Source: an uncultured Candidatus Saccharibacteria bacterium
Lineage (GTDB): Bacteria > Patescibacteriota > Minisyncoccia > Phycocordibacterales > UBA2100
Reading direction: 5' to 3'
NCBI GenBank assembly: GCA_964648335.1
Contig: CAZYLZ010000006.1
Span: 3,974 to 67,973 of the forward strand
DNA length: 64,000 nucleotides
Shown here: positions 1-64,000 of the stretch, one piece after another
Layout of the letters: every line of letters starts with the position of its first letter
Position numbering within the stretch: the first letter of the stretch is position 1
Program-made: the position numbers and the translations under genes
The notes under the pieces: model-generated
Told to the model about the DNA's origin: nothing
The model's input: the letters and a program-made list of their open reading frames with translations, nothing else
Database searches by the model: none

Positions 1-434
1 TCGGCCAATACGCGTGCGAGCGCGGCACGGTCGATCCGGAAGCGGCGCAGCACCTCGGCGGCCTGGCCGGGGTGCTCGAGAACAGCGAGGAGAAGGTGCT
101 CAGTCGAGACGAACTGATCGTTGAACGATGCGGCGATGCGCGGAGCAGCCTCGAACACCTGCGCCAATTCCGGCGTCAGGTAGAGCTGAAACGACGGAGA
201 CACCGTGTTGCCCGTCGAGCCGGCATCGAGCATCTCGATCACCGAGTCCAAGAGGTTATTCGTGTCGACCTCGATCTGCTCGAGCATCGAAAGTACGAGT
301 CCTTCGTCTTGCGAGAGAAGCGCCAAAAAGAGATGGAGCGGATTGACCTGGTTCTGTCCCCGCTCGATAGCAAGCTGATGAGCGCGGTGAACCGCTTCTT
401 TGGCTTTGGTTGTGTAGTTGTTGAATGGCGTCAT
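1..434 (-). CDS. clpB: ATP-dependent chaperone ClpB/ClpC family, N-terminal part (gene continues beyond window start)
   Basis: Reverse-strand translation from ATG at 434-432 reads MTPFNNYTTKAKEAVHRAHQLAIERGQNQVNPLHLFLALL..., a typical Clp_N repeat domain. The ORF is open to the window edge, so it is absent from the ORF table. Confidence 0.75.
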   Translation of the reverse strand, partial: MTPFNNYTTKAKEAVHRAHQLAIERGQNQVNPLHLFLALLSQDEGLVLSMLEQIEVDTNNLLDSVIEMLDAGSTGNTVSPSFQLYLTPELAQVFEAAPRIAASFNDQFVSTEHLLLAVLEHPGQAAEVLRRFRIDRAALARVLA

Positions 435-465
435 AGTGCTCTTATTGTTTTGCTTGTAATCTCGC

Positions 466-1263
466 TTACGTCCCAGGCGTCGACGTGGCCGGTTTTAATA
501 GTTCGAGGATAGCACGGGCAGGTACTATCGTGCCATCGTTGCCCGTCACGATACCTACGACGGACCCATCGGTATTTATTACAGGACTCCCAAAAATGGC
601 TGAAATGCTTGTTCCAATAGCCTTTGTGCTCGGGGTCGAGGTGCTTGCGTCTGTTGGCATCGTGGTCACTATTCCTTGCGAAACCCTTAGGTTCTCGATT
701 CCCGAAAGCCCAATGATCGTATCGCCCAAACGAAGCGCTTCGGAGTTAAGGTTGGCCGGAACTGCCTTCGGGCTCGAGCTTGCATCATCTAATGCAAGTA
801 GGGAGACTCCATGAAGACCGCTGACAAACACGTGGGCCGTCACGTCACCACCAGGGAGCCGCACAATGTAGGTACGGTCCTTCTCGAACTGGTTCGCGTC
901 GGTGGCGATGATCCCGCTCGTTACGGCGACCCCTTTGGCAGTAAAGACAGGTTCGTCGGCGTCGATTGAGTTGCGATAGATACCGGCGACGGATGGTGAC
1001 GCCTTAGCAACCGCCTTGGCAATGAGATCGGTCTCTTTGATGATGACAGTCTTCTCTTGGGTTATGACACTCGCCGTCTGCGACTGTGATGGCACGACCT
1101 TCTCCACGGTACGCTCGACGATGCGGTTTATGTTTTGCGTCACGGTCGAGGGTGCCTGCTGGACCAAAGCTACTGTGACGATACACGTGGCTATCGAAGT
1201 CACAAAGCTCACCAGTAAGGTGAGCAGGATGAGCTGAGATTTGTTGAGTTCTTCGACATTCAT
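466..1263 (-). CDS. Membrane-anchored trypsin-like (S1/HtrA-like) serine protease
   Basis: N-terminal TM helix, a TAHV His-region motif, GSPVIN..GSVVGIVTG serine-region motifs, 265 aa. Confidence 0.55.
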   Translation of the reverse strand: MNVEELNKSQLILLTLLVSFVTSIATCIVTVALVQQAPSTVTQNINRIVERTVEKVVPSQSQTASVITQEKTVIIKETDLIAKAVAKASPSVAGIYRNSIDADEPVFTAKGVAVTSGIIATDANQFEKDRTYIVRLPGGDVTAHVFVSGLHGVSLLALDDASSSPKAVPANLNSEALRLGDTIIGLSGIENLRVSQGIVTTMPTDASTSTPSTKAIGTSISAIFGSPVINTDGSVVGIVTGNDGTIVPARAILELLKPATSTPGT

Positions 1264-1323
1264 AGGGGCATCATAGCAAGCACTACTTGCTCTGCAAGTG
1301 TGAACATGGTCCCGAGCATACGC

Positions 1324-2439
1324 CTATGCCAAGACTGGAGCGCCCATATGGAAACCGAGGACGAGCAAGGTGGCAAGCGCGGTACAGACGAACATGAGAG
1401 CCTGCATTGACCGTTCGATGGCGTATCCGCGGGTATCTATTGAAAGCGTAATGATGAGCGGTATGGAGACGAGCACCACAATGAGCAAGAAGAGGTATTT
1501 CACTATCGTAAACGGCGAAGTTTTTGCCCAGTCCAGGAATCCACCCTTTGCGGTCTCGACGATCACCACCCGTGCCGAAGAGACCTTCTCGGGAAGCGAA
1601 AAACGACTCCTCACGAGATCAGATTCGGGCGACAGTGACTCTACGGCTGGCTCAAGTGCTGTGAGTGCCACCTCGGTTACTGTCGTCGTAGCAACTATTG
1701 CGGCTTCGTCCTTGAACTCGAGCACCTGGGTCTCGGCGCCGAGAACCCTGTCCGACTTTGCCGCTGTCGCGAGCTCGACATGCACCTCCTCGGGTTTGAA
1801 TGACGGAGGCGGAGCCTGCGTTACGCGCTCGACAAGCTTCGGCGAGCCGAACATCTCGACGACAAACGTGGTCTTGTGGCCTTGATACGTCCCCTCTGCG
1901 GTCGCCACTCCAATGTTCGTGTAATGCTGATGCAAAAGATTCGCGCGATGCCCTGGGCTGTTCATCCACGCGCTCTCTACCGCACTCGAGTCCGAGAAAT
2001 CGATAGCGAGGTTCTCGCCGGCATAGAGATAACTGTAACCGGCGCGCTTTACCCAATCCCAGGGCTGCGATCCATCGGGGCTGGTATGCGAAAAGTATCC
2101 CTTTTGTGCCATGTCGTTGGCCTTGGCCTGTGCGGCAAGTACCAAGAGTGGATCGACAGTAAGCGAATCAAGCGACTTTGCCGCGCGGTCGGCATTTGCA
2201 GATTCGGTAAGTACGCTGGCGACTACCGCTGCGTACTGTCCGCCCTTTACCAACTGCGTCTGGTATACAGCCACCGTAACAGAACCGGCAAGAAGCATGG
2301 TACACACCGAGAGCACTGGTCCACGCATCATGTGCGGATAGTGATCGTTGCCCGGATGCGGGATGAGGGCGTGCTTGAGCCATGACATGGCAGTAAGTAT
2401 ACCGCCCTTCGGCACGCTGTTTCTATAGTATGTCCACAA
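1324..2439 (-). CDS. CAP/SCP-domain (YkwD-like) secreted protein with C-terminal TM helices
   Basis: CAP-domain motifs GYFSHTSPDG, GENLA, SAWMNSPGHRANLL, YTNIGVA. The start is ambiguous (possibly the internal MMRGPVLS). Confidence 0.6.
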   Translation of the reverse strand: MWTYYRNSVPKGGILTAMSWLKHALIPHPGNDHYPHMMRGPVLSVCTMLLAGSVTVAVYQTQLVKGGQYAAVVASVLTESANADRAAKSLDSLTVDPLLVLAAQAKANDMAQKGYFSHTSPDGSQPWDWVKRAGYSYLYAGENLAIDFSDSSAVESAWMNSPGHRANLLHQHYTNIGVATAEGTYQGHKTTFVVEMFGSPKLVERVTQAPPPSFKPEEVHVELATAAKSDRVLGAETQVLEFKDEAAIVATTTVTEVALTALEPAVESLSPESDLVRSRFSLPEKVSSARVVIVETAKGGFLDWAKTSPFTIVKYLFLLIVVLVSIPLIITLSIDTRGYAIERSMQALMFVCTALATLLVLGFHMGAPVLA

Positions 2440-2478
2440 ATAAAAAACCGCCCGGGTGTGTCCCGGACGGTGGTAGTT

Positions 2479-2811
2479 CTAGTACTCGTCGTTGGTCGAG
2501 CACTCGTAGGCATCGCGAAGCTGGACGATTTCTGACGTCCAACTACAGAGCCACGAGTCTTTTCGTGCAAGCATTGTCAGTGCCGCCGTCGTGCCGGGGA
2601 TGCCATACTTGCTGGCGGCTTCCCCAATAATCTCCCGCATCATGTCGAACCATTCGTGTCTCGAGTACTTCTCGATCCTCGTGTGGTCAAACCAGCCACG
2701 TTGTGCCAAGACCTCAGCGGCGTCCACCAAGCAATCGATTCGCTCGGGGATACACGCCTTCTGGTCGCGGATGTGGGTGTAGGCGCGGGTGGCGTTCTGG
2801 TACTTGCTCAT
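2479..2811 (-). CDS. Hypothetical protein (110 aa)
   Basis: Clean ORF with no recognisable motif. Confidence 0.35.
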   Translation of the reverse strand: MSKYQNATRAYTHIRDQKACIPERIDCLVDAAEVLAQRGWFDHTRIEKYSRHEWFDMMREIIGEAASKYGIPGTTAALTMLARKDSWLCSWTSEIVQLRDAYECSTNDEY

Positions 2812-2963
2812 TTGGGTGTCCTCTCCATCCGACCAGAGCGTATGCTCGGTCTTCAGATGGCAAAGGTCTCATCAGGCTAGGCCGAGACCGTGAGGGACAA
2901 ACGAGGAGCTGACACCGACTAATATCATAGCACAGATATACGAATATTCAAATCAAACAAAAA

Positions 2964-2993
2964 ACCTCCCATACGCGGGAGGTTTTTTGTTTG
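2964..2993. terminator. Rho-independent terminator (bidirectional hairpin)
   Basis: aaaaaacctcccatacgcgggaggttttttgtttggg: GC stem flanked by A-run and T-run, downstream of the minus-strand pilin gene. Confidence 0.7.
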
Positions 2994-3003
2994 GGAAACA
3001 GAA

Positions 3004-3474
3004 TTATCGAGTGACTGTGATTGCTGGCGGTGTTGGGATCGAGGTTTCGTTCAATGCCTCCGGTGCAGCTACAGTATAGCGACCATCTGCATTGACCAAG
3101 ATCGTAAACTTTGTGTCCGCACTAGCTCCGCCGGTTGGGTCTACTGGCATAACCGCCATGTAAACAGGTACGAGGCACGACTCCAGGTTTACGAGACCAG
3201 ATCCAGTACCGATTTTTCGAGCAGTACCGTCAATCGCCTGCCCGATACCGGTGCATGTGAACTGTCCCTTGTTGTCCGCAAGGTTTTGGCCTACCGCGTT
3301 TAAGATCGTGTTGACTGCCGACGAGCGCTGCGTGTTGCGTGCCTGTGCGAACTGCTTTGCCGGGTTGATAGCGATGATGACAATCGCTGCCAATATAGCG
3401 ATGATGCCGATAACGACCAAAATCTCGATGAGCGTGAAGCCGCCAGAAGCGACTGCTGACTTTACTCGTTTCAT
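3004..3474 (-). CDS. Type IV pilin / pseudopilin (prepilin N-terminal methylation motif)
   Basis: MKRVKSAVASGGFTLIEILVVIGIIAILAAIV: class III signal with G|FTLIE. Start chosen at the internal Met (3474) rather than the upstream in-frame Met of the 3004..3588 ORF. Confidence 0.8.
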   Translation of the reverse strand: MKRVKSAVASGGFTLIEILVVIGIIAILAAIVIIAINPAKQFAQARNTQRSSAVNTILNAVGQNLADNKGQFTCTGIGQAIDGTARKIGTGSGLVNLESCLVPVYMAVMPVDPTGGASADTKFTILVNADGRYTVAAPEALNETSIPTPPAITVTR

Positions 3475-3565
3475 AAGTGAATACATATCTATGCTAGCTA
3501 AATAAATTACTGACCCCGATATACCTTGCCTCCTCCCCTTCCCGCAAGTCTGACGATGTCGTCTG

Positions 3566-6500
3566 CTATGGGCTTTCACCCCACGCACCGATAACGACCG
3601 ACGGCGGTGGAGGTGGTGGAGGTGGGGGCGGTGGGGGCGTATCGTCGTTCACTATCGTGCATTGCTTCGTTTCGCCTGCGGCTATGGTTCCACTGCATAG
3701 AGGTCCGAGCGTCTTTGCGTAGCCCGCGACTCCCGGCTCTTCATCTACGGTGTAGGCCCCCGGGTCGAGCACGACCGAAACTCCCGGCGAATCGGTACCG
3801 GGAAATGTAGCCTGGCTCACGTTGGTGCCCGAGACCGTCATCGTAAAGTCCGCTGCGACCGACGATCCGGTGTTGTCGTTGACCACGTGCTTTACCACGT
3901 AGATGGTGCCCGTGGTCGGCGGCGGCGGCGGTACTATGGCCGCCGCAGGACACACCTGCGCTCCGATAAAACTAAAGATACCTTGCATGTCTGCGGACGT
4001 CGGCGAGATAAAGAAGTTGTCGCCGTCGCCGTTTTCTTGCACTACTTGGTAGTACACCCTAACCGGGATGTGATCGAGATAGAAGTCGCGCGTGTTTACC
4101 GTCGCGTTAGAAGTCACGCGCACGCGGAACTTGCTTTGGTCGAAGTCGCCCTGCGTCCAGCTGCGACCCCACGTGTCGCCACTGTTACCCAAGACACCGA
4201 CATGCGAATGTGATGTCGATTCTCCCGAGTCGGTCTTAGAAACCCAGTTGGCACCCGCGTTGTACGAGAGCTCTACGCGCAGGCTGTTCGTTCCCGTTAC
4301 CGAGTCAAGCCACCAGTTGGGCCGAACTTCGATACCGGTGATGACCGCGTTTGGTGGAACAGAGAGACCGTATCCAGAATAGACATGGCGATCCCCTGCT
4401 CCGTCGGTATTCTGCGCTGCAACGTCGTCGTCCACATACGCTTTGTCGGGACTCACCTCGAAGCCGTTGCCGTCTCCTCCCGAGTCAGCAACATTGCCTG
4501 CGGGCGACTGCAACCCAGTATCGCCGTTAATTATTCCGGTCGTGTCGAAGAACGAGCCGTCGGCGTGCGGCGCATTCGTAACGGTTCCGCTTGCCAGACC
4601 TGCCAAAAGCGCACGTCCTGCAGTAGCACCGTAGTGGATGGTAAAGATGGTCGTTCCGCTTGCTTTTGCGGCGTCGGCTGCAGAGTAGGCCTGTGCGACA
4701 GGATCGGTGACAATGCTCCAGCTCACAACCGCATACAGATGTGTCACTCGCGGTACGGTACCGCCCGACGAAGTATTGAGTACGCCAAAGTGCGTCGTCC
4801 AGTTGTTTACTTCGGCAACGGTCCATGCGCCACCTAGAGGATTAGACGACATCGTCCATGTGTAGTCCGTGTAGTTTGATGAGAGGTTGTGCCCTACATC
4901 CACGGCCTGGGTGATGCTGTTCTCTGCCACCAGCTGGATTGCACCGTTACTCCCTGCCGTCTCTTTTGCAATCGCATGCACTGTCACCCTAATGTTCGAC
5001 GCGTTTGCAGGCACGGTCGCATCGGGAAACGCATACGTCTGTGTTACCGCTCCTGCCGCGCTGTTTGATACATAGGTAGTATCGGAGTCGTTGGTAGAAA
5101 CAGCCGCTACCGACGTTCCGGTGTTTGCGATCCAGGCCGTGTATCCGCCGATTGTTTGGGACTGTACCGTCGCACTGCCGGGGATTGTGTAGTAGACCTT
5201 GGTCTGCACCTGGTCGACCGAGAGCGTCGAATTGTTGGTGCACGAAAAGCCTGGGTCTACGTTCTCGAGTCGTGCGGTAAAGTTGGTGCTGTTGATCTCG
5301 GCTGGAGTCCAGGTGCGCCCCCAGGTGTTGGTGCTGCCACCGAACACCAACACCTGATCGCTGCTGCCGAGACCCGCAACATCGTTTGCCGTGAACGTAG
5401 TGCCGTTGGGAGCCAGATCGATATCGAGCTCGCATCCAGACGAGTCGCTCGACTTGGCTTCTGCTGTAACTTCGATACCGACAATAGTCGCCGTAGGCGG
5501 CACCAGGAATCCGAAGTTAGCGTACCGTTGTCGGTGCCCTGCTACCGCGTCCGTCGCATACTGGTTGTCGCTCGTAAACGCGCGCGTCGCGTTGGCAAAC
5601 TGGTCGACACCACCTTGAGCAGTAGCTGCCGCCGGCGCATTAAACCCGACCGAGCCGGCAATCGTGTACGACACAACGGCGTACACCTGGGTTACGCGCG
5701 GAGTGGTCGCTCCTGTCGATGCGTTAAGTACACCGAACTTGTAGCTCCACGCATTCACGTCTGCCACAGTCCACGATCCACCGAACGGATCTGTCGCCAT
5801 GGTCCAGGTGTAATCGGTGTACGTACTCGACAGCGAGTGCCCCGCATCGGCAACAAGGGTTCCTGCATTTTCTGCCACCAATACCACAGTGCCTGTTGTA
5901 CCACCGGTCTCCTTGGCGATCGCATGAAGCGTCACCGAAATATTGGTAGCGCCCGCGGGAATACCGGCATTTGCCAAAAGGTATGTCTGGGCCTGGACCG
6001 CCGTATTGATATACGAGACATCGCCATCATTTGTGTTTATCGCCGTCACCTTCGTACCGTTGTTCGCGCTCCACCCGCTATAGGTACCGAGTGCCGATGC
6101 TTGCAAAGTTTGCGAACCGGGCGTCGATCCAGAAGGCTCGTTAGGATCGCCATCAGAGACGAGAATGAGTACTTTCTGTTTCGATGGATCGTGCCGCGGG
6201 CCGTTCAGTTCGTCGTTGGCGACAGTGATCGCCGCCGAAAGATCGCTGCCCACCGATGAGTTCGATCCGGTGATCGAGTTTATGGCACTTTTGACGGTGG
6301 CGTAAGCATTGCTGAGAACTCCATTAGCGGGGATTGACGCTGCTGAGCCGTTGAGTCCGCCAAAGCTGCCTGCGCCGATCTTAGGTAGTGTTACCACGCC
6401 GGAATAGAGATTCACCAGAGCTGTCGCGGCAGCATTTTCGTCAGCGCGATCGGTCGAACTCATGCTCCCCGAACGGTCGAGTATCACCACCGTATCGGCG

Positions 6501-7483
6501 CAGGCCGGCGTCGGTGGCGCCGTATCATCATAGGTGATGATACAGGTCTTGTTTTCGCCTGCCGCAAGCGAGATGGACGAGCTTCCTGCACAATGATACC
6601 CCCATGCGCTCTTGGTATAGCCTGGTACGTTCGGAGCGCTCACGGTGTGCCCTCCGGGAGCGAGCGTGTACGGCTGGCCCGGCACCCGGACCACGCCGTC
6701 GATCGAAAGCGCGAAATCTGAGACAGTGCTCGTTCCTGCGTTGTCGTTGATAACGTTAGCTATGACACTGAGCTTGGCAGTCGTCGGGATGTCGTCGTTG
6801 AGCGCAAGACATGTCTTGATCTCGCCCGCAGCGACCGTGCCCGAACAGCCGGCGCTCAGCGTACGCGTATAGCCCGAAACCGCTGACTCAGTAACTTGGT
6901 ACGACCCCGCGTCGACCGTAACCGCGACACCGGTGTCAGATCCTGCAAATGACGAAAGCGAAACTGCGGTACCGGTCACGTTCATGGTGAAGTCGGCGGA
7001 CGCATGGGTTCCGTCATCGTCGTTTACCGTCTGCGTCACGACGAAGATGGTCCCGTGCGTCGGTGACGTTGCCGGGTTTTGAACGGTTGCAGAGACCTCC
7101 ATCTCGGTGAATGCGCCTTTGTACGATGCCTTGGTATGCACGAGTGCTTTCTTCTGAGTCGCATCAATCACGGTATATGTGACGCCCGTGATAAGGCAGG
7201 TGCCGTCGCCAACACTCACCGGCACTCCGCCGAGTGCCGAATCATAGGCAGGATCGGTCATCGGCGTGTAGGTGTAATCTTTCGCGACCTTGAGGAGCCC
7301 CGCATTGACGCACGATTCGGAAAGCCCGAGCGAGATGCGCTTGAACTCCTGGTCGAGCGCGTCGAAGCGCGAGAACAGTCCGGTCGCGCTTGCCGACGAG
7401 ACGAGCCCCATGAGCACCAACGACAAAATGATCGCTGTCATGAGCGCGATGTAGCCGCGAGATCCGGTTGCGTTTTGTTTCAT
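3566..7483 (-). CDS. Giant (1305 aa) pilus-associated vWA-domain protein, GspK/PilY1-like tip adhesin candidate, with C-terminal poly-proline tract
   Basis: N-terminus SRGYIALMTAIILSLVLMGLV is pilin-like but lacks Glu5, as in GspK-type minor pilins. vWA MIDAS motif VVILDRSGSMSS ... LILVSDGDPNE. Repeated beta-rich domains. Ends with 12 consecutive Pro. It sits inside the pilin operon. Confidence 0.65.
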   Translation of the reverse strand: MKQNATGSRGYIALMTAIILSLVLMGLVSSASATGLFSRFDALDQEFKRISLGLSESCVNAGLLKVAKDYTYTPMTDPAYDSALGGVPVSVGDGTCLITGVTYTVIDATQKKALVHTKASYKGAFTEMEVSATVQNPATSPTHGTIFVVTQTVNDDDGTHASADFTMNVTGTAVSLSSFAGSDTGVAVTVDAGSYQVTESAVSGYTRTLSAGCSGTVAAGEIKTCLALNDDIPTTAKLSVIANVINDNAGTSTVSDFALSIDGVVRVPGQPYTLAPGGHTVSAPNVPGYTKSAWGYHCAGSSSISLAAGENKTCIITYDDTAPPTPACADTVVILDRSGSMSSTDRADENAAATALVNLYSGVVTLPKIGAGSFGGLNGSAASIPANGVLSNAYATVKSAINSITGSNSSVGSDLSAAITVANDELNGPRHDPSKQKVLILVSDGDPNEPSGSTPGSQTLQASALGTYSGWSANNGTKVTAINTNDGDVSYINTAVQAQTYLLANAGIPAGATNISVTLHAIAKETGGTTGTVVLVAENAGTLVADAGHSLSSTYTDYTWTMATDPFGGSWTVADVNAWSYKFGVLNASTGATTPRVTQVYAVVSYTIAGSVGFNAPAAATAQGGVDQFANATRAFTSDNQYATDAVAGHRQRYANFGFLVPPTATIVGIEVTAEAKSSDSSGCELDIDLAPNGTTFTANDVAGLGSSDQVLVFGGSTNTWGRTWTPAEINSTNFTARLENVDPGFSCTNNSTLSVDQVQTKVYYTIPGSATVQSQTIGGYTAWIANTGTSVAAVSTNDSDTTYVSNSAAGAVTQTYAFPDATVPANASNIRVTVHAIAKETAGSNGAIQLVAENSITQAVDVGHNLSSNYTDYTWTMSSNPLGGAWTVAEVNNWTTHFGVLNTSSGGTVPRVTHLYAVVSWSIVTDPVAQAYSAADAAKASGTTIFTIHYGATAGRALLAGLASGTVTNAPHADGSFFDTTGIINGDTGLQSPAGNVADSGGDGNGFEVSPDKAYVDDDVAAQNTDGAGDRHVYSGYGLSVPPNAVITGIEVRPNWWLDSVTGTNSLRVELSYNAGANWVSKTDSGESTSHSHVGVLGNSGDTWGRSWTQGDFDQSKFRVRVTSNATVNTRDFYLDHIPVRVYYQVVQENGDGDNFFISPTSADMQGIFSFIGAQVCPAAAIVPPPPPTTGTIYVVKHVVNDNTGSSVAADFTMTVSGTNVSQATFPGTDSPGVSVVLDPGAYTVDEEPGVAGYAKTLGPLCSGTIAAGETKQCTIVNDDTPPPPPPPPPPPPSVVIGAWGESP

Positions 7484-7484
7484 A

Positions 7485-7994
7485 TCATTTTCTTAGGTAG
7501 ACGACCGTTTTAAAATCTTGATCTACCACCTGTCCGGTCGGCGTTCGGGCCGAAACGGTAAAGGATGCTTCTACGCTCTCGGGGTCCGTACCTCCGCCGA
7601 AGGCATGACTGAAGGAAAGCGCACTAATCTCGACGTTATCGTTATTGAGAACGTTTGCAGTGTTCGCGCCGCGTGCAAGCGTCATGTCTGTGCCCACAAG
7701 CTGAACCACGATTGGATGTGGGATCGCGGTGTCCCACTTGGTTACTGAGAGAGACGCTCCAGTATTGCCCACTGCAGGATCATCGACGGCACGAGCACCC
7801 GAGAGTACCCAGCCGATCTTGGCGACCAAGAAATTTCCCTCTTCTTGCACCAACGAGCGCGTAACCGAACGCGTACTAGCCTCGGCGATCGAATACGCGG
7901 CTGTGACGGCGCCGCCGATGATGATACCGAAGAGTGCCATGTACATGAGCGCTTCGATGAGTGTGAACCCGCGTGTGTGAGTCTGTCGTTTCAT
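7485..7994 (-). CDS. Type IV pilin-like protein
   Basis: MKRQTHTRGFTLIEALMYMALFGIIIGG prepilin motif. Start at the internal Met. Confidence 0.75.
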   Translation of the reverse strand: MKRQTHTRGFTLIEALMYMALFGIIIGGAVTAAYSIAEASTRSVTRSLVQEEGNFLVAKIGWVLSGARAVDDPAVGNTGASLSVTKWDTAIPHPIVVQLVGTDMTLARGANTANVLNNDNVEISALSFSHAFGGGTDPESVEASFTVSARTPTGQVVDQDFKTVVYLRK

Positions 7995-7995
7995 A

Positions 7996-9483
7996 TCAGT
8001 TTGCAGTGAATACGCTAACCGATCCATTCGCTCCAGAACCCGACCCTGCATACAGGCTATTAGCCTCGCATTCGAGTGTCGTCCCAGAGTACGGCAGCGA
8101 TTTTTGCGTCACGGAGGAAATCGCTGATGGATCGCTAATGCGTAAGACTTGGAGCTTGCTTGTGGTGGTCGTCACGATAAACGCGAGCGTGTCGCGAACG
8201 ATAACGCCTGCCGCAGTGGCTCCGAGCGCGAATGCGCCTTTGGGCGCAGGCATGGCACTCGACGGGTCCTTTATATCGAGTACGTACAGCTCTTTATTAG
8301 GGCTCGAATATGTCCGCCCAAAGTAGAGATCGTCGCCGACGGCAAAGAGGGATCGTCCGAGTCCCACGCCGCCCGGGTTGTACACAGCACCCGGAGCCAC
8401 GACCGGATTATAGGGATTACTGATATCGAGCACCACGAGTTGCTTGGTGTTATCGTCGGTTGCAAGGTATGCGTAATTGTTGCGGATAGTTATTGCCGTA
8501 ACGCTCCTCCCCACTGCATAGCTTCCGCGTGCGACTGGAAACAAAGGATTGTGAACATCAATGATATGGAACTCCGGACCGCTCCCGGTCTTGCCAAGTC
8601 CAAGATAGAGATATCCGTTCTTGTATGCGACACTCACGCCACGGCCTTGTCCGCCGGTCCCGGTGACGCCCGGCGCCTTGTAAAAATACTTCACCGTCGG
8701 ATTCGAAGGAACCGAGACGTCGACGATTTTGAGCTGCGAGCATGCGCCGCCATATACGGTCGATGCATTCGAGAGATCGTCCGGGTTGAAGCACGATCCG
8801 AAGTTGGCTCCGTGCCCGTCGGCGACATAGGCGTAGTTACCTACGACTGTCACCATGGCGGGACCTGCGGTAGTTGACGTCGCGATATCGACAGATCCGA
8901 GCACGGTCGCGAGGCTCGATGTCGCGTAGATGAAGAAGTTCGGCAAGTTCTGCGATACGGTTTGCGCAAGCCCCACATATACCTTCCCGAACGCAGCATC
9001 GATCGTGCTCACTGGTCCCTGCATCGCATAGTCAGTTTGAGAGGGGTTTGTCCAATCCCCGGTCAAGACCGAGTCGCAGGTGTCGCTCGATTGCGCTGCA
9101 GAAAAATTAGAGACGAGCGAAGAGAGGCGCACGAACTGCCCTGTTCTACCGTAGCTACCGATCCAGGTCACGTTCGCCGTGATCTCTTTGCTCAGGAGGT
9201 CGCCGAGCGTTCTCACCGACAGCGTTTTAGTGTAGGTGATGGGCCCCAACACTTCGGTCGTGGTCGTCGGAACCAGGAGCTTGAAATCCTTGCGCGCTGT
9301 TGCCTGTGCGTTCTCGATCATCGCCTGTGAAATCCCAAGCGCTTCTGATTGAAGTTCGCCGTCGGTGCCCACTCCCTCGGCGCCGTACACGACCATGGCG
9401 ACTGCCGAGATCGACATCACCATTATGGCCATGGCAATCAATACCTCGACTACAGTGAATCCGTAAGATGCGTTTCGTTTCAT
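7996..9483 (-). CDS. Minor pilin/pseudopilin with beta-propeller-like repeat domain
   Basis: MKRNASYGFTVVEVLIAMAIMV prepilin motif, followed by repeated YAYVADG/YLYLG/YAYLATDD/LYFG beta-propeller-like motifs. Confidence 0.7.
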   Translation of the reverse strand: MKRNASYGFTVVEVLIAMAIMVMSISAVAMVVYGAEGVGTDGELQSEALGISQAMIENAQATARKDFKLLVPTTTTEVLGPITYTKTLSVRTLGDLLSKEITANVTWIGSYGRTGQFVRLSSLVSNFSAAQSSDTCDSVLTGDWTNPSQTDYAMQGPVSTIDAAFGKVYVGLAQTVSQNLPNFFIYATSSLATVLGSVDIATSTTAGPAMVTVVGNYAYVADGHGANFGSCFNPDDLSNASTVYGGACSQLKIVDVSVPSNPTVKYFYKAPGVTGTGGQGRGVSVAYKNGYLYLGLGKTGSGPEFHIIDVHNPLFPVARGSYAVGRSVTAITIRNNYAYLATDDNTKQLVVLDISNPYNPVVAPGAVYNPGGVGLGRSLFAVGDDLYFGRTYSSPNKELYVLDIKDPSSAMPAPKGAFALGATAAGVIVRDTLAFIVTTTTSKLQVLRISDPSAISSVTQKSLPYSGTTLECEANSLYAGSGSGANGSVSVFTAN

Positions 9484-9484
9484 A

Positions 9485-9973
9485 TCAGTGGGTCCAGGCG
9501 ATCGTACCTTCGACGCCGAATGTGATGGTTGATGATGATATCCCGTCGGTGATGGCGACCTCGGTGCCGGAAGGATACGTAGTGACGTCACCCGAGAGTG
9601 TATCGAAGACGACGTCAGAAACCGGACCTGAGAACGATACCGGGTACTCGGGTACGGTCACGATATCGACTGCTGTGTCGCGCGCTGCATACGACGTACC
9701 TTGAAAGAGTACATACTGCCCTCCTGACAGGTGCACACCGTGCGCCTTTCCAGCAGTACAACCCGTACCGAGGCAAATGTTGTTCATGCTCTCGGCGCGC
9801 GCTTTGTGGATCATCGCGACAAGCTTGTCACGTTCGCCGCGCAGCGACGATTTGCGGAAGGTATCCATGCCGACGAGCATGCTCATGCTACCGATGATAC
9901 CGACGAGCCCCATCACAACGAGAAGCTCAATCAGTGTGAAGCCGCCGGTGCGGACCAGACCTCTCCTACTCAT
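9485..9973 (-). CDS. Type IV pilin-like protein
   Basis: MSRRGLVRTGGFTLIELLVVMGLVGIIG prepilin motif. The start abuts the pilC stop. Confidence 0.75.
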   Translation of the reverse strand: MSRRGLVRTGGFTLIELLVVMGLVGIIGSMSMLVGMDTFRKSSLRGERDKLVAMIHKARAESMNNICLGTGCTAGKAHGVHLSGGQYVLFQGTSYAARDTAVDIVTVPEYPVSFSGPVSDVVFDTLSGDVTTYPSGTEVAITDGISSSTITFGVEGTIAWTH

Positions 9974-9974
9974 C

Positions 9975-11255
9975 TTAGCCGTGCAAGCTTTGCGTAATGC
10001 CATAAATAGGAGTGATGATCGATACCGCGATGAATCCGACGAGAAGCCCCATGAAGATCATGAGCAAAGGCTCGATCAGTGTGGAGATATCTTTGGCGAA
10101 GTCGTCGACTTCGTTCTCGTAAAGGTCCGAGAGGTAGAGGAGCGTGTTCGAGAGGTTACCCGTCTTCTCACCAACTGCTACAAGTTGGGCGAGGATGTCG
10201 GGAAAGACGTTGCGATGGGCTGCCAGGTAAGTCGACATCCGCTCGCCGCGGTTGATCGTGTGCGCAAGCGCGCGGAAGTGTCGCTTGTAAACCAGATTCT
10301 GCGAAGTATCTGCGGTCAGGGGAAGTGCTTCTGACAAGGTGACGCCACCCTTGAGCATGATACCGAGCGTGCGCGTCGCGTTTGCAAGATTGTAGTACTG
10401 CACCATCTTTCCGACGAGAGGAATTTGGAGCAGGAATCCATGGAAGTACATGCGACTCGCCTTGTTCTTCTTGATGAGGATCGAGAAGGCGGTCACGAAA
10501 AGAACTATCCCCGCGGATAGCGCGAAACCACTCTTCTGCAAGAAATTGCTGATTGCTATGACGATCTGAGTCGACATTGGCAAGGTCATGTGGAGGCTCG
10601 AGAAGATCGGCATAATCTTCGGGAACAGATAGACCATGAGGAAGATCGTTATGCCGACAGTCGCCGTCGTGATGAGCGCCGGGTACACCAACGCACCGAT
10701 CACCTTGCGGCGGAGGATCTGCTTCTTCTTGAGTTCGTCGGCAAGATAGTCGAGGTTCTCGCTCAATACCCCGCTCGACTCACCCACTTTTATGATGTTG
10801 ATCGCAAAATCACCGAACACGTGCGGGAATTTTCCGAAGCTTTTGGAAAGCGCCTGGCCCTGCGACGTGTCTTCTATAATTTGGTCAAGTATGCGGCGGT
10901 GGCTGCGGGTGCGCGATTGCGTGCGCAAGATATGGAGGCTCTCGAGCATCGGAACGCCTGCTCGGGTAAGGAATGAAAGACGCTTGGCAAAGAATGTCTG
11001 CTCTTTTATAGCGAGTCGCGGCGCGACATACTGATCCATCATCATCGCGAGCCTGGTGAAGCGAGACCGGTCGTCATAGCTACGCTTTACCGGAAGCGCT
11101 TTCGGTTCGTCGGGCTCGGGTTCGGTCGGGTCGGTGGGATTGCCGGGCAGCTTCGGGAAGAACGAGAGCTTGGCCGGCTGTCGTCGTACTCGCTCGCCCG
11201 CTATCGAAAACAATATGCGAGCGATGTTCTCGAAGGGTGCGGTTGCGATGTTCAT
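9975..11255 (-). CDS. pilC: Type IV pilus assembly platform protein PilC / GspF family
   Basis: Two GspF-type repeats with polytopic membrane segments, 426 aa, directly downstream of the ATPase gene. Confidence 0.8.
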   Translation of the reverse strand: MNIATAPFENIARILFSIAGERVRRQPAKLSFFPKLPGNPTDPTEPEPDEPKALPVKRSYDDRSRFTRLAMMMDQYVAPRLAIKEQTFFAKRLSFLTRAGVPMLESLHILRTQSRTRSHRRILDQIIEDTSQGQALSKSFGKFPHVFGDFAINIIKVGESSGVLSENLDYLADELKKKQILRRKVIGALVYPALITTATVGITIFLMVYLFPKIMPIFSSLHMTLPMSTQIVIAISNFLQKSGFALSAGIVLFVTAFSILIKKNKASRMYFHGFLLQIPLVGKMVQYYNLANATRTLGIMLKGGVTLSEALPLTADTSQNLVYKRHFRALAHTINRGERMSTYLAAHRNVFPDILAQLVAVGEKTGNLSNTLLYLSDLYENEVDDFAKDISTLIEPLLMIFMGLLVGFIAVSIITPIYGITQSLHG

Positions 11256-11256
11256 A

Positions 11257-12504
11257 TTATTCGTGAATGACGCGTAATACCTCCTCGAGCGTTGTGAGAC
11301 CTGCCTCGACTTTCTTGAGTCCGTCGTCGAACATCGTCGTCATACCGTTCTTTATGGCGATATTTTTTATGTCTGCCGACGATGCACGCGCGAGGATCGC
11401 CTCACGGATCTCGGCATCGGCGACGAGCACCTCGTTGATACAGAGACGTCCGGAATAGCCGCTTCCATTGCAGGAGGCGCAGCCCGCTCCGCGGTGAAGC
11501 TTGGTCTTAGGGTCGATAGTACGGCCGGTCGTGAGCAAGAGATGCTCGCGCAAGGCGTCGGTGAACTCGGTCTCTTCCTTGCAGTCCGAGCAGATTTTGC
11601 GCACGAGTCGCTGGCCGATCGCGATGGAGACCGTCGTCGCAACCAAGAATCCTTCGATCTTCATGTCCAACAGACGTGGAATGGTCGTCGCCGCGTCGTT
11701 GGTATGTACGGTAGAGAGAAGGAGGTGTCCGGTGAGCGCTGTATTGACCGCGATACCAGCGGTCTCGGCATCACGGATCTCGCCGACCATGATGACATTT
11801 GGGTCCTGGCGCAAGATACTCCGAAGACCATTGGCAAACGTAAGCCCGGTGCGTGCGTTAACTTGTATTTGCTCTATGCCGTCGACGGAATACTCGATCG
11901 GGTCTTCGATGGTGATGATGGAAATGTCCGGCGACTTGAGCATCCGCACCAGCGTATACAAGGTAGTCGTCTTTCCCGATCCAGTCGGACCAGTCGCGAG
12001 AATCATGCCGGTCGGCTTCTTGATTGCCTGCAAGATCTTGCGTTTGTCTTCGGGACTGAACCCAAGGTCGTCGAGCGTAAAATCTTCGGCATTGCTCGAA
12101 AGGAGGCGCAGCACCGCATTCTCTCCGTGATACGTAGGACAAATCGAGACACGGATGTCGATGAAGGCTGTCTCGCCCATAGTGTGCCGGATGCGGCCAT
12201 CTTGTGTAGCGTTGTGCTCGTCAGTGCGTAACGATGCGAGAACTTTTATACGCGAAATAACCTCGCCGTGGATCTCTTTAGGCAAGAGGCACACCTGTTG
12301 CAACACGCCATCGACGCGAAAGCGGATGCGGACGCCTGTAAGGCTCGGGTCGATATGGATGTCTGAGGCGCGCATCTCGCTCGCCTTCTCGATGATGGCA
12401 TCGACGACATTTATGATGGAGCAATTGATTCCCCGAGCAAGCTCGAGGTCGAGTTTGCTTATGAGCACGTGCGAATTTATTTTTGGAATTACGGTATCCA
12501 TAGC
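11257..12504 (-). CDS. pilB: Type IV pilus assembly ATPase PilB/GspE family
   Basis: Walker A GPTGSGKTT, a tetracysteine CSDC...CASC zinc motif typical of GspE/PilB, and a GSPII N-domain. Start could be 12504 or the upstream Met at 12588. Confidence 0.8.
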   Translation of the reverse strand, partial: AMDTVIPKINSHVLISKLDLELARGINCSIINVVDAIIEKASEMRASDIHIDPSLTGVRIRFRVDGVLQQVCLLPKEIHGEVISRIKVLASLRTDEHNATQDGRIRHTMGETAFIDIRVSICPTYHGENAVLRLLSSNAEDFTLDDLGFSPEDKRKILQAIKKPTGMILATGPTGSGKTTTLYTLVRMLKSPDISIITIEDPIEYSVDGIEQIQVNARTGLTFANGLRSILRQDPNVIMVGEIRDAETAGIAVNTALTGHLLLSTVHTNDAATTIPRLLDMKIEGFLVATTVSIAIGQRLVRKICSDCKEETEFTDALREHLLLTTGRTIDPKTKLHRGAGCASCNGSGYSGRLCINEVLVADAEIREAILARASSADIKNIAIKNGMTTMFDDGLKKVEAGLTTLEEVLRVIHE

Positions 12505-12646
12505 GTGCAGAATTCTGTCGTAGCGGCCAATCAGACAGCGGAAATTTGCTGTAGGACATTTATACGCCCAGAGGGCCTCTACCCGCAACCAAAAACGCGT
12601 GGTTTGCTATGCGAAAGGTGGCGCAAAACAGCACTACACCACGCTT

Positions 12647-13765
12647 CTAACGAATGACAGAAACGGCCGACTTGAATGCTTCGAGTGATTCGGGACTCGA
12701 GTTGACACGCCAATCTTTTTCTTTGTTGGCATTAAACCAGATCCACGCGACAACGTTGTATCGAGCCATCTGTGTCGAGAGCGCGTCTGTAATCCACGCG
12801 GGCTTGTCGCTTCCCGGTGCACTCGCGATGGAAAACACGTAGATAGGCTTGCCATAATGGCGCAGACGAAAGAGCATCTTCGAGAATAACGACTCGAAGT
12901 CTTGCCACGGCCGCGCGAAATTGAACCCATCTACCCCCACCACATCGACGTATGCGTCTCCTGGATAGTACGCGGCGATATCGTTTTCGGGCGTATCGGG
13001 ATTAGGTTCTTGGTTCACCGCCCAGCCCCAGGTGATGTTGTGCGGTCCCTGCGACATGACGACATCGTGCGTGTGTCGCCAGGCAAACACGAGCTTTGCA
13101 GCGGAGTTACCCGGATGCACTCCGCTCCACGGACTATCGACTAGGTTCATCTCGTGAAAAGGGGCAATGAGAATCGGGTCGCCATACTCGATGGCATCTC
13201 GTGTGAAGGAGCGCATGTAGTCATCCCACTTTCCCGCGATAATGTCGTCGAGACTTCCCTGCGGTTCCCAAAATACGACGAAGGTCTTCGTACTGCCTTT
13301 GAGCGATTGTACGATTGTTTTCGGAAATGCATCGCCGAACGCGACAAAATACGCAGAAAGATTTGCTGTGTGACCAACCAATGATTCGAATCGCGCTAGG
13401 TCCCCTACGTTGTCGCCTGCATAGACACCCCAGCGGTGTGGCTGCTCGGTACCGTATGTAATCTGAGGATCGAGAGGCTTAGGTGGATTCATGACGATGG
13501 AGTTTGTAATGTTAATCGGTACCGAATGACCCAGTGTCGTTGTAGATGGGTCAGGTTGAGCGAGGGTGGTCGGACCCGCTTCGATCGTAGCATTCTCAGT
13601 CGCCGCGGTAGACGCAAGTGCCACTGCCTGCTCAGAGAGAATGCCATCTACCTTCGGCAAATTGTCACTTGAGTCGACCGAACTGAGCCAGTAGGCGCCG
13701 CTAGCTACGAGCATACACGCGGCGAATGAACCCAACACCAAAATCCGCCCACGAATATGATTCAT
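12647..13765 (-). CDS. Secreted TIM-barrel glycoside hydrolase-like protein (GH26/GH5-like, HEMN motif)
   Basis: Signal/TM N-terminus, FHEMN acid/base-like motif, WEPQG motif. A clear nucleophile motif was not found, so the family is tentative. Confidence 0.35.
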   Translation of the reverse strand: MNHIRGRILVLGSFAACMLVASGAYWLSSVDSSDNLPKVDGILSEQAVALASTAATENATIEAGPTTLAQPDPSTTTLGHSVPINITNSIVMNPPKPLDPQITYGTEQPHRWGVYAGDNVGDLARFESLVGHTANLSAYFVAFGDAFPKTIVQSLKGSTKTFVVFWEPQGSLDDIIAGKWDDYMRSFTRDAIEYGDPILIAPFHEMNLVDSPWSGVHPGNSAAKLVFAWRHTHDVVMSQGPHNITWGWAVNQEPNPDTPENDIAAYYPGDAYVDVVGVDGFNFARPWQDFESLFSKMLFRLRHYGKPIYVFSIASAPGSDKPAWITDALSTQMARYNVVAWIWFNANKEKDWRVNSSPESLEAFKSAVSVIR

Positions 13766-13796
13766 AGGCGGATTGTAACAAATTAAGGATGTGATG

Positions 13797-14819
13797 TTAC
13801 TGAAGCGTCGCGGTCTCGCTAAAGTGCGCTGCGCAGGATCCGTTGTTAAACACGGGACCGCTCGCTACCACATAATTCGACGCAGGATCCTTGATGACGG
13901 TGTGCAGATCGGTGACCGCGTCTTCGCAGGCATAGACTGCCGACTGGCTGGCACCCTGACCTCCGACCCAGATGTCGAGCCATGGATGGCCCTGGTAGCC
14001 GGTGTGGCACGGACCGTTTTGCGGGCTGTTGCCGTCTCCACAGGTGTCCTCGACGATAAAGTACCGGTGCAGGAATGGCATGTAGAAGATGGTTCCTGCA
14101 GGGTAGTCGAGGGTGTCTTTACCTCCCGAGATACTGTGACCTACCGCGACTGTTATCGGATCGGCATAGGTACCCATTCCTCCGGCGCTCGAATGGATCT
14201 TGCCATTGGATATGGCACCTCCGGCTGGTGTGTTGTCGGGCCAGCCGTAGCCGGTTATGTAGGCGGTCATGACCGATCCTGCGGGCTTCTGCACTACAGG
14301 CGCAGGAACGGTCGAGGGCGACGCAACAACGGGCTTTGGCGTAGCGACTGGTTTCGGCACGACTGTCACCGGCACTGGAGTCGATACTGACGCGGGCTGC
14401 ACTTGTGCGCAGGTTGGCACGACGACGGTTACGATCTTCGAATAACTGGCACGACGATTACTAGTATATGTCTTGACTTGGTATCGATAGCTTCCGGCTC
14501 CAGCCTTTACCGTTTCCGAGAAACCTGCGGACGGCTGCTTGCTCGACTTGTTTACCCACGAGCCAGTGCCGGGGTCCTGCCTGAACACCGAATAGGAAGT
14601 TGCATTGGTAACGGCGGGCCATGTGAGCGAGACTTTTGCGGTTCCGCTTGCGCAGCTCGCCGCAGCGGTGAGCGTGAGCTTGTTAGAAGAATATGTTTGC
14701 GCGTATGCATTGTCTGCAGTGACTGCTAACATCGACGGGTTGATAACTCCTAGAATAATCCACGCTGCTGGTACGAAGGCAGCAATAACCCACATAGTCT
14801 GGAATGATCGATGTGTCAT
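13797..14819 (-). CDS. Secreted FN3-like + 3D-domain (MltA-like) protein, cell-wall-remodelling candidate
   Basis: Signal peptide. C-terminal YITGYG..GTYADPITVAV..YFIVEDTCGDG..HPWLDIWVGG matches the three-Asp pattern of the 3D domain. Start set at MTHRSF (14819). Confidence 0.5.
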   Translation of the reverse strand: MTHRSFQTMWVIAAFVPAAWIILGVINPSMLAVTADNAYAQTYSSNKLTLTAAASCASGTAKVSLTWPAVTNATSYSVFRQDPGTGSWVNKSSKQPSAGFSETVKAGAGSYRYQVKTYTSNRRASYSKIVTVVVPTCAQVQPASVSTPVPVTVVPKPVATPKPVVASPSTVPAPVVQKPAGSVMTAYITGYGWPDNTPAGGAISNGKIHSSAGGMGTYADPITVAVGHSISGGKDTLDYPAGTIFYMPFLHRYFIVEDTCGDGNSPQNGPCHTGYQGHPWLDIWVGGQGASQSAVYACEDAVTDLHTVIKDPASNYVVASGPVFNNGSCAAHFSETATLQ

Positions 14820-14933
14820 ATAATTACCGTATCTTTTCAGACGCACCGGCACAACAACCATTTCACGCGCGCTTCATAAAGCAACCGAATTGCTTCACGG
14901 TCAATTATTTTCTTTTTCTGACGCACGAATGCG

Positions 14934-17900
14934 TTACGGATTCATCTGTGCGAGCCCCTGCTTCATCGTGACGACCGGGATGCCGTTTGCGACAAGATAG
15001 TTTACGTAGGTCTGGAAGTCTTCAGGAGTTGCTCCGTACTGATCGTTCTGATGATCGATCTGGTGGTACATGAGGATGAGCCACGTGTGGTTTGTCATCG
15101 CGGTCTCCGTCCACTGTTGCCACGTCGCAGCAGTCGTCGATGCATTCACCTCTTGTATCATGAGCTTGTACTTGTCGGTGGCCTTGTTGTTGTAGCCTTG
15201 GTCGACAGTGCGCGCAGCGACGTAACCGGCACTCTTTACAATCGCATCAGTGGTTGCGTTGTAGTCTCCATACGGATAGACGAAGGTATCTGCTGGCGTG
15301 ATGCCGATAGCATTGAGGTCTTGCTTAGCTCCGAGGATCTCGTCAGTAGCCGACGCTGCCGACAGGGTCGTCAAAAACGGATGCGTACGGGTGTGCGACG
15401 AGACTTCGTGGCCCGAAGCGAATATCTGCTGGACCTGCGCGGTGTTCATGTAGTCCTGCGCGATGTCGAGGTGAACGTCGTCGACCGTGAGTGATCCTGC
15501 CGTCGCGATCTTGTGATACACAGCCACGGTCTTGGTGTTAGCAGGCGGAATGAAGGTAAATGCCGCAGTCGCCCAGACAGCCGATGCTGGCACGGTACCG
15601 AGGTCTACCGTCTGCGTCGTGTTGTTCGTGAGTGTGTAGCGGACTGACACCGTGGTCGGGACCGTCGCCATGTAGCGATCGGTGTAGTTGTGCGCCTCGG
15701 CAGAAACGAGCGTCATCTCGTCAGGTTGCCACTGCGCACTGCCGCTCGCAAGCGATGCAACATCGATCTTGACGGCTTTCGCTCCCAGAACTCCGGCGAC
15801 CGGGTACGTGAAGGTCGTGGTGCTGACACCGGTCTTGATCGCAGTCCAGTTCGCTGGCGTCGTCGACGAGAGTGCGACTTCGAATGATGGATTATCGACG
15901 CGATTCTGGTTGATCGCCTCCTGCATCGACTTGGTGATGATAAAGAAGCTTCCTTTGAGACCAGCAGCATTCAGCATCTGATAGGCCGTGTCGTACTGCG
16001 ATCCCCATCCGTCGTCGAAGGTTATCGTGACGAATCCAGCGGGGAAACCATTGGGCCCCGGATCGATCGTCGAAGCCGCCTGCAGCCGAAGCGCCGCATT
16101 ATCGATAGTCAGCGAGCCGTTGCCGTTGATGAGGTGGAAGATGGTGACCTTGGTGCTCGATGCCGGCGGCGTAAACGCCTGCAGTACCGACGTCCAGCTT
16201 GCCGATGGCGCGATGTTGAGCGTGATATCCGAGTAGACGAACGAGTTATCGGAAAGTGTGTAGCGTGCGGTCAGGGTCGAGGTTGCGGTAGAGGTGTACT
16301 GGTTCGAGTATTCGTAGACCTGGCCGGGCGTTACCGCGACGTCCTCGAAGTACCATTTCGCATCGCCGTCGGTTCGGTTAGCCATCGAGACCGAAGCGGC
16401 AGCCGCGCCGTCGATACCCGCTACCGGGTAGCTGAAGGTTGTCGAGCTCGTACCCCAACCGCCCTGGAACCAGTGGTCGGGCACACCCACGACAGTCGCG
16501 GTCTCGAGCGACGGATTCTGAATGAGGTTTGGATTCTGAGGAGTCGGTGGGATGTAGAAGGTATTGAAGGTGACGGTCGACGCGTTGCCGATGTTGTTGG
16601 CAGCATCGGTCGCATATGCAGTGATCGTGTGCGAGCCATTCTTGAGAGCCTTGATCGGAATCTGCACGGTGTAGGGAGCTGCTGTAAGCTCTCCGACGAT
16701 GTGGTCGATACCGTTCGTGACTTCGTAGTGCACCGCAGTAACGGCGACGTTGTCGCTTGCCGCAAAGATGAGTGTCGTCGTCGCTGCCAGGATGGAACCG
16801 GTCGTCGGCTGCGTAATTGATACGACAGGTGCTTGCGTGTCGGGTATCGGATTGTTGACGGTAACGGTGATCGGAGTCGTCGATGCTGCGTTGTTGGCTG
16901 CGTCCTTGGCCTCTGCATAGACCGTGTGCGATCCATTAATAAGTGCCGTCGTGTCGAAGGTCATCGAATACGGCGCGGTCGCGTCAACTCCGTACGACGC
17001 ACCATCGACGAAGAACGTGACCTGCGTCACCGCGACATTGTCACTTGCTGTTGCCGTGAGCGATGTAGAAGTACCGACGACGGTTGCGTTAGCGGTTGGT
17101 GATGTCAGGGCTACAGTCGGCTTGGTTGTGTCTGCAGTCGTCGTCGAGTTCGATACGGTGAATGTCGCGGTGGTAGAGGTACCGATGTTCCCTGCGGCGT
17201 CGCGCGCCTGTGCGTACACCGTATGCGAACCGTTTGTGATTGATGTGGTGTTCACCGAGAGTACGTACGGAGCGGTCGTCGATTCGACTCCGAATGGTAC
17301 GCCATCGACGATGAAGCGGACTCCTGCGACAGCAACGTTATCCGAAGCGGTCGCCGAGAACGATGCTGTGCCGGAGAGGGTCGCACCCGAGGCTGGCGAC
17401 GTAAGCGCTGCGAGCGGCTTGGTGGAGTCAGGCGTCGAGGTCGCGCTGCCGGGGGCAGTGAGTGATGCGTTGTCGATTGTGAGCGTACCTACCGCGTTAA
17501 GTCCATGGAAGACGGTCGCCTTTACCGTGCCTGCGGGCGGCGTGAAGGTCCGTGTTATGTGTGTAAATCCGGAAGAAGCAGGTGCGGCACCGAGATCGAG
17601 ATAACTGTAGGTCGGCGTCGCGGTCTCGTATTGTACGGTGACGAAACTCGAACCGGTCGACTGGTAGTCGTCCTGGAAGGTATAGGTCGTGCCTGGGGTG
17701 ACAGCAACCGGCGTAAAGTACCACTTCGCGTCTCCCGAGGTGAATGCCGTGACCTGGAGCTTTGCGCCATTACCGGCCGCACCCGCCGACGGATACGTGA
17801 ATGTGCGAGTAAGCGTACCCCATCCACCCTGTGCCCAACCCAAGGGCAACGCTCCGTTTGCCGTCTCGAACGTGCCGTTGGTTATGAGATTGGATCCACT

Positions 17901-18752
17901 CGGAGGCACGACAATGACGTTGGAAACAGTGACCGCGACTGATGCCGAGGTCGCGTTATTTGCCGATGTATCGCGTGCTCGTGCAGTGATGGCATGCGCA
18001 CCGTTGGCGAGCGACGCGGTGTTAAGCGAAATGGAGTACGGCGCCGACGTGTCTTCGGCTCCCGTTGCGACACCGTCCACCAAGAACTGAACGCCAGCGA
18101 CCGCTACGTTGTCCGCAGCATTTGCCGAGAGTGTTACCGTTCCCGAGATCGTGGCACCTGCAGTTGGAGCAGTCACCGATACCGTAGGAACTACGCTGTC
18201 GGTCGATGTTGCGTTCGACGTTACCGAGGCGTTATCGATCGTGAGCGTACCTACCGACGACAGTCCGTGGAAGACAGTCGCTTTCACGACGCCAGCCGGA
18301 GGTGTGAACGTGCGCGTGATATGTGAAAACCCTGCCGAGGCGGGCGCGGCCGTAAGCGAAGCATAGCTATAGACCTGTGCTGCTGTCTCGTACTGAATCG
18401 CAAGGAAACTCGAACCGGTCGACTGGTAGTCGTCCTGGAAGGTATAGGTCGTGCCTGGGGTGACAGCAACCGGCGTAAAGTACCACTTCGCGTCTCCCGA
18501 GGTGAATGCCGTGACCTGGAGCTTTGCGCCATTGCCCGTCATTCCGGGAGCGGGGTACGTGAAGGTCTTGGTGTTAGTTCCCCATCCGCCCTGTGCCCAT
18601 CCTAGGGGCAGCGCTCCGTTTGCAGTCTCGAAGTCGCCGTTCACGACGAGGTTTGCCGCTGCAGTTGCTGCGAACGGATTAATGAGGATAAAGCCAGCGA
18701 TGGCGGTGAGGACCAGGAGCCCTACGAGACTTGCTCTGAGTGCGCGGTTCAT
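14934..18752 (-). CDS. Giant secreted polysaccharide deacetylase (CE4/NodB domain) fused to multiple CBM-like and Ig-like domains, IcaB/PgaB-like
   Basis: C-terminal NodB motifs FVTITFDDGWGS, GHEVSSHTRTHP, ILMYHQIDH. Several NLVVNGDFE..GGWG carbohydrate-binding-module-like domains. Repeated Ig-like domains (TVSVTAPTAGATISGT..). Signal peptide. Confidence 0.75.
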   Translation of the reverse strand: MNRALRASLVGLLVLTAIAGFILINPFAATAAANLVVNGDFETANGALPLGWAQGGWGTNTKTFTYPAPGMTGNGAKLQVTAFTSGDAKWYFTPVAVTPGTTYTFQDDYQSTGSSFLAIQYETAAQVYSYASLTAAPASAGFSHITRTFTPPAGVVKATVFHGLSSVGTLTIDNASVTSNATSTDSVVPTVSVTAPTAGATISGTVTLSANAADNVAVAGVQFLVDGVATGAEDTSAPYSISLNTASLANGAHAITARARDTSANNATSASVAVTVSNVIVVPPSGSNLITNGTFETANGALPLGWAQGGWGTLTRTFTYPSAGAAGNGAKLQVTAFTSGDAKWYFTPVAVTPGTTYTFQDDYQSTGSSFVTVQYETATPTYSYLDLGAAPASSGFTHITRTFTPPAGTVKATVFHGLNAVGTLTIDNASLTAPGSATSTPDSTKPLAALTSPASGATLSGTASFSATASDNVAVAGVRFIVDGVPFGVESTTAPYVLSVNTTSITNGSHTVYAQARDAAGNIGTSTTATFTVSNSTTTADTTKPTVALTSPTANATVVGTSTSLTATASDNVAVTQVTFFVDGASYGVDATAPYSMTFDTTALINGSHTVYAEAKDAANNAASTTPITVTVNNPIPDTQAPVVSITQPTTGSILAATTTLIFAASDNVAVTAVHYEVTNGIDHIVGELTAAPYTVQIPIKALKNGSHTITAYATDAANNIGNASTVTFNTFYIPPTPQNPNLIQNPSLETATVVGVPDHWFQGGWGTSSTTFSYPVAGIDGAAAASVSMANRTDGDAKWYFEDVAVTPGQVYEYSNQYTSTATSTLTARYTLSDNSFVYSDITLNIAPSASWTSVLQAFTPPASSTKVTIFHLINGNGSLTIDNAALRLQAASTIDPGPNGFPAGFVTITFDDGWGSQYDTAYQMLNAAGLKGSFFIITKSMQEAINQNRVDNPSFEVALSSTTPANWTAIKTGVSTTTFTYPVAGVLGAKAVKIDVASLASGSAQWQPDEMTLVSAEAHNYTDRYMATVPTTVSVRYTLTNNTTQTVDLGTVPASAVWATAAFTFIPPANTKTVAVYHKIATAGSLTVDDVHLDIAQDYMNTAQVQQIFASGHEVSSHTRTHPFLTTLSAASATDEILGAKQDLNAIGITPADTFVYPYGDYNATTDAIVKSAGYVAARTVDQGYNNKATDKYKLMIQEVNASTTAATWQQWTETAMTNHTWLILMYHQIDHQNDQYGATPEDFQTYVNYLVANGIPVVTMKQGLAQMNP
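17644..17771. repeat. 128-nt exact intragenic duplicate (copy 1), within a ~390-bp diverged CBM-domain duplication
   Basis: Identical to 18405..18532. The flanking ~130 bp on each side are similar but diverged. Confidence 0.85.
18405..18532. repeat. 128-nt exact intragenic duplicate (copy 2)
   Basis: Identical to 17644..17771. Confidence 0.85.
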
Positions 18753-18802
18753 ACGGATAGTTTTGATTACGAGACACGTGATTTGTAAATGAAGATCGGA
18801 TA

Positions 18803-19150
18803 CTACTGCACGGGTTGGTGGTTAGCAACCGCCGCGGCTGCCGTCTGCGTCGTCGTCCCCTCGTGCAACACGATTGACCGCAGCGCTGAGAAGTCGATCT
18901 CGGAGACGCGTGCAGACACCATACCGAACGCGCCCGAGCTCACCCATATAAACACCAAGCCGACGATCGAGTACGAAAGGGCGCGTCGTAATATCGAATC
19001 ACCTGATTGCGATGAAAGTATGTAGGTCACGCGGGGTCGCTCAACGACGACGCCGAGCCGCTCCATGCGGTGCTTGAGATACGAATAGATCATGCTTATC
19101 ACCAGGATAAGCGAATGAGCAATGAGCGAAAGTCCTCCTACAGGTGTCAT
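18803..19150 (-). CDS. Small two-TM membrane protein, IcaD/PgaD-like partner candidate
   Basis: 115 aa with two hydrophobic helices. Its ATG overlaps the GT2 stop (ATGA), suggesting translational coupling, and it lies between the GT2 and CE4 genes. Confidence 0.4.
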   Translation of the reverse strand: MTPVGGLSLIAHSLILVISMIYSYLKHRMERLGVVVERPRVTYILSSQSGDSILRRALSYSIVGLVFIWVSSGAFGMVSARVSEIDFSALRSIVLHEGTTTQTAAAAVANHQPVQ

Positions 19151-20184
19151 ATGGTATTTGTTGATGGACCGATGTTAACGCGTGCCGGCTTAAACCAGAT
19201 GAGTCGCTTGCGACGCAAGAGAATCTCCTTAAAGAACTGCTCGATGAACACGTACGAATTGATAAAGAGGAACAGCGGATAGATTGGGATCACAGCAAAG
19301 AGGTCCCAGCGCTTGCGTGTTGCCGCCGCATAGACTCCGGAAATGAAAACAAAAGCGAAGTAGATGGCTAGGAAGTAAAGGAAAAGCCCAAAGTTGAAGA
19401 ATGCGAGCAAGAATGGAAGGCACGCGAAGAAGAGTCCTTCGATATAAATGATCGATATCTCGAGCGCACCGCCGGGTTTATGTACGATGTTCGAACCGTG
19501 CTTCAAGAGGTTCTGCCAGATACCGCTGTGCCAGCGTCGCATCTGATTGATGTAGGCGCGGACTGTCGTCGGATCCTGCGTATAGGCGACCGCCTTCTTC
19601 TGGTATTCGATCTTGAAATACTGCTGATGCAACTTGAAGGTAAAGTCGAGATCCTCGGTGAGAGTGTCGTGGTCGAACCCGATATATTTGCGAAAGATGT
19701 CGGTCTTGAACGCGCCCGCGCATCCAGGGATCACAAAGAGAAATCCGATGTTCGCCTGAGCGGTTTTGTGGATGTCCTGACCCACCACGTAGTCGATCTC
19801 TCGACACGCTGTTACCCAGTTGTATTGCATGCTCTTCACGTATCCCGCTACCGCGTCGACTTCCGGGTTCTGATAGCTCTCTTCAATCGACTCGACAAAC
19901 AAAGGATCGAGAATAGTGTCGCCATCGGTCGCAATGAAGACTTCGCTCGTCACATGCGCAATCCCCTGTTCTTGCGCGTAGCTTTTGTTACCGGTGGCCA
20001 CAGGAATCGTTACCACCTTTATCTTGTTTCCGTAGGTCGCCAAGATCTGCGGCGTAGCGTCGGTGGAGCCGTCGTCGACGACAACGATCTCGTCAGCCGG
20101 ACGTGTCTGGTTGAGACATGAGTCAATACACGCGCGAACGGATTGTTCTTCGTTATGACATGGGACGAGTATGGATATTCGCAT
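19147..20184 (-). CDS. Family 2 glycosyltransferase, processive IcaA/PgaC-like (polysaccharide synthase)
   Basis: ILVPCHNEE, VVDDGSTD, and a QMRRWHSGIWQ (QxxRW-like) motif, with C-terminal TM helices. An alternative upstream start exists at 20292. Confidence 0.75.
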   Translation of the reverse strand: MRISILVPCHNEEQSVRACIDSCLNQTRPADEIVVVDDGSTDATPQILATYGNKIKVVTIPVATGNKSYAQEQGIAHVTSEVFIATDGDTILDPLFVESIEESYQNPEVDAVAGYVKSMQYNWVTACREIDYVVGQDIHKTAQANIGFLFVIPGCAGAFKTDIFRKYIGFDHDTLTEDLDFTFKLHQQYFKIEYQKKAVAYTQDPTTVRAYINQMRRWHSGIWQNLLKHGSNIVHKPGGALEISIIYIEGLFFACLPFLLAFFNFGLFLYFLAIYFAFVFISGVYAAATRKRWDLFAVIPIYPLFLFINSYVFIEQFFKEILLRRKRLIWFKPARVNIGPSTNTI

Positions 20185-20698
20185 AGAATGTTCGGATTGC
20201 TTTCGCTCGGCGACTGGCTCGGTCGTACTGATGGCGGAAAAGTGTCCGGTAGATTCGAGTATGGGCTTCACGTATGAAGCAGCGGTTAACAAAAAACCCA
20301 GGACATTGATCCAGGGTAGTACTGTCTACGAGCTCCACGAAAAACAGACCGTTCAAGTCGTGCTTTTCTGCAATCTCTTCGTTCAGATACGAGCCGGATC
20401 GTCTGTCGTTAACCGTCATACACGAGAAGCTCTCGCGTATGCGTATAGAAATACTCCTATAAGCGGGCATCGTCAAGCAGACAAAGGATGAAAATGATGG
20501 TCGCATGTCTAACTAATGGAGAAATCGCGGCTCAGGCACCAGTGGCAATCACTGGCCCAGAGGCCTGCACGGACGTCAATATTTTTTTAACTCTCTGCAT
20601 GGTAGTGTTTTCGATTGACCGGTCTGCGGTCAGCTTTATCAACGCCTTTGCAGGCGTATTCTGCAAAGGTATTTACCGGATTACAGAATCATTTCAGT

Positions 20699-22693
20699 AT
20701 GACTAGCATTTCTCGATACAGCTCGACAGATACGATCGCGCTTGCCGTTGCCATCGTGGCACTCATAGCGCTCGTGTTCTCGCCGATTTCTCATATTACT
20801 AAGGCAAACTCCCTCTTGGGATCGACCCACCTCTCGATCGCGCATGCAGAAGGCGATGGAGGGGGCGGTGACGGAGGTGGAGGCGATGGCGGAGGTGGTG
20901 ATGGCGGAGGCGGAGATGGTGGTGGTGACGGAGGTGGAGATGGTGGTGGAGATGGCGGAGGTGACGGAGGCGGAGATGGTGGTGGTGACTCCGGCGGAAG
21001 CGATGGTGGAGGCAGCGACTCCGGCTCTGGAGATTCTGGCTCCGGTGACTCGGGCATGGGCAGCGACGGCGGATGCTGCGGCGGCGGAGACGACTCGGGC
21101 TCAGAAGGCGGAAGCAACGGCATTTTCGTGCCGGTAATTCCGTCGACTCCGGTCGCAAACCCTTCGTGCTCTCTCAGCTCGATCAAGATCCCGATCCCGT
21201 TCGTCGGCGACGCCGCGGTCCTCTTTTGGAGCTCGTCGAACGCCACATCGGCTTCGATCGACCACGGAATCGGGGCTCTCTCCCCTGTCTCGGTAGGTAC
21301 TCGCGTGATCTCAAGCATCACGGCGACTACCAAGTACACAATGACGGCAGTCGGTGCAAATGGGGCAAAGGCTATCTGCTCGACGACAGTTACCGTGACG
21401 CCTGTCACGCCAAAACCTACCTGTGTCATCACTGCGACCCCAGGATCGATCGCAACGGGCGGCCATAGCGTCCTTTCTTGGAACTCGACTGACGCCGCAT
21501 CGGCAACGATCGACAACGGATTGGGATCGGTCATGACGAGCGGCGCTCAGAGCGTCTCTCCAACGGCAAACACTCAGTACACTATGACCGTTACAGGTAC
21601 CGGCGGTACCGCTACCTGCAACGCGACGGTAGTAGTCACGAATGTCCCTCCTCCTGCACAGCCAACATGCACGATCTCGGCGTACCCTTCTGAGGTCTCT
21701 CAGGGCGGATCGTCGGTACTCACCTGGTCGTCGACAAACGCATCGTCGGCATCCTTGAATGGCGGCATCGGGGCCGTGTCGACCAATGGATCACGATCAG
21801 TGACTCCGTCGTCAAACACAACCTATGTCCTAACGGTGACAGGTTCGGGCGGAACCGCGACATGCAGTGCACCAGTGACGATCAAGAACACTCCTCCAAC
21901 GCAGCCTTCGTGCACCCTCTCGGCCAGCCCGACACAGGTCGTGGCAGGCGGCGCGAGCGTCCTCTCGTGGACCTCGAACAACGCGACATCGGCAACCTTG
22001 GGTGCATTTGGAACGGTCGCCGTAAACGGATCGACCACCGTAACCCCGAGCGTCAACACAACGTACACACTCACCGTAACCGGTGCAGGAGGCACTGCGA
22101 CGTGCACGGCACACGTGACTATCAAGTCTGTACAGACATACACTCCGACCTGCTCTATCTGGGCAATCCCGGATGAGCAGATCGTTCCTGGTGGATCCAC
22201 GGCACTCTCGTGGTCTTCGACCAACGCATCGTCGGCATCGATCGATAACGGCATCGGGGCAGTGAGCCTCGAGGGCACACGTACCGTGTCGAATCTCTGG
22301 GACGACACCATCTTCACGATGAACGTTTCGGGCCAGGGCGGAACAGCACAGTGCTCGGTACCGGTATTCCTCAAGGAGACGACTCCAAAGCCGCCGAAAA
22401 AGCCAACCTGTGATATCCACATGGGTGGCAAGAACGCATACGGTGCCGAAGAGACCATCGCATGGAACACCGACGACGACGTCGACTCGGTAGAGATCGA
22501 GGGCGCCGGCGAAGTCCCTAAGCACGGATGGCGCGGCATCATGAAGCTCGACAAGCAGACCACCTTCAAGATGAAGGTAAAGAAAGGAACCCAGGTCACC
22601 GAATGCTCTTGCGTAGGAAACCCTATCGAGGACAAGTCGGCAGACTGGAGCAGCTGGTCTAACCAGGGCTGGCAGCACAGCGCGTGGTACTAG
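20699..22693 (+). CDS. Secreted/anchored tandem-repeat surface protein with Gly/Asp-rich low-complexity tract and 5-6 Ig-like ~85-aa repeats
   Basis: TM/signal N-terminus. (GDGGG)n then (SGSGD)n tract. Repeats of the form PTCTISA.P..V..GGSSVLTWSSTNASSASL.GIGAVS..TYVLTVTGSGGTATC. Start set at MTSISRY (20699). Confidence 0.65.
   Translation: MTSISRYSSTDTIALAVAIVALIALVFSPISHITKANSLLGSTHLSIAHAEGDGGGGDGGGGDGGGGDGGGGDGGGDGGGDGGGDGGGDGGGDGGGDSGGSDGGGSDSGSGDSGSGDSGMGSDGGCCGGGDDSGSEGGSNGIFVPVIPSTPVANPSCSLSSIKIPIPFVGDAAVLFWSSSNATSASIDHGIGALSPVSVGTRVISSITATTKYTMTAVGANGAKAICSTTVTVTPVTPKPTCVITATPGSIATGGHSVLSWNSTDAASATIDNGLGSVMTSGAQSVSPTANTQYTMTVTGTGGTATCNATVVVTNVPPPAQPTCTISAYPSEVSQGGSSVLTWSSTNASSASLNGGIGAVSTNGSRSVTPSSNTTYVLTVTGSGGTATCSAPVTIKNTPPTQPSCTLSASPTQVVAGGASVLSWTSNNATSATLGAFGTVAVNGSTTVTPSVNTTYTLTVTGAGGTATCTAHVTIKSVQTYTPTCSIWAIPDEQIVPGGSTALSWSSTNASSASIDNGIGAVSLEGTRTVSNLWDDTIFTMNVSGQGGTAQCSVPVFLKETTPKPPKKPTCDIHMGGKNAYGAEETIAWNTDDDVDSVEIEGAGEVPKHGWRGIMKLDKQTTFKMKVKKGTQVTECSCVGNPIEDKSADWSSWSNQGWQHSAWY
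20862..21060 (+). repeat. Coding microsatellite-like (GGN GAY)n tract encoding (GDGGG)n/(SGSGD)n
   Basis: ggcgatggagggggcggtgacggaggtggaggcgatggcggaggtggtgatggc... periodic repeat, slippage-prone. Confidence 0.8.
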
Positions 22694-22716
22694 TACCCGC
22701 CTTGCGCGAACAGTGC

Positions 22717-22752
22717 TAGCTAAAAGCCGGACCACGTGGTCCGGCTTTTAGT
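22717..22752 (+). terminator. Rho-independent terminator
   Basis: aaaagccggaccacgtggtccggctttt hairpin plus T-run. Confidence 0.7.
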
Positions 22753-22857
22753 ATGTGCAGAGTTTCAAATTGACTTTTTTTCTTTTTATGATACAATTCC
22801 GTCAGCTAGCATACCTGCTGGCTTCGGCTTTTGCCGACACTTAGGAAGGGGAAGAAA

Positions 22858-23205
22858 ATGTCATTGCGGAATTCTGTAGTGCTTACAGGCGCGACCATGA
22901 AGCGATTCAATAGCTTCACTCGCGCCGCAGAAGTCGCATTGGGTCAGCGCTTCGAAATCGCCGAGATCGCAATCTTCTGCAACTCGCTTTCGGGCCTGTT
23001 GCAGACGAGCGATGGCAAGGTGTTTCGATTCCTTGCCAACGAAGACGCTTTCAAGCTTGGTGCCACGTGGTGGTCTGTCGGGCAAGACGAGTCCGTCGTG
23101 CGCGTTCGCCACGATGATCTCTATATGCCGTCGACGACACTGCCCGCAGTCCGCGTCGGCACGTGCCACTCGGACGTCAGACTCCGGCCGCACCGCGCAG
23201 CATAA
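22858..23205 (+). CDS. Hypothetical small protein
   Basis: aggaagggga SD-like sequence upstream of ATG 22858, followed by a terminator hairpin at 23244-23270. Confidence 0.4.
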   Translation: MSLRNSVVLTGATMKRFNSFTRAAEVALGQRFEIAEIAIFCNSLSGLLQTSDGKVFRFLANEDAFKLGATWWSVGQDESVVRVRHDDLYMPSTTLPAVRVGTCHSDVRLRPHRAA

Positions 23206-23243
23206 AACCGTATTTTTCATCCTAGGGGCACGTCCCCTGTCAC

Positions 23244-23308
23244 CCGCGTTCGCGCGGGTGATTTTTTACACATAAAAACCGGCGGGTTAACCCCACCGGC
23301 ATTGTTTG
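23244..23308. terminator. Convergent pair of rho-independent terminators
   Basis: cacccgcgttcgcgcgggtgatttttt for the plus strand. ccggcgggttaaccccaccgg with a T-run on the minus strand, serving gene 23314..24294. Confidence 0.6.
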
Positions 23309-23313
23309 TTGTT

Positions 23314-24294
23314 CTATCGCTGCATGATTCCTGCCCGTTCAAACCGGTAGACCTTTTCTGCGACTTTGCGCGACAGCGCTTCGGGCAGATAGCAGCGAAT
23401 CTGGGTGCGTTTCCAGCTGTACCAGTTCTTTTCGGGCGATTCGAGCCCTCGTATCACGCCTACCGTGGCTCGATCGACCGAGCTAAGAAACGAGTTCATC
23501 TCTTCATCGCTGGTACCGATACGACGCGCGATGAATACCGGGATGTTCGTCAGGGTCGGTATCCCGTCTTTTTCGACATTTCCGCTCAGCTTGATCGTAC
23601 GCTTTTCCGACTGCTTGAGATCAGTCGCGTCCGTTATTCCAAGCAAGAAAAATAGCGGCGACTCGATGGGAAGTACCGCCTGCTCCCCGTTATGGACGAA
23701 GGTGCAGGTGTACTCAATGAGCCCTGGAGATCGTTCGGCAAAAGTGCTAGTAGTGAGCAGGTTCACTAGAGGACCGTAATCCTCGTCAATGAGTTCGCGT
23801 GTGCGTAGTGGTCGACGTTTGGCAAGCTCGGCGACATTGTCGAGCGTCATTGTCCTCATCGTCACTTCCATAGGATCCGTGTAGGTCACGAGAATCCTCG
23901 CATCGTCATCCATCAATCCTGCGATCGGTCGCAACAGTTTAATACGAACGTCAGAGTCGAGAGGCAAAGGAGTTACGATTTTCCTCATTGCCTCGGCATC
24001 AATAACTCCCGTACCATTGACCTCGACGATGACGTCGCCGCACTGCATTCCTGCTTTCTCTGCAGGAGATTTGGCGCGGACCCCTTTCACAAAGACGCCA
24101 CGAATTCTGTCGGCACGCTTATACCGTCGCGAGGAGTTTGTTGCATCAGTGCAGTCGTAGGTGTTCACGAAGCCGCTCAGCATCGAACCGAGCTCGACTC
24201 CGATTACCTGTGCGTAGCGCGGAGTGAGCGGCGTTTCGGCCTGCGCGAAGTTTGTTACGAGAAGTGAGAACAGAATAAACAGCGTGTATCGCAT
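23314..24294 (-). CDS. Secreted PDZ-domain protein
   Basis: Signal peptide MRYTLFILFSLLVTNFAQA. PDZ-like GVFVKGVRAKSPAEKAGMQCGDVIVEVNG. Confidence 0.5.
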   Translation of the reverse strand: MRYTLFILFSLLVTNFAQAETPLTPRYAQVIGVELGSMLSGFVNTYDCTDATNSSRRYKRADRIRGVFVKGVRAKSPAEKAGMQCGDVIVEVNGTGVIDAEAMRKIVTPLPLDSDVRIKLLRPIAGLMDDDARILVTYTDPMEVTMRTMTLDNVAELAKRRPLRTRELIDEDYGPLVNLLTTSTFAERSPGLIEYTCTFVHNGEQAVLPIESPLFFLLGITDATDLKQSEKRTIKLSGNVEKDGIPTLTNIPVFIARRIGTSDEEMNSFLSSVDRATVGVIRGLESPEKNWYSWKRTQIRCYLPEALSRKVAEKVYRFERAGIMQR

Positions 24295-24424
24295 GTTTTC
24301 CTCCTGGTTGCATCATATTCTGGAGGGCACGCTATCACGAGCGATAGGTTACTGCAACGATTCTTTCGAGCCTGCAAATGCGTACACAAAGCACCGAACA
24401 ACGGCGAGGGACCCGATGTATCCC

Positions 24425-25063
24425 TTATGGCAGCTGCGGCATCGGCTCATTCAGGCTCTTGCACTTGGACATGTTTATGTAGTGGAGCGTCGTCTTGTAT
24501 ACATAGCCGGTCGGCGTGTTTTCGGGCAAGCCATAGGGCACCCAGGGCTTTAAGATGTCGTCGTTATGCTTGAGCTGAAAGAGCTTCACCGCGCCGAAGG
24601 TGAGGTCACCGAAGAGCCCGTTGGTTGGCAGATCGAGTCCGAGCTCGTCGTTAAGGTACTGCTGCAGCTTGCGTATGGACTCGCCCGTCGAAACACCCCT
24701 CTTAAGATAGGTGTCCAAATATGCCGTGCAGCCTGCAGGCAGTGCGTCGTCGCCCGAGCCCGAAAATTCTCCCGTCGCATTTGGGCCGGTCGAGGCTCCT
24801 AACACCGCTCCAGATCCTGCCGTTCCCGAACCTGCTCCCGACACGTTCACATCGCCGCCAAAGACAAATTTTCCAAATCCAAATGGTCCTTCGCCAATCG
24901 GCACGAGCGTTATGGTACCAACCGATGCAGGATCGGGCGTAACCTCGGTTGTGGTAAATGTCGCCGAACTTACCTGAGCCGATGCCGGTGCTACTAACAA
25001 AAGAGATACCGCTGTGCTCGCAATTACAATGAGTGCGCGTGGATGTCGCAAAGAAATAGGCAT
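24425..25063 (-). CDS. Secreted protein with C-terminal peptidoglycan-binding (PG_binding_1-like) domain
   Basis: Signal peptide. C-terminal LPAGCTAYLDTYLKRG..IRKLQQYLNDELGLDLPTNGLFGDLTFGAVKLFQ matches the PGBD pattern (LQxxL...DGxFGxxTxxAVxxFQ). Start at MPISLRH (25063). Confidence 0.55.
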   Translation of the reverse strand: MPISLRHPRALIVIASTAVSLLLVAPASAQVSSATFTTTEVTPDPASVGTITLVPIGEGPFGFGKFVFGGDVNVSGAGSGTAGSGAVLGASTGPNATGEFSGSGDDALPAGCTAYLDTYLKRGVSTGESIRKLQQYLNDELGLDLPTNGLFGDLTFGAVKLFQLKHNDDILKPWVPYGLPENTPTGYVYKTTLHYINMSKCKSLNEPMPQLP

Positions 25064-25206
25064 ACCGAATTCTAGAATGTATCGACAAAAAGCGTCAAAA
25101 TTTATTGGGGACAACCCTGGGTTATCTTCATCTTTTATCAAAACAAAAAGACCGCTCATGCTGCGTACAGCACGTATGCGGTCTTTTGTTTATTGCTCAA
25201 AGAAAC

Positions 25207-26490
25207 TTACGGAAGCTGTGGAGCAGGCTCGTTCAAGGTCTTGCACTTGGCCAGGTTAATCTGGTGCATGGTGGTCTTGTACACGTAGCCGGTCGGCGTG
25301 CCGTCGTGGCCATAGGCAGCCCACGGAGTAAGGATCTGATCCTTGTACTTGAGCTGGAATGCCTTGACCGCGTCGAAGGTCATCGATCCGAAGATGCCCG
25401 AGACAGGGAGACTAAGGCCGAGCTCTTCGTTCAAGAATTCCTGGAGCTTCTTGATTTTGTCTGAGTGCGACGATCCGCGCTTGAGGTAGGTATCGAGGTA
25501 CGCGGTGCAGCCTGCAGGCAAGGCGTCGCTCGAGGTTGCGGTTGGGCCAGTTGTAGCACCCAAGACCTGTCCGGACGATCCTGATGATCCACTGGTCGGA
25601 CCGATAGGACCGAAGCTACCGCCAAAAATTGGTCCGTTTCCGCCGCCCGATCCACCGCCCGATCCACCGCCAGCGGTTAGTGTGCGAACGAATGGTGCAC
25701 AGTCAGCATCGGCAATATCAGGGAACGAGTCACGGTCGTTATCGATACCGTCCTGGCAGAGCGCCTCGGTGTTCTCGACATCAGCGATGACGACCGGAGG
25801 TGTTGTGGTTGCTGGCGTGGTAGTTCCCTCGCCCGAACCCGATCCAGTATCTACCGGCGCGTCGGCGGTGAGCGTGACGACGCACGACTTCGAGCCGATT
25901 TCGCCCATGGTTCCTACGCATTCTGTGCTAAACGATGGCGTGTATCCTGTGGGACCGGTTGCCGCTACCGAATATGCGCCCGAACGGTCGACAAACACCG
26001 TCGTCGTAGCTGCAGATGCTGTAAACGACGAGGGCGAAGGATTGCCGGCACCGCTCACTGAGATAGTGAAGTCTCCGACGACAGCGGTACCGCCAGAAAC
26101 GAGAGCCGAAACGTAGAGCGGATGGATCACCGAAACGCGGACCGTACAGGTGCTCGTTACGACGCCGTCGCCGACGGTCATCACATATGGCTCGTCGGTG
26201 ACAAGTCCATCCGGTGGCATGCCGCCAGCCCACGAGAAGGTGCCCGCTGCGACGGTCGCACCTGAGATCGAGTTGATGTCGATGCCGTGGTCCAACGTTG
26301 CGGTGGTCGAGTTTGCAGACGTCCACGAGATACTGAAGGGAGCTCCGGCGACGATAGTGTCGGGAGTGCTAATAAGCGTACAGGTTGGCCCGGTCTGTGC
26401 AGAAGCAAACGTCGCCGAGGCGAACGAGAGCAGCGCTACAGCGAGGACAATCGCACGGTGCTGGATAGAAACAGTAGTCATAACGGTCAT
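25207..26490 (-). CDS. Secreted paralog with the same C-terminal peptidoglycan-binding domain plus N-terminal Ig-like domain related to repeats of the 20699-22693 protein
   Basis: The C-terminal ~100 aa are near-identical in pattern to the previous gene. N-terminal PTCTLISTPDTIVAGAPFSISWTSANSTTATLDHGID resembles the tandem-repeat unit. Gly/Ser-rich linker. Confidence 0.55.
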   Translation of the reverse strand: MTVMTTVSIQHRAIVLAVALLSFASATFASAQTGPTCTLISTPDTIVAGAPFSISWTSANSTTATLDHGIDINSISGATVAAGTFSWAGGMPPDGLVTDEPYVMTVGDGVVTSTCTVRVSVIHPLYVSALVSGGTAVVGDFTISVSGAGNPSPSSFTASAATTTVFVDRSGAYSVAATGPTGYTPSFSTECVGTMGEIGSKSCVVTLTADAPVDTGSGSGEGTTTPATTTPPVVIADVENTEALCQDGIDNDRDSFPDIADADCAPFVRTLTAGGGSGGGSGGGNGPIFGGSFGPIGPTSGSSGSSGQVLGATTGPTATSSDALPAGCTAYLDTYLKRGSSHSDKIKKLQEFLNEELGLSLPVSGIFGSMTFDAVKAFQLKYKDQILTPWAAYGHDGTPTGYVYKTTMHQINLAKCKTLNEPAPQLP

Positions 26491-26607
26491 ATCTGGCTAT
26501 CGGATAAATAAAAAGAATCTGGAAACCAACGTCACTTAACATAAAAAAATACCCCCGGTCAATGGAGCGTGGCAGATAGAGGCAAAAGCTTGCAGGGTGT
26601 CAAATTA

Positions 26608-27783
26608 TTAGGTCTGCACTGGGCCCTTCAAGACATCGGCAAGTTCGTCAACAAAATGATCCACATCTTTTGCCTGTGTCCCCTCGCCCAGCGATATGCG
26701 CAACGTGCTCTTCGCTCGTTCTTTGTCGCCATACTGTGCCAGGATGACGTGCGAGAACGATTCTTCACCTTCGCGGCACGCGCTTTTAGTAGATACGGCG
26801 AATCCACGATGATCGAGCGCAAGCGTGATGTACTCGGTGCTGGTCCCCAGGATAGAGATATTGAGCATATGCGGCAAGACATCATCAGTCACGTTAACCA
26901 ATGCTGATGGCACCTTTTCTGCGATACGAGCAACCATCGATCGCGTGAGTTTCGCCAGACGTTCGGACTCGGACTCCCGCAGGGCGACAATGTGTTCGTA
27001 GGCTGCCGCCATTCCGAGAATGAGCGAGACATTCTCTGATCCAGGTCGCACACCGCGCTCTTGCCTGCCGCCAAATAACAGCGGCTTGAGCGTAGTCGTA
27101 TCCTTAAGGAACAATATTCCGACGCCCCGCGGACCGTAGAGCTTACTCGCATCGAGCGATGCCAAGTCGATCCCAAGACTAAAGAGGTCCGAAGCGAGGT
27201 ACAACGGAGCCTGGCCAAGGTCGCTGTGCACAACGATGGCCGCATTCTTTTTGCGCATCGCCTGCACGATGGCACGCACGGGCTGCACGGCACCGGTTTC
27301 TCCGGTACCCCACCCCATCGATGCAAATACAGTCCGTTCGGTTACGAGATTCGCCGCAGTCTCGGGGTCAATATGCCCGCTCTCGCTCACGGGGATCATG
27401 GTGACAATCGCGCCCATAGCAACGAGCGAGTCGGCACAGGCGAGCACCGACGGATGCTCTATAGCCGAAAACAAGAATTCAGCTCCCTCTATCGTTCCGG
27501 TCGACGCGAGTGCTCTCGCAAATCCGATAATCGCGAGGTTGTTGGCTTCGGTACCGCCCGACGTAAAGACGAGCGTATGCGCTCGAACACCGAGATGCCG
27601 GGCGATGCCAGACCGCGCTCCCTCGAGCGCTTCTGCTGCGCGAACCCCTTCGCTGTGTATGGAGCCCGGATTGCCGACGAGCTCGAATCCTGCGACTACC
27701 GCGGTACGTGCGGCGTCGCACACCGGCGTTGCGGCGGCATAGTCGAGGTAGATGCGGGTCTTAGGAAGGTTTTGTGAGGCCAC
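26608..27783 (-). CDS. Cysteine desulfurase family (class V aminotransferase, IscS/NifS-like)
   Basis: SGGTEANN, HSDLGQ, SLDASKLYGPRGVG PLP-lysine region, 391 aa. Confidence 0.7.
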   Translation of the reverse strand: MASQNLPKTRIYLDYAAATPVCDAARTAVVAGFELVGNPGSIHSEGVRAAEALEGARSGIARHLGVRAHTLVFTSGGTEANNLAIIGFARALASTGTIEGAEFLFSAIEHPSVLACADSLVAMGAIVTMIPVSESGHIDPETAANLVTERTVFASMGWGTGETGAVQPVRAIVQAMRKKNAAIVVHSDLGQAPLYLASDLFSLGIDLASLDASKLYGPRGVGILFLKDTTTLKPLLFGGRQERGVRPGSENVSLILGMAAAYEHIVALRESESERLAKLTRSMVARIAEKVPSALVNVTDDVLPHMLNISILGTSTEYITLALDHRGFAVSTKSACREGEESFSHVILAQYGDKERAKSTLRISLGEGTQAKDVDHFVDELADVLKGPVQT

Positions 27784-27900
27784 GATAGTATGCTACGTGC
27801 AAATCCTGCTTTTGCAAAACGGGCAGTTCGCGCGTATACTGTGCCCACTGTTCGTTTCGCGCTCGTCGCGAAATTTCTATGAACTACCCCCACAAAAACC

Positions 27901-29412
27901 ATGGCCCAGAAACCAACGCACACCTCTCATATCACCGAGCGTCCTCCGGTCGTCGTAGTGATGGGCCACGTCGATCACGGCAAATCGTCGCTCCTCGACT
28001 ACATTAGACACACTAACGTTGTCTCGGGTGAAGCCGGCGGCATAACGCAGCACGTAGCGGCATACGAAGTCGTGCACGAGGGCAAAGAGGGCAAGAAACG
28101 GATCACCTTCATAGACACTCCTGGACACGCGGCATTCACCGCAATCCGTTCGCGCGGAGCGAACGTCGCGGATATCGCTATCTTGGTGGTCTCGGCCGAG
28201 GATGGCGTCAAAGAGCAGACGCTCGAGGTACTAAAGAGCATCCAGGATTCAGAAACACCTTACGTGGTTGCAATAAACAAGATCGACAAGCCGAACGCCG
28301 ACATCGAGCGCACCAAGGTTACCCTCATGGAGCACAACGTGTTTCTCGAAGGGCTCGGTGGCGATGTACCTTGGGTTCCTATTTCTGCCAAAACTGGCCA
28401 AGGCATCCCCGACCTCCTCACGACCGTACTTCTTCTTGCCGAGATAGAAGAGCTTACGGGCGACGAGAATGCGCCTGCAGAGGGATTCGTCATCGAAGCA
28501 AACCGCGATTCGCGCCGTGGCATCGCAGCAACCCTCATCATCACCAACGGATCGCTCAAGATCGGCAACGCGATCCGCGCAAGCACGGCGATCGCTCCGC
28601 TGCGTATACTCGAAGACACCATGGGTAAAAAGCTTAAGAGCGCCGAGATGTCATCACCGATCGTGGTCGTCGGCTTTGACGAACTGCCGCTTGCCGGTAC
28701 GTCGTTCGTCACCCACAACAACAAGCGCGATGCCGAAGAGGCTCGCTCGGCGTTTGTGCGCGCACGCGGCCGCGTTGTGCCACAAGCAGTTGCAGCACAG
28801 GGCACCAAGCACATCATCCCCATCATCATCAAGGCAGATGCGGCAGGATCTCTTGAGGCGCTTCTTCAGGCTTGTGGAGCGCTTGCTACCGAATACGCAG
28901 CCATCACGGTCATCCAGAGCGGTATCGGTCCTGTTTCCGAAAACGACACCAAATCGTCTCTGGCGTCCGGCAGCGCTACCATCATCGCGTTCAACGTGAC
29001 CACCGACAAAAACGCGCTCGAGGCTGCACGCCAGCACTCGATCCCGATCGAAACCTTCGACATCATCTACAAGCTCGTCGAGCGTCTCGAGGCCATCATC
29101 AAGAACCGCACGCCAAAACGATCCGTCGAGAAAGTCTTGGGAACCATTAAGCTCTTGAAGCACTTCAGCAAGCAGAAAGAGTTGCAGGTCGTGGGTGGTC
29201 GGGTCGAGGAAGGAACGCTCGCCAAGAAGGCGAATCTCAAGGTCTCTCGTCGCGGCGTCGTCTTAGGCTACGCCAAAGTGGTTAACCTGCAGTCGCACAA
29301 GCAAAACGTCGAGCGTGTCGATGCCGGCGGTGAGTTCGGCGCACAGCTCGAGGCTGTGTTCGAGATGGCTCCGGGCGACACGCTCGAGAGCATCCAAACC
29401 GTCGAAGAATAA
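27901..29412 (+). CDS. infB: Translation initiation factor IF-2, short form beginning at the G domain
   Basis: [22 protein letters not shown] GTPase motifs. 503 aa. Followed by rbfA. Confidence 0.85.
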
Positions 29413-29416
29413 TACT

Positions 29417-29746
29417 ATGGACGATCTCCAGCGCATGACTCGCTTTTCAGAAGAACTCGCTCACCAGGCGGCCGAGTTTATACTGCAAGAGATGGGCAGG
29501 CAGTCTTTGGTCACCGTCACTCGTGCGCAGTCTTCGGACGACTTTAACGGCATCACTATCTTCGTGACTGTGTTTCCCGAATCCGAGCAAGAAAAGGCAC
29601 TGGCCTGGCTCAAGCGCTCGCGCACGGCGTTTCGGGACTTTATTGCCAAGAAATCGCCCGGATTACGCCCTCCTACCATAGACTTTGTCATAGACCTCGG
29701 CGAGCGAAATCGCCGCCTCATCGACGAGAAGCTCAAGCCTTTGTAA
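29417..29746 (+). CDS. rbfA: Ribosome-binding factor A
   Basis: MDDLQRMTRFSEELAHQAAEFILQEMGRQSLVTVTRAQSSDDFNGITIFVTV pattern. infB-rbfA synteny. Confidence 0.7.
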   Translation: MDDLQRMTRFSEELAHQAAEFILQEMGRQSLVTVTRAQSSDDFNGITIFVTVFPESEQEKALAWLKRSRTAFRDFIAKKSPGLRPPTIDFVIDLGERNRRLIDEKLKPL

Positions 29747-29768
29747 GCAGAATTTGGGACACACTTGC

Positions 29769-29797
29769 CTACCACCCCTCGTGTGGTAGTTTTTTTA
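29769..29797 (+). terminator. Rho-independent terminator
   Basis: ctaccacccctcgtgtggtagttttttt. Confidence 0.7.
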
Positions 29798-29820
29798 TAG
29801 ATACAACACAAGGAGCTGGT

Positions 29821-30126
29821 ATGTCGATAATGGTACTTATGCTCGGGGCCAAGGGTCCTGGCAACGTCACCGAGTGGCGAGTCGATACGGTAGAGCCGTT
29901 CGACTCGAAAGAGTTCCAGCGGATCGGGATCAAGAACACACGAGTTGAAGCGTTTCTAAAGGCGCAGCTCGCGGATGCCTTCGTGACGACAGATCGCGAT
30001 CATGCCCTTTCGGTCGGCTTTTGGCTTGGTGAGACACATCCCTACTGGTCCGACTTCCACGGAAAGTTGGTGGATATGTGGATCACGGTACTCGACTATT
30101 CGGCTACGGATGGGTTTCCTGTCTGA
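29821..30126 (+). CDS. Hypothetical protein (101 aa)
   Basis: aaggag RBS. Terminator hairpin ccaccgtacggtgg plus T-run at 30131-30160. Confidence 0.45.
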   Translation: MSIMVLMLGAKGPGNVTEWRVDTVEPFDSKEFQRIGIKNTRVEAFLKAQLADAFVTTDRDHALSVGFWLGETHPYWSDFHGKLVDMWITVLDYSATDGFPV

Positions 30127-30160
30127 TATGCCACGGCCACCGTACGGTGGTCTTTTTTTA

Positions 30161-30286
30161 TCCCGAGAGTGGGACTCGGCCAAGAACATTCTTAAACGCC
30201 GACGCGTTCAAGAATTTCTCGGCCCTGATTCTGCGACCAGGCCTACTGGCCTAGTACGCGCAGAATCGTTCGAGTCCCACTCTCGG
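30161..30286. repeat. ~125-nt compound inverted-repeat structure whose outer arms are copies of the tRNA-Leu(TAA) 3' end
   Basis: ccgagagtgggactcg at 30161-30176 and its reverse complement at 30270-30285. A 21-nt tRNA-sense copy gttcgagtcccactctcggca lies at 30265-30286. Two nested internal hairpins at 30177-30221 and 30225-30267. Confidence 0.7.
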
Positions 30287-30297
30287 CAAAAACAATA

Positions 30298-30321
30298 CGG
30301 CCTGCAAACATGTTTGCAGGC
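30298..30321. terminator. Perfect 24-nt palindrome ggcctgcaaacatgtttgcaggcc (bidirectional terminator candidate just 3' of tRNA-Leu)
   Basis: Perfect palindrome followed by T-rich sequence on both strands. Confidence 0.55.
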
Positions 30322-30334
30322 CTACTGTTTTATG

Positions 30335-30421
30335 TGCCGAGAGTGGGACTCGAACCCACACGCCGTTTTAAGTCGGCAAGAGATTTTAAGTCTCTGACGT
30401 CTACCATTCCGCCATCTCGGC
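30335..30421 (-). tRNA. tRNA-Leu(UAA), type II with long variable arm
   Basis: Minus-sense GCCGAGATGGCGGAATGGTAGACG..AGAGACTTAAAATCTCT..variable arm..TGTGGGTTCGAGTCCCACTCTCGGCA. Anticodon TAA. CCA not encoded. Confidence 0.85.
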
Positions 30422-30424
30422 TTG

Positions 30425-30640
30425 AGATATTTAGAGGGATTCGGCCACCCGTAATTTGCTGGTGCAAATTCGGTCGGCCCCCGCTCGTCCTCGTCAGGAC
30501 TCCGCGATGCGAATCCCTCCCGTCATGTGCCTATGCACATGACTTCAGGCTCCCTCATGGGATTCGGGAGGCCTGAGAGGGATTCGCACCCTCGCATAGT
30601 AGTTTTGCAGACCACCGCGTTTACTTCTTCGCCATCAGGC
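30425..30640. other. Highly structured intergenic region with four copies of GGGATTCG/CGAATCCC and several perfect hairpins (candidate ncRNA or tRNA-derived fragments)
   Basis: gagggattcg (30434) pairs with cgaatccctc (30509). Hairpins aatttgc-tggt-gcaaatt, tcatgtgc-ctat-gcacatga, gaggg-attcgca-ccctc. The reverse complement TGCGAAT loop resembles a T-loop. Confidence 0.35.
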
Positions 30641-30745
30641 CGTAGCAGGCAGTATAAATCATGAATGGCATAGTCCAAAATGCTTGAGTAGTGCCGCCCC
30701 ATCAGCATGGTTAAATTGAGTCCAGGAAGCATACAGGAGAAACTA

Positions 30746-31396
30746 ATGACTCACGAAGAAACCATCACCGCCATCGAGAAGCGCGTCAGGACAATGATGC
30801 CAACCGAGGCTGCGCACGACTGGTTCCATGTCGAACGTGTGCAGCGAACGGCGCGTCATATAGCTCGTGCCGAGGGCGCGAGCCTCTACATCGTAGAGCT
30901 CGCGGCACTTTTGCACGACATCGGTGATTGGAAGTTCCACGATGGCGACGACACCGTAGGTCCAAAGATAGCACGCGAAGTGATGGCCGAATTCAAGATC
31001 GAGCTGCCTGTCGTCGATCATGTGGCCGACATCATAGCGACCATATCGTTCAAGGGTGCGGGTGTACCCACGCCCATGCGGACACTCGAGGGCAAGTGTG
31101 CTCAAGACGCCGATCGTCTCGACGCAATAGGTCCCATCGGCATCGCTCGCGTATTTGCCTACGGCGGACATAAGTGCACACCTTTGTGGGATCCGAACGA
31201 AAAGCCGGTTCTGCACACCAACAAACAAAGCTACCATCGCAGTACTGCAAGCTCGCTCGGGCACTTCGACGAAAAGCTGTTTCATATCGCCGGGCGCATG
31301 CAGACAAAGACCGGCCAAGCGATGGCACAGGGACGCGACGCATACATGCGCGAGTTCGTAACCCGCTTCAAGCAAGATTGGTTTATCGACGAGTGA
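30746..31396 (+). CDS. HD-domain metal-dependent phosphohydrolase
   Basis: HDWFHVERV...LLHDIGD...DADRLDAIG motifs. aggaga RBS before ATG 30746. Confidence 0.7.
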   Translation: MTHEETITAIEKRVRTMMPTEAAHDWFHVERVQRTARHIARAEGASLYIVELAALLHDIGDWKFHDGDDTVGPKIAREVMAEFKIELPVVDHVADIIATISFKGAGVPTPMRTLEGKCAQDADRLDAIGPIGIARVFAYGGHKCTPLWDPNEKPVLHTNKQSYHRSTASSLGHFDEKLFHIAGRMQTKTGQAMAQGRDAYMREFVTRFKQDWFIDE

Positions 31397-31408
31397 CACG
31401 ACCACACT

Positions 31409-31445
31409 GGTCCCGCGCACATGCTGCGCGGGACCACATTATTTG
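31409..31445 (+). terminator. Rho-independent terminator
   Basis: ggtcccgcgcacatgctgcgcgggacc followed by acattatttg. Confidence 0.65.
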
Positions 31446-31543
31446 ACACATTTCTAATGTACAGTCGAGGTAGTTTAGTGTTAGATACAAAGAGACACTT
31501 CCATCCGGAGGTGGAAAAGAGAAGTAACAACAGGAGAAGTATC

Positions 31544-33388
31544 ATGTGCGGAATCGTCGGATGCATAGGCGCCAAGCCAGCACTCCCCATGCTCTATGCA
31601 GGTCTCAAAGACCTCATGTATCGCGGGTACGACAGTGCAGGTATCGCGACCTTCAACAACGACTCTATCGTGCGCGCTCGCGTTCAAGGTGCGCCTTTGA
31701 AGCTCAAACACAAGCTCAAGCACCTTCCGCAAGACGCCACGGTCGGTATCGCTCACAACCGGTGGGCCACTCACGGCAAGCCGGCCGAACGGAATGCGCA
31801 TCCGCATACCTCGAGCGGCAACATGGTCGCGGTGGTCCATAACGGAATCATCGAGAATCATGATGAACTTCGAGACGAGCTGATCGCCCAAGGCTGCCGC
31901 TTTCAGAGCGAAACCGACACCGAGGTCATCCCGAACCTAATCGAACGAGAAATCGTTGCCGGCGCGAGGGATTTAACCCAAGCTGTCGAGCGCATCGTTC
32001 CCCGGCTCAAAGGCGGCTTCGCGATCGCGGTCATCTCGAGCCTCTTCCAAGACGAAGTCGTGCTCGTTCGATCGGGCATGCCTCTCATAATCGGAGCGGG
32101 TATCGGTGGCGTCTATTTTGCCTCAGACGAGACCCCGCTTGTCGACTATGTGAAGGAAGTGGTTCAGATGGTCGACGGCGAGATAGCTACTCTCTGTCGC
32201 GACGGAACCTTCCAGATTGCACGTAAACGACTGCCGAAGAATTCAGACCGGAGGCGGCCGCTGCGCGTACAGAAAGGAACAACTGGAAAGGACGGGCACA
32301 AGTACTACATGTTCAAAGAGATCATGGAACAGCCCGAATCCGTGCGAAATGCCATCCGCGGACGACTCTTCGATGGCACCGTGGTACTGCCCGAGCTCGA
32401 TCTGATCGAGGATAAGATCAGAAATGCGTCGTGCGTTACCCTGGTCGCCTGCGGCACCTCGAAATATGCTGGAGCAGTCGCTCGACTCGCATTCGAGAAG
32501 CTTGCGCGCGTGAAGACGATGCTCGAAGAAGCATCCGAGTATCATACGCGCGAAGCCCTTGTCCAAGACGGAGAGCTCGTCATCGGCATCTCCCAATCGG
32601 GAGAGACCGCCGACACCTGCCTTGCGCTCGAATACGCCAAGAACCGCAATGCCACGTGCATCGCAGTAGTGAACCGACAGGGCTTCAAGCTCGGCGACAT
32701 CGCTGATGCCGAGATCGGAGCGCTTGCGGGTCCCGAGATAGCAGTAGCCTCTACCAAAGCTTTTACGGCCCAGGTGGTGGTGCTCATTCTCTTGGCGATG
32801 CGCGTAGCGACAATCCGTGGGACGCTTACCGACTACGATCGTCTTCGGCTCGTCGAGAGCCTCGAGAACCTACCAGAGGCAGTCGAAGAAGTGCTCAAGT
32901 ACGCCAATGTGATGCGAAACGTCGCAAAATCGTATCTTGCGGCACCCAGAACGCTCTTCATCGGACGCGGCTATTGTGTGCCGATCGCCGACGAAGGAAC
33001 GCTCAAGCTCCAAGAGATCGGCTATGTCGATGCTGCTGCCTACTCGGCAGGAGCGCTCAAGCACGGACCCTTGGCTCTCGTCGAGGACGTGATCCCTGTA
33101 ATCGCAATCGCGCTTTCGGGAACGGCGTCGGACAAGACCTTAAACAGCGTGCAGGAAGTGGTCGCACGCAGCGGGCACATCATCGGCATCGTCACGAAAG
33201 GGTCAGCAGAAGAGGAGCTCATGCGGAAGCTCGCGAAGGTCCTGATAAGCCTTCCAAACACTGCAGAGGAGCTCTCGCCTATTCTTGCGGCGCCACTCGT
33301 TCAGCTCTACGCGTACTACAGCGGCGTGCTTCGTAAGCACAACGTTGATCGTCCGCGTAATCTCGCAAAATCGGTGACGGTCGAATAA
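31544..33388 (+). CDS. glmS: Glutamine--fructose-6-phosphate aminotransferase
   Basis: Starts MCGIVGCIG (N-terminal Cys nucleophile), followed by two SIS domains. aggaga RBS. Confidence 0.9.
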   Translation: MCGIVGCIGAKPALPMLYAGLKDLMYRGYDSAGIATFNNDSIVRARVQGAPLKLKHKLKHLPQDATVGIAHNRWATHGKPAERNAHPHTSSGNMVAVVHNGIIENHDELRDELIAQGCRFQSETDTEVIPNLIEREIVAGARDLTQAVERIVPRLKGGFAIAVISSLFQDEVVLVRSGMPLIIGAGIGGVYFASDETPLVDYVKEVVQMVDGEIATLCRDGTFQIARKRLPKNSDRRRPLRVQKGTTGKDGHKYYMFKEIMEQPESVRNAIRGRLFDGTVVLPELDLIEDKIRNASCVTLVACGTSKYAGAVARLAFEKLARVKTMLEEASEYHTREALVQDGELVIGISQSGETADTCLALEYAKNRNATCIAVVNRQGFKLGDIADAEIGALAGPEIAVASTKAFTAQVVVLILLAMRVATIRGTLTDYDRLRLVESLENLPEAVEEVLKYANVMRNVAKSYLAAPRTLFIGRGYCVPIADEGTLKLQEIGYVDAAAYSAGALKHGPLALVEDVIPVIAIALSGTASDKTLNSVQEVVARSGHIIGIVTKGSAEEELMRKLAKVLISLPNTAEELSPILAAPLVQLYAYYSGVLRKHNVDRPRNLAKSVTVE

Positions 33389-33397
33389 ACCGCGCCA

Positions 33398-33475
33398 CGA
33401 CGCCGAGCACACTGTGCTCGGCGTTTTTTATTTTGGTCATTAATAAAAAATCCCCAGGGTATGACCTGGGGAATC
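33398..33475. terminator. Convergent terminator pair
   Basis: gccgagcacactgtgctcggcgtttttt for the plus strand. tccccagggtatgacctgggga with a T-run on the minus strand. Confidence 0.65.
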
Positions 33476-33484
33476 GAATCAATA

Positions 33485-34051
33485 TCAGACCGTCTCGGGC
33501 ACGGTCTGAAGCGGCCGCGAGATGGTTCTGCAATTGGCTTTATCGCCCGCGGACCAATCGAACTTTTCGGAGAGATCTACGTAGTCCTCGGGGCGGTCGA
33601 GTCGTACCCACACGCGGTGCGTAGCACCATCTGATGTCTTGTGGACTGTCTGTGCGATCTCGTCGACGCTTGCAAGGATGCCAGACTCGTCACTGTCGTC
33701 ATCATTCAATACGAGCCGCGCACCTTTCGCAGGCAGCGGGTCGAGGAAGACGAGGGATTCGAGACATGGCCCGAAGGCACGTGCGAGCTCCGTACTTGGA
33801 GCCTCAACAATCATCAGGACATTCGGCACTTCATCCTGCTCATCATCATAATCTCCCGTGTCATTTCGATCGTGCTTGTCGGGAGCGTTCACGTAAAGGA
33901 AAAACATCATGACGACCCACACCGTGCCGAGCACGAATAATCCGTCTGTATCTGCAAGCACAGGCTTACCGGCCGAAGTCGCGCGAAACAGTGACTCAGA
34001 GAACGCTACTACGGGCCAAAACCCGAGTGCCCAGATCAAGAAATACGCCAT
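33485..34051 (-). CDS. Hypothetical membrane protein with acidic C-terminal region
   Basis: Start chosen at MAYFLIW (34051) because gcaggagg SD lies 5 nt upstream. The longer ORF extends to 34162. Confidence 0.45.
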   Translation of the reverse strand: MAYFLIWALGFWPVVAFSESLFRATSAGKPVLADTDGLFVLGTVWVVMMFFLYVNAPDKHDRNDTGDYDDEQDEVPNVLMIVEAPSTELARAFGPCLESLVFLDPLPAKGARLVLNDDDSDESGILASVDEIAQTVHKTSDGATHRVWVRLDRPEDYVDLSEKFDWSAGDKANCRTISRPLQTVPETV

Positions 34052-34296
34052 TAGATGCCTCCTGCGTTGATACATAGCCACAAAGAAAATACTATTTATT
34101 GTCGATTTGTCAAATCGGCAATCCATCATGCACGCGTATGCAAAAAGATGCTTTCTGCACAATTCTCAGCTATCGGCCGAGTCATATTTTTTGTTAGTTT
34201 GTGGGTAGAGGAGCTCGGTCACGACTCTCAATCTGCCGTCGCAGATTTCGGTCGCGACCCCGCCTCGCGGTTTTGCCTGCTGGCCAAACATCGCTG

Positions 34297-34341
34297 CGGC
34301 TTTCGAGTCTCCCTCGCGATGTGCTCAAGCACATCGCTTCT
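34297..34341. repeat. Inverted partial copy of tRNA-Leu(UAG) 3' end interrupted by a 22-nt perfect palindrome
   Basis: ttcgagtctccctc[gcgatgtgctcaagcacatcgc]ttctgccca in tRNA sense on the plus strand, 25 nt from the real tRNA 3' end on the minus strand. Confidence 0.65.
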
Positions 34342-34365
34342 GCCCATAATGTCACTTCGTTCCTG

Positions 34366-34447
34366 TGGGCAGAGGGAGACTCGAACTCCCATGCCTTGCG
34401 GCGTCGCGTCCTAAGCGCGGTGCGTCTACCAATTTCGCCATCTGCCC
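34366..34447 (-). tRNA. tRNA-Leu(UAG)
   Basis: Minus-sense GGGCAGATGGCGAAATTGGTAGACGC..CCGCG CTTAGGA CGCGA..GGGAGTTCGAGTCTCCCTCTGCCCA. Anticodon TAG. Confidence 0.8.
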
Positions 34448-34536
34448 GTCCAGCCGAGTATAGCGCACCTGGCCTGTTTTCAAAACGAAATAACCTGTTA
34501 GAATAGCCCTCGTATCGGCAAAGGCTTATACAGTAT

Positions 34537-34609
34537 GCGCCCGTAGCTCAGTTGGTAGAGCAGCCGCCTCTTAAGCGGTAGGTCCATGGTTCGAGTCCAT
34601 GCGGGCGCA
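34537..34609 (+). tRNA. tRNA-Lys(CUU)
   Basis: GCGCCCGTAGCTCAGTTGGTAGAGCAGCCGCCTCTTAAGCGGTAGGTCCATGGTTCGAGTCCATGCGGGCGCA. Anticodon CTT. Confidence 0.9.
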
Positions 34610-34619
34610 CCGGAGACAA

Positions 34620-34650
34620 AAAGGACTGGCCTGTGCCAGTCCTTTTTGCG
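34620..34650. terminator. Bidirectional terminator hairpin
   Basis: aaaaaggactggcctgtgccagtccttttt. Confidence 0.7.
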
Positions 34651-34756
34651 AGGTGCGAGCCGGAGCAGCTTGGCTACGAATCACCTCGATGGTGGCAGGA
34701 GGGAGCCTGCCGAGCCCGGGCCGTGCGCGTTTATAGCAAGAAACCACGCTAGGCCA

Positions 34757-34797
34757 CGAAAATACAAAATCCCCTGTGGGGATCTTTGTATTTTATT
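34757..34797. terminator. Terminator hairpin at end of minus-strand small-protein array
   Basis: atacaaaatcccctgtggggatctttgtatttt. Confidence 0.6.
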
Positions 34798-34805
34798 TTG
34801 GTTCC

Positions 34806-34985
34806 TCATCGGACGTCTGCAGACTCCGCGAGGCTCCGGGTGTATTCTTCGAGCCTCTTACGATTCTCTTGTATCGCCTTCTCCAAGTTCGCAAGGCAGC
34901 GCCGGGCATGTGCCAGGTCGCGCTCGCGCGCCGCTATCTCGCCTCGATACCACGTAACCTCCTGTTGTATGTGTTGCGTATTCAT
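34806..34985 (-). CDS. Small coiled-coil protein P1 (59 aa; not in ORF table because <60 aa)
   Basis: Reverse translation MNTQHIQQEVTWYRGEIAAREADLAHARRCLANLEKAIQENRKRLEEYTRSLAESADVR. Paralogous pattern with the next two genes. Confidence 0.4.
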   Translation of the reverse strand: MNTQHIQQEVTWYRGEIAARERDLAHARRCLANLEKAIQENRKRLEEYTRSLAESADVR

Positions 34986-35035
34986 ATTTCACATATACAT
35001 GAACTGTATAGAGAAAGTATGAAGATAGTTTCAGC

Positions 35036-35290
35036 TTACCTTTTCTGCCCCGCCTGCTTCCTCAGATCATCGGCATACCGTTCCATATCCCTCTTATAAC
35101 CATCGAGCTTTGTCTTGCCACCTGCCATGTAGCGAGTCAGCTCTCCTTCGGCACGCTTCGCGTCATCTAGCTCGCGCGCAAGTCGAGCCTGTGTGCTTTT
35201 GTTCTTCTCTAATTCTCCCTGCTTTATCTCGAGTTCCCTGGTCCACCATGCCGCCTCGCTCTTTGCCTTTTCGATATTTATATCTGCCAT
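35036..35290 (-). CDS. Small coiled-coil protein P2 (84 aa)
   Basis: EAAWWTRELEIKQGELEKNK..., heptad-rich and charged. Same (W/R)(W/Y)xxE(L/I)....ELEK pattern as P1 and P3. Confidence 0.45.
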   Translation of the reverse strand: MADINIEKAKSEAAWWTRELEIKQGELEKNKSTQARLARELDDAKRAEGELTRYMAGGKTKLDGYKRDMERYADDLRKQAGQKR

Positions 35291-35343
35291 ATCTATGAGT
35301 TTATACTTTGTACCTGGTAAATAGCATGAAGGCAGCGGGCACC

Positions 35344-35592
35344 TTAATGAAGCTTGACCGACCCCTTGCGCTGCACCTCGTCGAACTCCGCCTTCGAGAG
35401 CTCGCGCTCTGCCATGCTCTTTTTTTGGCGGTCGCTCCTGATCTTCGCCTCGAGCTGCGCCGCGTGCACCTTAATCTTCTCAAGATCTTCTATCGTGCGC
35501 TTAGCTTTTTCGAGTTCTCGTTCCGCATTCTTGAGTTCTTCGCCGTATCGTTGGATGACCTGCTTTATCTGGGGGATGTCCATGGAGAGCAT
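35344..35592 (-). CDS. Small coiled-coil protein P3 (82 aa)
   Basis: QRYGEELKNAERELEKAKRTIEDLEK pattern. Confidence 0.45.
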   Translation of the reverse strand: MLSMDIPQIKQVIQRYGEELKNAERELEKAKRTIEDLEKIKVHAAQLEAKIRSDRQKKSMAERELSKAEFDEVQRKGSVKLH

Positions 35593-35599
35593 TATCTTC

Positions 35600-35941
35600 T
35601 TAAAAGCCCGTGGTTCCCGTCGGAAACGGGGATGTCGATCCGCTGTCGCGGTTGATACCTGTACTGTACGTCTGGCCGCGTATATCGAGCCCGAAAGTAT
35701 CGTCGATAAGCGAGATGATACTGCCGACCGCCACCATGATGAACATGCCGATGATGCCGTAGATCATATGATTCTTCCCGTCTGCGTTCTCGCCCCCCGA
35801 CTCCACGCTCCGCATAAACTGGAACAGTCCCCACACAAACACCAAAAATCCTACCGAGAATATCAGTAGGATTATTGGGTTGATGATGTATTCAACAATG
35901 CGGCCCAGGAGCTCTGCCCCGCTGGTTGCTGAAAAGTTCAT
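35600..35941 (-). CDS. Small two-TM membrane protein M1 (paralog family)
   Basis: Two hydrophobic helices separated by a short charged loop. C-terminal pattern (K/A)xR..IYG.I..F(V/M).V..I shared with M2-M4. Confidence 0.5.
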   Translation of the reverse strand: MNFSATSGAELLGRIVEYIINPIILLIFSVGFLVFVWGLFQFMRSVESGGENADGKNHMIYGIIGMFIMVAVGSIISLIDDTFGLDIRGQTYSTGINRDSGSTSPFPTGTTGF

Positions 35942-35963
35942 ACACTAAATCTATCGACGTGAG

Positions 35964-36323
35964 CTAGAAGCTCGTGCCCTGGAGCTGAATCGCCTTAGGG
36001 ATGATTGGATCGGTCGAGGTGACCTTGAAGGTGCTCTGCAAGAGACGGATGATACCCCAGACCGACACCATGACGAAGAGCGAAAGGATGCCGTAGATCA
36101 TAATGTCGCGTGCCTTCTCCTTCGACTCGTCTCCAGAGCCGATGTACTGGATGAGTCCCCAAAAGAAGTAGATGAGCGCCAAAGTGATCAGCATCGGTAT
36201 GACCGCGTTCAAGACCGTGTTCACCAAGTTGAGGGTGTCGAGAAACGTTACTGCTCCAGCCACTGCAGGGATCGTTACTGCTGCGATGGCGAGTGCTCCT
36301 GCGAGCTTGGGGCTAAAGTTCAT
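35964..36323 (-). CDS. Small secreted two-TM membrane protein M2 (VirB2/TrbC-like topology)
   Basis: Signal peptide MNFSPKLAGALAIAAVTIPAVAGA, TM1, loop GSGDESKEKARD, TM2. Confidence 0.5.
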   Translation of the reverse strand: MNFSPKLAGALAIAAVTIPAVAGAVTFLDTLNLVNTVLNAVIPMLITLALIYFFWGLIQYIGSGDESKEKARDIMIYGILSLFVMVSVWGIIRLLQSTFKVTSTDPIIPKAIQLQGTSF

Positions 36324-36362
36324 ACGGGGCGATTAGTTAAAGCTAGTGATATAGATACCATT

Positions 36363-36746
36363 TTACCCCCGAAGCGTCTCTTTAGGTTCTGCCGCTGTGG
36401 ATAGCATATGTGCATCGGGCCCTCGAGCGCTTCCAGCGGCGTCAAGGCTACTCTGGAGGATGCGCAGTATCCCCCAGATGGACACGGCTACGAACAGGAT
36501 GAGTATGCCCCAGCCGAAAATCTGCGACCGCTTAGCAAGACCGCCCTCTTCGAGATTCTGCGTCGAGTTGAATCCGATCCACATATAGTAGACAACCATG
36601 AGCGTAAGGATGGTCGGTATAAGCAAATCTATGATGCCGACGAACCAATTGACCAGATCGTCGAACGTCTTAGGTGCGGCAAAGGCCACCGCCGGCATCA
36701 CTATCAAGATGGCGAGGAGGAAGGTTATGCGTCGTGTGTACGCCAT
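36363..36746 (-). CDS. Small secreted two-TM membrane protein M3
   Basis: Signal peptide ..MPAVAFA|AP, TM1, loop NSTQNLEEGGLAKRSQ, TM2. Confidence 0.5.
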   Translation of the reverse strand: MAYTRRITFLLAILIVMPAVAFAAPKTFDDLVNWFVGIIDLLIPTILTLMVVYYMWIGFNSTQNLEEGGLAKRSQIFGWGILILFVAVSIWGILRILQSSLDAAGSARGPDAHMLSTAAEPKETLRG

Positions 36747-36747
36747 A

Positions 36748-37128
36748 TTAGCCGCGCAGCTGCTCTACGGTTCCTGCCAGTATTTGCGAAAGGGCCCACG
36801 CACCCAATATCATGATCGCTCCAATGACGACGTACAGGAAGTTGCGCTTTGCCGCCTCGATGCCGCTCGAGTTGCCGCGTGCAACCACAAACTGGAACCC
36901 AGCGTACACAATGAATACGCTGATGATGGGGAGCGAGATTGTGACTAGTGCTTTCAAAAGGCCCGATATGAATTCGGGGAAGGAGCAGAATTGGAGCGGG
37001 TTACTGAGACGCCCAGCATCGTTGGAACCGCATGCAGCGAATGTCGGGGTCACGCCTGCAAGCCACAGGCAGGTCGCCGAAGCGGCTAACGTACCGACCT
37101 TGTCATATGTCGAGGTAAATAGTTTCAT
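36748..37128 (-). CDS. Small secreted two-TM membrane protein M4 (possible lipobox FAAC)
   Basis: Signal peptide with TFAAC, TM1, loop ARGNSSGIEAAKRN, TM2. Confidence 0.5.
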   Translation of the reverse strand: MKLFTSTYDKVGTLAASATCLWLAGVTPTFAACGSNDAGRLSNPLQFCSFPEFISGLLKALVTISLPIISVFIVYAGFQFVVARGNSSGIEAAKRNFLYVVIGAIMILGAWALSQILAGTVEQLRG

Positions 37129-37135
37129 GAGTGAT

Positions 37136-38443
37136 CTAGAGTCCTAGTAAGTTTGATATCTCCTTATCAGCGCGCTGGACGGCGTCAGAAAGCTTGAGCG
37201 ACCCGCTCGTCACGTCGTTAATCATAGCGCGAAAGACCTGATCGGTCTTTGCCGCATCTGGGTCCAAGAAACCGCGCGAGATTATCGCATCAAGCCTGAA
37301 CACCTCGTCGGCGCCGTCGACCGGCTTTGCAAGAACATCGCGCCGTGACGAGGCCAGTCCCCACGCTGTTGCAAGCTGCGTCGTTGCCTCCGCAGTAGCA
37401 AGCTTCTTGGCAATAGCAAACGCGGCCGTCGGATTGCGCGCAGCCTTTGGAATTGCCAAGCCATAGAGCTTGCCAAACGACACGCTCCGCTTTGCTACCT
37501 GGATCTGCGGCAGCTGGGCGATAGCGAAGTTAAGGTTAGGATTCTGCGCCTTTATGAGCGGAAGCTCGCTCGCAGTGCCGATATAGAGCGCGAGGTCGCC
37601 CGACGTGAAAGCAAGGAGCGAGTCGGGCATGGACCGATTCCACGAGTAGACGTTCTTGCTCGGATCGGCAAAGGTAGTAAAGAAACGTACTGCGCTGTCG
37701 CCAGGCTGGATCGCCGACGCCGTCTTTGCCGACAATTGCGAAACGACACGACCTTGTACATCGCGACCTGTAATCTCGCCCCCTGCCTGCATCACCAAGG
37801 CGCTGAGAATCTCTTTTGCATGTCGTACGTTATCAAACGATCCGAAAGCTATCGTGCTCGTCTGCACCGTTCCGGCGTCATCGCGCACGGTTAGCTTTTC
37901 TGCCATCTTAAAGACCTCTTCCCAATACTTGGGTGCAGCCGCGTATCCCTGTGCCGCGAGCATGTCCTTGTTCCAGTACAAGACGAGCGGGTCGACCACA
38001 AGCGGGATCGCAAGCACGCCTGCAGGTGTTAGAAACAGCTGCGACTCGTCGATAAACATACTCTGGAACGTCTGTTCTGGCAGCGAATCGAACGGTACGG
38101 TCACGATCTTGGCCTGCTGCGAAAAAACCTGATCTTGGGTCAGCATGAAGAGATCGGGACCTGCGCCGCTAGCGAGTGCGTTGGCAAGGTCGTAGTCGTA
38201 GGTACGGGCGTCCTTTTGTTCGTAAGTCACCTGTCGGAGCGTGTCGTCGTTTTCGGCAAGCGAACGAATTACGGTCGTCATGGCACGCTCGTCGAGTGTC
38301 CCCCATATGTGGATTGGACCGATATCTTTCGCAGAGCTCGTCCCTCCCAACACTCCCGAGAAGAACAAGAGGCCGACTACGGCAAAGATACCGAATCCTG
38401 CCATCAGAAAGAGTTGAAACGGAGTTGCTTTGCTGCTATCCAT
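37136..38443 (-). CDS. Membrane-anchored extracellular solute-binding-protein-like protein (ABC SBP family 1-like)
   Basis: N-terminal TM anchor. ~400-aa periplasmic-binding-protein-like composition. No permease or ATPase genes adjacent. Confidence 0.35.
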   Translation of the reverse strand: MDSSKATPFQLFLMAGFGIFAVVGLLFFSGVLGGTSSAKDIGPIHIWGTLDERAMTTVIRSLAENDDTLRQVTYEQKDARTYDYDLANALASGAGPDLFMLTQDQVFSQQAKIVTVPFDSLPEQTFQSMFIDESQLFLTPAGVLAIPLVVDPLVLYWNKDMLAAQGYAAAPKYWEEVFKMAEKLTVRDDAGTVQTSTIAFGSFDNVRHAKEILSALVMQAGGEITGRDVQGRVVSQLSAKTASAIQPGDSAVRFFTTFADPSKNVYSWNRSMPDSLLAFTSGDLALYIGTASELPLIKAQNPNLNFAIAQLPQIQVAKRSVSFGKLYGLAIPKAARNPTAAFAIAKKLATAEATTQLATAWGLASSRRDVLAKPVDGADEVFRLDAIISRGFLDPDAAKTDQVFRAMINDVTSGSLKLSDAVQRADKEISNLLGL

Positions 38444-38452
38444 AGAGATTGG

Positions 38453-39151
38453 TTATATTCGCTTTACGACGAGCCCATAATGGTGCGAGCCGGCGTCGAA
38501 CTCGCGCACCAAGGCAAACCCATTGCGCGACACGAGCGCAAGCGCCGCTTCTTTCGTCACGAGATGATCCTCGTGAGGACCGATAGCGCCCGATCCCCCG
38601 CTGTCAGACCAGTCGATGATGACCGCCAATCCGCCGGGAACGAGGATACGCTTTGCTTCAACGAGCACCGCATCGCGGTGTTCTGCCTGGAAAAGCATAT
38701 TAGAGACAAGCACCATGTCGAGCGACGATGCGGCAATCTTACTACCATCCTTGCTTTCGACGTTTCCCCAGACGATGTCGATGTTGTGACGGTTATCGCG
38801 CACTGCCGTGTTGCGGATACGAAGCAGCAGGTCTTGTTGAACGTCGACAGCAAAGATATGCCCGGCGACTCCGACCGCCTCGGCAAGTGCAAGAGTATAT
38901 ACCCCCGACCCTGCGCCGAAGTCTGCTACGCGCATACCTTCTTTAATGGGCAGTTGCGAGATGATCCGCGAGGGCTGCACGAATGCTTTCGGGACGTTCG
39001 CGGCGACCGCGGTTTCGTGACTTGCCTTTGGTGTTGCGACGAGTTTATGCGGGAACATGCGTAGTATCAGTATACCCTGCCGCATAATCGATACCGAGCC
39101 ACTATCAACAAAATGCCCCGCGATCGAGGTAGATCGCGGGGCGCCCTTCAT
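38453..39151 (-). CDS. Class I SAM-dependent methyltransferase
   Basis: Motif I VADFGAGSGVYT, motif II HIFAVDV. The upstream small-gene stop overlaps this start (ATGA), supporting the 39151 start. Confidence 0.6.
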   Translation of the reverse strand: MKGAPRSTSIAGHFVDSGSVSIMRQGILILRMFPHKLVATPKASHETAVAANVPKAFVQPSRIISQLPIKEGMRVADFGAGSGVYTLALAEAVGVAGHIFAVDVQQDLLLRIRNTAVRDNRHNIDIVWGNVESKDGSKIAASSLDMVLVSNMLFQAEHRDAVLVEAKRILVPGGLAVIIDWSDSGGSGAIGPHEDHLVTKEAALALVSRNGFALVREFDAGSHHYGLVVKRI

Positions 39152-39330
39152 CGTTTGGCCTTGGCTGTCGGAGCCGACTTAGTCGGCGCCTTCTGCGGAA
39201 GCCGCTCGCTCATCGTATACAACATGTAGTTGTTGAACGTAAGCTGCGCTATCAAGACTACGATGACCCAGAACCATGCACGCTTCATGTACTGCGGTAC
39301 GCGTATCTGGGGCTTATTGGGTAACTTCAT
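39148..39330 (-). CDS. Small membrane protein (60 aa)
   Basis: MKLPNKPQIRVPQYMKRAWFWVIVVLIAQLTF with aaggagtt SD. Start at the internal Met of ORF 39148..39390. Confidence 0.4.
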   Translation of the reverse strand: MKLPNKPQIRVPQYMKRAWFWVIVVLIAQLTFNNYMLYTMSERLPQKAPTKSAPTAKAKR

Positions 39331-39399
39331 GTGTAACTCCTTTGCTTGAACTTGCTGTACCATACTCCTTCTTCTGCAAATGCAAAGCATCTATGAACG

Positions 39400-39440
39400 A
39401 AAGACCCGCGGCAACTGCCGCGGGTCTTTCGTTTTCGTAT
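39400..39440. terminator. Terminator hairpin downstream of gyrA
   Basis: gaaagacccgcggcaactgccgcgggtctttcgttttcg. Confidence 0.6.
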
Positions 39441-39450
39441 CGCGTTAGAA

Positions 39451-41943
39451 TCAGGCCACTTCGTCTCCCTCGAAAATGACGAAGGATGCTACCTGGTCGC
39501 CTTCGCGCATCTTCATGATGCGTACTCCCTGCGTCGCGCGGCCGAGTGCCGGGATCTCGTCGAGCGCAGTGCGGATCGTCTGGCTCTTCTGGCTCATTGC
39601 TACCAGCTCGCCACCCTTTTGTACAACGGCAGCACCGACGAGCTGCTTGGTCTTGGCAGTTATCGACATCGTCTTGATGCCCGAGCCGCCGCGTCCCTGG
39701 ATTTTGTATTCCTTGAGCGGTGTCTTTTTGCCGTACCCGGTGGAAGAAAGCACCAGAAGCTCTGCGTCTTTTGCTTCTTTCGGCACGACTCCGGCGCCGA
39801 CAATCACGTCTCCCGATCCGAGCTTCATACCGCGCACTCCTGCCGCCTGGCGACCCATCTCGCGAACTTCGCCTTCGGCAAATCGAATCGACTGTCCCTT
39901 GGACGTGGTCATGAGGACGCTGTCGCCTTTGTTGACGAACTGTGCCGATATGAGGGCATCGCCCTTGTCGAGGGTGATAGCGATAAGACCGGAACGGCGT
40001 ACTTCTTTAAATGCTTCTGCCTTGGTCTTTTTGACGGTTCCGTCCTTGGTCGCCATAAGAAGCGAGAGTTCTCCGGTATTCTTGAGCTCTTTTGGCATGG
40101 CCAAAATAGAAGTGATACTCTCTCCTTCTTCGAGCGACAAGAAGTTCATGATCGACTTGCCTTTGGTTGCGCGGCGCCCCTCGGGGAGCTCGTACATCTT
40201 GAGCTGATACGCCTTTCCGCGATCCGAGAAGAACAACAGATCGCTGTGCGCAGAAGCGGTCACGAACTGCGTTACGAAATCCTCATCTTTAGTATCCAAA
40301 TCGACGACACCTACGCCTCCGCGCTTCTGGCGGCGGTACTCGGATGGATTAGTACGCTTGATGTAGCCTCCCGACGTAAGGACGAGCACCGAGTCTTCGT
40401 CGGGCACCAGGTCCTCGACCGAGAAGGTCTTGGCACCGCGCTTTACAATCTTGGTGCGGCGGTCGTCTCCGTATTTCTCTGCGATCTCTTTCAGTTCGGC
40501 CTTGATGACGCCGAGCATCTTCTTTTCGGAAGCCAAGAGGGCTTTCAATTCCGCAATGAGCGCCTGTACTTCTTTGAGCTCGTCCTCGATCTTCTGACGC
40601 TCGAGATTCGCCAAGCGCTGCAGGCGCATTTCCAAGATTGCGGTCGCCTGCTTAGGCGAGAATCTGAATTCTTTTATGAGATTCGCATGTGCCGTCTCGA
40701 CGTCCTTGCTCTTGCGTATGAGTTTTATTACCTCGTCGATGTGATCGAGCGCCTTCTTGAGACCGAGCAAGATGTGCTCGCGCTCTTCTGCACGGAACAG
40801 GTCGTACTTGGTGCGGCGCGTGACGACCTCTTTTCGGTGCAAGACGAACGACTCGAGGAAGCCGCGCAAAGACAAGGTCTGCGGTATGCCGTCCACGAGA
40901 GCGACGCAGTTGTAGTGGAACGTTTCTTCGAGCTGGGTGTGCTTGTATAGGTAGTTGAGAACTGTCTGGGGATGCGATGTTCCCTTGAGGTCGATCGCGA
41001 TGCGGATATCTTTTGCCGACTCGTCGCGCAAGCCCTTGATGCCATCTACTTTTTTCTCGTGAACCAAGTCGGCGATCTTGCTTATGAGATCCGCCTTGTT
41101 TACGCGAAACGGCACCGACGTGATGATGATCTGCGTCTCGCCTTTCTTTCCTTCGACTATCTCGGCCTCGCCACGCACCACGACACCACCGCGCCCAGAC
41201 GCGTATGCCTGTGCAATGTCCTTTTGGTTAAACGCGATACAGCCTGTCGGAAAATCCGGACCCTGCACGAACTGCAGCAAGTCTTCGGTGGTGGCCTTTG
41301 GGTTGTCGATAAGATGCTCAGTCGCGGCGCAGACCTCGCGCAAGTTGTGCGGCGGGATGTTGGTCGCCATGCCCACGGCGATGCCAAGCGTGCCGTTGAC
41401 GAGGAGGTTAGGGAATCCTGCCGGCAGGACTACCGGCTCTTTGCGGGTGTTTTCGTAGTTTGGAGCAAAATCGACGGTGTCTTTTTCGATGTCTTTCAAC
41501 ATCATCAATGCAAGACGCGACATCTTGGCCTCGGTGTAACGCGACGCAGCTGGCGGATCGCCGTCGATGGAGCCAAAGTTTCCCTGGCCGATAACGAGCG
41601 GATAACGCATCGTAAAGTCCTGCGCCAATTTTGCGAGCGAGTCGTACACCGCGACGTCTCCGTGCGGATGGTAGTTACCCGTTACGTCTCCGGTGATCTT
41701 TGCCGATTTGCGCGTCTTGCCACCCGGGTTGAGGCCGAGCTCGTGCATGGTGTAGAGAATGCGACGGTGAACGGGCTTAAGACCGTCGCGGACATCAGGA
41801 AGCGCGCGTGCCGTAATGACCGACATCGCGTAGTCGAGATACGATTCGCGCATCTCTGCGGTGATAGAGCGGGCGATGACGCCCAAGCTCGGATCTCGTG
41901 GTTCTGGAGCGGCTTCTGCCTTTGCAACCTTTTTCTGAGCCAT
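39451..41943 (-). CDS. gyrA: DNA gyrase subunit A
   Basis: ALPDVRDGLKPVHRRILY, YHPHGD, a GyrA-box-like QKRGGVG in the C-terminal domain, 830 aa. Confidence 0.9.
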   Translation of the reverse strand: MAQKKVAKAEAAPEPRDPSLGVIARSITAEMRESYLDYAMSVITARALPDVRDGLKPVHRRILYTMHELGLNPGGKTRKSAKITGDVTGNYHPHGDVAVYDSLAKLAQDFTMRYPLVIGQGNFGSIDGDPPAASRYTEAKMSRLALMMLKDIEKDTVDFAPNYENTRKEPVVLPAGFPNLLVNGTLGIAVGMATNIPPHNLREVCAATEHLIDNPKATTEDLLQFVQGPDFPTGCIAFNQKDIAQAYASGRGGVVVRGEAEIVEGKKGETQIIITSVPFRVNKADLISKIADLVHEKKVDGIKGLRDESAKDIRIAIDLKGTSHPQTVLNYLYKHTQLEETFHYNCVALVDGIPQTLSLRGFLESFVLHRKEVVTRRTKYDLFRAEEREHILLGLKKALDHIDEVIKLIRKSKDVETAHANLIKEFRFSPKQATAILEMRLQRLANLERQKIEDELKEVQALIAELKALLASEKKMLGVIKAELKEIAEKYGDDRRTKIVKRGAKTFSVEDLVPDEDSVLVLTSGGYIKRTNPSEYRRQKRGGVGVVDLDTKDEDFVTQFVTASAHSDLLFFSDRGKAYQLKMYELPEGRRATKGKSIMNFLSLEEGESITSILAMPKELKNTGELSLLMATKDGTVKKTKAEAFKEVRRSGLIAITLDKGDALISAQFVNKGDSVLMTTSKGQSIRFAEGEVREMGRQAAGVRGMKLGSGDVIVGAGVVPKEAKDAELLVLSSTGYGKKTPLKEYKIQGRGGSGIKTMSITAKTKQLVGAAVVQKGGELVAMSQKSQTIRTALDEIPALGRATQGVRIMKMREGDQVASFVIFEGDEVA

Positions 41944-42019
41944 AACGCGAGAATTGTATCATATGTGGAATTCTTTGCAGTAACGCAAAGAGCCCTCTCT
42001 TCGTCATCGTGGGGAGTTA

Positions 42020-42412
42020 TCAGTTTTCAAACGACCCGCCAGTTGCCGTGGAATCGAGCTTGTAGGTGGCCTGTCCGCCCGTCGTACCACCCGAATTGGC
42101 CGCCTCGTCGCGGATGGCCTTGAGCTCGCTCGTTGCGTCGTTATAGCTTTTGCCAAACGAGTCTTGCGCCTCTTTTACGTTCGTAAACTGCATGATGTCC
42201 TTTTGCGGTCCCCACGACGTATCTACCTGCTCGCCATTGACTATCTTATGAAAAAAGAAGAACGCCCACGCGGCAAACAGGATAAAGCCGATGAGCGCAG
42301 CAGACCCGCCGGCTATGACCTTCTTCTGGTCTTTGGGCCGGTTCTGGAGATCACCAAGTTTGCTGGAGCCCGAAGCTCCCGAGCCCGTAAACGGATGCGT
42401 ACTTTGCATCAC
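42020..42412 (-). CDS. Hypothetical single-TM membrane protein
   Basis: IAGGSAALIGFILFAAWAFFFF TM segment. 130 aa. Confidence 0.4.
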   Translation of the reverse strand: MMQSTHPFTGSGASGSSKLGDLQNRPKDQKKVIAGGSAALIGFILFAAWAFFFFHKIVNGEQVDTSWGPQKDIMQFTNVKEAQDSFGKSYNDATSELKAIRDEAANSGGTTGGQATYKLDSTATGGSFEN

Positions 42413-42438
42413 ATTATTCTACTATAGGTATACGCGAC

Positions 42439-42684
42439 TTATTGTCCTCTACCTACTTCCTTGTACTTTCTCCACGTGTAAATCAAGTATCCGCTGGATG
42501 CAATAACCCACAGTGTGGCCACAGTAATGTCACTATAACTAAAAGAAGCAGGGTCGAGAATCGAAGCTGCGGCATAAATAAGCCCCATCAAAAAAATAAT
42601 AGTTGCTCCAGCCAGGTCTTTAAATTCGAAATTGATCTTCATACAATCTATGATCCTCGGGTTTTCGCGATCCGATACTGCCAC
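42439..42684 (-). CDS. Hypothetical small membrane protein
   Basis: Two hydrophobic segments. 81 aa. Confidence 0.3.
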   Translation of the reverse strand: MAVSDRENPRIIDCMKINFEFKDLAGATIIFLMGLIYAAASILDPASFSYSDITVATLWVIASSGYLIYTWRKYKEVGRGQ

Positions 42685-42711
42685 TCCACGGAAATGCGTG
42701 GTGTGTAAGTG

Positions 42712-43344
42712 CTAAGCCTTCAGGACGACAACTTCACCCGCCTTACCAGCAACATCCTTGGGTTTTATCGTCAGCTTGTCGAGCATTTCTGCCTTTTCGA
42801 CGCCTGCCTCCTTAAGAAAGAGTTTGAGCGCATCTTTGTCACCAACGCCTTCCCAGTGAATCGGAATAATTATCTTGGCCTCGAGCTTGACGGCAAGCTT
42901 ATGCGCTTCTTGGGCATCGAGTACGCCCGAGCCGCCTATCGGCACAAACACCACGTCGACGTCTTCGATAGCCTCGATGGCATCTGCGGGCAACTGCATC
43001 TCGCCGATTGCTCCCAAATACAGCACATGGAGTCCGTCCATGGTTACCGTATAGATAGTGTTGATGAGTTCTTTGCCGCCGTAAAACGTTTTGGTAGCAA
43101 ATCCTGCCGCGGTTATCGATCCTACTTCGTACTCGCCCGGTCCATTGATGGCAAAAGGCGCTTTGTCGCCGCGCGAGGCCTCGGCAACGCCGTTCATGTC
43201 GGGGTGGTTGGCAGAAACAAACACGACATCGGACCCAAAGCTCATTGATTTGAGTTTTGATTCTTTGGAAACAGGACCGAACGCGAGTGTCGTGTCGCCT
43301 GCCGATACTTTTACTGCTTCACCTGCGTGGTACGTGATTATCAT
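42712..43344 (-). CDS. Metallo-beta-lactamase-fold hydrolase
   Basis: MBL-like pattern in a ~210-aa UlaG/YtnP-size protein. Confidence 0.5.
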   Translation of the reverse strand: MIITYHAGEAVKVSAGDTTLAFGPVSKESKLKSMSFGSDVVFVSANHPDMNGVAEASRGDKAPFAINGPGEYEVGSITAAGFATKTFYGGKELINTIYTVTMDGLHVLYLGAIGEMQLPADAIEAIEDVDVVFVPIGGSGVLDAQEAHKLAVKLEAKIIIPIHWEGVGDKDALKLFLKEAGVEKAEMLDKLTIKPKDVAGKAGEVVVLKA

Positions 43345-43497
43345 AGTAGATTTTGTTAGTGTGTCTTCGAGTTTAGAAAATCTTAGATCCCGAGCGATTC
43401 CGCAACGAGGGATAAGATACCCGCAATCGTATCACAAAAATGGTGTGGTAGAAAAAGCCAGAAAGTAGGCCGTTTTTTAAGCCTTATCGCAAAATAC

Positions 43498-43525
43498 TTG
43501 ACATATTTTACATACGTGCTAAGAT
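43498..43525 (+). promoter_or_regulatory. Near-consensus sigma70-type promoter with extended -10
   Basis: TTGACA (43498-43503), 16-nt spacer, TGcTAAGAT (43517-43525). Predicted TSS near 43532. Confidence 0.6.
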
Positions 43526-43531
43526 ACTCAT

Positions 43532-44171
43532 ATCTGCGCCATCGATCGCGTGTCCGCCGACGGACATAGGGGCAGATACCGCTTTGGGAAGGAGGAATGT
43601 GTGTATCACACTCGCGACCCGACCTTCTAGTATTGCTCTTTCGTATATCAAGCGGCCTGAACAAGGCACGTGCAAAATAAAGCGCAAAAAACGCAGGGAG
43701 TTCACCCGACGAATCGCGAATCCTCGAGAGCAGAACGGCACCCATGCCCAATGTTCCATGGACTAGGATTGCAAACGGTAACCCCACCGGGACTCGTGTC
43801 CCACCATGCGCAGAGCGCTTAAGTTGCGCGAATACCGAACCTCAGCCTTCACTGGTTGAGGTTCACTCTTTTATACGCACCCGGATGCGTTGACACCGCG
43901 TACGGGCATGCGAGTATGTCGTTTCCTGCGCCTTGGCATCAAGGACAAGCAGGGTTGCTCTGTATACAGGAGGACGACATGATTCGAGCGGATCCGGGTA
44001 CTGGTCTCACAAAACCAATCACGGCCGGCGGACACTAACCCGCCGACTTCCCTCTCGACTCTGTTTGAAGGAGTGCGCGATGCCCTTTGCGCGAGACGGT
44101 CCCTAGGACCATCAGCATCCTCATCTCACCTCAGGACCCCTGCCCTAGCCGGCATGTGGGTCCTCTTTTTT
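43532..44171 (+). ncRNA. Candidate ~630-nt non-coding transcript (identity unresolved: RNase P RNA, tmRNA, 6S RNA or a novel large RNA)
   Basis: Runs from the promoter to an intrinsic terminator at 44133-44171 (aggaccc..18-nt loop..gggtcct ctttttt). No convincing ORF (only short or Arg-rich frames). Many internal hairpins. rpsA has its own promoter downstream. Confidence 0.35.
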
Positions 44172-44197
44172 GCAAAAAACCCGATTTCTGCTATAGT
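44170..44197 (+). promoter_or_regulatory. Putative rpsA promoter
   Basis: TTGCAA (44170-44175), 16-nt spacer, TATAGT (44192-44197), ~95 nt upstream of the rpsA ATG. Confidence 0.45.
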
Positions 44198-44291
44198 CCT
44201 TTCCACGCATTACTAGTCCGATGCTAGTGGTAACCCTCGTGTGCTCCCTACCCCGGCTGCTCGCACCGAAACCATAGCTTCGATATAAACA

Positions 44292-45425
44292 ATGCCAACA
44301 AAAGAAACCGAGGCTAAGACAGCCTCGACTGCGGTTGCCGCAGAAGAAGTGGTCCCCGAGACGGTCATGTCCGTCCTTACCAAAGACATCCCGGCACGCC
44401 CGAGCGTCGGCGACGTGGTCGAAGGACCGGTCGTCGCTATCGGACGCGCACGTGTGTTCGTCGACCTCCACCCATACGGAACGGGTATCATTTACGGCCG
44501 CGAGTATCTCTCGGCGCGCGATACGCTTAAGAACGTCAATGTAGGAGACCTCATCACCGCAAAGGTGGTCGAAGTCGAGAACGCCGACGGCTACATCGAG
44601 ATCTCGCTTCGCGAAGCTCGCCAGGCTCTTATGTGGAGCGAGGCAGAGGCAGCCGTTACCGACAAGGTGGTCTTTAGCTTGCCTGTCAAAGACGCGAACA
44701 AGGGCGGACTCATCATCGAGTGGCAGGGCCTTCAGGGCTTCTTGCCAGCATCACAGTTGGGCTCCACCCACTACCCACGCGTCACCGACGGCGATAAGGA
44801 CAAGATCTTCGTCGAGCTCAAGAAGCTCATCGGCGAGAAGCTCGAGGTCATGATCATCACCGCAAACCCCAAGGAGCAGAAGCTCATCTTTAGCGAGAAG
44901 GGTGCCGGAGGTGCCGAGCGCCAGACATTGGTCGGCAAATACCAGATCGGCGACGTCTTCGACGGCGAGGTCACCGGTGCCACCGAGTTCGGCGTATTCG
45001 TCAAGATCGAGGAAGGACTCGAGGGCTTGGTCCACATTTCCGAGATGGATTGGGGCTTGGTCGAGGATCCAAAGAAGCGCTTCAAGGTGGGCGATCACGT
45101 AAAGGTGAAGGTCATCGAGATCAAGGACGACAAAGTCTCGCTCTCGATCAAGGCTCTTACCGAGGACCCATGGAAGACTGCTGCGGCCAAGTTCAAGAAA
45201 GGCGAGCGCGTCGACGCGGTCGTGATCAAGTACAACAAGCACGGAGCACTCGCCTCTATAGAAGAAGGTGTTGCAGGCTTGGTGCACGTATCCGAGTTTG
45301 CCGACGAGAACGAGCTTCGCCAGAACCTCGAGCTCGGCAAGGTATACCCGTTCTCTATCTCGTTCTTCGAGCCAAAGGACCGCCGCATGACACTCTCGTT
45401 TGCCGGCGAAAAGAAAAAGAAATAA
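44292..45425 (+). CDS. rpsA: 30S ribosomal protein S1, short four-S1-domain form
   Basis: Four S1 domains (GDVVEG.V, GDVFDGEVTG..FGVFV, GDHVKVKV, GERVDAVV..HG). 377 aa. Confidence 0.8.
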   Translation: MPTKETEAKTASTAVAAEEVVPETVMSVLTKDIPARPSVGDVVEGPVVAIGRARVFVDLHPYGTGIIYGREYLSARDTLKNVNVGDLITAKVVEVENADGYIEISLREARQALMWSEAEAAVTDKVVFSLPVKDANKGGLIIEWQGLQGFLPASQLGSTHYPRVTDGDKDKIFVELKKLIGEKLEVMIITANPKEQKLIFSEKGAGGAERQTLVGKYQIGDVFDGEVTGATEFGVFVKIEEGLEGLVHISEMDWGLVEDPKKRFKVGDHVKVKVIEIKDDKVSLSIKALTEDPWKTAAAKFKKGERVDAVVIKYNKHGALASIEEGVAGLVHVSEFADENELRQNLELGKVYPFSISFFEPKDRRMTLSFAGEKKKK

Positions 45426-45445
45426 GACTACGCAAAGCTATACAA

Positions 45446-45508
45446 AACGGGCGCCAGGGCGCCCGTTTTGTATACAGAAACCCCGGCACGTGTGCCGGGG
45501 TTTTGGGA
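45446..45508. terminator. Tandem terminator hairpins
   Basis: aacgggcgccagggcgcccgtttt and aaccccggcacgtgtgccggggtttt. Confidence 0.7.
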
Positions 45509-45521
45509 TTCTTCGTACAGA

Positions 45522-45935
45522 CTACTCGAGCTTAAAAATGGCAGTCGACGTCTGCTGCAGCATCCGTACGCTCGCCTCGAGAGCAGAAAGCCCTTCGCAC
45601 ATACTCCGCGTGTCGGGCACGAACGAGCTACCCTTCTGCATGATCGAACGTGCGCAGAGTCGGTAGATGCCGAGGTAGAGCAGTATATCTGCGCTCTGAC
45701 TCCTCGTGGCTTCGACGCCATGGCGGGCCTTGTACGTTTCGGCCCAGATTACCATTCGGTCTAGTATCAGATGGACCTCGTCGAAGCTTTTATTCACCGA
45801 GCGCAAGATCTGGTTCGCCTCGTCCATTCGAATTATCACGAACGTAAGCCCCCCGAAGGCGCAGAGTACTGCGATAAGGCTTATGGTTTTGAGGACATCG
45901 ATGTCCATACGGACCTCCGTTGTTGCTCTCGGCAA
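45522..45935 (-). CDS. Hypothetical membrane protein
   Basis: TM helix ISLIAVLCAFGGLTFVII. 137 aa. Confidence 0.35.
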   Translation of the reverse strand: MPRATTEVRMDIDVLKTISLIAVLCAFGGLTFVIIRMDEANQILRSVNKSFDEVHLILDRMVIWAETYKARHGVEATRSQSADILLYLGIYRLCARSIMQKGSSFVPDTRSMCEGLSALEASVRMLQQTSTAIFKLE

Positions 45936-46011
45936 AGTACCATTATTGTATACATGTGCAACTTCTCTCGGACCCTAAGAAAAAGCCCGAGCATGCGCTC
46001 GGGCCTCTATG

Positions 46012-46407
46012 TCAGACGGCAGATTCTCTCCTGCCGGCATGACGATCGACGAGACGGGCTATTATGTCCCGCTCGGCTTTGATTCTTGCGATGACCTTCA
46101 TGCACGCGCGATAGTGAGCACGGAGCTTCCCGAGCTCGGGAAATCTCGACTCACACCGCTGTTTAAGCCGGTCTAAGTCTCCCGACACGCGGGCAAGATC
46201 CCGGTCGTAGCACAGTGGTGTCGTTGCGACGATCGCCGAACAGGATCTGAGTCGTGCAGAAAGCTCGACAGACTCGGCAGCGAGCGCATCTGCAAGCGTG
46301 CGCGCCTCTCGCGTATCGTGCAAGAGGCAGCGAGCACTATAGAGCACGAAGCCCCAGTAGCCACCCACAACGCATGCGATCGTAACCATGATCGATGCTG
46401 CTATCAT
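46012..46407 (-). CDS. Hypothetical membrane protein
   Basis: Start at MIAASIMVTIACVV with gaggag SD. The longer ORF extends to 46554. Confidence 0.35.
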   Translation of the reverse strand: MIAASIMVTIACVVGGYWGFVLYSARCLLHDTREARTLADALAAESVELSARLRSCSAIVATTPLCYDRDLARVSGDLDRLKQRCESRFPELGKLRAHYRACMKVIARIKAERDIIARLVDRHAGRRESAV

Positions 46408-46494
46408 GTCGTATCTCCTCTGTAGCCGTCGGGTACCATACCACAATAAGACAATTTGTTGTATAGTGCCGCAAGCACAACGGAGGACGTCGCT

Positions 46495-46791
46495 ATGAAA
46501 GACAGAACGCTTACCGGCAAAGATTTGGTATTGGGCAAGATGGTACTCCTCCATGTCGACGAGAAGATCGGCTGGTGGCCCTCGACCCTACGACGCATCG
46601 GCGAGACGCACCACTACTACGAAGTCATGGGTCGCGATATGGTTGCAAAAAAACCAGCTCCGCAAGACATGACCGCATGCATCACGTACGCCCGTGTTTG
46701 CATGCGCGAAGATCTCGACGCAATCGTATGCGACATGGTACGCGATGTACAGACGCAGGTTCGCCGATATGTGTCATCGACAGCCGCCTAG
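46495..46791 (+). CDS. Hypothetical protein (98 aa)
   Basis: ggagga SD before ATG 46495. Terminator aaagagcacgccagccgcgtgctctttttt at 46800-46832. Confidence 0.4.
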   Translation: MKDRTLTGKDLVLGKMVLLHVDEKIGWWPSTLRRIGETHHYYEVMGRDMVAKKPAPQDMTACITYARVCMREDLDAIVCDMVRDVQTQVRRYVSSTAA

Positions 46792-46940
46792 AACCTTCTG
46801 CAAAGAGCACGCCAGCCGCGTGCTCTTTTTTATATGCCGCTGCTACGGAATGTATGGTGACAAAAAACCACCATATTGACCCCCGTGCGGTTCGTGGTAG
46901 CGTGCACCGAGGTAAGAACGTCAAGCAACGGAGAGTTGTG

Positions 46941-47120
46941 ATGTCGAGCGAATCAAAAATATGGACCAAGAACGGCAAGCTCTACTATATAAAGCAAAAG
47001 TACGGTAGGTACTACGTGAGCAAGCCAGGGCACGGAGGGCTCGGAGACGCCAGCACACTGGACAATGCGTTAAGCATAATCAAATCGCACTCCGGCTCCA
47101 CCATCAAATCGATCGACTAA
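46941..47120 (+). CDS. Hypothetical small basic protein (59 aa)
   Basis: ggagag SD before ATG 46941. MSSESKIWTKNGKLYYIKQKYGRYYVSKPGHGG. Confidence 0.3.
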   Translation: MSSESKIWTKNGKLYYIKQKYGRYYVSKPGHGGLGDASTLDNALSIIKSHSGSTIKSID

Positions 47121-47191
47121 GCAGTGTCGCGAGCGACACGATGTATTCTTCGAACTGCTCCATCGTGCGATTCCATAGGAATCGCACGATT

Positions 47192-47788
47192 TTAGTTTGA
47201 ATTACATGCGTTCATCGCCGCAACGTAGCCATCCTCGATGATGGTCGCGAGCGCTTCATCGGTCTTCTTGAAGATCGTCTTCATCTCGACGAGCTCTGCC
47301 GGTTTAAACTTACCGACGATAAACTTGAGCACCGCCTCTTCGCCCGTCGGCTTCTTGGCGACGCCTTTGGCGTTCTCGGGCGAAACGCCGATTCGAATAC
47401 GCGTAAACTCCTTACTTTTGATAGCTTTCATTACACTTTCGATACCGCGATGCCCTCCCGAATTCTTCCCGAACGAGACCTTAATGCGCCCCAGGGGCAA
47501 GTCCATGTCGTCGTGCAATACAACGAGGTTTTTAGCCATTTTAGGGCCCAAAATGTACTTAGAGACAGCGGCACCAGACTTGTTCATGTAGGTAGTGGGT
47601 AACACATACACCGCCGTATGCTTTCCCATCTCTCCCTTGGCGACTATCGCCATCGCTTTTTTTTCTTCTTTCCATTCGCTTGCGTCGTGCTTCTTTGCAA
47701 AGTGCTCGACGGCCATCCATCCGGCGTTGTGACGCGTGTCCGAATATTCTTCTCCAGGGTTTCCGAGTCCTACGATGATCCATTTCAT
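47192..47788 (-). CDS. pth: Peptidyl-tRNA hydrolase
   Basis: MKWIIVGLGNPG, HNAGW, HDDMDLPLGRIK, GHRGIESV motifs. Confidence 0.85.
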   Translation of the reverse strand: MKWIIVGLGNPGEEYSDTRHNAGWMAVEHFAKKHDASEWKEEKKAMAIVAKGEMGKHTAVYVLPTTYMNKSGAAVSKYILGPKMAKNLVVLHDDMDLPLGRIKVSFGKNSGGHRGIESVMKAIKSKEFTRIRIGVSPENAKGVAKKPTGEEAVLKFIVGKFKPAELVEMKTIFKKTDEALATIIEDGYVAAMNACNSN

Positions 47789-47878
47789 AAAAACAGTATA
47801 TCGCAATCGCATGCGCTACGCATTTTTTAATTTTTTTTTAGATTTTCTCTCGAGAAAAAAATAAAAAAGCACGACACG

Positions 47879-48571
47879 ATGCGATATCGCTTGCGTCAAA
47901 GAAATCTTGAGAGTAGAATGCTTCGCATGGAATCTGCTGCTCATTCGACTCAACCAAGTTTGAATGATGCTTCGCACGGTACTCCTTCTATCGAACAAGA
48001 GTCGTACACGACGCTCATCTGGTACACGCTCGCAGCACTCGGCATCGCGCTGTTCATCCGTTTCTTCGTCGCAGCTCCGTACATAGTAGAGGGCGCCTCG
48101 ATGGAAAATACCTTCCACACCTTCAACTATCTCATCATCGACAAGCTCTCGTACGAGCTCGGCTCGCCCATGCGTGGCGACGTGATCGTCATGAAGTTCC
48201 CCTACGACACGACGCGCTCCTTTATAAAGCGTGTCATCGGCCTCCCGGGCGAGACCGTCATCATCGATGGCACCGCAGTCACCATAAAGAATGCAGCGCA
48301 CCCCGAGGGATTCGTCCTAAACGAGCCATATGTGTCGCCAGATAATGCCGCTGAATCACATGTCGAGATAGTCCTAGGCCCCACCGAGTACTGGGTCTTA
48401 GGCGACAACCGCAAAGCCTCTGCCGATTCTCGCGCCTGGGGAACCTTGCCACGCAAAGACATCGTCGGCCGCGCGTTCGTACGACTCTATCCTCTCTCAG
48501 AAGCAAACCTTTTCCCGGGCACCGCCCGCTACCCTCAAGACTCTTCCCCTGCACAGAGTGCAGATAATTAA
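47879..48571 (+). CDS. lepB: Signal peptidase I
   Basis: GASMENTF (SM.PT-like), RVIGLPGE, YWVLGDNRKASADSR motifs. Start ambiguous among N-terminal Mets. Confidence 0.8.
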   Translation: MRYRLRQRNLESRMLRMESAAHSTQPSLNDASHGTPSIEQESYTTLIWYTLAALGIALFIRFFVAAPYIVEGASMENTFHTFNYLIIDKLSYELGSPMRGDVIVMKFPYDTTRSFIKRVIGLPGETVIIDGTAVTIKNAAHPEGFVLNEPYVSPDNAAESHVEIVLGPTEYWVLGDNRKASADSRAWGTLPRKDIVGRAFVRLYPLSEANLFPGTARYPQDSSPAQSADN

Positions 48572-48585
48572 TAGTAGCTATCCTC

Positions 48586-49734
48586 ATGCAAAAGAATCTT
48601 TCCCTTGCGCCCGCTATCCGTGCTGCCGAATATTATGGATTCCTTCCGTTCGAGTCTCTCGCCCATAATCGCGAGATCCACGAGAAGAAGCCCGAGAAAG
48701 CTCCTAAAAACGTCGGCGAGATCGCGGTCGTGCGCAGCGAAGAGAAATCGCTCATAAGCGCTGCAAAGATGTTTGCGCGTTACAACGCATCGGGTAAGCG
48801 TCCGCGTTTCTTGTGGCGCAAGGCTGCCGGCAAAGACGCCGACACCGCAAACCTCGAGCTCCACGTGCTCAACGTCCCGACTGGCATGGCAGAAGCGCTC
48901 CTCATCACCCTCTCGCATGCGATTGCCGAAGATGCCGGGATCACCGACCGCGTCCTCAAGATAAACTCCATCGGCAACGCCGATTCATCGGGTCGCTACG
49001 TACGCGACATCGGCATCTTCTTGCGCAAGCACCTAGAACAGATTCCGTCGGCCTTGCGCGCTCGCGCGGCACTCGACCCCTTGGGCACACTCCTCAAACT
49101 TATCGAAAAGTCGAGCCCCATCATCGGCACGGCACCACAAGCTATGGAGTATCTCAACGAAGACGAGCGCAAGCACCTGTGGGACGTACTCGAATACCTC
49201 GAGGCGGCCGAGCTGTACTATGAGCTCTCCGGACACGTCATTGGCAGCCGCGACTGCTGGACGCACACCCTTTTCGAACTCGTCTCGATCGACCGCGAGA
49301 AAGGACTTACCGAATCCATCGCCCGCGGCGGTCGGTACGACACGCTCGCTACGCGCTTTACCGGCACGCCAACCCACGCCACCATGCTCGCGCTCTCATG
49401 CTCGCCGAAAGGCTCGGCAACCGCAAAGAAGCAGACGCCGTCGACCATCTACTTCGCACACCTCGGCCTCGAGGCTCGCCGCCGATCGCTCTTGGTGCTC
49501 GAGTCACTCCGGCGCGCAGGTATCCCTGTTGCGCAGTCTCTTACCTTCGAGCAGCTCGGCGACCAGATGCGTATTGCCAAAGAGCAGCGCGTTCCGTATC
49601 TTCTTATAATGGGCCACAAAGAAGCCATGGAAGGTACCGTCTTGGTCCGCGACACCTACACCAACATGCAAGAGGCCATCTCGCTCCCCGAACTTCCGTC
49701 GTACCTGCGCAAGAACAAGATGATTCGCATGTAG
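48586..49734 (+). CDS. Histidyl-tRNA synthetase-like protein (HisS/HisZ family) with apparently degenerate catalytic motifs
   Basis: C-terminal region matches HisRS (GGRYDTL motif 3, anticodon-binding-like YLLIMGHKEAMEGTVLVRD). N-terminal ~100 aa lack recognisable motif 1/2 (no FRxE, GRxRQF). Confidence 0.5.
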   Translation: MQKNLSLAPAIRAAEYYGFLPFESLAHNREIHEKKPEKAPKNVGEIAVVRSEEKSLISAAKMFARYNASGKRPRFLWRKAAGKDADTANLELHVLNVPTGMAEALLITLSHAIAEDAGITDRVLKINSIGNADSSGRYVRDIGIFLRKHLEQIPSALRARAALDPLGTLLKLIEKSSPIIGTAPQAMEYLNEDERKHLWDVLEYLEAAELYYELSGHVIGSRDCWTHTLFELVSIDREKGLTESIARGGRYDTLATRFTGTPTHATMLALSCSPKGSATAKKQTPSTIYFAHLGLEARRRSLLVLESLRRAGIPVAQSLTFEQLGDQMRIAKEQRVPYLLIMGHKEAMEGTVLVRDTYTNMQEAISLPELPSYLRKNKMIRM

Positions 49735-49765
49735 ACGGCTGCAAAGCGCACATTAACAAAGTAAA

Positions 49766-50300
49766 CCACTGCCGCCTGTAAGGCGGCAGCTTTCTTTGCG
49801 GACTGAAGTCCGAAACTCACAGACCGAGTATCGTGAAGTCGTCTCCTCGCTTCTCCTTGTCGTCATCTTGGTTCTCGATGTAGTCGACAATCATCTCGTC
49901 GGTGATTGCTCCTGAGGTGGTCGCGAAGTAGCCACGCGACCAGAAGTGCTTGCCCCAGAACTGTTTGTTAAGGGCCGGGTTCTCTTGCAGGATCTTTCGC
50001 GAGGTCTTCCCCTTGAGGTACTGTACGATCTTGGAGACGGATATCTGCGGTGGTATGGAGACGAAGATGGCACATGATCTTTCGAGACATGACCGCGGAT
50101 GATTTGCACACTGTTCGTGACACATATCTCCCGGATCAGGTCCCGCACACGGGAAGCGATTCTTCCGGTGAGTACCGGTTTCTTGTACTTTGTGGTCCAC
50201 ACGAGATGGTACTTCAGATCAAAGACCGTGTGGGGACCTGACCGGTACAGCTTCATGGGTGTACTGTATCACTTGAAACGTCCGCCTGAAGGCGGGGGCT
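49766..50300. mobile_element. IS200/IS605-family insertion sequence (tnpA-only type), boundaries approximate
   Basis: Y1-transposase gene flanked by related subterminal hairpins ctgccgcctgtaaggcggcag (49769-49789) and ccgcctgaaggcgg (50282-50295). Confidence 0.6.
49817..50256 (-). pseudogene. tnpA: IS200-type transposase tnpA, split by a frameshift
   Basis: N-terminal part MKLYRSGPHTVFDLKYHLVWTTKYKKPVL..GHVSKDHV in one frame (ORF 49891..50256). C-terminal part AIFVSIPPQISVSKIVQYLKGKTSRKILQ..WSRGYFATTSGAITDEMIVDYIENQ in another frame (ORF 49817..50200). Confidence 0.7.
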
Positions 50301-50321
50301 TTGCTCCCAAAGATGGATAGG

Positions 50322-50348
50322 AAAGCGCGATCGTACGATCGCGCTTTT
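50322..50348. terminator. Hairpin terminator candidate
   Basis: aaagcgcgatcgtacgatcgcgctttt. Confidence 0.45.
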
Positions 50349-50362
50349 GGTATTTGTTAGTC

Positions 50363-51352
50363 TCAGTGTCTAAAGTGACGACAGTCAGCAAAGACCATGG
50401 CCACACCGGCACTATCAGCCAGTGCGATCACTTCCTCGTCACGTTTGGCACCGCCAGGTTGAATTACGGCACGGACACCCGCGTCGATTGCCGCTTGTAA
50501 CGCATCAGGAAATGGAAAGAATGCATCGGAAGCAGCAACCAAACTGGTCAGCTTTAATGTGCCAGCGTTTTCCGATATTCCAACCTTTAGAGCACCGAAG
50601 CGCGCTGCGTCAAATCGGCTTACATGTCCGGAACCGATACCTAACGTTGCACCATCTGCGGCATACACTATCGCGTTCGACTTTGCATGTTTCGCTACTG
50701 TAAAAGCAAAGAGAAGATCCTTGGTCTCAGCAGTAGTTGGAGGACGTTTCGTGACGACTCGCGCAGTCCTACACAAAACACAACTATCGTGCGATTGGAT
50801 CACAAATCCGCCAGCAACAGAGCGTACCGAGACTTCAGTATTTGCCCGGTCAGGCATGCCACCCGTGATCAAGATACGAAGCGCCAGCTTCGACCGCAAT
50901 ACGTGCAAGGCCTCGTCAGTGACTGCTGGACAGATTATAAGCTCGACGAAGCTTTGTGCGATCATTTTCGCCAGAGGCATGTCGAGCACTCCATTCAAAG
51001 CAATGACGCCACCGTATGCCGCTTCTGGATCACATGCTCGAGCGCGAGCATACGACTCAATAAACGTATTACATGCAGCAACACCGCACGGTGTCTGGTG
51101 CTTGACGATAACAACTGCTTTTGTGTTTCGCACATCGAATTCGGCAACACATTCAAACGCCGCATCGGCATCGAGTATGTTGTTATACGACAGTTCTTTC
51201 CCTTGACACACTACGGCTGAAAGCACACCCGGTCGCGCATCATTGATTCTGTATACCGCCGCCCTTTGGTGAGGATTTTCTCCATACCGTAAAACACGGC
51301 TAAGGGTACCAACAATTTGCAGCGTAGGGGTAAACACTGGATTCTCTGACAT
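50363..51352 (-). CDS. AICAR transformylase (PurH AICARFT domain only, no MGS-like IMP cyclohydrolase domain)
   Basis: LRYGENPHQ, KHQTPCG, ASDAFFPFPD, QPGGAKRD motifs. 329 aa. Confidence 0.75.
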   Translation of the reverse strand: MSENPVFTPTLQIVGTLSRVLRYGENPHQRAAVYRINDARPGVLSAVVCQGKELSYNNILDADAAFECVAEFDVRNTKAVVIVKHQTPCGVAACNTFIESYARARACDPEAAYGGVIALNGVLDMPLAKMIAQSFVELIICPAVTDEALHVLRSKLALRILITGGMPDRANTEVSVRSVAGGFVIQSHDSCVLCRTARVVTKRPPTTAETKDLLFAFTVAKHAKSNAIVYAADGATLGIGSGHVSRFDAARFGALKVGISENAGTLKLTSLVAASDAFFPFPDALQAAIDAGVRAVIQPGGAKRDEEVIALADSAGVAMVFADCRHFRH

Positions 51353-51512
51353 TAGGTTTCTCCACCGAGGTTCAAGCTATAGAAACTGTACCGCAAAGCA
51401 ATCTCATGAACAACGAGATCCATACCAGCAGGTCATCCGCTTGTATTCTGGTTGACACACAGATAAGATAAAGGTATAAATTGCGCGGCACATTGATCAC
51501 GGAGAGACGATC

Positions 51513-51935
51513 ATGCAGGTACGAAGAAAAGTGTTTAAGAAGACAAAACCTGAGCGCGACCGAATCTGGCTCTCGATCTACAGTCAACTATTGCAAGAGC
51601 TTACGAACGAGCCGGCCGAAACGCTCTCATTCTTCGACGAGAGGTCGCGACTGCGTCGTCAGCAGAAGTTTGCAGAATATCTTGCAAAATATGCCGGACT
51701 CGGCGCACGCGAGAAAAGTCTCAATCTCCTCATCGGCGCGTTCGTCACCAACGAGACCGAGGCGAGCAAACGTACTCTTGTGCGTGCTGCACAAGGAATC
51801 GCCGAGACACTGCTCGAAGCAGGCGCAACACTCGACTCTGCTACCGAAGTTCTCGACGATGTTTCGTTCACCTTGACTGAATACGTTCAGGACGAAGCGG
51901 CACCCGAGCCAGCCCAGTTTGCGCTCTCGGCATAA
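51513..51935 (+). CDS. Hypothetical protein (140 aa)
   Basis: ggagag RBS. Terminator ccggcggacccatacagggtccgccggtttt at 51940-51972. Confidence 0.4.
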   Translation: MQVRRKVFKKTKPERDRIWLSIYSQLLQELTNEPAETLSFFDERSRLRRQQKFAEYLAKYAGLGAREKSLNLLIGAFVTNETEASKRTLVRAAQGIAETLLEAGATLDSATEVLDDVSFTLTEYVQDEAAPEPAQFALSA

Positions 51936-51994
51936 CCCCCGGCGGACCCATACAGGGTCCGCCGGTTTTCTTTTGTCTACACGACATCAAACAC

Positions 51995-52087
51995 CTGGCC
52001 AACTCCCCGTAACCCCTCTTAGAAAGAAGGGTAAGAATTCTTGGCCCCCTCCTCTTTCTAAGAGGAGGGTTGGGGCGGAGTTGGTCC
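51995..52087. repeat. Imperfect ~45-bp-arm palindrome centred on gaattc (two inverted copies of a ggaccaactcc...ccctcttagaaagaggg motif)
   Basis: tggccaactccccgtaacccctcttagaaagaagggtaagaattcttggccccctcctctttctaagaggagggttggggcggagttggtcc. Confidence 0.7.
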
Positions 52088-52099
52088 AGCCAGCAAGTC

Positions 52100-52449
52100 C
52101 GCTTTTCTTTTATTGAATCAATAACAGCCGAAACATTTCTATTAACATCTGAATTTGTAAGTCGAAGCACTGTACTACCAAGCGACTCGAGAAATACCGA
52201 CCGTTCATCATCATATGTCCGCTTACCCTCATCAAAATGCTGGCTACCGTCGATTTCTATAGCCAGCTTCAGCGACGGACAATAGAAGTCGACAATATAG
52301 GAACCTACCCCGTGCTGCCTACGAAACCGAAAACCTAGTTGGTCGATCTTGAGACGGGACCAGAGAATCTTTTCTTGAGGAGTGGCTGACTTTCTCAGTT
52401 CTCTGCGAAAATTCTTGTTTTCTGGCTGGTTAAAGAGATTTTGCTACAT
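52100..52449 (-). pseudogene. DUF559 / Vsr-like endonuclease-domain gene disrupted by a stop at codon 2 (ATG TAG)
   Basis: The minus-strand frame reads ATG TAG then NLFNQPENKNFRRELRKSATPQEKILWSRLK..FRFRRQHGVGSYIVDFYCPSLKLAIEIDGSQH..VLRLTNSDVNRNV, a DUF559 pattern. The normal stop also appears lost, with the frame reading on through to 51868. Confidence 0.5.
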
Positions 52450-52477
52450 CTAAACTGTCTATCATGAAAGGCCGGTG

Positions 52478-52530
52478 CGGACCAACTCCCCCTCGATCCC
52501 CCTCTTAAAAAGAGTGGGAGGAAAATACAG
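52478..52530. repeat. Third copy of the ggaccaactcc...ccctctta motif flanking the DUF559 gene
   Basis: cggaccaactccccctcgatccccctcttaaaaagagtgggagg. Confidence 0.6.
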
Positions 52531-52594
52531 TCCACTACCTATAAGGTCCCTGTTTTGTTGCGAGAAATAAGGCCCTATGGTACAGTGTGCCGAC

Positions 52595-52858
52595 ATGTCA
52601 ATAAACGTAGAAATAGTAAAGAGCGGCACCGAGAACAGCCTCAGTGTCATCCGCAAGTTCACCCGCAAGATGCAGGGTACTCAGATCGTTCAGAACTCTC
52701 GTAAAAACCGTTATTTCGCGCGCCAGATGTCGGACACTGTTAAGCGCAAGAAGGCCCTCAAGCGCATCGGCCGCACCGCAAAGTACAACCAGCTCCTCAA
52801 AGAGGGCAAGATCCAGGAAGAGGTCAAGAAGCGAGGCGGTTCACGCTCACAGGCGTAA
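52595..52858 (+). CDS. rpsU: 30S ribosomal protein S21
   Basis: MSINVEIVKSGTENSLSVIRKFTRKMQG..RYFARQMSDTVKRKKALKR matches the S21 pattern (V.V..E....L.RFKR...G.....R.YEKPS..RKR). Confidence 0.6.
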   Translation: MSINVEIVKSGTENSLSVIRKFTRKMQGTQIVQNSRKNRYFARQMSDTVKRKKALKRIGRTAKYNQLLKEGKIQEEVKKRGGSRSQA

Positions 52859-52861
52859 ACC

Positions 52862-53260
52862 ATGCAGGGATTCGAGTCAGAGACTCTCGGCGTCAGAGCT
52901 ACCGCTCGGACGCCGTTTCCTGTTATACCCTTCGCTACCATCAAAGATTCCGTACTCGGAGCTCGGTACGAACTCTCGCTCGTGTTCGTCGGGGACACGA
53001 TCGCTCGGCGCCTCAACCAAAAGCACCGCGGCAAGTCGTACGTTCCAAATGTCCTCTCATTTCCCAACTCGAAGTCCGAGGGCGAGATCTTTATAAATCT
53101 GCGCGTGGCCGCACGCGAAGCAAAACAGCTCCGAACTTCTCTCAAAAGGCGCGTAGCGCTCCTGTTTGTGCATGGTCTGTATCACCTCAAAGGCCACGAT
53201 CACGGCGACGCCATGGAAGCCGCAGAGCAAAAAACACTCAGCTCGTTCGGGGTCGCGTAA
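52862..53260 (+). CDS. ybeY: rRNA maturation endoribonuclease YbeY
   Basis: NVLSFP and HGLYHLKGHDH (H..H..GYDH) motifs. 132 aa. Confidence 0.8.
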   Translation: MQGFESETLGVRATARTPFPVIPFATIKDSVLGARYELSLVFVGDTIARRLNQKHRGKSYVPNVLSFPNSKSEGEIFINLRVAAREAKQLRTSLKRRVALLFVHGLYHLKGHDHGDAMEAAEQKTLSSFGVA

Positions 53261-53417
53261 ACCTCGAATCAGCGAGGGTTTGTCCACTATTTTGGGTACT
53301 TCACTCATTTGTATCGCGCGGGTCAAGAGGATACAATAGACGGGACCGAAGTCTAAAGCGTGCGAATGTCCCGTACCGATTGTGCGATTCGTTTCTGACA
53401 GACCTTCGTCGTTAACC

Positions 53418-54623
53418 ATGCAGCGCATCTATACAGGCATCGACATCGGCTCGTATCATGTACGTGTCGTCGTAGCGCGCGCGCCCGAGAGCTCAGACTC
53501 GCCGATGCCGATTCTCTCGACCGGCACCTCGACATCGCGCGGACTCCATCACGGGTACATTATCTCGCAAAAAGACGCAACCAAGAGCATCGCAGAGGCC
53601 GTAGCATCGGCAGCAACCGCTGCCGGCGTCCCGATAAAACGCGCACGCGTTTCGGTAGGCGGCGTCGGCATCGACGAGATCCGCTCGACCGGTGAAGTCG
53701 CTATCGGATTTTCGGACCGCGGCGGCTACGGAAAGAAACCAGTTACGATCGCCGGCGAAGTCACCGAAGCCGACATCGAGCGTGCAATCGTCGACAGCGA
53801 AAAGCGCGCGGCGGCACAGCTAACCAATCGCAAGGTGATCCAGGCAATACCGCTAGGATACCGGATCGATGGCAACAAGGTACTCGGACGACCCTTGCAC
53901 ATGCGCGGCAACAAGCTCTCGGTCGACACCCTTCTCATCACCGCGCTCGAACAACACCTCAATGACTTGATCGAAGCGGTCGAAGCTGCCGGCGTCGAGG
54001 TAGAAGACGTGTTGCCTGCACCGTTGGCTGCAAGCCTCTCGCTTCTCACTAAGCCGCAAAAGATGGCCGGATCGATATTGGCCAACATCGGTGCCGAGAC
54101 GCTCTCGATTGCCATTTTCGAGAACGACATACCGATCTCGGTCAAGATATTCCCTATCGGTAGTTCCGACATTACAAACGACATCGCACTCTCGCTCCAG
54201 GTGCCGCTCAAGGAAGCCGAGCAAATGAAGCGCGGTGCCTTAACGCGTGCCGATGCTTCGCGCAAACGTGTCGACGATCTCGTCTCGGCGCGTCTTAAAG
54301 ACATGTTCAATCTCATCGACTCGCATTTGCGCTCGATCGGCAAGCAACGCCTCCTCCCTGCAGGCGTCATTCTCACGGGTGGTGGATCGGGGCTCGTGGG
54401 CGTGCGCGATCTTGCAAAGGCGGTCTTGAAACTGCCATCGCAAGTCGGTGTCTTGCCTAATCATATCCGCACGCTCGATGCTACGTGGGCCGTCGCGTAT
54501 GGACTGTGTCGGTGGGCCTACATGAGCGACGACCGCAGGACGCCGGCGACCGCCGAGCTCGGCGGTGTGGTGAGCGAGCTCTGGAACAGTATCAAGCAAG
54601 CAGTCAAGGGATTCATGCCCTAA
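53418..54623 (+). CDS. ftsA: Cell division protein FtsA
   Basis: Actin-like ATPase starting MQRIYTGIDIGS, GGG loop ILTGGGSGLVG. Upstream of ftsZ. Confidence 0.8.
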   Translation: MQRIYTGIDIGSYHVRVVVARAPESSDSPMPILSTGTSTSRGLHHGYIISQKDATKSIAEAVASAATAAGVPIKRARVSVGGVGIDEIRSTGEVAIGFSDRGGYGKKPVTIAGEVTEADIERAIVDSEKRAAAQLTNRKVIQAIPLGYRIDGNKVLGRPLHMRGNKLSVDTLLITALEQHLNDLIEAVEAAGVEVEDVLPAPLAASLSLLTKPQKMAGSILANIGAETLSIAIFENDIPISVKIFPIGSSDITNDIALSLQVPLKEAEQMKRGALTRADASRKRVDDLVSARLKDMFNLIDSHLRSIGKQRLLPAGVILTGGGSGLVGVRDLAKAVLKLPSQVGVLPNHIRTLDATWAVAYGLCRWAYMSDDRRTPATAELGGVVSELWNSIKQAVKGFMP

Positions 54624-54735
54624 CTCATGAAGTCGTGGCACACGGGCCGCATATCTGATACCGTGAAGAGAGATTCGATACTAGACAACTATAAGAACAG
54701 ATGTCCGCAAATAGTCCGCGGACACCGAGTATGAT

Positions 54736-56025
54736 ATGCTGACTCCGATTAAAGAAATGACACCTACCCCTATGAGCAAAAAAGTTAAATCAGACGTAGA
54801 AACCGTAGCGCGAATACGCGTCGTGGGAGTAGGCGGCTCGGGAAATAACGCGGTCAATCACATGGTCCAGTCGCAAGTCCGCGGCGTGGACTTTATCGCA
54901 ATCAATACCGACGCGCAGGATCTCATCAAGTCGAAGGCCAAAGACAAAATCCACATAGGCACCAACCTCACTCGCGGACTCGGAACCGGCATGAACCCGG
55001 ACTTGGGCAAGCAATCGGCAGAAGAGAATAAAGACGAGATCCAAGAAGCGCTCTCGGGTTCCGATATGGTGTTCGTCACCTGCGGAATGGGCGGCGGTAC
55101 CGGAACCGGTGCAGCACCCATCGTCGCTCAAGCGGCTCGCGACCTTGGAGCGCTTACCATTGGTGTCGTTACCAAGCCATTTTCGTTCGAAGGTGCGCAG
55201 CGCATGCGCCTCGCCGAGCAAGGATTGGCAGAACTCAAGAAAGCTGTCGATGCACTCATCGTAATTCCGAACGATAAAATTCTCCAGATCGTCAATCGCG
55301 ATACCGGCATCAAGAACGCCTTTGCCATGTGCGACGACGTCCTAAAGCAGGCAGTCGAGGGTATCTCTGACATCATCACGACCACCGGCATCATCAACGT
55401 CGACTTCGCAGACGTGCGCGCCGTCATGGCAAATGCAGGCTCGGCGCTTATCGGCATCGGCACTGCAACCGGCGAGAAGCGTGCAGAAGAGGCAGCGCGT
55501 GCGGCTATCTCATCGCCACTCTTGGACGTCTCGATCCACGGAGCCAAGGGCGTCCTTTTCTCTGTCACCGGCGGAGACGATCTGGGCATGCTCGAAGTCC
55601 AAGATGCCGCAAAGATCATCACCGAGGCCGTCGATCCAGATGCCAAGGTCATCTTCGGTGCTGTCACCGACGATGCCATGAAGAAGGGCGAATTCCGCAT
55701 CACCGTCATAGCGACCGGCTTCCCCGAAGGCTCAGCATCGCGCGGGAGCATGGGGGCGGCACCTATGAGCGCTCCCACCACCCCAATCTATACCGCTCCC
55801 AAGCGCCGCACTACATTCGGCCGTATGGAAGAAGAGCTTCCTAAGATAAAGAGCGAGGAACCACGCCCCGTAATTGAGGACCGTCCTGTCATGGCCGCAC
55901 AACCGATCCCGAAGCCGCCATCCACGCCTGTCATCCCGACTCCTCCGGCGCCAGTCGAAGAAGATAAGTCGACCGACGATGATGATTGGAGCTCTTTCCC
56001 CTCCTTTCTCCGCCGCTCCAAGTAG
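54736..56025 (+). CDS. ftsZ: Cell division protein FtsZ
   Basis: VVGVGGSGNNAVNHM, GGGTGTGAAP tubulin signature. Start may be the internal Met at 54772. Confidence 0.9.
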   Translation: MLTPIKEMTPTPMSKKVKSDVETVARIRVVGVGGSGNNAVNHMVQSQVRGVDFIAINTDAQDLIKSKAKDKIHIGTNLTRGLGTGMNPDLGKQSAEENKDEIQEALSGSDMVFVTCGMGGGTGTGAAPIVAQAARDLGALTIGVVTKPFSFEGAQRMRLAEQGLAELKKAVDALIVIPNDKILQIVNRDTGIKNAFAMCDDVLKQAVEGISDIITTTGIINVDFADVRAVMANAGSALIGIGTATGEKRAEEAARAAISSPLLDVSIHGAKGVLFSVTGGDDLGMLEVQDAAKIITEAVDPDAKVIFGAVTDDAMKKGEFRITVIATGFPEGSASRGSMGAAPMSAPTTPIYTAPKRRTTFGRMEEELPKIKSEEPRPVIEDRPVMAAQPIPKPPSTPVIPTPPAPVEEDKSTDDDDWSSFPSFLRRSK

Positions 56026-56226
56026 AATATTTACAATCGGCGAACACCTGCGTTTCCCATCGCCACATATCCGTCGCCGTACTGCAAGTACGTCTCCGCA
56101 TATGTTGCTCGGGCGCCTTGGATTTCATCCGATTCTAAAAATTCTATGCGAAACACGAAAAGTCCCGAGAGGGGCTTTTTTTGCTGATTTTCTAGACATC
56201 ACGGAGTCGTGTATACTGTTTCGACT

Positions 56227-57144
56227 ATGTACGATTTGATCATTGTAGGAGGAGGCCCGGCAGGAGTATCCGCAGCGGTCTATGCCGCACGCAAACAATT
56301 AAAAACAGCATTTATCACCGACGAGTGGGGCGGACAGAGTATCGTATCCGACGACATCCAGAACTGGATAGGTACACCCCACATCTCGGGCGCAGACCTC
56401 GCAAAGTCGCTTAAGGCGCATGTTACCGAATACGCTGGTTCGTTCGTGACCACGCTCTCTCCCAAGCGCGTCGCGTCTGTCGAGAGCAAGGCCGATTCGG
56501 TTTTGGTTACGCTAGCGTCCGGCGAGACACTTGAAGCACAGGCGCTTTTGGTTGCTACCGGTGCCAACCGACGCAAGCTCGCAGTACCTGGCGCCGATAT
56601 GTTCGAACACAAAGGACTCACATACTGCGCATCGTGCGACGGACCGTTGTTTGCCGACATGGATGTCGCAGTCGTAGGTGGCGGTAATGCCGCATTCGAG
56701 ACCGCAGCGCAGCTACTGGCTTACTGCAAATCGGTCACCCTCTTCAATCGCACCGACAAATACCGCGCCGACGAGATCACCGTCGCGAAAGTCCTCGCAA
56801 ATCCTAAGATGAAGGCCATCAACAACGCCGAGCTCGTCTCGATCGAGGGCGACAAGTTCGCCGCAGGCATCAAATACAAGGTTGCGGGCGCAGAATCGAC
56901 GCTTCCCGTTTCGGGCATCTTCGTCGAGATTGGACTCATTCCGAATACTGACTGGCTCGGTTCTCTCGTCGAGCTCAATGACGTCAAGCAGGTCGTGGTA
57001 AACCCCTGGACGCAACAGACTTCGAACCCGCGCATCTGGGCTGCCGGCGACGTCACCAATGCGCACTATCACCAAAACAATATTGCCGCCGGAGATGCGG
57101 TAAAGGCGCTCGAAGACATCTACATGTCGCTCAAGACCAAATAA
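56227..57144 (+). CDS. trxB: Thioredoxin-disulfide reductase
   Basis: MYDLIIVGGGPAG FAD motif, CASCDG redox-active disulfide, second GGGNAA NAD(P) motif. Confidence 0.85.
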   Translation: MYDLIIVGGGPAGVSAAVYAARKQLKTAFITDEWGGQSIVSDDIQNWIGTPHISGADLAKSLKAHVTEYAGSFVTTLSPKRVASVESKADSVLVTLASGETLEAQALLVATGANRRKLAVPGADMFEHKGLTYCASCDGPLFADMDVAVVGGGNAAFETAAQLLAYCKSVTLFNRTDKYRADEITVAKVLANPKMKAINNAELVSIEGDKFAAGIKYKVAGAESTLPVSGIFVEIGLIPNTDWLGSLVELNDVKQVVVNPWTQQTSNPRIWAAGDVTNAHYHQNNIAAGDAVKALEDIYMSLKTK

Positions 57145-57199
57145 GGCCAAGCTTCTGGCGCATTACTGAAAAAGTGGGGAATGCGGCCACTTTGTAAGT

Positions 57200-57229
57200 T
57201 TGACATAACAACACATATTGTGATATAAT
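57200..57229 (+). promoter_or_regulatory. Near-consensus promoter with extended -10
   Basis: TTGACA (57200-57205), 18-nt spacer, TGaTATAAT (57221-57229). Confidence 0.55.
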
Positions 57230-57266
57230 ACACTCAGGAATATAGGCAACCACGGAGTCCACTACC

Positions 57267-58043
57267 ATGAACAAAAAGCAGAACCCGCTGCAAATTCGCG
57301 TCGGCGATACGGTCAAGATTCGATTCACGCACTACACACCCACTCGAATTTTCCTCGCCGAAGTGCTTCATGTTACGGACCGAACGTTGATGGGCTGCGA
57401 CGCCTGCATCGACTACAAGCCCGAGGAGTCCGCACGGGACCTGGACGCCGAGAAGTCGAACATCCCCTACGGGTGCTCGGTCTCGCATGTCATCGAGGTC
57501 GTCAAACGTGCACCCTACAAGGCAATGAAGTCGGCGCCGACCAACATCTTCCGCGAGAATATCGTGAGGCAAACGATTGGTCGCAAGGGTGACCCGAGGA
57601 ATACGGGAGACTGGCAAGGATACTATCGCTTCGGCGACATCCGAGTCGGATACGAAGAGCTCGGCACGTTGGTCGAGATCGCCCTCGCCTCGGCGAAGGA
57701 TACCCTCGATCGCCCGATGGACATCCAGCGTTTCCGGAATCTGTGGGCTAAGGACGGCTATCGTGGCAAGGTCGCCTTGCCGGTCGATCCCCTGTTCGAA
57801 GACCCGTACACGAAGAAATACAATCCGTACACGGCTGTCCGTTGGAGCGTTTTCCGAAACTATGTGCTCGCCAATCGGCAAAAGATTCTCCTTTCCCGCA
57901 AAGAAATGGAGAAGGCAGGTCGCGAGTATAGTGAAGCGATGCAGGCGCGGGACGACGACTTCGACACGTCGTTCAGCCGCGATCTCGACGATGAGGCGGA
58001 GGAGTGTCGACACGATGAAGATGCTCTCGCCTTCACTGATTGA
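57267..58043 (+). CDS. Hypothetical protein (258 aa) with acidic C-terminus
   Basis: Clean ORF behind a strong promoter. Terminator gagcccggggaaaatacccgggctc at 58072-58103. Confidence 0.45.
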   Translation: MNKKQNPLQIRVGDTVKIRFTHYTPTRIFLAEVLHVTDRTLMGCDACIDYKPEESARDLDAEKSNIPYGCSVSHVIEVVKRAPYKAMKSAPTNIFRENIVRQTIGRKGDPRNTGDWQGYYRFGDIRVGYEELGTLVEIALASAKDTLDRPMDIQRFRNLWAKDGYRGKVALPVDPLFEDPYTKKYNPYTAVRWSVFRNYVLANRQKILLSRKEMEKAGREYSEAMQARDDDFDTSFSRDLDDEAEECRHDEDALAFTD

Positions 58044-58165
58044 GCATTTCGGTGACCAATAACGATCTTTCTAGAGCCCGGGGAAAATACCCGGGCTCTT
58101 CTTTTGCACATTCGTTTCCTCAGCTGTTTCCTCATTAAAAGCCCGGCATCGCTGCCGGGCTTTGG

Positions 58166-59083
58166 TCATTCACACGCGTAGTACTTGGTTCCTTCGTTCG
58201 GCGTGACCTCGAGCCGCTCAGTGCCGTTTGCACACAGCATGGCGAGCGCCCGTTGCCTGCACTCATCTGACTCAGATAGGCACATCACCGAATCGCTGTC
58301 TGGATTCTCCGGATCGTGCATAGCGACAGGATCATCCCCAGAATCAGGTGGATAGTAGGTCACGATCTCGTCTGTGCCGCGCTTTTTCGTCTCTGCCATC
58401 TCCTGTTCGCGAAGTGCCTCGAGTTCGGCATGCTTCTTGGCGAGCACACGAAGCTCTGCTGTGAGACGAGCGATTCGCGTCTCCAGTTCGATTGCCGCAG
58501 TCTTGGCTTGGACCGACGCGGCGGCATGTTGCTTCGACTGCGACGCGAGCTTTTCTTGCACCGCAGCCTGCGAGGCCTTGAGTGCAGAAATCTCGCTCTG
58601 GAGCGACTTCTGTAAGGCTTGTGCCGAATCTCGTTCGCGATCGAGTCCCTCAGAAAGTGCCTTTTTCTCGACACGCTCTGCTGCGATATTCTTGCGCAGC
58701 TCTTGGTTGTCGAAGACTGCTGTCGGAACACTCGCCTTCAACTGCTCCATCTCGGACGACAGGGCGTTAGTTCGCTCCTTCTGCCGGTCTCGCTCGAGCT
58801 CAGCGCTCTTCTGCAGACCGGTCGCGCGCTCGGCTATCGCAATCAACCGCTTCGCCTCGGCGGTCAGCTCGATATTCTCGTGCACGATATCCCGCATGCT
58901 TTTGGGATACCACAGGGTATACACGTAAAAAGAAGTCAGGAGGCAGAGCATGACTGCACAGAGCGAAAGCCCGGCAGTCTGCAGTGGCGACATCTTTCGG
59001 TAGGTCTCTAAGAGGCGCTCGAGCGCATCTATACTCGCAGCTATCACGGCATCCTCGTCGGTTTGAGTGAGAAGACTAGTCAA
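58166..59083 (-). CDS. Membrane-anchored coiled-coil protein
   Basis: One TM helix followed by long Ala/Glu/Lys/Gln-rich heptad region. Terminator hairpin aaagcccggcatcgctgccgggcttt at 58138-58165. Confidence 0.45.
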   Translation of the reverse strand: MTSLLTQTDEDAVIAASIDALERLLETYRKMSPLQTAGLSLCAVMLCLLTSFYVYTLWYPKSMRDIVHENIELTAEAKRLIAIAERATGLQKSAELERDRQKERTNALSSEMEQLKASVPTAVFDNQELRKNIAAERVEKKALSEGLDRERDSAQALQKSLQSEISALKASQAAVQEKLASQSKQHAAASVQAKTAAIELETRIARLTAELRVLAKKHAELEALREQEMAETKKRGTDEIVTYYPPDSGDDPVAMHDPENPDSDSVMCLSESDECRQRALAMLCANGTERLEVTPNEGTKYYACE

Positions 59084-59189
59084 AGAGCTGGTGCTCTTAC
59101 CGCCTTTACCATAGCCTTGTTTTAGTGATAGTCAAGGAATGCATAGCGTGCTATAACGCCGGTAGACTAAACAGACATGGAGTAACATC

Positions 59190-59576
59190 ATGGGTGCCTT
59201 CATCGACGGGGACGCTGACTTCGAAGAGCTGCAACTCGACCTCCCACCCTCGAAGATGCTTCTCGACGCGCAACTACATGGCCTTCTAGGCGATGACCAG
59301 TTAGCGGAACAGGCCTTGCGCAACATCCTAATCCTCACCAAGCGGAAAGACCGATGGTTTATCTTTACGCTCAAAGAGTACAAAGTACTCGTTGACCACG
59401 CAGTAACGGTCGACGAAGAAATGGCGTTCGATCGCCTAGTAGATTACGACTACCTGAGACGGCACATTCGCCAGTATCGTGTCGAGCAAAAGACGGCAGA
59501 TCTGCTTCTTAAAAGCGGTCGTGTGGCACACCTTGACTGGAGTCCGACGAGAACCTGTTTCGGCAGGCACAAATAG
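59190..59576 (+). CDS. Hypothetical protein (128 aa)
   Basis: Followed by terminator gaggcgccactctgtggcgcctcttttcg. Confidence 0.4.
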   Translation: MGAFIDGDADFEELQLDLPPSKMLLDAQLHGLLGDDQLAEQALRNILILTKRKDRWFIFTLKEYKVLVDHAVTVDEEMAFDRLVDYDYLRRHIRQYRVEQKTADLLLKSGRVAHLDWSPTRTCFGRHK

Positions 59577-59818
59577 CCTTCGAGGCGCCACTCTGTGGCG
59601 CCTCTTTTCGTAAAAACATGATTCTGTCCTATTTCAAGCCCCCCTTTGACCTATCCCCGCTCCTGTCGTACAACACTTGCAATTTCTTTAGTATCTGGTA
59701 TACTGTCCCCACGTAAGTACTTCAGACGTCGGTGTACACTCTACGACTTCCAAGTTTGTGTGAGATACGCTAGACGGCCTAAGGAGGTCGTCTTACGGGA
59801 TTAGATAACACACTACAC

Positions 59819-60118
59819 ATGTCCACCAAACTCTATATTGGAGGCATCAACTACAAGACGACAGATCAGGGCTTGCAGGAGGCTTTTGCCCCAGCAGGAA
59901 ACGTTCTCTCGGCTCGGATTATCATGGACAAGATGACTGGCCGCTCACGCGGATTCGGTTTCGTCGAGTTCGAATCTGAGGAGGATGCTAACAAAGCGAT
60001 CGAAATGTGGGACGGCAAGGAACTCGAGGGCCGCAAGCTCATCGTGAACATTGCTCGCCCTATGGAAGAGCGCGCACCACGCCGTGATTCAAACACCGGC
60101 GGAGGAAACCGCTGGTAA
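59819..60118 (+). CDS. RRM-type RNA-binding protein
   Basis: RNP-2 KLYIGGI and RNP-1 RGFGFVEF motifs. Terminator aaagccccagagcaatctggggcttttgg at 60160-60188. Confidence 0.8.
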   Translation: MSTKLYIGGINYKTTDQGLQEAFAPAGNVLSARIIMDKMTGRSRGFGFVEFESEEDANKAIEMWDGKELEGRKLIVNIARPMEERAPRRDSNTGGGNRW

Positions 60119-60286
60119 TCGCATGAGGCTCTCAGGCCTCATTCGACCAACGTACCAAAAGCCCCAGAGCAATCTGGGGCTTTTGGTATGCAAACGTTGT
60201 CCCGCTATTATGAAATAAAGCAGCGTGGTATCGTGTAATACCTAGTGCACTCTGTCGTCTAGAATTATGGAGAGCACGCAACCATC

Positions 60287-60889
60287 ATGAAAAAAATACT
60301 GCTCTCCCTGTTCGTCATGCTCTCGTTCGGAGGGTACGCCCTCTATAGCAAGAACGCTGCCGAAGCAGAAGCCAAGAATATACCAGTCGCCTCCATTGCT
60401 GACTCTGCACTTCCGACCGGCAGCGCAGCAGTCCCCGCACCGGCGCAACCCGCATACTCCGTCTCGCGTCGCCACGATGATGACGATGACGACGATGATC
60501 GACCCATTCGAAAGCCCGCGACAATCCCGGCTGTCCAACCCGCCACGATTCCGACACCCACAAACAATGTACCGACGCCCTCGCAGGCTCCGGTCGCAAC
60601 CGGGCAGTACAAAGACGGAAGCTACACGGGCAACTCGGCCGACGCGTACTACGGGTATGTGCAGGTGCAAGCCATCATCAAGGGCGGAAAGATTGCAGAC
60701 GTGAAGGTGCTCCAGTCGCCAAACGATCGCAGCACTTCGATACGCATAAACAGCCAGGCGATGCCGTATCTCGTTCAAGAAGCAATACAGGTTCAGAATG
60801 CCAAGGTAAACGTCGTCTCTGGCGCAACCGATTCGAGCTACGCATTCCAAGAGTCTCTTGGTACCGCTCTTGCCATAGCGCAGCGCTAA
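60287..60889 (+). CDS. Secreted/anchored FMN-binding-domain protein (ApbE substrate candidate) with poly-Asp tract
   Basis: Signal/TM N-terminus. FMN_bind pattern YKDGSYTG...GGKIADVKVL...VVSGATDSS with SGAT flavinylation motif. Run of 9 Asp. Confidence 0.7.
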   Translation: MKKILLSLFVMLSFGGYALYSKNAAEAEAKNIPVASIADSALPTGSAAVPAPAQPAYSVSRRHDDDDDDDDRPIRKPATIPAVQPATIPTPTNNVPTPSQAPVATGQYKDGSYTGNSADAYYGYVQVQAIIKGGKIADVKVLQSPNDRSTSIRINSQAMPYLVQEAIQVQNAKVNVVSGATDSSYAFQESLGTALAIAQR

Positions 60890-60891
60890 CC

Positions 60892-61635
60892 ATGATCGAA
60901 CGGCGCGACATCATGGGCATGCCGATTGCCGTCGATATAGTCGGCGCCGATACTACGTCGGGCCATGAGGCGGTATTCACGTACTTTCGTAGCATCGACA
61001 CTATCTTCAGCACCTACAAGCCTGAGAGCGAGATGAGTCGGATAAACCGAGGCGAGATAGCTCTGGCCGACGCAAGTGGGCTCATGAACGAGATCTTCGC
61101 GCGTGCCCGCGAGACCAAGGCGGATACAAACGGGTTCTTCGATATCGAACACGACGGCACGATCGATCCTTCGGGCATCGTCAAAGGATGGGCAATACAG
61201 AACGCCGCTCGCATCCTCGACGACCTCGGCTATGAGCATTTCTATGTCGAGGCCGGCGGAGACATCGAGGTACGCGGCTTCAACGATGAAGGCAAGCTCT
61301 GGCAGATAGGCATACGTAACCCATTCGAGAAGTCTCAAATAATCAAGGTCGTTGCACTCACCAACCGAGGTATCGCGACGTCTGGTGCGTATCTGCGTGG
61401 CGCGCACATCTACAACCCGCACGACTCGAGCGATACGCTCGCCGAGATAGCGAGCATGACCGTCATAGGACCAAACGCCTACGAGGCAGACCGCTTTGCC
61501 ACCGCCGCCTTTGCGATGGGTCGGGACGGCATCGCATTCATCGACTCGATTCCGGATCTTGAGGGATATTCAATCGACAAGTATGGCATCGCGACCATGA
61601 CGAGACGCTTCACCGACTTTACCCATACGACGTAA
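60892..61635 (+). CDS. apbE: FAD:protein FMN transferase ApbE family
   Basis: DPSGIVKGWAIQ, EAGGDIEV motifs typical of ApbE, located between two FMN_bind genes. Confidence 0.7.
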   Translation: MIERRDIMGMPIAVDIVGADTTSGHEAVFTYFRSIDTIFSTYKPESEMSRINRGEIALADASGLMNEIFARARETKADTNGFFDIEHDGTIDPSGIVKGWAIQNAARILDDLGYEHFYVEAGGDIEVRGFNDEGKLWQIGIRNPFEKSQIIKVVALTNRGIATSGAYLRGAHIYNPHDSSDTLAEIASMTVIGPNAYEADRFATAAFAMGRDGIAFIDSIPDLEGYSIDKYGIATMTRRFTDFTHTT

Positions 61636-61647
61636 CCCAAAGAATCT

Positions 61648-62535
61648 ATGCAATCATTCAATAAAAAAATACTCGCATCGGTCGCCACCATCGTTTCGTT
61701 TGCCGCGTATTCTGTCTACGTCCGCTCGAGCGACGCGTTAGCACTTGCCGCACGGGCGAATCCCGGCGATACGAGTGTGCTCGCGACCAAAGAATCTGCT
61801 CCGGCGCTCGAACGGCTTGACGCTACAGCGACCACGACTCTCCTCACCGTCCAAGAGATAAAGCAGCAAGCGCTCGAGGCGAAGCGACTTGCGATCGAGG
61901 CCGAGCTGCAAGCCGAGAAGACGCTCGCCACCATCGCCAAGCAAGAATCCTCCCCTCCACCGGCGAAACCCGCTAAGATTGCTGTCGCAACGGTTGTCAA
62001 AAAGGCAACGCCGACCGCAAAGCCGGCAGTGACAACAACAAAGACGGTCGCTTCCCCAACGCCACCACCCGCATCGAATGCGGCACAACTGCAGGCTGCC
62101 GCCGAGGCCACTGCACGTTCTGCCGCAGCTGCGCAGGCGCAAGCGCTCGCAGACCAACAGGCCCGCGATCAAGAAGCGGCGCGACAAGCTGCGGCAGCGG
62201 CCGAAGCTGCACGCCAAGTGGCCACTCAACAGGCAGCACAGGCAAGCGGACAGTACAAAAACGGCAGCTACACCGGTACAAGCGTCGATGCCTATTATGG
62301 CTTTGTACAGGTAGAGGCTATCATCCAAGGTGGCAAGCTCGCCGACGTCCGCTTTTTGTCATACCCCAACGATCGAAAGACGTCGGTGCGCATAAACACA
62401 AGTGCGATGCCAGAATTGATACAAGAGGCCATCCAGGCACAAAGTGCGAACGTCAACGGAGTGTCCGGAGCTTCTGACACCAGCCAGGCCTTCGTCGAGT
62501 CGCTCGGTGCCGCATTGTCGCAGGCACACGCATAA
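61648..62535 (+). CDS. Second FMN-binding-domain protein with Ala/Gln-rich linker, motif variant SGAS
   Basis: QYKNGSYTGTSVDAYYGFVQVEAIIQGGKLADVRFL...GVSGASDTS. TM/signal N-terminus. Confidence 0.7.
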   Translation: MQSFNKKILASVATIVSFAAYSVYVRSSDALALAARANPGDTSVLATKESAPALERLDATATTTLLTVQEIKQQALEAKRLAIEAELQAEKTLATIAKQESSPPPAKPAKIAVATVVKKATPTAKPAVTTTKTVASPTPPPASNAAQLQAAAEATARSAAAAQAQALADQQARDQEAARQAAAAAEAARQVATQQAAQASGQYKNGSYTGTSVDAYYGFVQVEAIIQGGKLADVRFLSYPNDRKTSVRINTSAMPELIQEAIQAQSANVNGVSGASDTSQAFVESLGAALSQAHA

Positions 62536-62552
62536 AACCACTCATGATCAAC

Positions 62553-64000
62553 GCCGTAGACTCATTTCTCAACAAGATTACGATGTACCGCCTTTTGGCG
62601 TATTACTTGGGCGGCCTGGTTGCAGTCGCGACAGCGTTTTCTGCCGTCGGCATCCTTCCGTACGATCCTCTGGCACTCCTCACATCGACTGCGTTTCTTG
62701 TGTCGGTGTGCTGGCTTTTTAATTACGTGATAGCCCGTATCTGGGAAACTCCTACCAACAGCGAATCTGCTCTCATCACGGCGCTCATATTGGCACTCAT
62801 CATCACGCCCGAGCGCCCTGATGTCTCGTTCTTTTTCTTGTTCTGGGCGGGCGTACTCGCAATGGCCTCGAAATACATCATCGCCATCCGTGCCAAACAT
62901 CTCTTTAATCCCGCGGCGCTTGCTGTTGCCATTACTGCTCTCGTCTTGGACCAACCCGCGACCTGGTGGGTAGGTGGCAATATACCGATGCTTCCCTTCG
63001 TTCTCGTCGGCGGCATCCTAATTGTACGCAAGATCCGACGTATTGATCTTGTGCTTTCATTCGTGGCCGCCGCGATACTGAGCTCGCTCGCGCCTGCGTT
63101 CATAAACGGTGGAGACGTGCTGACGACGCTTTCGCGCACACTCATCCACACGCCACTTTTCTTCTTTGCGTTTGTGATGATAACCGAGCCCCTGACCATG
63201 CCGCCGCGGCGACCAGGACGGATCGCATATGGATTGTTTGTCGGTGCACTCTTTGCGCCGTGGGTCAACATCGCTTCCTTCTACTTTACGCCCGAGTTAG
63301 CACTCCTGGCCGGCAACATGCTCTCGTACGCACTCAGCCCCAAGTTCAAGATGCTTCTTAAGCTCAAAGAAAAGATACTCTTGGCCGATAACGCTTACGA
63401 ATTTGTCTTCGACGCCTCGGGGCATACCTTTATTCCGGGACAATACGCAGAATGGACGATACCCGCCGATTCGTCGGACTCACGTGGTAATCGACGGTTC
63501 TTCACCATCTCATCTGCTCCGAACGACCCGGAGATACGCGTCGGCATCAAGCTCTATCCTAATCCGAGCACATTCAAGAAACGCCTTTCCGAGCTGGTTG
63601 CCGGCGACACAGTGCTCGCTGGAACTATCGCGGGCGACTTTACCATGCCAAATAATACGGCTCAAAAGCTCACTTTTATAGCGGGCGGCATCGGTGTGAC
63701 GCCGTTCATCAGCATGATTCGCTCACTAGACGACACTAAACAGAAGCGAGATATCGTCTTCTTCTATGGCAACGCAAAAGAGTCGGAGATTGCGTACCGG
63801 GATCTCATCGAAGCTATCGCGCAAACCGCCGGAGTACGTGTCGTCTACGCGCTCTCTGACAAAACCGTTCCCGAGACATGGCAGGGTGAGCGCGGTTTCG
63901 TAAACGCAGCCATGATTGCTCGGCATGTGCCCGACCATGCCGACCGCCTCTTCTATATTTCGGGTCCGAATTCGATGGTTATGGCAGTCTCAAACGAACT
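62553..64000 (+). CDS. Polytopic membrane protein fused to ferredoxin-NADP-reductase-like FAD/NAD(P)-binding domain (continues beyond window end)
   Basis: No stop from ATG 62553 to the window end, so absent from the ORF table. 6+ TM helices, then RRFFTISSAP (RxYS-like FAD motif) and FIAGGIGVTPF (GGxGxxP NAD motif). Confidence 0.6.

Follow-up and report, generated by a model that had tools for sequence, protein, structure and literature searches.

What does a compact type IV pilus operon build when one of its genes encodes a 1305-residue vWA protein with a poly-Pro tract close to its end? We addressed this question in a 64,000-nt stretch of DNA (the window) from an uncultured Candidatus Saccharibacteria bacterium. 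A sequence-only reading of the window had described seven co-directional type IV pilus genes and proposed a vWA tip adhesin carried on the pilus. It had called the pilin repertoire and the poly-Pro tail unusual, and had suggested HMM searches, structure prediction and a comparison of poly-Pro length across relatives as checks.

A conserved seven-gene type IV pilus operon

The seven genes run co-directionally on the minus strand from 12504 to 3004, all ORFs were recovered (Table 1), and matches to T2SSE, T2SSF and N_methyl confirm their type IV pilus character. The cassette has an ATPase, a platform and pilins with class III signals, as type IV filament systems do. The ATPase ORF can be read from a TTG at 12588 (11257-12588), and the ATG at 12504 is the probable start. 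Its Pfam T2SSE match spans profile positions 7-370 of 370, and it carries a Walker A motif (GPTGSGKT) and a CxxC...CxxC motif at the C-terminus. NCBIfam scores were 488 bits for GspE and 467 bits for PilB, both below the equivalog cut-offs, and identity between syntenic loci is 56-70%. The platform protein scored 289 bits against NCBIfam GspF, also below the cut-off; the 3' end of its gene overlaps the next gene by 29 nt, as it does in loci L001, L002 and L004.

Four proteins exceeded the Pfam gathering score for N_methyl (longest frames 9485-10003, 7996-9591, 7485-8051 and 3004-3588), and all four canonical prepilins read G↓FT(L/V)(I/V)E, where the arrow marks the boundary between positions -1 and +1. 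Minor prepilin 1 (...RTGG↓FTLIELLVV) has a weak GspH-like NCBIfam match at its N-terminus only, and its position is kept in 24 loci. Minor prepilin 2 (MKRNASYG↓FTVVEVL) contains LVIVD repeats in 3 stretches (Pfam, E=3.6e-17 to 6e-17), a predicted beta-propeller; the earlier observation of a propeller pilin holds. It starts at ~9483, later than its longest frame, and shows 24-45% identity in syntenic loci. Minor prepilin 3 (MKRQTHTRG↓FTLIEAL) likewise starts late in its frame, at ~7994, and its position is kept in syntenic loci. The last pilin (...ASGG↓FTLIEILVV) follows a gap of ~80 nt and starts at 3486 or 3474, again within a longer frame. It has weak N-terminal NCBIfam matches to GspG, ComGC and PilA, is the best-conserved pilin of the cassette (45-59% identity across loci), and is probably the major pilin. 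A stem-loop directly behind it (CCTCCC-GCGTAT-GGGAGG, then a T run, with an A run before) closes the operon; this terminator was not listed by a pattern scan and was found by direct reading of the sequence.

The identical seven-gene order recurs in 24 Patescibacteria loci, which belong to MAGs of Paceibacteria, Parcubacteria, Doudna-, Nealson- and Yanofskybacteria. Because these loci carry the same seven genes in the same order, the pilin repertoire is not unusual after all: the cassette is a real type IV pilus operon that is kept in ultrasmall Patescibacteria. In all 24 loci, the giant protein holds a fixed slot among canonical minor pilins. In locus L036, a bare 160-aa member of the family defined by its N-terminal module takes this place, behind the propeller pilin and the J pilin.

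Among the submitted window ORFs of at least 150 aa, Pfam detected no Peptidase_A24/PilD, PilT or PilMNO, and processing and retraction are therefore unsupported here. The window also gave no Pfam match to PilQ secretin or PilMNOP, and its sole PilM_2-like match is FtsA. A prepilin peptidase was not found in the flanks of loci L001-L005 either. Its absence refers to the window, and the gene may lie elsewhere in the genome.

Table 1 Features of the pilus operon and of the giant protein it encodes
Feature	Coordinates	Strand	Basis
PilB/GspE-type assembly ATPase	11257..12504	-	Pfam T2SSE, E=2e-121
PilC/GspF-type platform protein	9975..11255	-	Pfam T2SSF, E=4e-56, two stretches
Minor prepilin 1 ('H' slot), 172 aa	9485..10003	-	N_methyl, E=2e-5
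Minor prepilin 2 ('I' slot), about 495 aa, LVIVD	7996..9483	-	N_methyl, E=7e-5
Minor prepilin 3 ('J' slot), about 169 aa	7485..7994	-	N_methyl, E=2e-6
Giant vWA protein, 1305 aa	3566-7483	-	Pfam VWA, VWA_2, three SpaA_2
Residues 1-136, predicted Glu5-less pilin module	7076..7483	-	AF2 model and family invariants
Residues 137-321, two SpaA_2 (prealbumin/CnaB-like) stalk domains	6521..7075	-	Pfam SpaA_2
Residues 326-454, N-terminal vWA part	6122..6508	-	Pfam VWA, VWA_2
Residues 455-924, three beta-sandwich (jelly-roll, CBM-like) domains A, B, A'	4712..6121	-	Internal repeats
Residues 925-1184, middle vWA, B' and last vWA part	3932..4711	-	Model and internal repeats
Residues 1185-1282, third SpaA_2 stalk domain	3638..3931	-	Pfam, best stretch 1193-1270
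Residues 1283-1294, 12-Pro linker	3602..3637	-	Mixed CCN codons
Residues 1295-1305, SVVIGAWGESP, putative terminal strand	3569..3601	-	Family motif
Candidate major pilin, about 156-160 aa	3004..3486	-	N_methyl, E=2e-5
Intrinsic terminator, directly after the last pilin	about 2954-2982	-	Read from sequence

The giant protein starts with a predicted pilin module

The giant protein begins MKQNATGSRG↓YIALM; position +5 is Met and not Glu, in agreement with the earlier description of a pilin-like N-terminus lacking Glu5. The pattern is shared by its family, where an invariant Gly is followed by [YF][IV]AL[MI], without Glu5 and with M, I or L at +5. This Gly, which sits at -1 behind a short basic leader, does not vary in 50 sequences or in the wider family; the invariants of the N-module as a whole are G10, A13, L14, R39, K48, C58 and C96. 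Structure prediction with AF2 yielded a 60-residue helix (9-68) and four strands (86-135) at a pLDDT of about 80-92, the classic pilin lollipop, predicted with good confidence.

HMM searches of the giant protein recovered VWA but not N_methyl, T2SSK or PilY1; for N_methyl, T2SSK and PilX_N, no match was obtained at E<=0.01 in Pfam and NCBIfam. The N-module has no Pfam or PDB sequence match, and its profile and 18 members hit no pilin family at E<=10, so that the proposed GspK-like identity was not upheld. With hhalign, its Gly-aromatic pair falls in register with the G↓F of the J-slot and last pilins, a weak match (E=0.003, probability 11-17%). The N-module family comprises 2335 cluster representatives in a 1.84-billion-protein library and, as judged by sequence, is a large family of its own. 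It would be missed by a census requiring an N-terminal IPR012902 domain because its signal is non-canonical (no Glu5, no N_methyl match).

Taken together, fold prediction, leader motif and position in the operon suggest that the N-module is a pilin. Slot and properties support a Glu5-less cap pilin, which would presumably be cleaved by prepilin peptidase. As with GspK and PilX, lack of Glu5 is expected of an apical subunit.

An adhesin block apparently inserted before the last pilin strand

The giant protein was thought to end in its 12-Pro tract, but 11 residues, SVVIGAWGESP, follow. Nor is this tail unusual: a homologous Pro-rich linker of 5-19 residues and then the conserved terminal strand occur in 53 of the 54 family members examined. 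The terminal motif is phi-x-phi-x-x-S/A-W-x-E-x-P, in which W and E are invariant in a 50-sequence alignment. In the full-length model of a 952-aa homologue (P0037), this motif forms a beta strand at a pLDDT of about 82, and the Pro linker lies below 50.

The smallest members of the N-module family are 130-170-aa pilins that consist of the module and the same terminal strand. Of the top 150 members of the family, 79 have at most 200 aa, and 51 of these combine the N-terminal motif with the terminal W-x-E motif. In some members, P0107, P0131 and P0150 among them, no more than a tight turn separates strand 4 from the terminal motif; in P0083 (315 aa), a single jelly-roll domain lies between the two parts. 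Since the smallest members amount to module plus terminal strand, the best reading of the ~1145-aa block of the giant protein is that it was inserted into a cap pilin, behind strand 4 and ahead of the last strand. SVVIGAWGESP would be that last strand, and the bare family members suggest that its partner is the pilin sheet rather than some other domain. Given a small cap pilin with an inserted adhesin block, the poly-Pro tract looks like a conserved return linker, not a genetic switch.

Within the block, Pfam detected VWA (30.7 bits, cut-off 23.8) and VWA_2 (31.3 bits, cut-off 27). The vWA motifs are DRSGS at residues 336-340 (D336-R-S338-G-S340), G412-S413-D414 and D444; D336, R337 and S340 are invariant, and D444/G445 are at least 90% conserved across the family. 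The fourth MIDAS position is Ser413 (family consensus G-S-N) and not the usual Thr, with positions 4 and 5 assigned by motif analogy only. Of the earlier claim of a MIDAS-containing vWA domain, the domain and its DxSxS motif are supported. Foldseek matched vWF-A3 (rmsd 3.2 A over 124 columns, TM(target) 0.48-0.49), factor B and the sortase-pilus tip adhesin SpaC. We conclude that the giant protein has a predicted vWA fold, with a putative MIDAS marked by its DxSxS motif.

This vWA domain is split by four nested jelly-roll domains. The first three are A (455-611), B (612-767) and A' (768-924), of which A and A' share 55-60% identity; they have no Pfam or PDB sequence match, and Foldseek related them to reelin repeats, Cry1A protoxin, GH101 and CBM22. 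A middle vWA segment (925-1012) is followed by the fourth inserted beta-sandwich, B' (1013-1147, 30-38% identical to B), and by the last vWA strand and helix (1148-1184). The model shows helix/strand alternation at 928-976 and 1157-1182, and FFISPTSADM...CPAA in this region is conserved family-wide. On either side of the head, internal repeats 137-231 and 233-321 resemble 1185-1283 and are all-beta in the model, and the third SpaA_2 domain is 52% identical to residues 137-230. Relative domain placement is unreliable, as pTM was 0.42 for both models. The split vWA, the 11 conserved residues after the Pro tract and the apparent position of the adhesin block inside the pilin fold were missed by the sequence-only reading.

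A probable tip complex for attachment and its alternatives

We consider it probable, at roughly 70%, that the cassette encodes a tip complex for host or surface attachment in which the giant protein is a cap pilin with an inserted adhesin block. Attachment through this complex is the most likely function, and the tip-adhesin role put forward earlier is the best reading. The analysis shows gene content, motifs and synteny, along with predicted folds and conservation across the family; what we infer is peptidase processing, tip location, terminal-strand docking and any ligand of the giant protein, and which pilin is the major one. In this compact, monoderm-style type IV pilus operon of a Patescibacteria genome, probably of Paceibacteria, the PilB-type ATPase and PilC-type platform would assemble pilins from the membrane into a polymer. 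The products of the four genes that lie between pilC and the last gene would form a priming and tip complex, with the 1305-aa protein as the first, apical subunit and the neighbouring minor pilin adding an LVIVD propeller. The last gene would supply the major pilin, growing beneath this complex. The cap pilin would comprise helix alpha1, four strands and the terminal strand, with ~1145 residues inserted before the latter. The chain would lead outward through two SpaA_2 stalk domains to a MIDAS-type vWA head with four nested jelly-rolls, and return through the third SpaA_2 domain and a rigid Pro linker, after which SVVIGAWGESP would close the pilin sheet. The tip may present a metal-dependent protein-binding site and lectin-like modules to a host cell or surface.

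Alternatively, the giant protein could stay outside the filament, held by an uncleaved signal anchor, either as a membrane-tethered surface adhesin or as a base or priming factor, and share only its expression with the pilus. The missing Glu5 and missing N_methyl, PilX_N and T2SSK matches would fit such an anchor, as would the lack of a peptidase gene in the window and the case of Saccharibacteria PilX1 and PilX2, which also have no predicted PilD signal (PMC11623550). We nevertheless find this unlikely, given the invariant Gly -1 behind a short basic leader, the predicted lollipop fold, the fixed slot among canonical minor pilins in 24 loci, and the bare 130-170-aa family members, which would make no sense as adhesins. 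Absence of Glu5 is, moreover, what an apical subunit of the GspK/PilX kind should show. If the cassette instead made a pseudopilus of the competence (Com-like) or secretion (T2SS-like) kind, serving DNA uptake or export and not adhesion, this would suit the minimal operon of ATPase, platform and pilins, which is like ComG operons. It would also suit the failure to find PilT in the window and the NCBIfam matches, weak for ComGA, ComGB and ComGC and below cut-off for GspE, GspF, GspG and GspH. However, every Com and Gsp equivalog score is far below its cut-off, and two minor pilins that together carry ~190 kDa of stalk, vWA, jelly-roll and propeller modules fit poorly with a short piston that spans periplasm or wall. 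Together with the wild-type competence of TM7x T4P-2 mutants (PMC11623550), this makes a pseudopilus quite improbable.

The remaining possibility concerns the Pro-encoding tract, described earlier as a slippage-prone GGN repeat that encodes a homopolymeric Pro run, which might be a contingency locus that switches or tunes the adhesin. TRF reports a 9-nt period there (3.2 copies, score 44), and linker length varies by species, with runs of 3-15 Pro (15 in L007 and L012, 12 in L024). The period is imperfect, though, the codons are mixed (CCC CCA CCG CCC CCA CCT CCA CCA CCT CCA CCG CCG) and the longest C/G run is 5 bases, so the tract is neither homopolymeric nor simple-sequence, which speaks against a simple-sequence contingency locus. 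A slip of 9 or 3 nt would preserve the reading frame, and a frameshift, 11 codons before the stop, would hit the terminal strand only. The linker is a family-wide protein feature, encoded by mixed codons in other genomes too. Near-identical DNA for a polymorphism comparison was looked for, and none was found. Phase variation of the tract is thus unsupported, and we regard a switch of this kind as highly improbable.

Comparison with known pili

The closest known systems include PilB of Streptococcus sanguinis, a modular pilin in which a vWA module serves as adhesin (Raynaud et al. 2021, PMC8179133). Both combine a type IV pilin module with a vWA/MIDAS adhesin module (with a putative MIDAS in the giant protein), probably at the tip of a monoderm-type pilus. 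PilB, however, has a canonical IPR012902 signal and a vWA module grafted at its C-terminus, whereas the giant protein has a non-canonical signal, an eight-domain block of about 1145 aa apparently inserted before the last strand, and a vWA domain that is itself split by four jelly-rolls. According to the same study, modular pilins abound in CPR phyla, and LVIVD (IPR013211) pilins are among them (PMC8179133). The LVIVD pilin described here fits the definition of a modular pilin (N-terminal IPR012902 plus C-terminal graft); in the giant protein, the first module is pilin-like but gives no IPR012902/N_methyl match, and the other modules are apparently inserted, not appended.

Like GspK and PilX, the giant protein is the fourth of four minor pilins after the machinery genes and lacks Glu5. 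Its topology resembles that of GspK, with a foreign domain apparently inserted in the pilin beta-sheet (GspK topology per PMC8179133), although the insert is a beta-rich adhesin body and not an alpha-domain. It has no detectable sequence kinship to T2SSK or PilX_N, and the organism, unlike those with GspK/PilX systems, is without outer membrane or secretin (no secretin in the window). PilY1/PilC of diderm T4aP similarly unites a vWA domain and a beta-propeller at the tip with a minor-pilin complex. There, both belong to one non-pilin protein, whose propeller is PilY1-type; here, vWA and propeller are built into two separate pilins, no Pfam match to Neisseria_PilC/PilY1 (IPR008707) was found, and the propeller is LVIVD-type on a canonical prepilin.

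Saccharibacteria TM7x has two pili, T4P-1 and T4P-2, with the large minor pilins PilX1 (jelly roll) and PilX2 (propeller), neither of which has a predicted PilD signal; host binding requires PilX2 (PMC11623550). Both systems are T4P of Patescibacteria, in which small major pilins go with large minor pilins carrying lectin-like or propeller modules. The TM7x work concerns a different class, Saccharimonadia, where the propeller sits on a non-canonical pilin and not, as here, on a canonical prepilin; no vWA or SpaA_2 is reported there, and the paper describes the additional domains as C-terminal.

With its CnaB/SpaA-like stalks and a vWA head bearing inserted beta 'arms', the adhesin body is similar to sortase-pilus tip adhesins (SpaC of L. 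rhamnosus; RrgA-type). RrgA has a nested-domain topology, too. These adhesins are LPXTG sortase substrates that are covalently polymerised, in contrast to the giant protein, which has a predicted type IV pilin module and no sorting signal. The Foldseek matches to SpaC (6m48/6m3y) had E values of about 5e-4 to 8e-4.

Conservation and layout of the pilus cassette

We found all seven co-directional genes of the type IV pilus cassette proposed by the sequence-only reading, on the minus strand from 12504 to 3004 (see table). The genes are closely spaced, with a gap of ~80 nt preceding the last pilin gene and a hairpin and T run directly after it. In NCBIfam the ATPase was nearest to GspE/PilB and the platform protein to GspF/PilC, all below the equivalog cut-offs, and the giant protein gave no match. 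The LVIVD match of the propeller pilin (Pfam, E=6e-17) returned at 3.6e-17, over three stretches, when the protein was trimmed. Among the window ORFs of at least 150 aa submitted to Pfam, no prepilin peptidase, PilT, PilMNO or secretin was found. The end of the platform gene runs exactly 29 nt into the first minor-pilin gene, both in the window (9975-10003) and in three distant relatives (loci L001, 6728-6756; L002, 6923-6951; L004, 7594-7622), which implies that translation of the two is coupled in a conserved way and that the pilin leader is of unusual length (~21 residues).

Loci were gathered from contigs encoding relatives of the giant protein and from a scan of one genome per species. 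The protein collection searched held about 54 relatives of 817-1661 aa, the closest full-length ones being 43-45% identical. The order ATPase, platform, pilin, propeller pilin, pilin, giant protein, pilin was identical in 24 loci, as far as the contigs extend, so that the pilin repertoire, earlier thought unusual, is standard for the lineage. The loci lie in MAGs labelled Paceibacteria/Paceibacterota, Parcubacteria, Doudnabacteria, Nealsonbacteria, Yanofskybacteria and Minisyncoccia; a few TPA records are labelled otherwise as deposited, e.g. Saccharibacteria or Gammaproteobacteria. Patescibacteria are thought to live on other microbes, and host recognition outside Saccharibacteria is almost uncharted. 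With its two largest subunits varying between genomes chiefly in their adhesin modules, the strictly conserved cassette stands out as an obvious candidate determinant of host specificity.

Genes of the cassette (window positions) and layout of the giant protein (residues)
Feature	Position	Strand	Assignment
Assembly ATPase	11257-12588, probable ATG 12504	minus	Pfam T2SSE E=2e-121
Platform protein	9975-11255	minus	Pfam T2SSF E=4e-56
First prepilin, mature end G|FTLIELL	9485-10003	minus	N_methyl above gathering score
Propeller prepilin, mature end G|FTVVEVL	7996-9483	minus	N_methyl above gathering score; LVIVD
J-slot prepilin, mature end G|FTLIEAL	7485-7994	minus	N_methyl above gathering score
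Giant protein, 1305 aa	3566-7483	minus	Pfam VWA, VWA_2, three SpaA_2 stretches
Last pilin, mature end G|FTLIEIL	3004-3486	minus	N_methyl above gathering score
N-module	residues 1-136		60-residue helix and four strands, pilin 'lollipop'
Stalk	residues 137-321		two SpaA_2 beta domains
vWA, first part	residues 326-454		Rossmann-type
Sandwiches A, B, A'	residues 455-924		beta-sandwich domains; A and A' 55-60% identical
vWA, middle part	residues 925-1012
Sandwich B'	residues 1013-1147		fourth sandwich
vWA, last part	residues 1148-1184		last strand and helix
Stalk	residues 1185-1282		third SpaA_2 domain
Twelve prolines	residues 1283-1294 (window 3602-3637)
C-terminus	residues 1295-1305		SVVIGAWGESP

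A predicted doubly nested architecture of the giant protein

The layout was derived from a chunked self-comparison and from AlphaFold2 modelling of residues 1-1200 with an alignment of 50 sequences (mean pLDDT 85, pTM 0.42), and the two were concordant. The internal repeats came from the chunked comparison; whole-protein BLAST self-comparison returned the identity match only. Foldseek searches of the PDB with the whole model matched the vWA domain to vWF-A3 and factor B, and the sandwiches to reelin repeats, Cry1A protoxin domains, GH101 and CBM22 modules and viral jelly rolls; a shorter homologue (P0037) also matched the sortase-pilus tip adhesin SpaC. By sequence, sandwiches A and B of the insert matched no Pfam family and nothing in the PDB, and the whole-model search points to a predicted jelly-roll or CBM-like fold for them. 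The nesting of jelly rolls within stalk and vWA domains, and of these within a pilin, is reminiscent of a sortase-pilus tip adhesin that has been built into a type IV pilin.

The vWA domain foreseen from the sequence stood, with VWA and VWA_2 matches and with D336-x-S338-x-S340 and D444 present and conserved. In its putative MIDAS the usual Thr appears to be replaced by Ser413.

An N-terminal module with the features of a cap pilin

Throughout the N-module family the Gly after a short basic leader is invariant, and behind it come an aromatic residue and a hydrophobic stretch of 20 residues. The predicted fold is that of a pilin lollipop, and the gene of the giant protein is consistently the fourth of the four minor-pilin genes. 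In hhalign, the N-module and the J-slot pilin aligned with the Gly-aromatic pair and the whole of alpha1 in register, at a non-significant E=0.003 and 11% probability. Weak in-register alpha1 matches were obtained overall with the alignments of the first, J-slot and last pilins (probability 2-17%), and 0.5% with the propeller-pilin set, which contained one homologue only. The giant protein lacks Glu5, as would be expected of an apical subunit such as GspK or PilX, there being no preceding N-terminus to neutralise.

The N-module profile (A2) matched neither PDB sequences nor any Pfam family, N_methyl, PilX_N and T2SSK among them. Assignment to GspK or PilX by sequence was rejected, with no matches in Pfam, NCBIfam or with the profile. 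The tip protein earlier called GspK-like has the leader Gly, predicted pilin fold and gene slot but no sequence match to T2SSK, PilX_N or N_methyl, and by 'K-slot cap pilin' we mean a function and a position, without assigning the protein to a family.

These observations also bear on two other readings of the cassette. One makes the giant protein an adhesin that is anchored in the membrane and takes no part in the filament; the missing N_methyl, PilX_N and T2SSK matches and the missing Glu5 stand on one side and the leader, predicted fold and constant gene slot on the other, and we regard this as unlikely. Somewhat less likely still is a Com-like or T2SS-like pseudopilus, for which the GspE and GspF matches of the assembly proteins, below their cut-offs, can be set beside a vWA- and propeller-bearing pilin pair. 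The filament-cap reading is the one we develop below.

A terminal strand proposed to close the module across a very large family

Searched against 1.84 billion cluster representatives (clustered at 50% identity), the profile matched 2335 proteins at E<=1e-3, of which 1100 reached E<=1e-10. These pilins escape the standard N_methyl, PilX and GspK models, and censuses of modular pilins therefore probably undercount them. Among the best 150 of the 2335 matches, 79 were no longer than 200 aa, and 51 of these 79 carried both an N-terminal G[YF][IV]AL and a terminal W-x-E. The short members consist of the N-module, a short linker and the terminal strand only, as in P0102 (...NISILSWQENP) and P0107, where the strand is reached by a tight turn (...NFVVSQGTWQEVP). 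In the 315-aa P0083 a single jelly-roll domain separates the N-module from the terminal motif. At locus L036, a bare 160-aa member occupies the same slot, directly after a propeller pilin (45% identical to the window's) and a J pilin (43%). The full-length model of P0037 (952 aa) places the terminal motif (943-951) in a beta strand at pLDDT ~82, with the Pro linker below 50. Family lengths run continuously from 130 to >1600 aa (P0083-P0218, e.g. P0088, P0089, P0096 and P0105); some members of intermediate length may be contig-end fragments.

On the simplest reading, the pilin sheet is completed by the terminal strand, which would pair within it as the last strand, and residues ~137 to ~1282 are inserted in the loop before that strand, a loop apparently filled with differing numbers and kinds of domains across lineages. 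The topology is like that of GspK, whose foreign domain likewise sits inside the pilin beta-sheet (as summarised in PMC8179133). With the adhesin block inserted before the last strand, the Pro tract would be a return strap running alongside the stalk. An insertion-tolerant cap pilin closed by a terminal strand is a testable design rule.

The giant protein had been described as ending in an unusual, slippage-prone 12-Pro tail. Residues 1295-1305 come after the tract, and in 53 of 54 relatives a Pro-rich stretch 5-19 residues long leads into phi-x-phi-x-x-(G)SW-x-E-x-P, with which the chain ends; its W and E are invariant in the 50-sequence alignment. The commonest run among relatives is seven (22/54), and longer ones occur in L007 and L012 (15 each) and L024 (12), also with mixed codons. 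The tract is therefore a conserved protein linker of unexceptional length. Phase variation was rejected: the twelve prolines use four different codons, TRF reported only an imperfect 9-nt period under its default threshold, slippage would stay in frame and the linker is family-wide. A search of metagenome contigs for near-identical DNA around the tract gave 0 matches. We consider a contingency locus here very improbable.

A proposed host-recognition tip

In the proposed mechanism, the ATPase and platform would assemble a filament primed by the four minor pilins. The giant protein would cap it and display a MIDAS-type vWA site with four lectin-like sandwiches around it on a SpaA_2 stalk, and the neighbouring minor pilin would contribute the LVIVD propeller. 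The major subunit is most likely the product of the last gene, which has its own upstream gap and codes for the best-conserved cassette pilin (45-59% identity). Ligand binding, processing of the giant protein, its place at the tip and any retraction of the pilus are inferred. By analogy, attachment is most likely the function, because the vWA modular pilin PilB of S. sanguinis is an adhesin (PMC8179133) and the Saccharibacteria PilX1 and PilX2 are large minor pilins without a predicted PilD signal, of which PilX2 is required for host binding (PMC11623550).

Patescibacteria type IV pili, modular pilins with vWA or LVIVD modules and Glu5-less cap pilins are already known. Our full-text literature searches on CPR/Patescibacteria pili turned up no description of the strictly conserved seven-gene cassette, the large pilin family missed by standard models, the terminal-strand 'clasp' with insertions of up to about 1500 residues or the doubly nested architecture. 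The Pam pilus of CPR (bioRxiv 10.64898/2026.03.03.709456) was rejected as a relative, being an Ig-fold donor-strand-exchange system with chaperone-usher-like factors, in contrast to the ATPase/platform/prepilin cassette.

We put at about 0.45 the probability of the following reading as a whole. The N-module proteins would form an unrecognised, very large class of Patescibacteria Glu5-less cap pilins (2335 representatives at 50% identity), with a 'clasp' C-terminal strand phi-x-phi-x-x-SWxExP and a loop that can be as short as a tight turn or hold nested adhesin domains totalling >1100 residues. Together with the pilin that bears the LVIVD propeller, they would covalently recreate at the tip the vWA and propeller pair that PilY1 supplies in diderm pili, both modules here being built into pilins, and the whole would be a host-recognition organelle of Paceibacteria, whose hosts and means of attachment are almost uncharted.

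Genomic surroundings

The remainder of the window is housekeeping (gyrA, ftsA, ftsZ, glmS, S1, tRNAs and an IF-2 gene of only 503 aa at 27901-29412, plus strand). Directly upstream of the cassette (12647-20292, minus) lie genes for a GH26-like protein, a 354-aa protein, a 1272-aa Big_7 and polysaccharide-deacetylase protein and a GT2 glycosyltransferase. GT2 and/or polysaccharide-deacetylase genes also occur within ~10 kb of the cassette in L002 (15484-18219) and L004 (18262-24077), which suggests a recurrent link between pilus and surface-polysaccharide loci.

Just downstream of the operon, a 110-aa ORF (2479-2811, minus) forms a separate transcription unit, flanked on one side by a promoter-like site at 2951-2924 (TTGAAT-16-TATGAT, with TG upstream) and on the other by a strong terminator whose stem is 10 bp (2471-2447). 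A 692-aa protein (20615-22693, plus) without a Pfam match has a long low-complexity stretch, (GGGGD/GGGD)n, and after it about six repeats of ~90 aa in tandem, reading C-x-[IL]-S-A-x-P...LxWSSxNAxSAxL. Two adjacent secreted proteins (24425-26490, minus) carry PG_binding_1 domains, and one also weakly matches SpaA_2, the stalk domain type of the giant pilin. The gene content of the window, in the style of a small genome with many large surface proteins, fits Patescibacteria; its G+C of 51-59% is high for the group.

What the first reader, a model, noticed from the sequence alone, without database searches (positions are those of the whole stretch)
14934..20184. icaADB/pgaCDB-like exopolysaccharide locus with a giant CBM/Ig-decorated CE4 deacetylase
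A processive GT2 (QxxRW-like motif) is translationally coupled (ATGA overlap) to a 115-aa two-TM protein (IcaD/PgaD-like). It is followed by a 1272-aa secreted protein whose C-terminus is a NodB/CE4 deacetylase and whose N-terminal ~1000 aa are repeated carbohydrate-binding-module-like and Ig-like domains. The arrangement suggests synthesis and partial de-N-acetylation of a PNAG-like polymer, but the deacetylase architecture is far larger than IcaB/PgaB.
Basis: partly seen in the sequence, partly recalled or inferred. Interest (0 to 1): 0.6.

Follow-up and report, generated by a model that had tools for sequence, protein, structure and literature searches.

The report
Candidate-phyla polysaccharide synthase–deacetylase gene cassette
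This is a real gene cluster, shared by many ultra-small uncultured (CPR/Patescibacteria-type) bacteria, that most likely makes, deacetylates and trims a surface sugar polymer; it works like the PNAG (ica/pga) biofilm systems but is not a member of them.

Summary
On the minus strand lie a 345-aa GT2 (19147-20184) with DxD, TED and QMRRW motifs, a 115-aa two-TM protein that overlaps it by ATGA (18803-19150), and a 1272-aa secreted protein (14934-18752) ending in a CE4 deacetylase.

- The GT2 is PgaC-like (30% identity to E. coli PgaC) and folds like hyaluronan and cellulose synthases. It scores 129 bits against a PgaC/IcaA cutoff of 422 and lacks PgaC's N-terminal TM hairpin.
- The small protein shows no detectable homology to PgaD and matches no NCBIfam model, IcaD included. 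It does belong to a fast-evolving family found directly after the GT2 in 55 of 75 related loci, and it is fused to the giant protein in two.
- The CE4 domain carries a fourth CBM-like module nested inside it.
- The cassette also has a conserved fourth gene, a GH26 lichenase-like protein (12647-13765). It keeps the acid/base Glu, but the nucleophile Glu is Ser in all 30 cassette copies aligned there.

Closest GT2 relatives with a source name are CPR. The polymer's identity is unresolved. Verdict: an uncharacterised variant of synthase-dependent exopolysaccharide systems, of moderate interest.

The parts
19147..20184 (-). GT2 processive-type glycan synthase, 345 aa. It has a GT-A domain from residue 3, an interface helix carrying QMRRW, and three C-terminal TM helices. 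It has no N-terminal TM.
   Evidence: Pfam PF00535/PF13641/PF13632. NCBIfam PgaC_IcaA 129 bits, below the cutoff of 422. Key motif residues invariant in homologues. AF2 pLDDT 91.8; best folds are Cv-HAS and Xl-HAS1 at TMq 0.70-0.78, then BcsA and Chs1. 30% identity to E. coli PgaC residues 77-314.
18803..19150 (-). Small two-TM membrane protein, 115 aa. Its start overlaps the GT2 stop (ATGA). It has an N-terminal P-x-G-G-L-S-x-x-x-H motif in TM1 and GD(S/T)xxRR before TM2.
   Evidence: Sequence read directly. TM segments. No hit in whole-database searches. A targeted phmmer against ORFs downstream of related GT2 genes gives 15 hits at E<=1.2e-3, best 1.2e-10. A family HMM hits 64 of 2699 ORFs, 58 of them directly after the GT2, in 55 of 75 eligible loci. 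Motifs. Fused to the giant protein in L119 and L126.
14934..18752 (-). Giant secreted multidomain CE4 deacetylase, 1272 aa. Order: signal peptide, CBM-like A1, Ig, CBM-like A2, three Ig, CBM-like A3, then CE4 with CBM-like A4 nested inside.
   Evidence: Pfam gives 4x Big_7 and a split PF01522. Module boundaries and identities. AF2 of residues 741-1272 has pLDDT 93.6.
18213..18656 (-). CBM-like beta-sandwich module A1 (res 33-180)
   Evidence: 83% identical to A2 and 46% to A3. Homologous modules in L001 reach Pfam CBM_4_9 at 39.9 bits.
17457..17894 (-). CBM-like module A2 (res 287-432), a recent duplicate of A1
   Evidence: 83% identity to A1 over 146 aa
16560..18194 (-). Four Big_7 Ig-like domains: res 187-278 lies between A1 and A2; res 444-533, 545-631 and 641-731 lie between A2 and A3.
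   Evidence: Pfam PF17957, 188 bits, 4 stretches. Pairwise identity 43-57%.
16083..16532 (-). CBM-like module A3 (res 741-890), directly before the CE4 domain
   Evidence: PF02018 18.8 bits, E 0.0022, below the gathering cutoff. The AF2 model shows a beta-sandwich. The Foldseek hits to CBM22, CBM16 (TMt 0.71) and CBM70 come from a model holding both A3 and A4 and were not assigned to either module.
15909..16040 (-). CE4 N-terminal part (res 905-948) with motif 1, TFDDG (16008-16022)
15465..15908 (-). CBM-like module A4 (res 949-1096), nested inside the CE4 domain between motif 1 and motif 2
   Evidence: Pfam CE4 is split into 2 stretches. In-silico excision gives one contiguous CE4 match, 12-136 against profile positions 6-123 of 124, at 97.3 bits. 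In the AF2 model a beta-sandwich lies between CE4 strand 2 and the next CE4 helix. The same nesting occurs in many related loci and in proteins P0122-P0162.
14937..15464 (-). CE4 C-terminal part (res 1097-1272) with HTRTH (15381-15395), VYPYG (motif 3, Arg replaced by Val) and LMYH (catalytic His)
   Evidence: The two motif-2 His are invariant and the motif-5 His nearly invariant in alignment A2.
13797..14861 (-). Accessory secreted or anchored protein of unknown family, 354 aa. It has an N-terminal TM, a possible Fn3-like stretch, a Pro-rich linker and a Cys-rich C-terminal domain. It is present in only some cassettes.
   Evidence: No Pfam or NCBIfam match. Weak Fn3 hit to PDB 3mpc, E 0.25. 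tblastn finds relatives downstream of the GT2 in 3 other loci, L049, L051 and L057, of 36 scanned.
12647..13765 (-). GH26 lichenase-like (CtLic26A-like) protein, 372 aa, with an N-terminal TM or signal. The acid/base Glu is retained (HEMN). The nucleophile Glu is replaced by Ser (FSIAS).
   Evidence: Pfam GH26 27.4 bits against a cutoff of 20.2. PDB 2bv9 and related entries, E 1.9e-34, 122 bits. Residue-level alignment. Ser at the nucleophile position in all 30 cassette copies aligned there, and Glu at the acid/base position in all 29 aligned sequences including CtLic26A. A GH26-like gene lies downstream of the GT2 in 21 of 36 loci.

Best explanation
The locus is a lineage-specific, synthase-dependent polysaccharide module with four core genes. 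I commit to this mechanism and mark each step as shown or inferred.

1. Polymerisation and export. The compact GT2 polymerises a beta-linked, acetylated (most likely N-acetylhexosamine-containing) glycan from a nucleotide sugar at the cytoplasmic face and threads it across the membrane. The motifs and the fold are shown; the chemistry is inferred.

2. The membrane partner. The GT2 has only three TM helices and no N-terminal hairpin. The co-translated two-TM protein is inferred to be its obligatory membrane partner, and possibly also the dock for the deacetylase. The conserved adjacency and the fusions to the giant protein are shown; a physical interaction is inferred.

3. Binding and deacetylation. 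Outside the cell, the giant protein captures the nascent chain with its four CBM-like modules, spaced by Ig domains. It works like a BcsB-type guide with a built-in enzyme. Its CE4 domain partially deacetylates the chain, and the nested CBM holds substrate next to the active site. The domains and catalytic residues are shown; the function is inferred.

4. Trimming. The GH26 lichenase-like protein trims or releases the polymer. It has lost its nucleophile Glu but kept its acid/base Glu. This fits substrate-assisted catalysis by a 2-acetamido group (inferred).

The product could be PNAG, a chitin/chitosan-like polymer or a mixed-linkage polymer. The data do not decide among them.
For: - GT2: key residues of DxD, TED and QxxRW are invariant across the family. 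PgaC_IcaA is the best NCBIfam model and matches nearly full length. Identity to E. coli PgaC is 30%. The AF2 model (pLDDT 91.8, pTM 0.89) best matches hyaluronan synthases at TMq 0.70-0.78, then BcsA and Chs1.
- Synteny in 36 loci with at least 4 kb downstream of the GT2: CE4 in 29, CBM-like modules in 26, GH26-like in 21. The same gene order with precomputed Pfam families is seen in L049 and L051 and in L001.
- Small protein: family members sit directly after the GT2 in 55 of 75 loci. 58 of 64 HMM hits among 2699 six-frame ORFs lie at that position. It is fused N-terminally to the giant protein in two independent loci.
- CE4: the TFDDG, HTRTH and LxH residues are present. The model is high-confidence and shows the nested beta-sandwich.
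- GH26-like: 122 bits to CtLic26A. The acid/base Glu is conserved in 29 of 29 aligned sequences, and Ser replaces the nucleophile in all 30 cassette copies aligned there.
- Gene layout: all five genes lie on one strand. The GT2 and small genes overlap, and the other gaps are 31-72 bp.
Against: - There is no biochemical evidence for any step, and the sugar and linkage are unknown.
- CE4 enzymes can be O-deacetylases: acetylxylan esterase 2cc0 is among the best PDB matches. An N-acetyl substrate is therefore not proven.
- The CE4 motif-3 Arg is replaced by Val, so full activity is not guaranteed.
- Nested CBM-CE4 proteins also occur with no GT2 neighbour, in Dactylosporangium (L134) and L135. 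This family is not dedicated to such a cassette.
- 7 of 36 loci show no CE4 within the sequence available.
- The small protein was never found fused to the GT2 itself, and no complex prediction could be run.
- The nucleophile-less GH26 could be a non-catalytic binding protein.
Confidence: 0.6

Rival explanations
1. It is a true, divergent PNAG (poly-beta-1,6-GlcNAc) system, functionally orthologous to icaADB/pgaCDB. The GT2 would be the IcaA/PgaC equivalent, the small protein the IcaD/PgaD equivalent and the giant protein the IcaB/PgaB equivalent.
For: PgaC_IcaA is the best-scoring curated model for the GT2 and aligns over residues 2-331 against profile positions 46-371 of 407. Identity to E. 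coli PgaC is 30%, with the same TED-type catalytic motif. The gene order GT2, small integral membrane protein, CE4 mirrors icaA-icaD-icaB. PgaD and IcaD are themselves non-homologous (PMC7112194), so the lack of sequence similarity does not exclude an analogous role.
Against: The score is 129 bits against a cutoff of 422.3. The CE4 is closer to HfsH and to chitin or xylan deacetylases than to PgaB or IcaB. The N-terminal TM hairpin of PgaC is absent. hhalign probability against PgaD is 0.07%. The associated hydrolase is GH26 lichenase-like, not the GH153 of PgaB (from my own knowledge of CAZy families). No PgaA- or IcaC-like gene was found among the neighbours scanned.
Confidence: 0.22
2. The product is a different beta-glycan: a chitin/chitosan-like beta-1,4 HexNAc polymer, or a mixed beta-1,3/1,4 polymer of the hyaluronan or lichenan type. 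It would be deacetylated by a chitin-deacetylase-like CE4 and cut by the lichenase-like GH26.
For: The nearest solved folds of the GT2 are hyaluronan synthases, which make alternating beta-1,3/1,4 bonds. The hydrolase's only strong PDB relative is the beta-1,3-1,4-glucanase CtLic26A. The CE4 core is closest to 8hfa and to chitin deacetylases. Weak or faint Pfam chitin-synthase hits occur on the GT2 family.
Against: By my recollection of the chitin synthase, NodC and HAS literature, those enzymes carry an EDR/DDR-type catalytic motif, whereas this GT2 has TED like PgaC and BcsA. NodC scores 66.6 bits, lower than PgaC_IcaA. Fold similarity does not report linkage specificity.
Confidence: 0.3
3. 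The giant CBM/Ig/CE4 protein and the GH26-like protein act on foreign material, such as host cell wall, chitin or plant and algal glycans, for attachment or scavenging by an epibiotic cell. The GT2 and small protein serve an unrelated envelope function.
For: Nested CBM-CE4 proteins occur without any GT2 neighbour. The CBM plus Ig plus esterase architecture is typical of secreted polysaccharide-degrading enzymes. The cassette lies next to type IV pilus genes in this window (T2SSE and T2SSF), and pilin-like N_methyl genes lie about 8 kb upstream in L049.
Against: GT2-CE4 adjacency is seen in 29 of 36 loci across relatives whose GT2s are only 51-60% identical to the window's. The small GT2-coupled protein is fused to the giant protein in two loci. 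Pilus adjacency is not seen in L051.
Confidence: 0.12
4. The GT2 is a non-processive polyprenyl-phosphate sugar transferase (GtrB/DPM1-like) that primes envelope glycosylation. It would not be a polymer synthase.
For: It is small (345 aa) with few TM helices. The archaeal mannosyltransferase PcManGT (6yv7) is a moderate match by sequence and fold.
Against: QxxRW and TED are invariant. Full-length processive synthases are the top structural matches at TMq up to 0.78, against 0.64 for PcManGT. PgaC_IcaA is the best family model.
Confidence: 0.05

Closest known systems
PNAG systems: E. coli pgaABCD and staphylococcal icaADBC
   Same: Both have a TED/QxxRW GT2 synthase (30% identity to PgaC) followed by a small integral membrane protein and a CE4 deacetylase. 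The logic is the same: make the polymer, export it, then partly deacetylate it.
   Different: The GT2 and CE4 fall far below the equivalog cutoffs. The GT2 has no N-terminal TM hairpin. The small protein is unrelated to PgaD and matches no NCBIfam model (IcaD was not compared directly); its charged loop is inferred to be cytoplasmic, with both ends outside. There is no PgaA or IcaC. The deacetylase is 1272 aa with four CBM-like and four Ig modules and a nested CBM. The hydrolase is GH26-like, not GH153.
Bacterial cellulose synthase BcsA-BcsB, and the Listeria pss system with BcsB-like PssD and deacetylase PssB
   Same: A membrane GT2 works with a large extracytoplasmic carbohydrate-binding partner that is membrane-anchored and receives the nascent chain, plus an accessory glycoside hydrolase. 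The BcsB and pss comparisons rest on my own knowledge of the literature.
   Different: No sequence homology to BcsB was detected and there is no PilZ domain. Here the guide carries a catalytic CE4. Only in L119 and L126 is the giant protein itself fused to the TM module.
Hyaluronan synthases (Cv-HAS, Xl-HAS1)
   Same: They are the best solved structural matches to the GT2 model (TMq 0.70-0.78), with a GT-A domain, a QxxRW interface helix and TM helices.
   Different: Identity is 16-18%. By my recollection of the HAS structures, HAS has N-terminal TMs and six TMs in all, whereas this GT2 has three. The catalytic motif type also differs (from memory).
Caulobacter holdfast deacetylase HfsH and chitin-deacetylase-type CE4 enzymes (PDB 8hfa, 8he1)
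   Same: These are the best NCBIfam match (HfsH, 76 bits) and the best PDB matches for the CE4 core. The Asp/His metal and catalytic residues are shared.
   Different: The HfsH score is below its cutoff of 400. The domain is interrupted by a beta-sandwich of about 150 aa. The motif-3 Arg is replaced by Val.
Clostridium thermocellum CtLic26A (the GH26 lichenase domain of CelH)
   Same: 122-bit sequence match across the whole catalytic domain. The acid/base Glu sits in a conserved HE(M/A)N motif.
   Different: The catalytic nucleophile, Glu222, is Ser in all 30 cassette copies aligned at that position. The substrate is unknown.

Membership tests
PgaC/IcaA PNAG synthase (NCBIfam TIGR03937) | Whole-protein score reaches the curated equivalog cutoff (422.3 bits) | tested here: not met
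   129.1 bits, E 2e-37
PgaC/IcaA PNAG synthase (NCBIfam TIGR03937) | GT2 catalytic motifs D, DxD, TED and QxxRW | tested here: met
   DDGSTD (37), DGD (87), TED (176), QMRRW (214). Key residues invariant in homologues. Aligned with the PgaC motifs.
PgaC/IcaA PNAG synthase (NCBIfam TIGR03937) | N-terminal TM hairpin preceding the GT domain, as in E. coli PgaC residues 1-76 | tested here: not met
   The GT domain starts at residue 3. The alignment begins at PgaC residue 77. No hydrophobic segment lies before residue 238. Longer homologues carry only soluble N-terminal extensions.
pga/ica operon | PgaD or IcaD accessory subunit | tested here: not met
   No Pfam or NCBIfam match for the small protein. 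No PgaD hit among 22 family members. BLASTP against E. coli PgaD gives no alignment. hhalign probability 0.07%. A small integral membrane protein is nevertheless present at the equivalent position, and PgaD and IcaD are themselves non-homologous (PMC7112194). IcaD was tested only through the NCBIfam scan; no IcaD sequence was compared directly.
pga/ica operon | PgaB- or IcaB-type deacetylase at equivalog level | tested here: not met
   PgaB TIGR03938 27.7 bits against 321.9; IcaB TIGR03933 17.3 against 248.35; the best model is HfsH at 76.1 bits
pga/ica operon | PgaA outer-membrane porin or IcaC membrane acyltransferase | tested here: not met
   Pfam and NCBIfam scans of the neighbouring ORFs chosen between 9975 and 25159 show none. 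The neighbours are type IV pilus ATPase and platform proteins, a PDZ protein, a PG_binding protein and unknowns.
pga/ica operon | The product is poly-beta-1,6-N-acetylglucosamine | not testable with these tools
   Needs polymer chemistry
Membrane-embedded processive GT2 synthases (BcsA, HAS, Chs class) | GT-A domain, QxxRW interface helix and TM helices in the synthase fold | tested here: met
   AF2 pLDDT 91.8, pTM 0.89. Foldseek gives Cv-HAS and Xl-HAS1 at TMq 0.70-0.78 (E as low as 5e-18), BcsA 0.61-0.68 and Chs1 about 0.6.
Membrane-embedded processive GT2 synthases (BcsA, HAS, Chs class) | Enough TM helices in one chain to form the translocation channel (six or more in BcsA and HAS, from my own knowledge of those structures) | tested here: not met
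   Only three long helices follow the QxxRW helix: 237-263, 265-290 and 299-322. Hydrophobic segments lie at 238-315. This is the basis for inferring that a partner is needed.
Carbohydrate esterase family 4 (NodB homology, PF01522) | Pfam score above the gathering cutoff | tested here: met
   85.7 bits in two stretches; 97.3 bits in one stretch after excising the insert
Carbohydrate esterase family 4 (NodB homology, PF01522) | Motif 1 TFDDG, motif 2 H(S/T)xxH and the motif 5 LxH His | tested here: met
   TFDDG at 911, HTRTH at 1120 and LMYH at 1227-1230. The two motif-2 His are invariant and the motif-5 His nearly invariant in A2.
Carbohydrate esterase family 4 (NodB homology, PF01522) | Motif 3 Arg (RxPY) | tested here: not met
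   VYPYG aligns with RPPYF of 8hfa and with RPPYG of 2cc0. The family consensus is AYPYG.
CBM4/9/16/22-type beta-sandwich carbohydrate-binding modules (PF02018) | Pfam score above the gathering cutoff (25.9 bits) | tested here: not met
   Window modules: A3 18.8 bits, A4 13 bits, A1 no hit. The homologous module in L001 scores 39.9 bits. PF02018 is precomputed on P0122, P0123 and others.
CBM4/9/16/22-type beta-sandwich carbohydrate-binding modules (PF02018) | Beta-jelly-roll fold | tested here: met
   The AF2 model shows two beta-sandwiches. Foldseek finds the CBM22 tandem 4xup (E 6e-14), CBM16 2zey (TMt 0.71, rmsd 3.8) and CBM70 4d0q.
CBM4/9/16/22-type beta-sandwich carbohydrate-binding modules (PF02018) | Binds carbohydrate | not testable with these tools
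   Needs binding assays
Glycoside hydrolase family 26 | Sequence membership | tested here: met
   PF02156 27.4 bits against a cutoff of 20.2. CtLic26A 122 bits, E 1.9e-34.
Glycoside hydrolase family 26 | Catalytic acid/base Glu (CtLic26A E109) | tested here: met
   HEMN aligns with HEAN. Glu in all 29 aligned sequences, CtLic26A included.
Glycoside hydrolase family 26 | Catalytic nucleophile Glu (CtLic26A E222) | tested here: not met
   Ser in the window protein (FSIAS against AEFAS) and in all 30 cassette copies aligned at that position

The most novel reading that the evidence does not exclude
This may be a distinct class of synthase-dependent polysaccharide secretion system, widespread in the candidate phyla radiation and uncharacterised. 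Its proposed features are:
- a 'split' minimal synthase, in which a GT2 with only three TM helices needs a fast-evolving two-TM subunit supplied in trans;
- an extracellular guide-and-modify protein, in which a CBM is inserted into the CE4 barrel to feed substrate to the active site;
- a GH26 lineage that has given up its nucleophile for substrate-assisted cleavage of an N-acetylated polymer.

Such a surface polymer could matter for how these epibiotic cells build their envelope or stick to hosts.
Probability: 0.3. Interest if true: 0.7.

Novelty: new variant of a known kind. Interest (0 to 1): 0.55.

Why it matters
Very little is known experimentally about the cell surface of CPR/Patescibacteria-type bacteria or how they attach to hosts. 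A four-gene cassette found in many of these lineages gives a concrete and clonable target for that question.

Three features are of general enzymological interest and each is directly testable:
- a processive synthase with too few TM helices, paired with a separate two-TM partner;
- a carbohydrate-binding module nested inside a CE4 catalytic domain;
- a GH26 clade with a conserved Glu-to-Ser change at the nucleophile position.

It is still a variation on the well-known pattern of synthase, deacetylase and hydrolase, and no function has been shown. I therefore rate the interest as moderate.

Tried and rejected
- Whole-database searches for the small protein (word-indexed search; full phmmer of 1.8 billion representatives) found only its own 94% cluster. 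Homologues appeared only in a targeted search of ORFs downstream of related GT2 genes.
- I tested whether the small protein is PgaC's missing N-terminal hairpin moved downstream. hhalign against E. coli PgaC gave 0.95% probability, so there is no sequence support. The idea survives only as a structural inference.
- I looked for GT2-small fusions among longer GT2 homologues (376-473 aa). Their extra residues are soluble N-terminal extensions, not TM modules.
- The 354-aa neighbour is not a diverged GH26 paralogue (BLASTP E 0.41). It has no PDB relative beyond a doubtful Fn3 hit.
- The promoter and terminator scan of 11000-21000 gave counts at the shuffle expectation. It says nothing about operon boundaries.
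- A self-BLAST of the giant protein printed nothing. Modules were delimited by motif and pairwise alignment instead.
The lineage is inferred from GT2 relatives.
- Five literature searches found no description of this cassette, of a nucleophile-less GH26, or of a CBM nested in CE4. One more search failed on term syntax.

Full report
**1. What is in the sequence**

All the genes discussed lie on the minus strand. The GT2 ORF runs from 20292 (TTG) to 19147.

The stop of the GT2 and the start of the 115-aa ORF (18803-19150) overlap as ATGA. I read this directly ('accatATGAcacct').

The 1272-aa ORF (14934-18752) starts 50 bp further on. It is followed at gaps of 72, 31 and 58 bp by:
- a 354-aa ORF (13797-14861);
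- a 372-aa ORF (12647-13765);
- type IV pilus genes, T2SSE at 11257-12588 and T2SSF at 9975-11255.

**2. The glycosyltransferase**

Pfam assigns PF00535, PF13641 and PF13632. The best NCBIfam model is PgaC_IcaA. It aligns nearly end to end but scores 129 bits against a cutoff of 422.3. NodC scores 66.6 bits and CelA 33 bits.

DDGSTD, DGD, TED and QMRRW are present. Their key residues are invariant in 27-39 homologues of 53-62% identity.

Against E. coli PgaC, fetched from MG1655, identity is 30% over 239 residues. The alignment starts at PgaC residue 77, after PgaC's N-terminal TM hairpin. The window protein's GT domain starts at residue 3.

The AlphaFold model has pLDDT 91.8 and pTM 0.89. It shows a GT-A domain, the QxxRW helix and three further long helices. 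Its best solved matches are the hyaluronan synthases at TMq 0.70-0.78, then BcsA and chitin synthase 1.

It is an unusually minimal one.

**3. The small protein**

It has two hydrophobic segments and no Pfam or NCBIfam match. Neither whole-database search found a homologue.

I then collected 84 loci that carry related GT2 genes and called the ORF directly after each GT2.
- A plain phmmer of the window protein against those 72 ORFs gives 15 hits, with E from 1.2e-10 to 1.2e-3.
- An HMM of 22 members hits 64 of 2699 six-frame ORFs. 58 of those lie directly after the GT2, in 55 of 75 eligible loci.

The family shares P-x-G-G-L-S-x-x-x-H at the start of TM1 and GD(S/T)xxRR before TM2. The K+R density is 0.21 in the inter-TM loop, 0 in the N-tail and 0.10 after TM2. 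By the positive-inside rule this implies a cytoplasmic loop with both ends outside (inference).

In L119 and L126 the same module, plus two further TMs, forms the N-terminus of the giant deacetylase (2082 aa and at least 1874 aa).

It is not detectably related to PgaD: BLASTP gives no alignment and hhalign gives 0.07% probability. It is also not related to PgaC's N-terminus (0.95%). PgaD and IcaD are themselves non-homologous (PMC7112194).

**4. The giant protein**

The domain order is: signal peptide, CBM-like A1, Big_7, CBM-like A2, three Big_7, CBM-like A3, then CE4. A1 and A2 are 83% identical, which points to a recent duplication.

Pfam reports the CE4 domain in two stretches. A fourth CBM-like module (res 949-1096) is inserted between TFDDG and HTRTH. 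Deleting it in silico gives one contiguous CE4 match at 97.3 bits.

The AlphaFold model of residues 741-1272 has pLDDT 93.6. It shows a beta-sandwich emerging between CE4 strand 2 and the next CE4 helix. Foldseek matches the sandwiches to CBM22, CBM16 (TMt 0.71) and CBM70.

By sequence the window's modules fall below the PF02018 cutoff. The homologous module in L001 passes it.

The catalytic residues are as follows:
- the motif-1 Asp pair, the motif-2 His pair and the motif-5 His are present;
- the motif-3 Arg is Val.

The CE4 core is closest to HfsH (76 bits, below its cutoff) and to chitin or xylan deacetylase structures. It is not closest to PgaB or IcaB.

The nested architecture recurs in many related loci. 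It also occurs in stand-alone proteins, including one from Dactylosporangium with no GT2 neighbour.

**5. A conserved fourth gene**

The 372-aa protein is GH26 by Pfam. It matches the C. thermocellum lichenase domain CtLic26A at 122 bits, far better than it matches mannanases.

Residue by residue, the acid/base Glu is kept (HEMN against HEAN). The nucleophile Glu222 aligns with Ser (FSIAS against AEFAS).

In an alignment of 32 GH26-like ORFs from the related loci plus CtLic26A:
- the acid/base position is Glu in all 29 sequences aligned there;
- the nucleophile position is Ser in all 30 cassette copies aligned there, and Glu only in CtLic26A and one divergent L001 paralogue.

A conserved loss of the nucleophile with a retained acid/base is what one sees in hydrolases that use the substrate's 2-acetamido group, such as GH18, GH20, GH84 and GH85 (established knowledge). 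Applying that here is an inference. It fits a HexNAc polymer and the neighbouring deacetylase.

**6. Synteny and lineage**

I examined 36 loci with at least 4 kb downstream of the GT2.

| Feature downstream of the GT2 | Loci (of 36) |
|---|---|
| CE4 | 29 |
| CBM-like modules | 26 |
| GH26-like | 21 |
| Big_7 | 16 |
| Relative of the 354-aa ORF | 4 (the window plus 3) |

The order GT2, small, giant CE4, GH26 is explicit in L001 (Ca. Shapirobacteria), L049 and L051. The closest GT2 relatives with a source name are Pacebacteria, Portnoybacteria, Parcubacteria and Patescibacteria.

**7. Mechanism**

I conclude that this is a synthase-dependent polysaccharide module.
- The GT2 polymerises and exports the chain.
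- The two-TM protein is its membrane partner and may also dock the deacetylase.
- The giant protein binds the chain and partly deacetylates it.
- The GH26-like protein trims it.

The shown and inferred steps are separated in the Best explanation section. PNAG is one candidate product (about 0.2-0.25). A chitin-like or mixed-linkage HexNAc polymer is at least as likely.

The main rival is that the secreted enzymes act on foreign glycans. It draws some support from stand-alone nested CE4 genes. The conserved adjacency and the fusions argue against it.

**8. Comparison and novelty**

The locus works like ica/pga and, in its guide-protein logic, like BcsA-BcsB. It fails the membership tests for ica/pga on five counts: the score cutoffs, the N-terminal hairpin, PgaD/IcaD, PgaB/IcaB and PgaA/IcaC.

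Five literature searches found no description of the cassette. I rate it a new variant of a known kind, with interest 0.55.

Noticed in passing
window 12647-13765 (-), and GH26-like ORFs in L001, L049, L051, L057, L066, L067, L070, L074, L077, L078, L087, L090, L092, L096, L101, L103, L106, L109, L111, L112, L118-L120, L123 and L127: A whole clade of CtLic26A-like GH26 proteins has Ser in place of the catalytic nucleophile Glu, while the acid/base Glu is invariant. This may mark substrate-assisted catalysis or a non-hydrolytic role.
   Followed up: partly
L119:~2908-9156 and L126:~2113-end (the ORF directly after the GT2): The two-TM small-protein module, plus two extra TM helices, is fused to the N-terminus of a giant deacetylase of about 1900-2080 aa. 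That protein also carries a GSDH-like beta-propeller region. This is a natural fusion linking the small protein to the deacetylase.
   Followed up: partly
window 20615-22693 (+): Divergently transcribed 692-aa membrane-anchored protein with a long (GGGD)n low-complexity tract and about six tandem Ig-like repeats containing Cys pairs. It has no Pfam or NCBIfam match.
   Followed up: no
window 13797-14861 (-): 354-aa protein with no family assignment. It has a TM, a possible Fn3-like stretch, a Pro-rich linker and a Cys-rich C-terminal domain (GYGWPDNTPAGG...). Relatives lie downstream of the GT2 in three other loci (L049, L051, L057).
   Followed up: partly
window 3566-12588 (-): A type IV pilus-like gene string lies directly downstream on the same strand: T2SSE ATPase at 11257-12588, T2SSF platform at 9975-11255, and further ORFs including one of 1305 aa that I did not annotate. 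Pilin-like N_methyl genes also lie about 8 kb upstream of the GT2 in L049. L051 shows no pilus genes nearby.
   Followed up: partly
L134 (Dactylosporangium sp., CP192030.1 4683503-4701482) and L135: CE4 proteins with the same nested CBM occur outside CPR and without a GT2 neighbour. In Dactylosporangium the gene sits between an ABC/FtsX pair and a two-component system.
   Followed up: partly
P0037, P0085, P0087 and others (GT2 homologues of 376-473 aa): Some GT2 homologues carry soluble N-terminal extensions of 60-130 aa. A few look like a small helix-turn-helix-like domain by eye ('LTADEVCELLKIS...'). I did not scan them.
   Followed up: no
L001:16798-18747 (+): In the Shapirobacteria locus a second, larger cellulose-synthase-like GT2 with a C-terminal LysM domain sits among three GH26-like paralogues. 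Its giant protein carries two complete CE4 domains.
   Followed up: no
window 17457-18656 (-): CBM-like modules A1 and A2 are 83% identical at the protein level. This is a recent internal duplication of the CBM-Ig unit, and it could cause assembly collapse in short-read contigs.
   Followed up: partly

Follow-up and report, generated by a model that had tools for sequence, protein, structure and literature searches.

We lean towards the view that the sequence behind the tRNA-Leu(UAA) gene of the window (the whole 64,000-nucleotide stretch of DNA analysed here) is one copy of a family of structured insertions for tRNA 3′ ends that are gene-less, non-autonomous and spread horizontally. In the best-supported form of this reading, the elements measure ~130-185 nt each, occur in Kaiserbacteria-like Patescibacteria and spread both within and between genomes. 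The reading draws on the anatomy of the elements, on arms that copy the tRNA next to them, on covariation that includes strand-specific G.U pairs, on filled and empty sites and on horizontal similarity. Patescibacteria have tiny genomes with very little non-coding DNA, so a conserved, spreading element at single-copy essential tRNA genes was unexpected.

Anatomy of the elements in the window

The window has a G+C content of 55% and carries four tRNA genes, none of which has an encoded CCA (ARAGORN, Rfam):

30335-30421, minus strand: tRNA-Leu(UAA) (ARAGORN; Rfam tRNA model, 57.3 bits)
30569-30641, minus strand: tRNA-Cys(GCA), host of the second element (ARAGORN, Rfam)
34366-34447, minus strand: tRNA-Leu(UAG), host of the third element (ARAGORN, Rfam)
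34537-34609, plus strand: tRNA-Lys(CUU) (ARAGORN, Rfam)

Read in the sense of the tRNA, tRNA-Leu(UAA) is followed by a 12-nt A-rich trailer, a palindrome, a U-rich run, an inverted copy of the tRNA 3′ end (B′), two hairpins and a direct copy of the tRNA 3′ end (A′). Both copies and a 24-nt palindrome had been reported in the initial annotation; we confirm all three, with its coordinates correct to within 2 nt. The parts are as follows:

30335-30355, minus strand: C′, the source segment, the last ~21 nt of tRNA-Leu(UAA) (tail sequence)
30289-30333, no strand assigned: palindrome region, lower stem A/U-rich, separating the tRNA from the element (repeat and terminator scans)
30267-30288, minus strand: B′, the inverted tRNA-Leu(UAA) 3′ end, 22 nt with 1 mismatch (repeats, fold)
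30227-30267, minus strand: core hairpin 1 (MFE structure; alignment to the covariance model R1)
30178-30224, minus strand: core hairpin 2, GGGCCGAGA...GTCGG...TCTTGGCC (fold; homologous hairpin in the relative L058)
30161-30178, minus strand: A′, the direct tRNA 3′-end copy, 18 nt with 1 mismatch, C72 to G (repeats)
30135-30152, plus strand: terminator of a convergent 101-aa ORF (29821-30126), the outer boundary of the element (terminator scan)

The source segment covers the 3′ part of the T-loop, the 3′ strands of the T-stem and of the acceptor stem, and the discriminator A. B′ provides the 5′ strand of a closing helix, and its complementarity to the trailer runs on to 30295; A′, which includes the discriminator followed by an A-rich trailer resembling the tRNA's own, provides the 3′ strand. 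The first base pair of this helix is mismatched in the Leu(UAA) copy. Both copies reach ~7 nt into the A-rich trailer, and the extended repeats have 28-nt arms at 89% (I1), 25-nt arms at 88% (I2) and 25 nt at 88% (D3), the last being the direct repeats, which lie 174 nt apart from start to start and span the region from the T-loop (C56) to just beyond the discriminator. Core hairpin 2, with its G.U pairs on the minus strand, is the most conserved module of the family. RNA folding, which the initial annotation had proposed as a check, bears the structure out: the 141 nt at 30155-30295 form a three-way junction of -91.7 kcal/mol in the tRNA sense (z = -13.3), against -77.0 on the opposite strand.

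The suggestion of a terminator is also supported as far as the palindrome goes. The perfect 12+12 (24-nt) palindrome at 30299-30322 scores as intrinsic-terminator-like on both strands (a G+C-rich hairpin with a T-run), and it is the palindrome alone, not the element, that does so; a quasi-palindrome of ~88 nt (30268-30355) is centred on it. Because of the terminators here and at 30135-30152, the Leu(UAA) copy lies between convergent terminators and would be transcribed by read-through only. Among 48 tRNAs of unrelated bacterial loci that served as controls, the longest inverted self-copy within 250 nt downstream was at most 10 nt, so the duplication pattern behind tRNA-Leu(UAA) is far beyond chance; inverted self-copies of at least 14 nt were found only in the window's strain and in the relative L058.

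The initial annotation, correct about the Leu(UAA) feature, overlooked the same architecture behind tRNA-Cys and tRNA-Leu(UAG). All three minus-strand tRNAs carry it, and the trailers of tRNA-Cys and tRNA-Leu(UAG) repeat the Leu(UAA) layout with copies of their own tails, inverted at +45 to +50 and direct at +125 to +155. The antisense copy behind both tRNAs is interrupted by a small hairpin, which separates its acceptor part (Y′) from its T-arm part (X′):

30425-30551, minus strand: second element, in the tRNA-Cys to tRNA-Leu spacer (R1, 84.8 bits; repeats, fold)
30545-30551, minus strand: its Y′, antisense to the tRNA-Cys tail
30523-30542, minus strand: its small hairpin, splitting Y′ from X′
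30508-30521, minus strand: its X′, antisense to the tRNA-Cys tail
30431-30443, minus strand: its A′, the direct copy, after two core hairpins (repeats)
34199-34346, minus strand: third element, behind tRNA-Leu(UAG) (R1, 108.8 bits; repeats, fold)
34339-34346, minus strand: its Y′, TGGGCAGA, an 8/8 match read from the sequence
34316-34337, minus strand: its small hairpin
34302-34315, minus strand: its X′, complementing the tRNA tail 14/14
34202-34220, minus strand: its A′, a degenerate direct copy, after two core hairpins
34640-34773, plus strand: candidate degenerate relic behind tRNA-Lys(CUU), past an ordinary terminator (R1, 8.6 bits with filters off)

The last entry resembles the Lys trailers of three relatives (L059, L140 and L058) in its motifs, and we assign it to the family tentatively. 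The terminator scan found no terminator ahead of the Cys element or ahead of the Leu(UAG) element; with nothing to stop transcription before it and the next tRNA behind it, the Cys copy must be co-transcribed in the precursor.

All three elements fold as three-way junctions that are more stable on the tRNA-sense strand, where each has 2-3 G.U pairs. These facts bear on the idea that the sequence is instead an independent plus-strand gene for a small RNA or tRNA mimic whose last part exactly repeats the tRNA 3′ end and whose terminator is the palindrome. In such a reading the final 21 nt do equal the tRNA 3′ end, and a hairpin and T-run come next. On the plus strand, however, all three elements fold worse, by 4-15 kcal/mol, and the conserved G.U becomes A.C; the element begins right after the terminator of the upstream gene, which leaves no room for a promoter, and none was predicted; and ARAGORN found no tRNAs in the window beyond the four canonical ones, with no cloverleaf or tRNA-like domain in the element, just as Rfam gave no tRNA or tmRNA there. 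We consider an independent gene barely credible.

Several other candidates were rejected. The GAAA linker that recalls a hammerhead ribozyme derives from the complement of the T-loop, the remaining core strands are missing and Rfam was negative. A retron msr/msd lacks its RT gene. A retroviral-type primer-binding site does not fit, since there is no TGG before B′ and the mature CCA end is thereby unmatched. Guide pairing of a group I or group II intron was discarded because B′ complements the downstream copy and not an upstream exon, and the Rfam intron models were negative. A leader of the downstream gene was dropped as well, the gene that follows the element in tRNA orientation not being consistent.

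The family among relatives

The IF-2 homologues identify the source organism as a Parcubacteria/Kaiserbacteria-like Patescibacterium, whose nearest non-self IF-2 is 61% identical to that of the window. Samples that contain the strain include SRR12487046, SRR12487045 and JGI 3300005039. Other contigs carrying the window's own proteins, including the 101-aa protein, are 100% identical across the locus and so give no information on polymorphism. The gene order infB-rbfA-tRNA(Cys, Leu-UAA, Lys, Leu-UAG) is syntenic throughout the clade, which allowed the orthologous tRNA loci of relatives to be retrieved. The comparison set amounts to ~50 tRNA loci from ~13 genomes, that is, loci and not whole genomes. 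A metagenome scan with IF-2 was dominated by generic bacterial IF-2 through the MGHVDHGK motif, and its useful loci were L058-L060 only. The adjacent HD-domain protein, searched against genome contigs, gave no close relative (at most 50% identity, scattered over phyla) and served as a negative control. IS-type genes were seen in L144 and L145; we draw no link between them and the element.

Homologous elements were found in L058 (Leu(UAA) and Lys), L140 (Cys, Tyr and Lys), L147 (Cys), L150 (Tyr) and L059 (Lys), and Lys trailers of the family type are present in four divergent genomes. Orthologous tRNAs with short, plain trailers, which we take as empty sites, were found in L138, L142, L144, L145, L061 and L062. 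Across the copies, the arms are 4 to 22 nt long, and many of them are imperfect; A′ mostly retains the discriminator and 1-8 trailer nucleotides. When all arms were compared with all tRNAs, the diagonal was highest for the long-armed types, i.e., the arms fit the adjacent tRNA best, and the Leu(UAA) elements of the window and of L058 each follow the acceptor sequence of their own tRNA.

The interiors of the elements can be aligned across members, and RNAalifold gives two hairpins, 16 of whose 22 pairs show compensatory changes, and a G.U pair that is invariant in that alignment. The covariance model R1, built from six members, was run over 742 kb that included ~36 control loci. On the tRNA-sense strand it recovered the Leu(UAA) element of the window (33.9 bits, E about 2e-8), as well as the L058 Leu(UAA) and L140 Lys elements. 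Its matches total 12 in 6 genomes, with at least 6 other genomes empty, which is the dispersal, with presence and absence, looked for in a MITE; one orphan copy (L058, 1875-1936) lies away from any tRNA. The control loci, other Patescibacteria among them, gave no credible match. In the 12-member alignment, which is fitted to the model, 94.6% of cells are paired, against 71% for shuffled and 35-47% for slid partners, and 19 of 22 pairs show double-sided changes; one G.U pair is conserved in 9 of 11 sequences. This pattern indicates selection for a single-strand fold on the tRNA-sense strand. A separate lead, 12 matches to the core motif in viral contigs, was set aside: the number is about that expected by chance, none lies beside a tRNA and a single one matches the model, weakly.

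A search of Rfam 15 returned only tRNAs and sub-threshold noise, at E<=1 in 29000-36000 of the window and at E<=0.1 in L140, L147 and L058, and our literature search found no description of an equivalent element. The family is previously undescribed and absent from Rfam, and is kin to tRNA-targeted insertions and to structured intergenic repeats.

The clearest filled and empty sites come from L058 and L164, outside the window's own species. In L164, whose scaffold contains an N gap, CAGGTTGAGCAAAGCGAAAGCTGTGCCGGGG... stands directly after tRNA-Leu(UAA). In L058 the counterpart of this trailer (91% over 77 nt) sits not after the tRNA but after the distal copy A′, from which it follows that ~185 nt of L058 are inserted relative to L164. 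Along with a terminator, B′ and both hairpins, the insert contains a new T-loop-to-discriminator segment, and it duplicates 19-20 nt of the tRNA; to judge from the alignment, the L058 A′ is what was originally the 3′ end of the tRNA, now displaced. The initial annotation's view that a duplicated tRNA 3′ end marks an insertion is upheld by this comparison. By analogy, we infer the same insertion origin for the window's Leu(UAA) element, in which A′ would likewise be the displaced 3′ end, since it too is terminator-first and its hairpin 2 is similar (GGGCCGAGA...GTCGG...TCTTGRCC in the window and L058). In the split-arm type, illustrated by L140 versus L144, the ancestral mini-hairpin trailer stays beside the intact tRNA, the element lies 17-23 nt downstream and no duplication was seen at the junction, so a single mechanism may not cover all types.

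Spread, origin and possible RNA role

The similarity between copies exceeds that between the genomes that carry them. L058 and L164 have IF-2 proteins that are 57% identical, infB DNA that is 64-70% identical and different tRNA-Leu bodies, yet their trailers are 91% identical. The 5′ modules of the L058 Lys and L140 Tyr elements are 97% identical over 65 nt in genomes whose IF-2 proteins are less than 66% identical. Within one genome, the cores of the L140 Cys and Tyr elements are 93% identical over 98 nt, whereas their arms are unrelated and each fits its own tRNA. A single-copy motif conserved in all relatives had been named in the initial annotation as grounds against a mobile origin; the motif is in fact multi-copy, and present in some relatives and absent from others.

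One form of mobility suggested for the Leu(UAA) feature is a classical att scar, which would be the attL/attR remnant of a tyrosine-integrase prophage or island that had integrated in the tRNA gene and was later almost wholly deleted. The extent of the direct repeat, which starts in the T-loop (C56) and stops shortly after the discriminator, fits this idea, such an identity block being reportedly typical of the T-loop class of tRNA integration sites (Williams 2002, NAR 30:866), and so does the insertion with a displaced original 3′ end seen in L058/L164. However, Pfam searches of the ORFs ~10 kb either side of the element found no integrase, transposase or RT, island genes are absent, and the flanks are backbone genes, syntenic with relatives. 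The "island" enclosed by the repeats would be just 174 nt, the inverted copy and the covarying core are left unexplained, and three tRNAs of the window, as well as others elsewhere, share this architecture together with a homologous core. The att-scar reading is largely refuted, and we regard it as very improbable.

Local template switching during replication (quasi-palindrome mutation) could instead have copied each tRNA 3′ end independently, both inverted and direct, around an existing terminator hairpin with no mobile element at all. This process is known to create, extend and homogenise hairpin arms (PMC8794818; PMC8604942; PMC13100816). The 88-nt quasi-palindrome at 30268-30355, centred on the terminator, and the inclusion of trailer nucleotides in the copies are in keeping with it. 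It does not account for a covarying two-hairpin core shared by different tRNAs and genomes, for 91-97% identity between genomes or for the ~185-nt insertion relative to L164. As a complete explanation we think it decidedly unlikely; template switching is more likely to have maintained the arms than to have given rise to the element, and it could plausibly keep the arms in step with their tRNA.

A third alternative is that the element is a cis-acting RNA of tRNA precursors that benefits the host, with B′ pairing either with the tRNA 3′ end or with the decoy A′. It would then act as a two-state trailer that controls accessibility of the 3′ end, termination or processing, a role that is compatible with a mobile origin. 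The closed helix would offer RNase P and RNase Z an acceptor-like stem with a second discriminator/trailer junction, and thereby a clean excision of the spacer. The lineage-specific terminator or processing element of the initial annotation is, as an RNA role, a live rival of this kind. Selection of the structure on the tRNA-sense strand, the location of the Cys element within the Cys-Leu spacer and the lack of a terminator before it or before the Leu(UAG) element argue for such a role. So do the usual retention in A′ of the discriminator and a few trailer nucleotides, the way in which the Leu(UAA) elements of the window and L058 track their own acceptors, and the occurrence of the Lys trailers in four divergent genomes. 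Functional RNAs that lie between dual terminators and are made by read-through provide a precedent (PMC8144298).

Folding of six whole precursors gives further support, as swapped and closed folds appear able to compete. In each MFE structure, B′ binds the tRNA tail and A′ the 5′ acceptor strand of the tRNA, and this fold lies 5-14.5 kcal/mol below a cloverleaf plus closed element in terms of secondary-structure energies, which leave aside tertiary contacts, modifications and co-transcriptional folding. Such modelling establishes no more than the existence of a competing state, and not its use. It is plausible that tRNA-processing enzymes would recognise the closed helix, which comprises an acceptor and T stem, a discriminator and a trailer-like continuation. 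The proposal that B′ consistently complements the tRNA more closely than it does A′ was discarded, the preference being inconsistent among copies and reversed in L147.

Against a host function stand the sporadic occurrence across orthologous tRNAs, many relatives having no element, and the near-identical copies in distant genomes and at different tRNAs. In the Leu(UAA) copy a strong terminator stands between the tRNA and B′, the arms can be as short as 4 nt and are frequently imperfect, and processing could use a generic stem with no need to copy the neighbouring tRNA. A host-beneficial RNA is a serious rival, though less probable than the insertion that we favour. The following points also count against the mobile reading in turn: no mobilising enzyme was found, the re-tailoring of arms to a new tRNA has no precedent mechanism, and the strong covariation with its conserved G.U would also fit a host-beneficial RNA.

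For the horizontally spreading insertion that we favour, the following course of events can be proposed. In the tRNA sense the element consists of B′, the two conserved hairpins and A′, with B′-A′ pairing closing the three-way junction by a helix identical in sequence to the acceptor/T-stem duplex of the tRNA itself. In the terminator-first type, insertion into the tRNA 3′ end would bring in a new T-loop-to-discriminator segment and a terminator, and the original 3′ end, pushed downstream, would persist as A′. The insertion could proceed by homologous recombination that uses the conserved tRNA gene and A′ as its two flanks, and would then require no dedicated enzyme. Alternatively, a trans-acting recombinase might act on the folded hairpin, as the direct-inverted-direct topology suggests; integration of a folded hairpin att site, as in integron attC or CTXphi, gives this order. 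Once the element is in place, template switching or selection would preserve the match between its arms and the tRNA. Transcription would start from the tRNA promoter, which appears obligatory for the Cys copy and very probable for the Leu(UAG) copy, and would reach the Leu(UAA) copy by read-through.

Significance and comparison with known systems

If the family is mobile, it would be a minimal, gene-less insertion unit targeted to tRNA genes whose ends are rewritten for each target, and it raises the question of how the match to the target comes about. If it is a functional RNA, it would be a new type of cis element that can compete for the 3′ end of the tRNA beside it. In practical terms, the quasi-palindromes of the elements interrupt short-read assembly around tRNA genes and are open to mis-annotation as att sites, and model R1 provides a direct means for a census of the elements.

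The family resembles integrative elements in tRNA genes in that insertion restores the 3′ segment of the tRNA, displaces the original end as a direct repeat and involves a repeat that runs from the T-loop to the discriminator. It differs from them in having no integrase and no kilobase-scale cargo (~175 nt are inserted), and in having an extra inverted copy, a conserved core and the same core at different tRNAs with different arms. With MITE, REP and REPIN sequences it shares short, non-coding, multi-copy, strongly folded units at intergenic or convergent-terminator sites, a patchy distribution and near-identical copies inside one genome. The label of tRNA-derived MITE proposed initially does not apply in its usual sense, since the ends are copied from the tail of the adjacent tRNA and are not fixed terminal inverted repeats; the family also lies almost always directly 3′ of a tRNA, on the tRNA strand, and no transposase or RAYT could be paired with it.

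In E. coli tyrT, 178-bp repeats are said (Egan and Landy 1978; Rossi et al. 1981) each to contain the last ~19 nt of tRNA-Tyr. The likeness lies in partial direct duplicates of the tRNA 3′ end within a trailer; however, tyrT has tandem direct repeats only, which have neither an inverted copy nor covarying hairpins and are not dispersed. The 3′ETS-leuZ sponge is a functional RNA from the spacer/trailer of a tRNA operon. The RrA/B/F sRNAs lie between dual terminators (PMC8144298). Like the elements described here, these are non-coding RNAs from stable-RNA precursors, including read-through of a first terminator, but they carry no copies of adjacent tRNA ends and are neither insertion-polymorphic nor dispersed. 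Mimics of the tRNA top half (the tRNA-like domain of tmRNA, YrlA/Y RNA, minihelices) are similar in that the family's closing helix corresponds to the acceptor and T stems with the discriminator and is continuous on its 3′ strand, as in a tRNA; in the family, two hairpins take the place of the T-loop, and ARAGORN and Rfam do not recognise the result.

The integron attC site, with its R″/R′ inverse-core and core sites, and the attP of CTXphi are structures formed by one strand, with non-Watson-Crick pairs, in which a stem mimics the duplex target. As an analogy, their order of direct site, loop, inverted site, remainder and direct site is found in the window as C′ (30335-30355), B′ (30267-30288) and A′ (30161-30178), and the family structure is likewise one-stranded, contains non-Watson-Crick pairs and has a stem that reproduces the duplex target. 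The inverted copy would let the element close on itself with a helix that replicates its target. A target-programmed version of mobility could be built on this resemblance, in which B′ guides the choice of tRNA 3′ end, the folded strand, as DNA or RNA, offers a hairpin that replicates the end of the tRNA gene and is inserted by a trans-acting recombinase or the recombination machinery, and the structure, after integration, doubles as a two-state clamp on the 3′ end of the tRNA precursor. The family would then be a gene-less ~175-nt integrating unit of the attC/CTXphi kind retargeted to tRNA genes. We consider this version unlikely. Neither a GTTRRRY/RYYYAAC nor a dif-like consensus was found in the element sequence, the arms being tRNA tail, and, unlike attC, the family has a central region that is conserved in sequence and arms that vary in length.

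Further copies of the element and the empty-site scaffold

The L058 locus of a relative, which is the filled member of the filled/empty pair at tRNA-Leu(UAA), carries further copies of the element. One is an orphan core at 1875-1936 (+), scored at 32 bits by the covariance model, which is intergenic and antisense to the adjoining genes, has no tRNA adjacent to it and is preceded by a small hairpin of its own. The second (12430-12606) is of the split-arm type, in which the antisense copy of the tRNA tail is divided by a small hairpin, and it lies between convergent tRNA-Leu(UAA) and tRNA-Lys genes. The tail of the tRNA-Leu, about 200 nt upstream, is a perfect complement of both the acceptor part Y' (TGCCGGGG) and the T-arm part X' (GTGGGACTCGAA), and the last hairpin of this element also serves, on the opposite strand, as the tRNA-Lys terminator.

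The empty-site scaffold, L164, contains two tRNA-Cys/tRNA-Leu(UAA) pairs that are unlike in sequence and are separated by a run of N (~2350-2365), and one of its two tRNA-Leu(UAA) copies apparently encodes CCA. The paired genes may reflect the merging of two strains or a true duplication; our filled/empty comparison took the second pair.

Surroundings of the tRNA-Leu(UAA) and tRNA-Cys genes

In several independent short-read assemblies of the window's own strain, contigs (L055 and L057) end within or right behind the 24-nt palindrome (window 30315-30326), which points to the quasi-palindrome as a cause of breaks in assembly graphs at the tRNA-Leu(UAA) locus. A 101-aa ORF (window 29821-30126, +) ends 35 nt ahead of the element; it had no Pfam match, and all contigs found to carry it belong to the same strain.

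Related genomes differ in how tRNA-Cys is oriented with respect to infB-rbfA: plus in L058, L140, L142, L144 and L145, and minus in L138, L147, L150 and the window. Small inversions are therefore recurrent at this locus.

tRNA-Cys genes whose coordinates were compared
window 30569-30641 (-)
L058 11144-11218 (+)
L138 9851-9923 (-)
L147 5169-5241 (-)
L150 9050-9124 (-)

ORFs with weak homing-endonuclease-like Pfam matches adjoin or overlap tRNA-Cys, tRNA-Tyr and tRNA-Leu(UAA) genes of relatives.

ORFs with weak Pfam matches to LAGLIDADG_3 or HNH_3
L144 3472-4200
L150 158-940
L148 3420-3932

Selfish elements seem to have hot spots at the tRNA loci of this clade, and nucleases of the LAGLIDADG_3 or HNH_3 kind could promote the recombination by which the trailer elements spread.

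The tRNA-Lys antisense strand and neighbouring backbone genes

The antisense strand of the tRNA-Lys genes gave sub-threshold Rfam matches to 'Plastid-ycf2', which appear to be an artefact, the model resembling antisense tRNA.

Sub-threshold 'Plastid-ycf2' matches
window 34537-34610 (-)
L147 6806-6879 (-)
L058 12588-12661 (+)

A cluster of small ORFs (window 35600-37128, -), three of them with T4SS_pilin-like Pfam matches, is followed by genes for a solute-binding protein and a methyltransferase, a gene order common to the window, L140 and L147. The IF-2 encoded at 27901-29412 (+) of the window is, at only 503 aa, about as long as its homologues throughout the clade. The typical bacterial IF-2 is longer, owing to its N-terminal region, and a short one would be in keeping with a reduced Patescibacteria genome.
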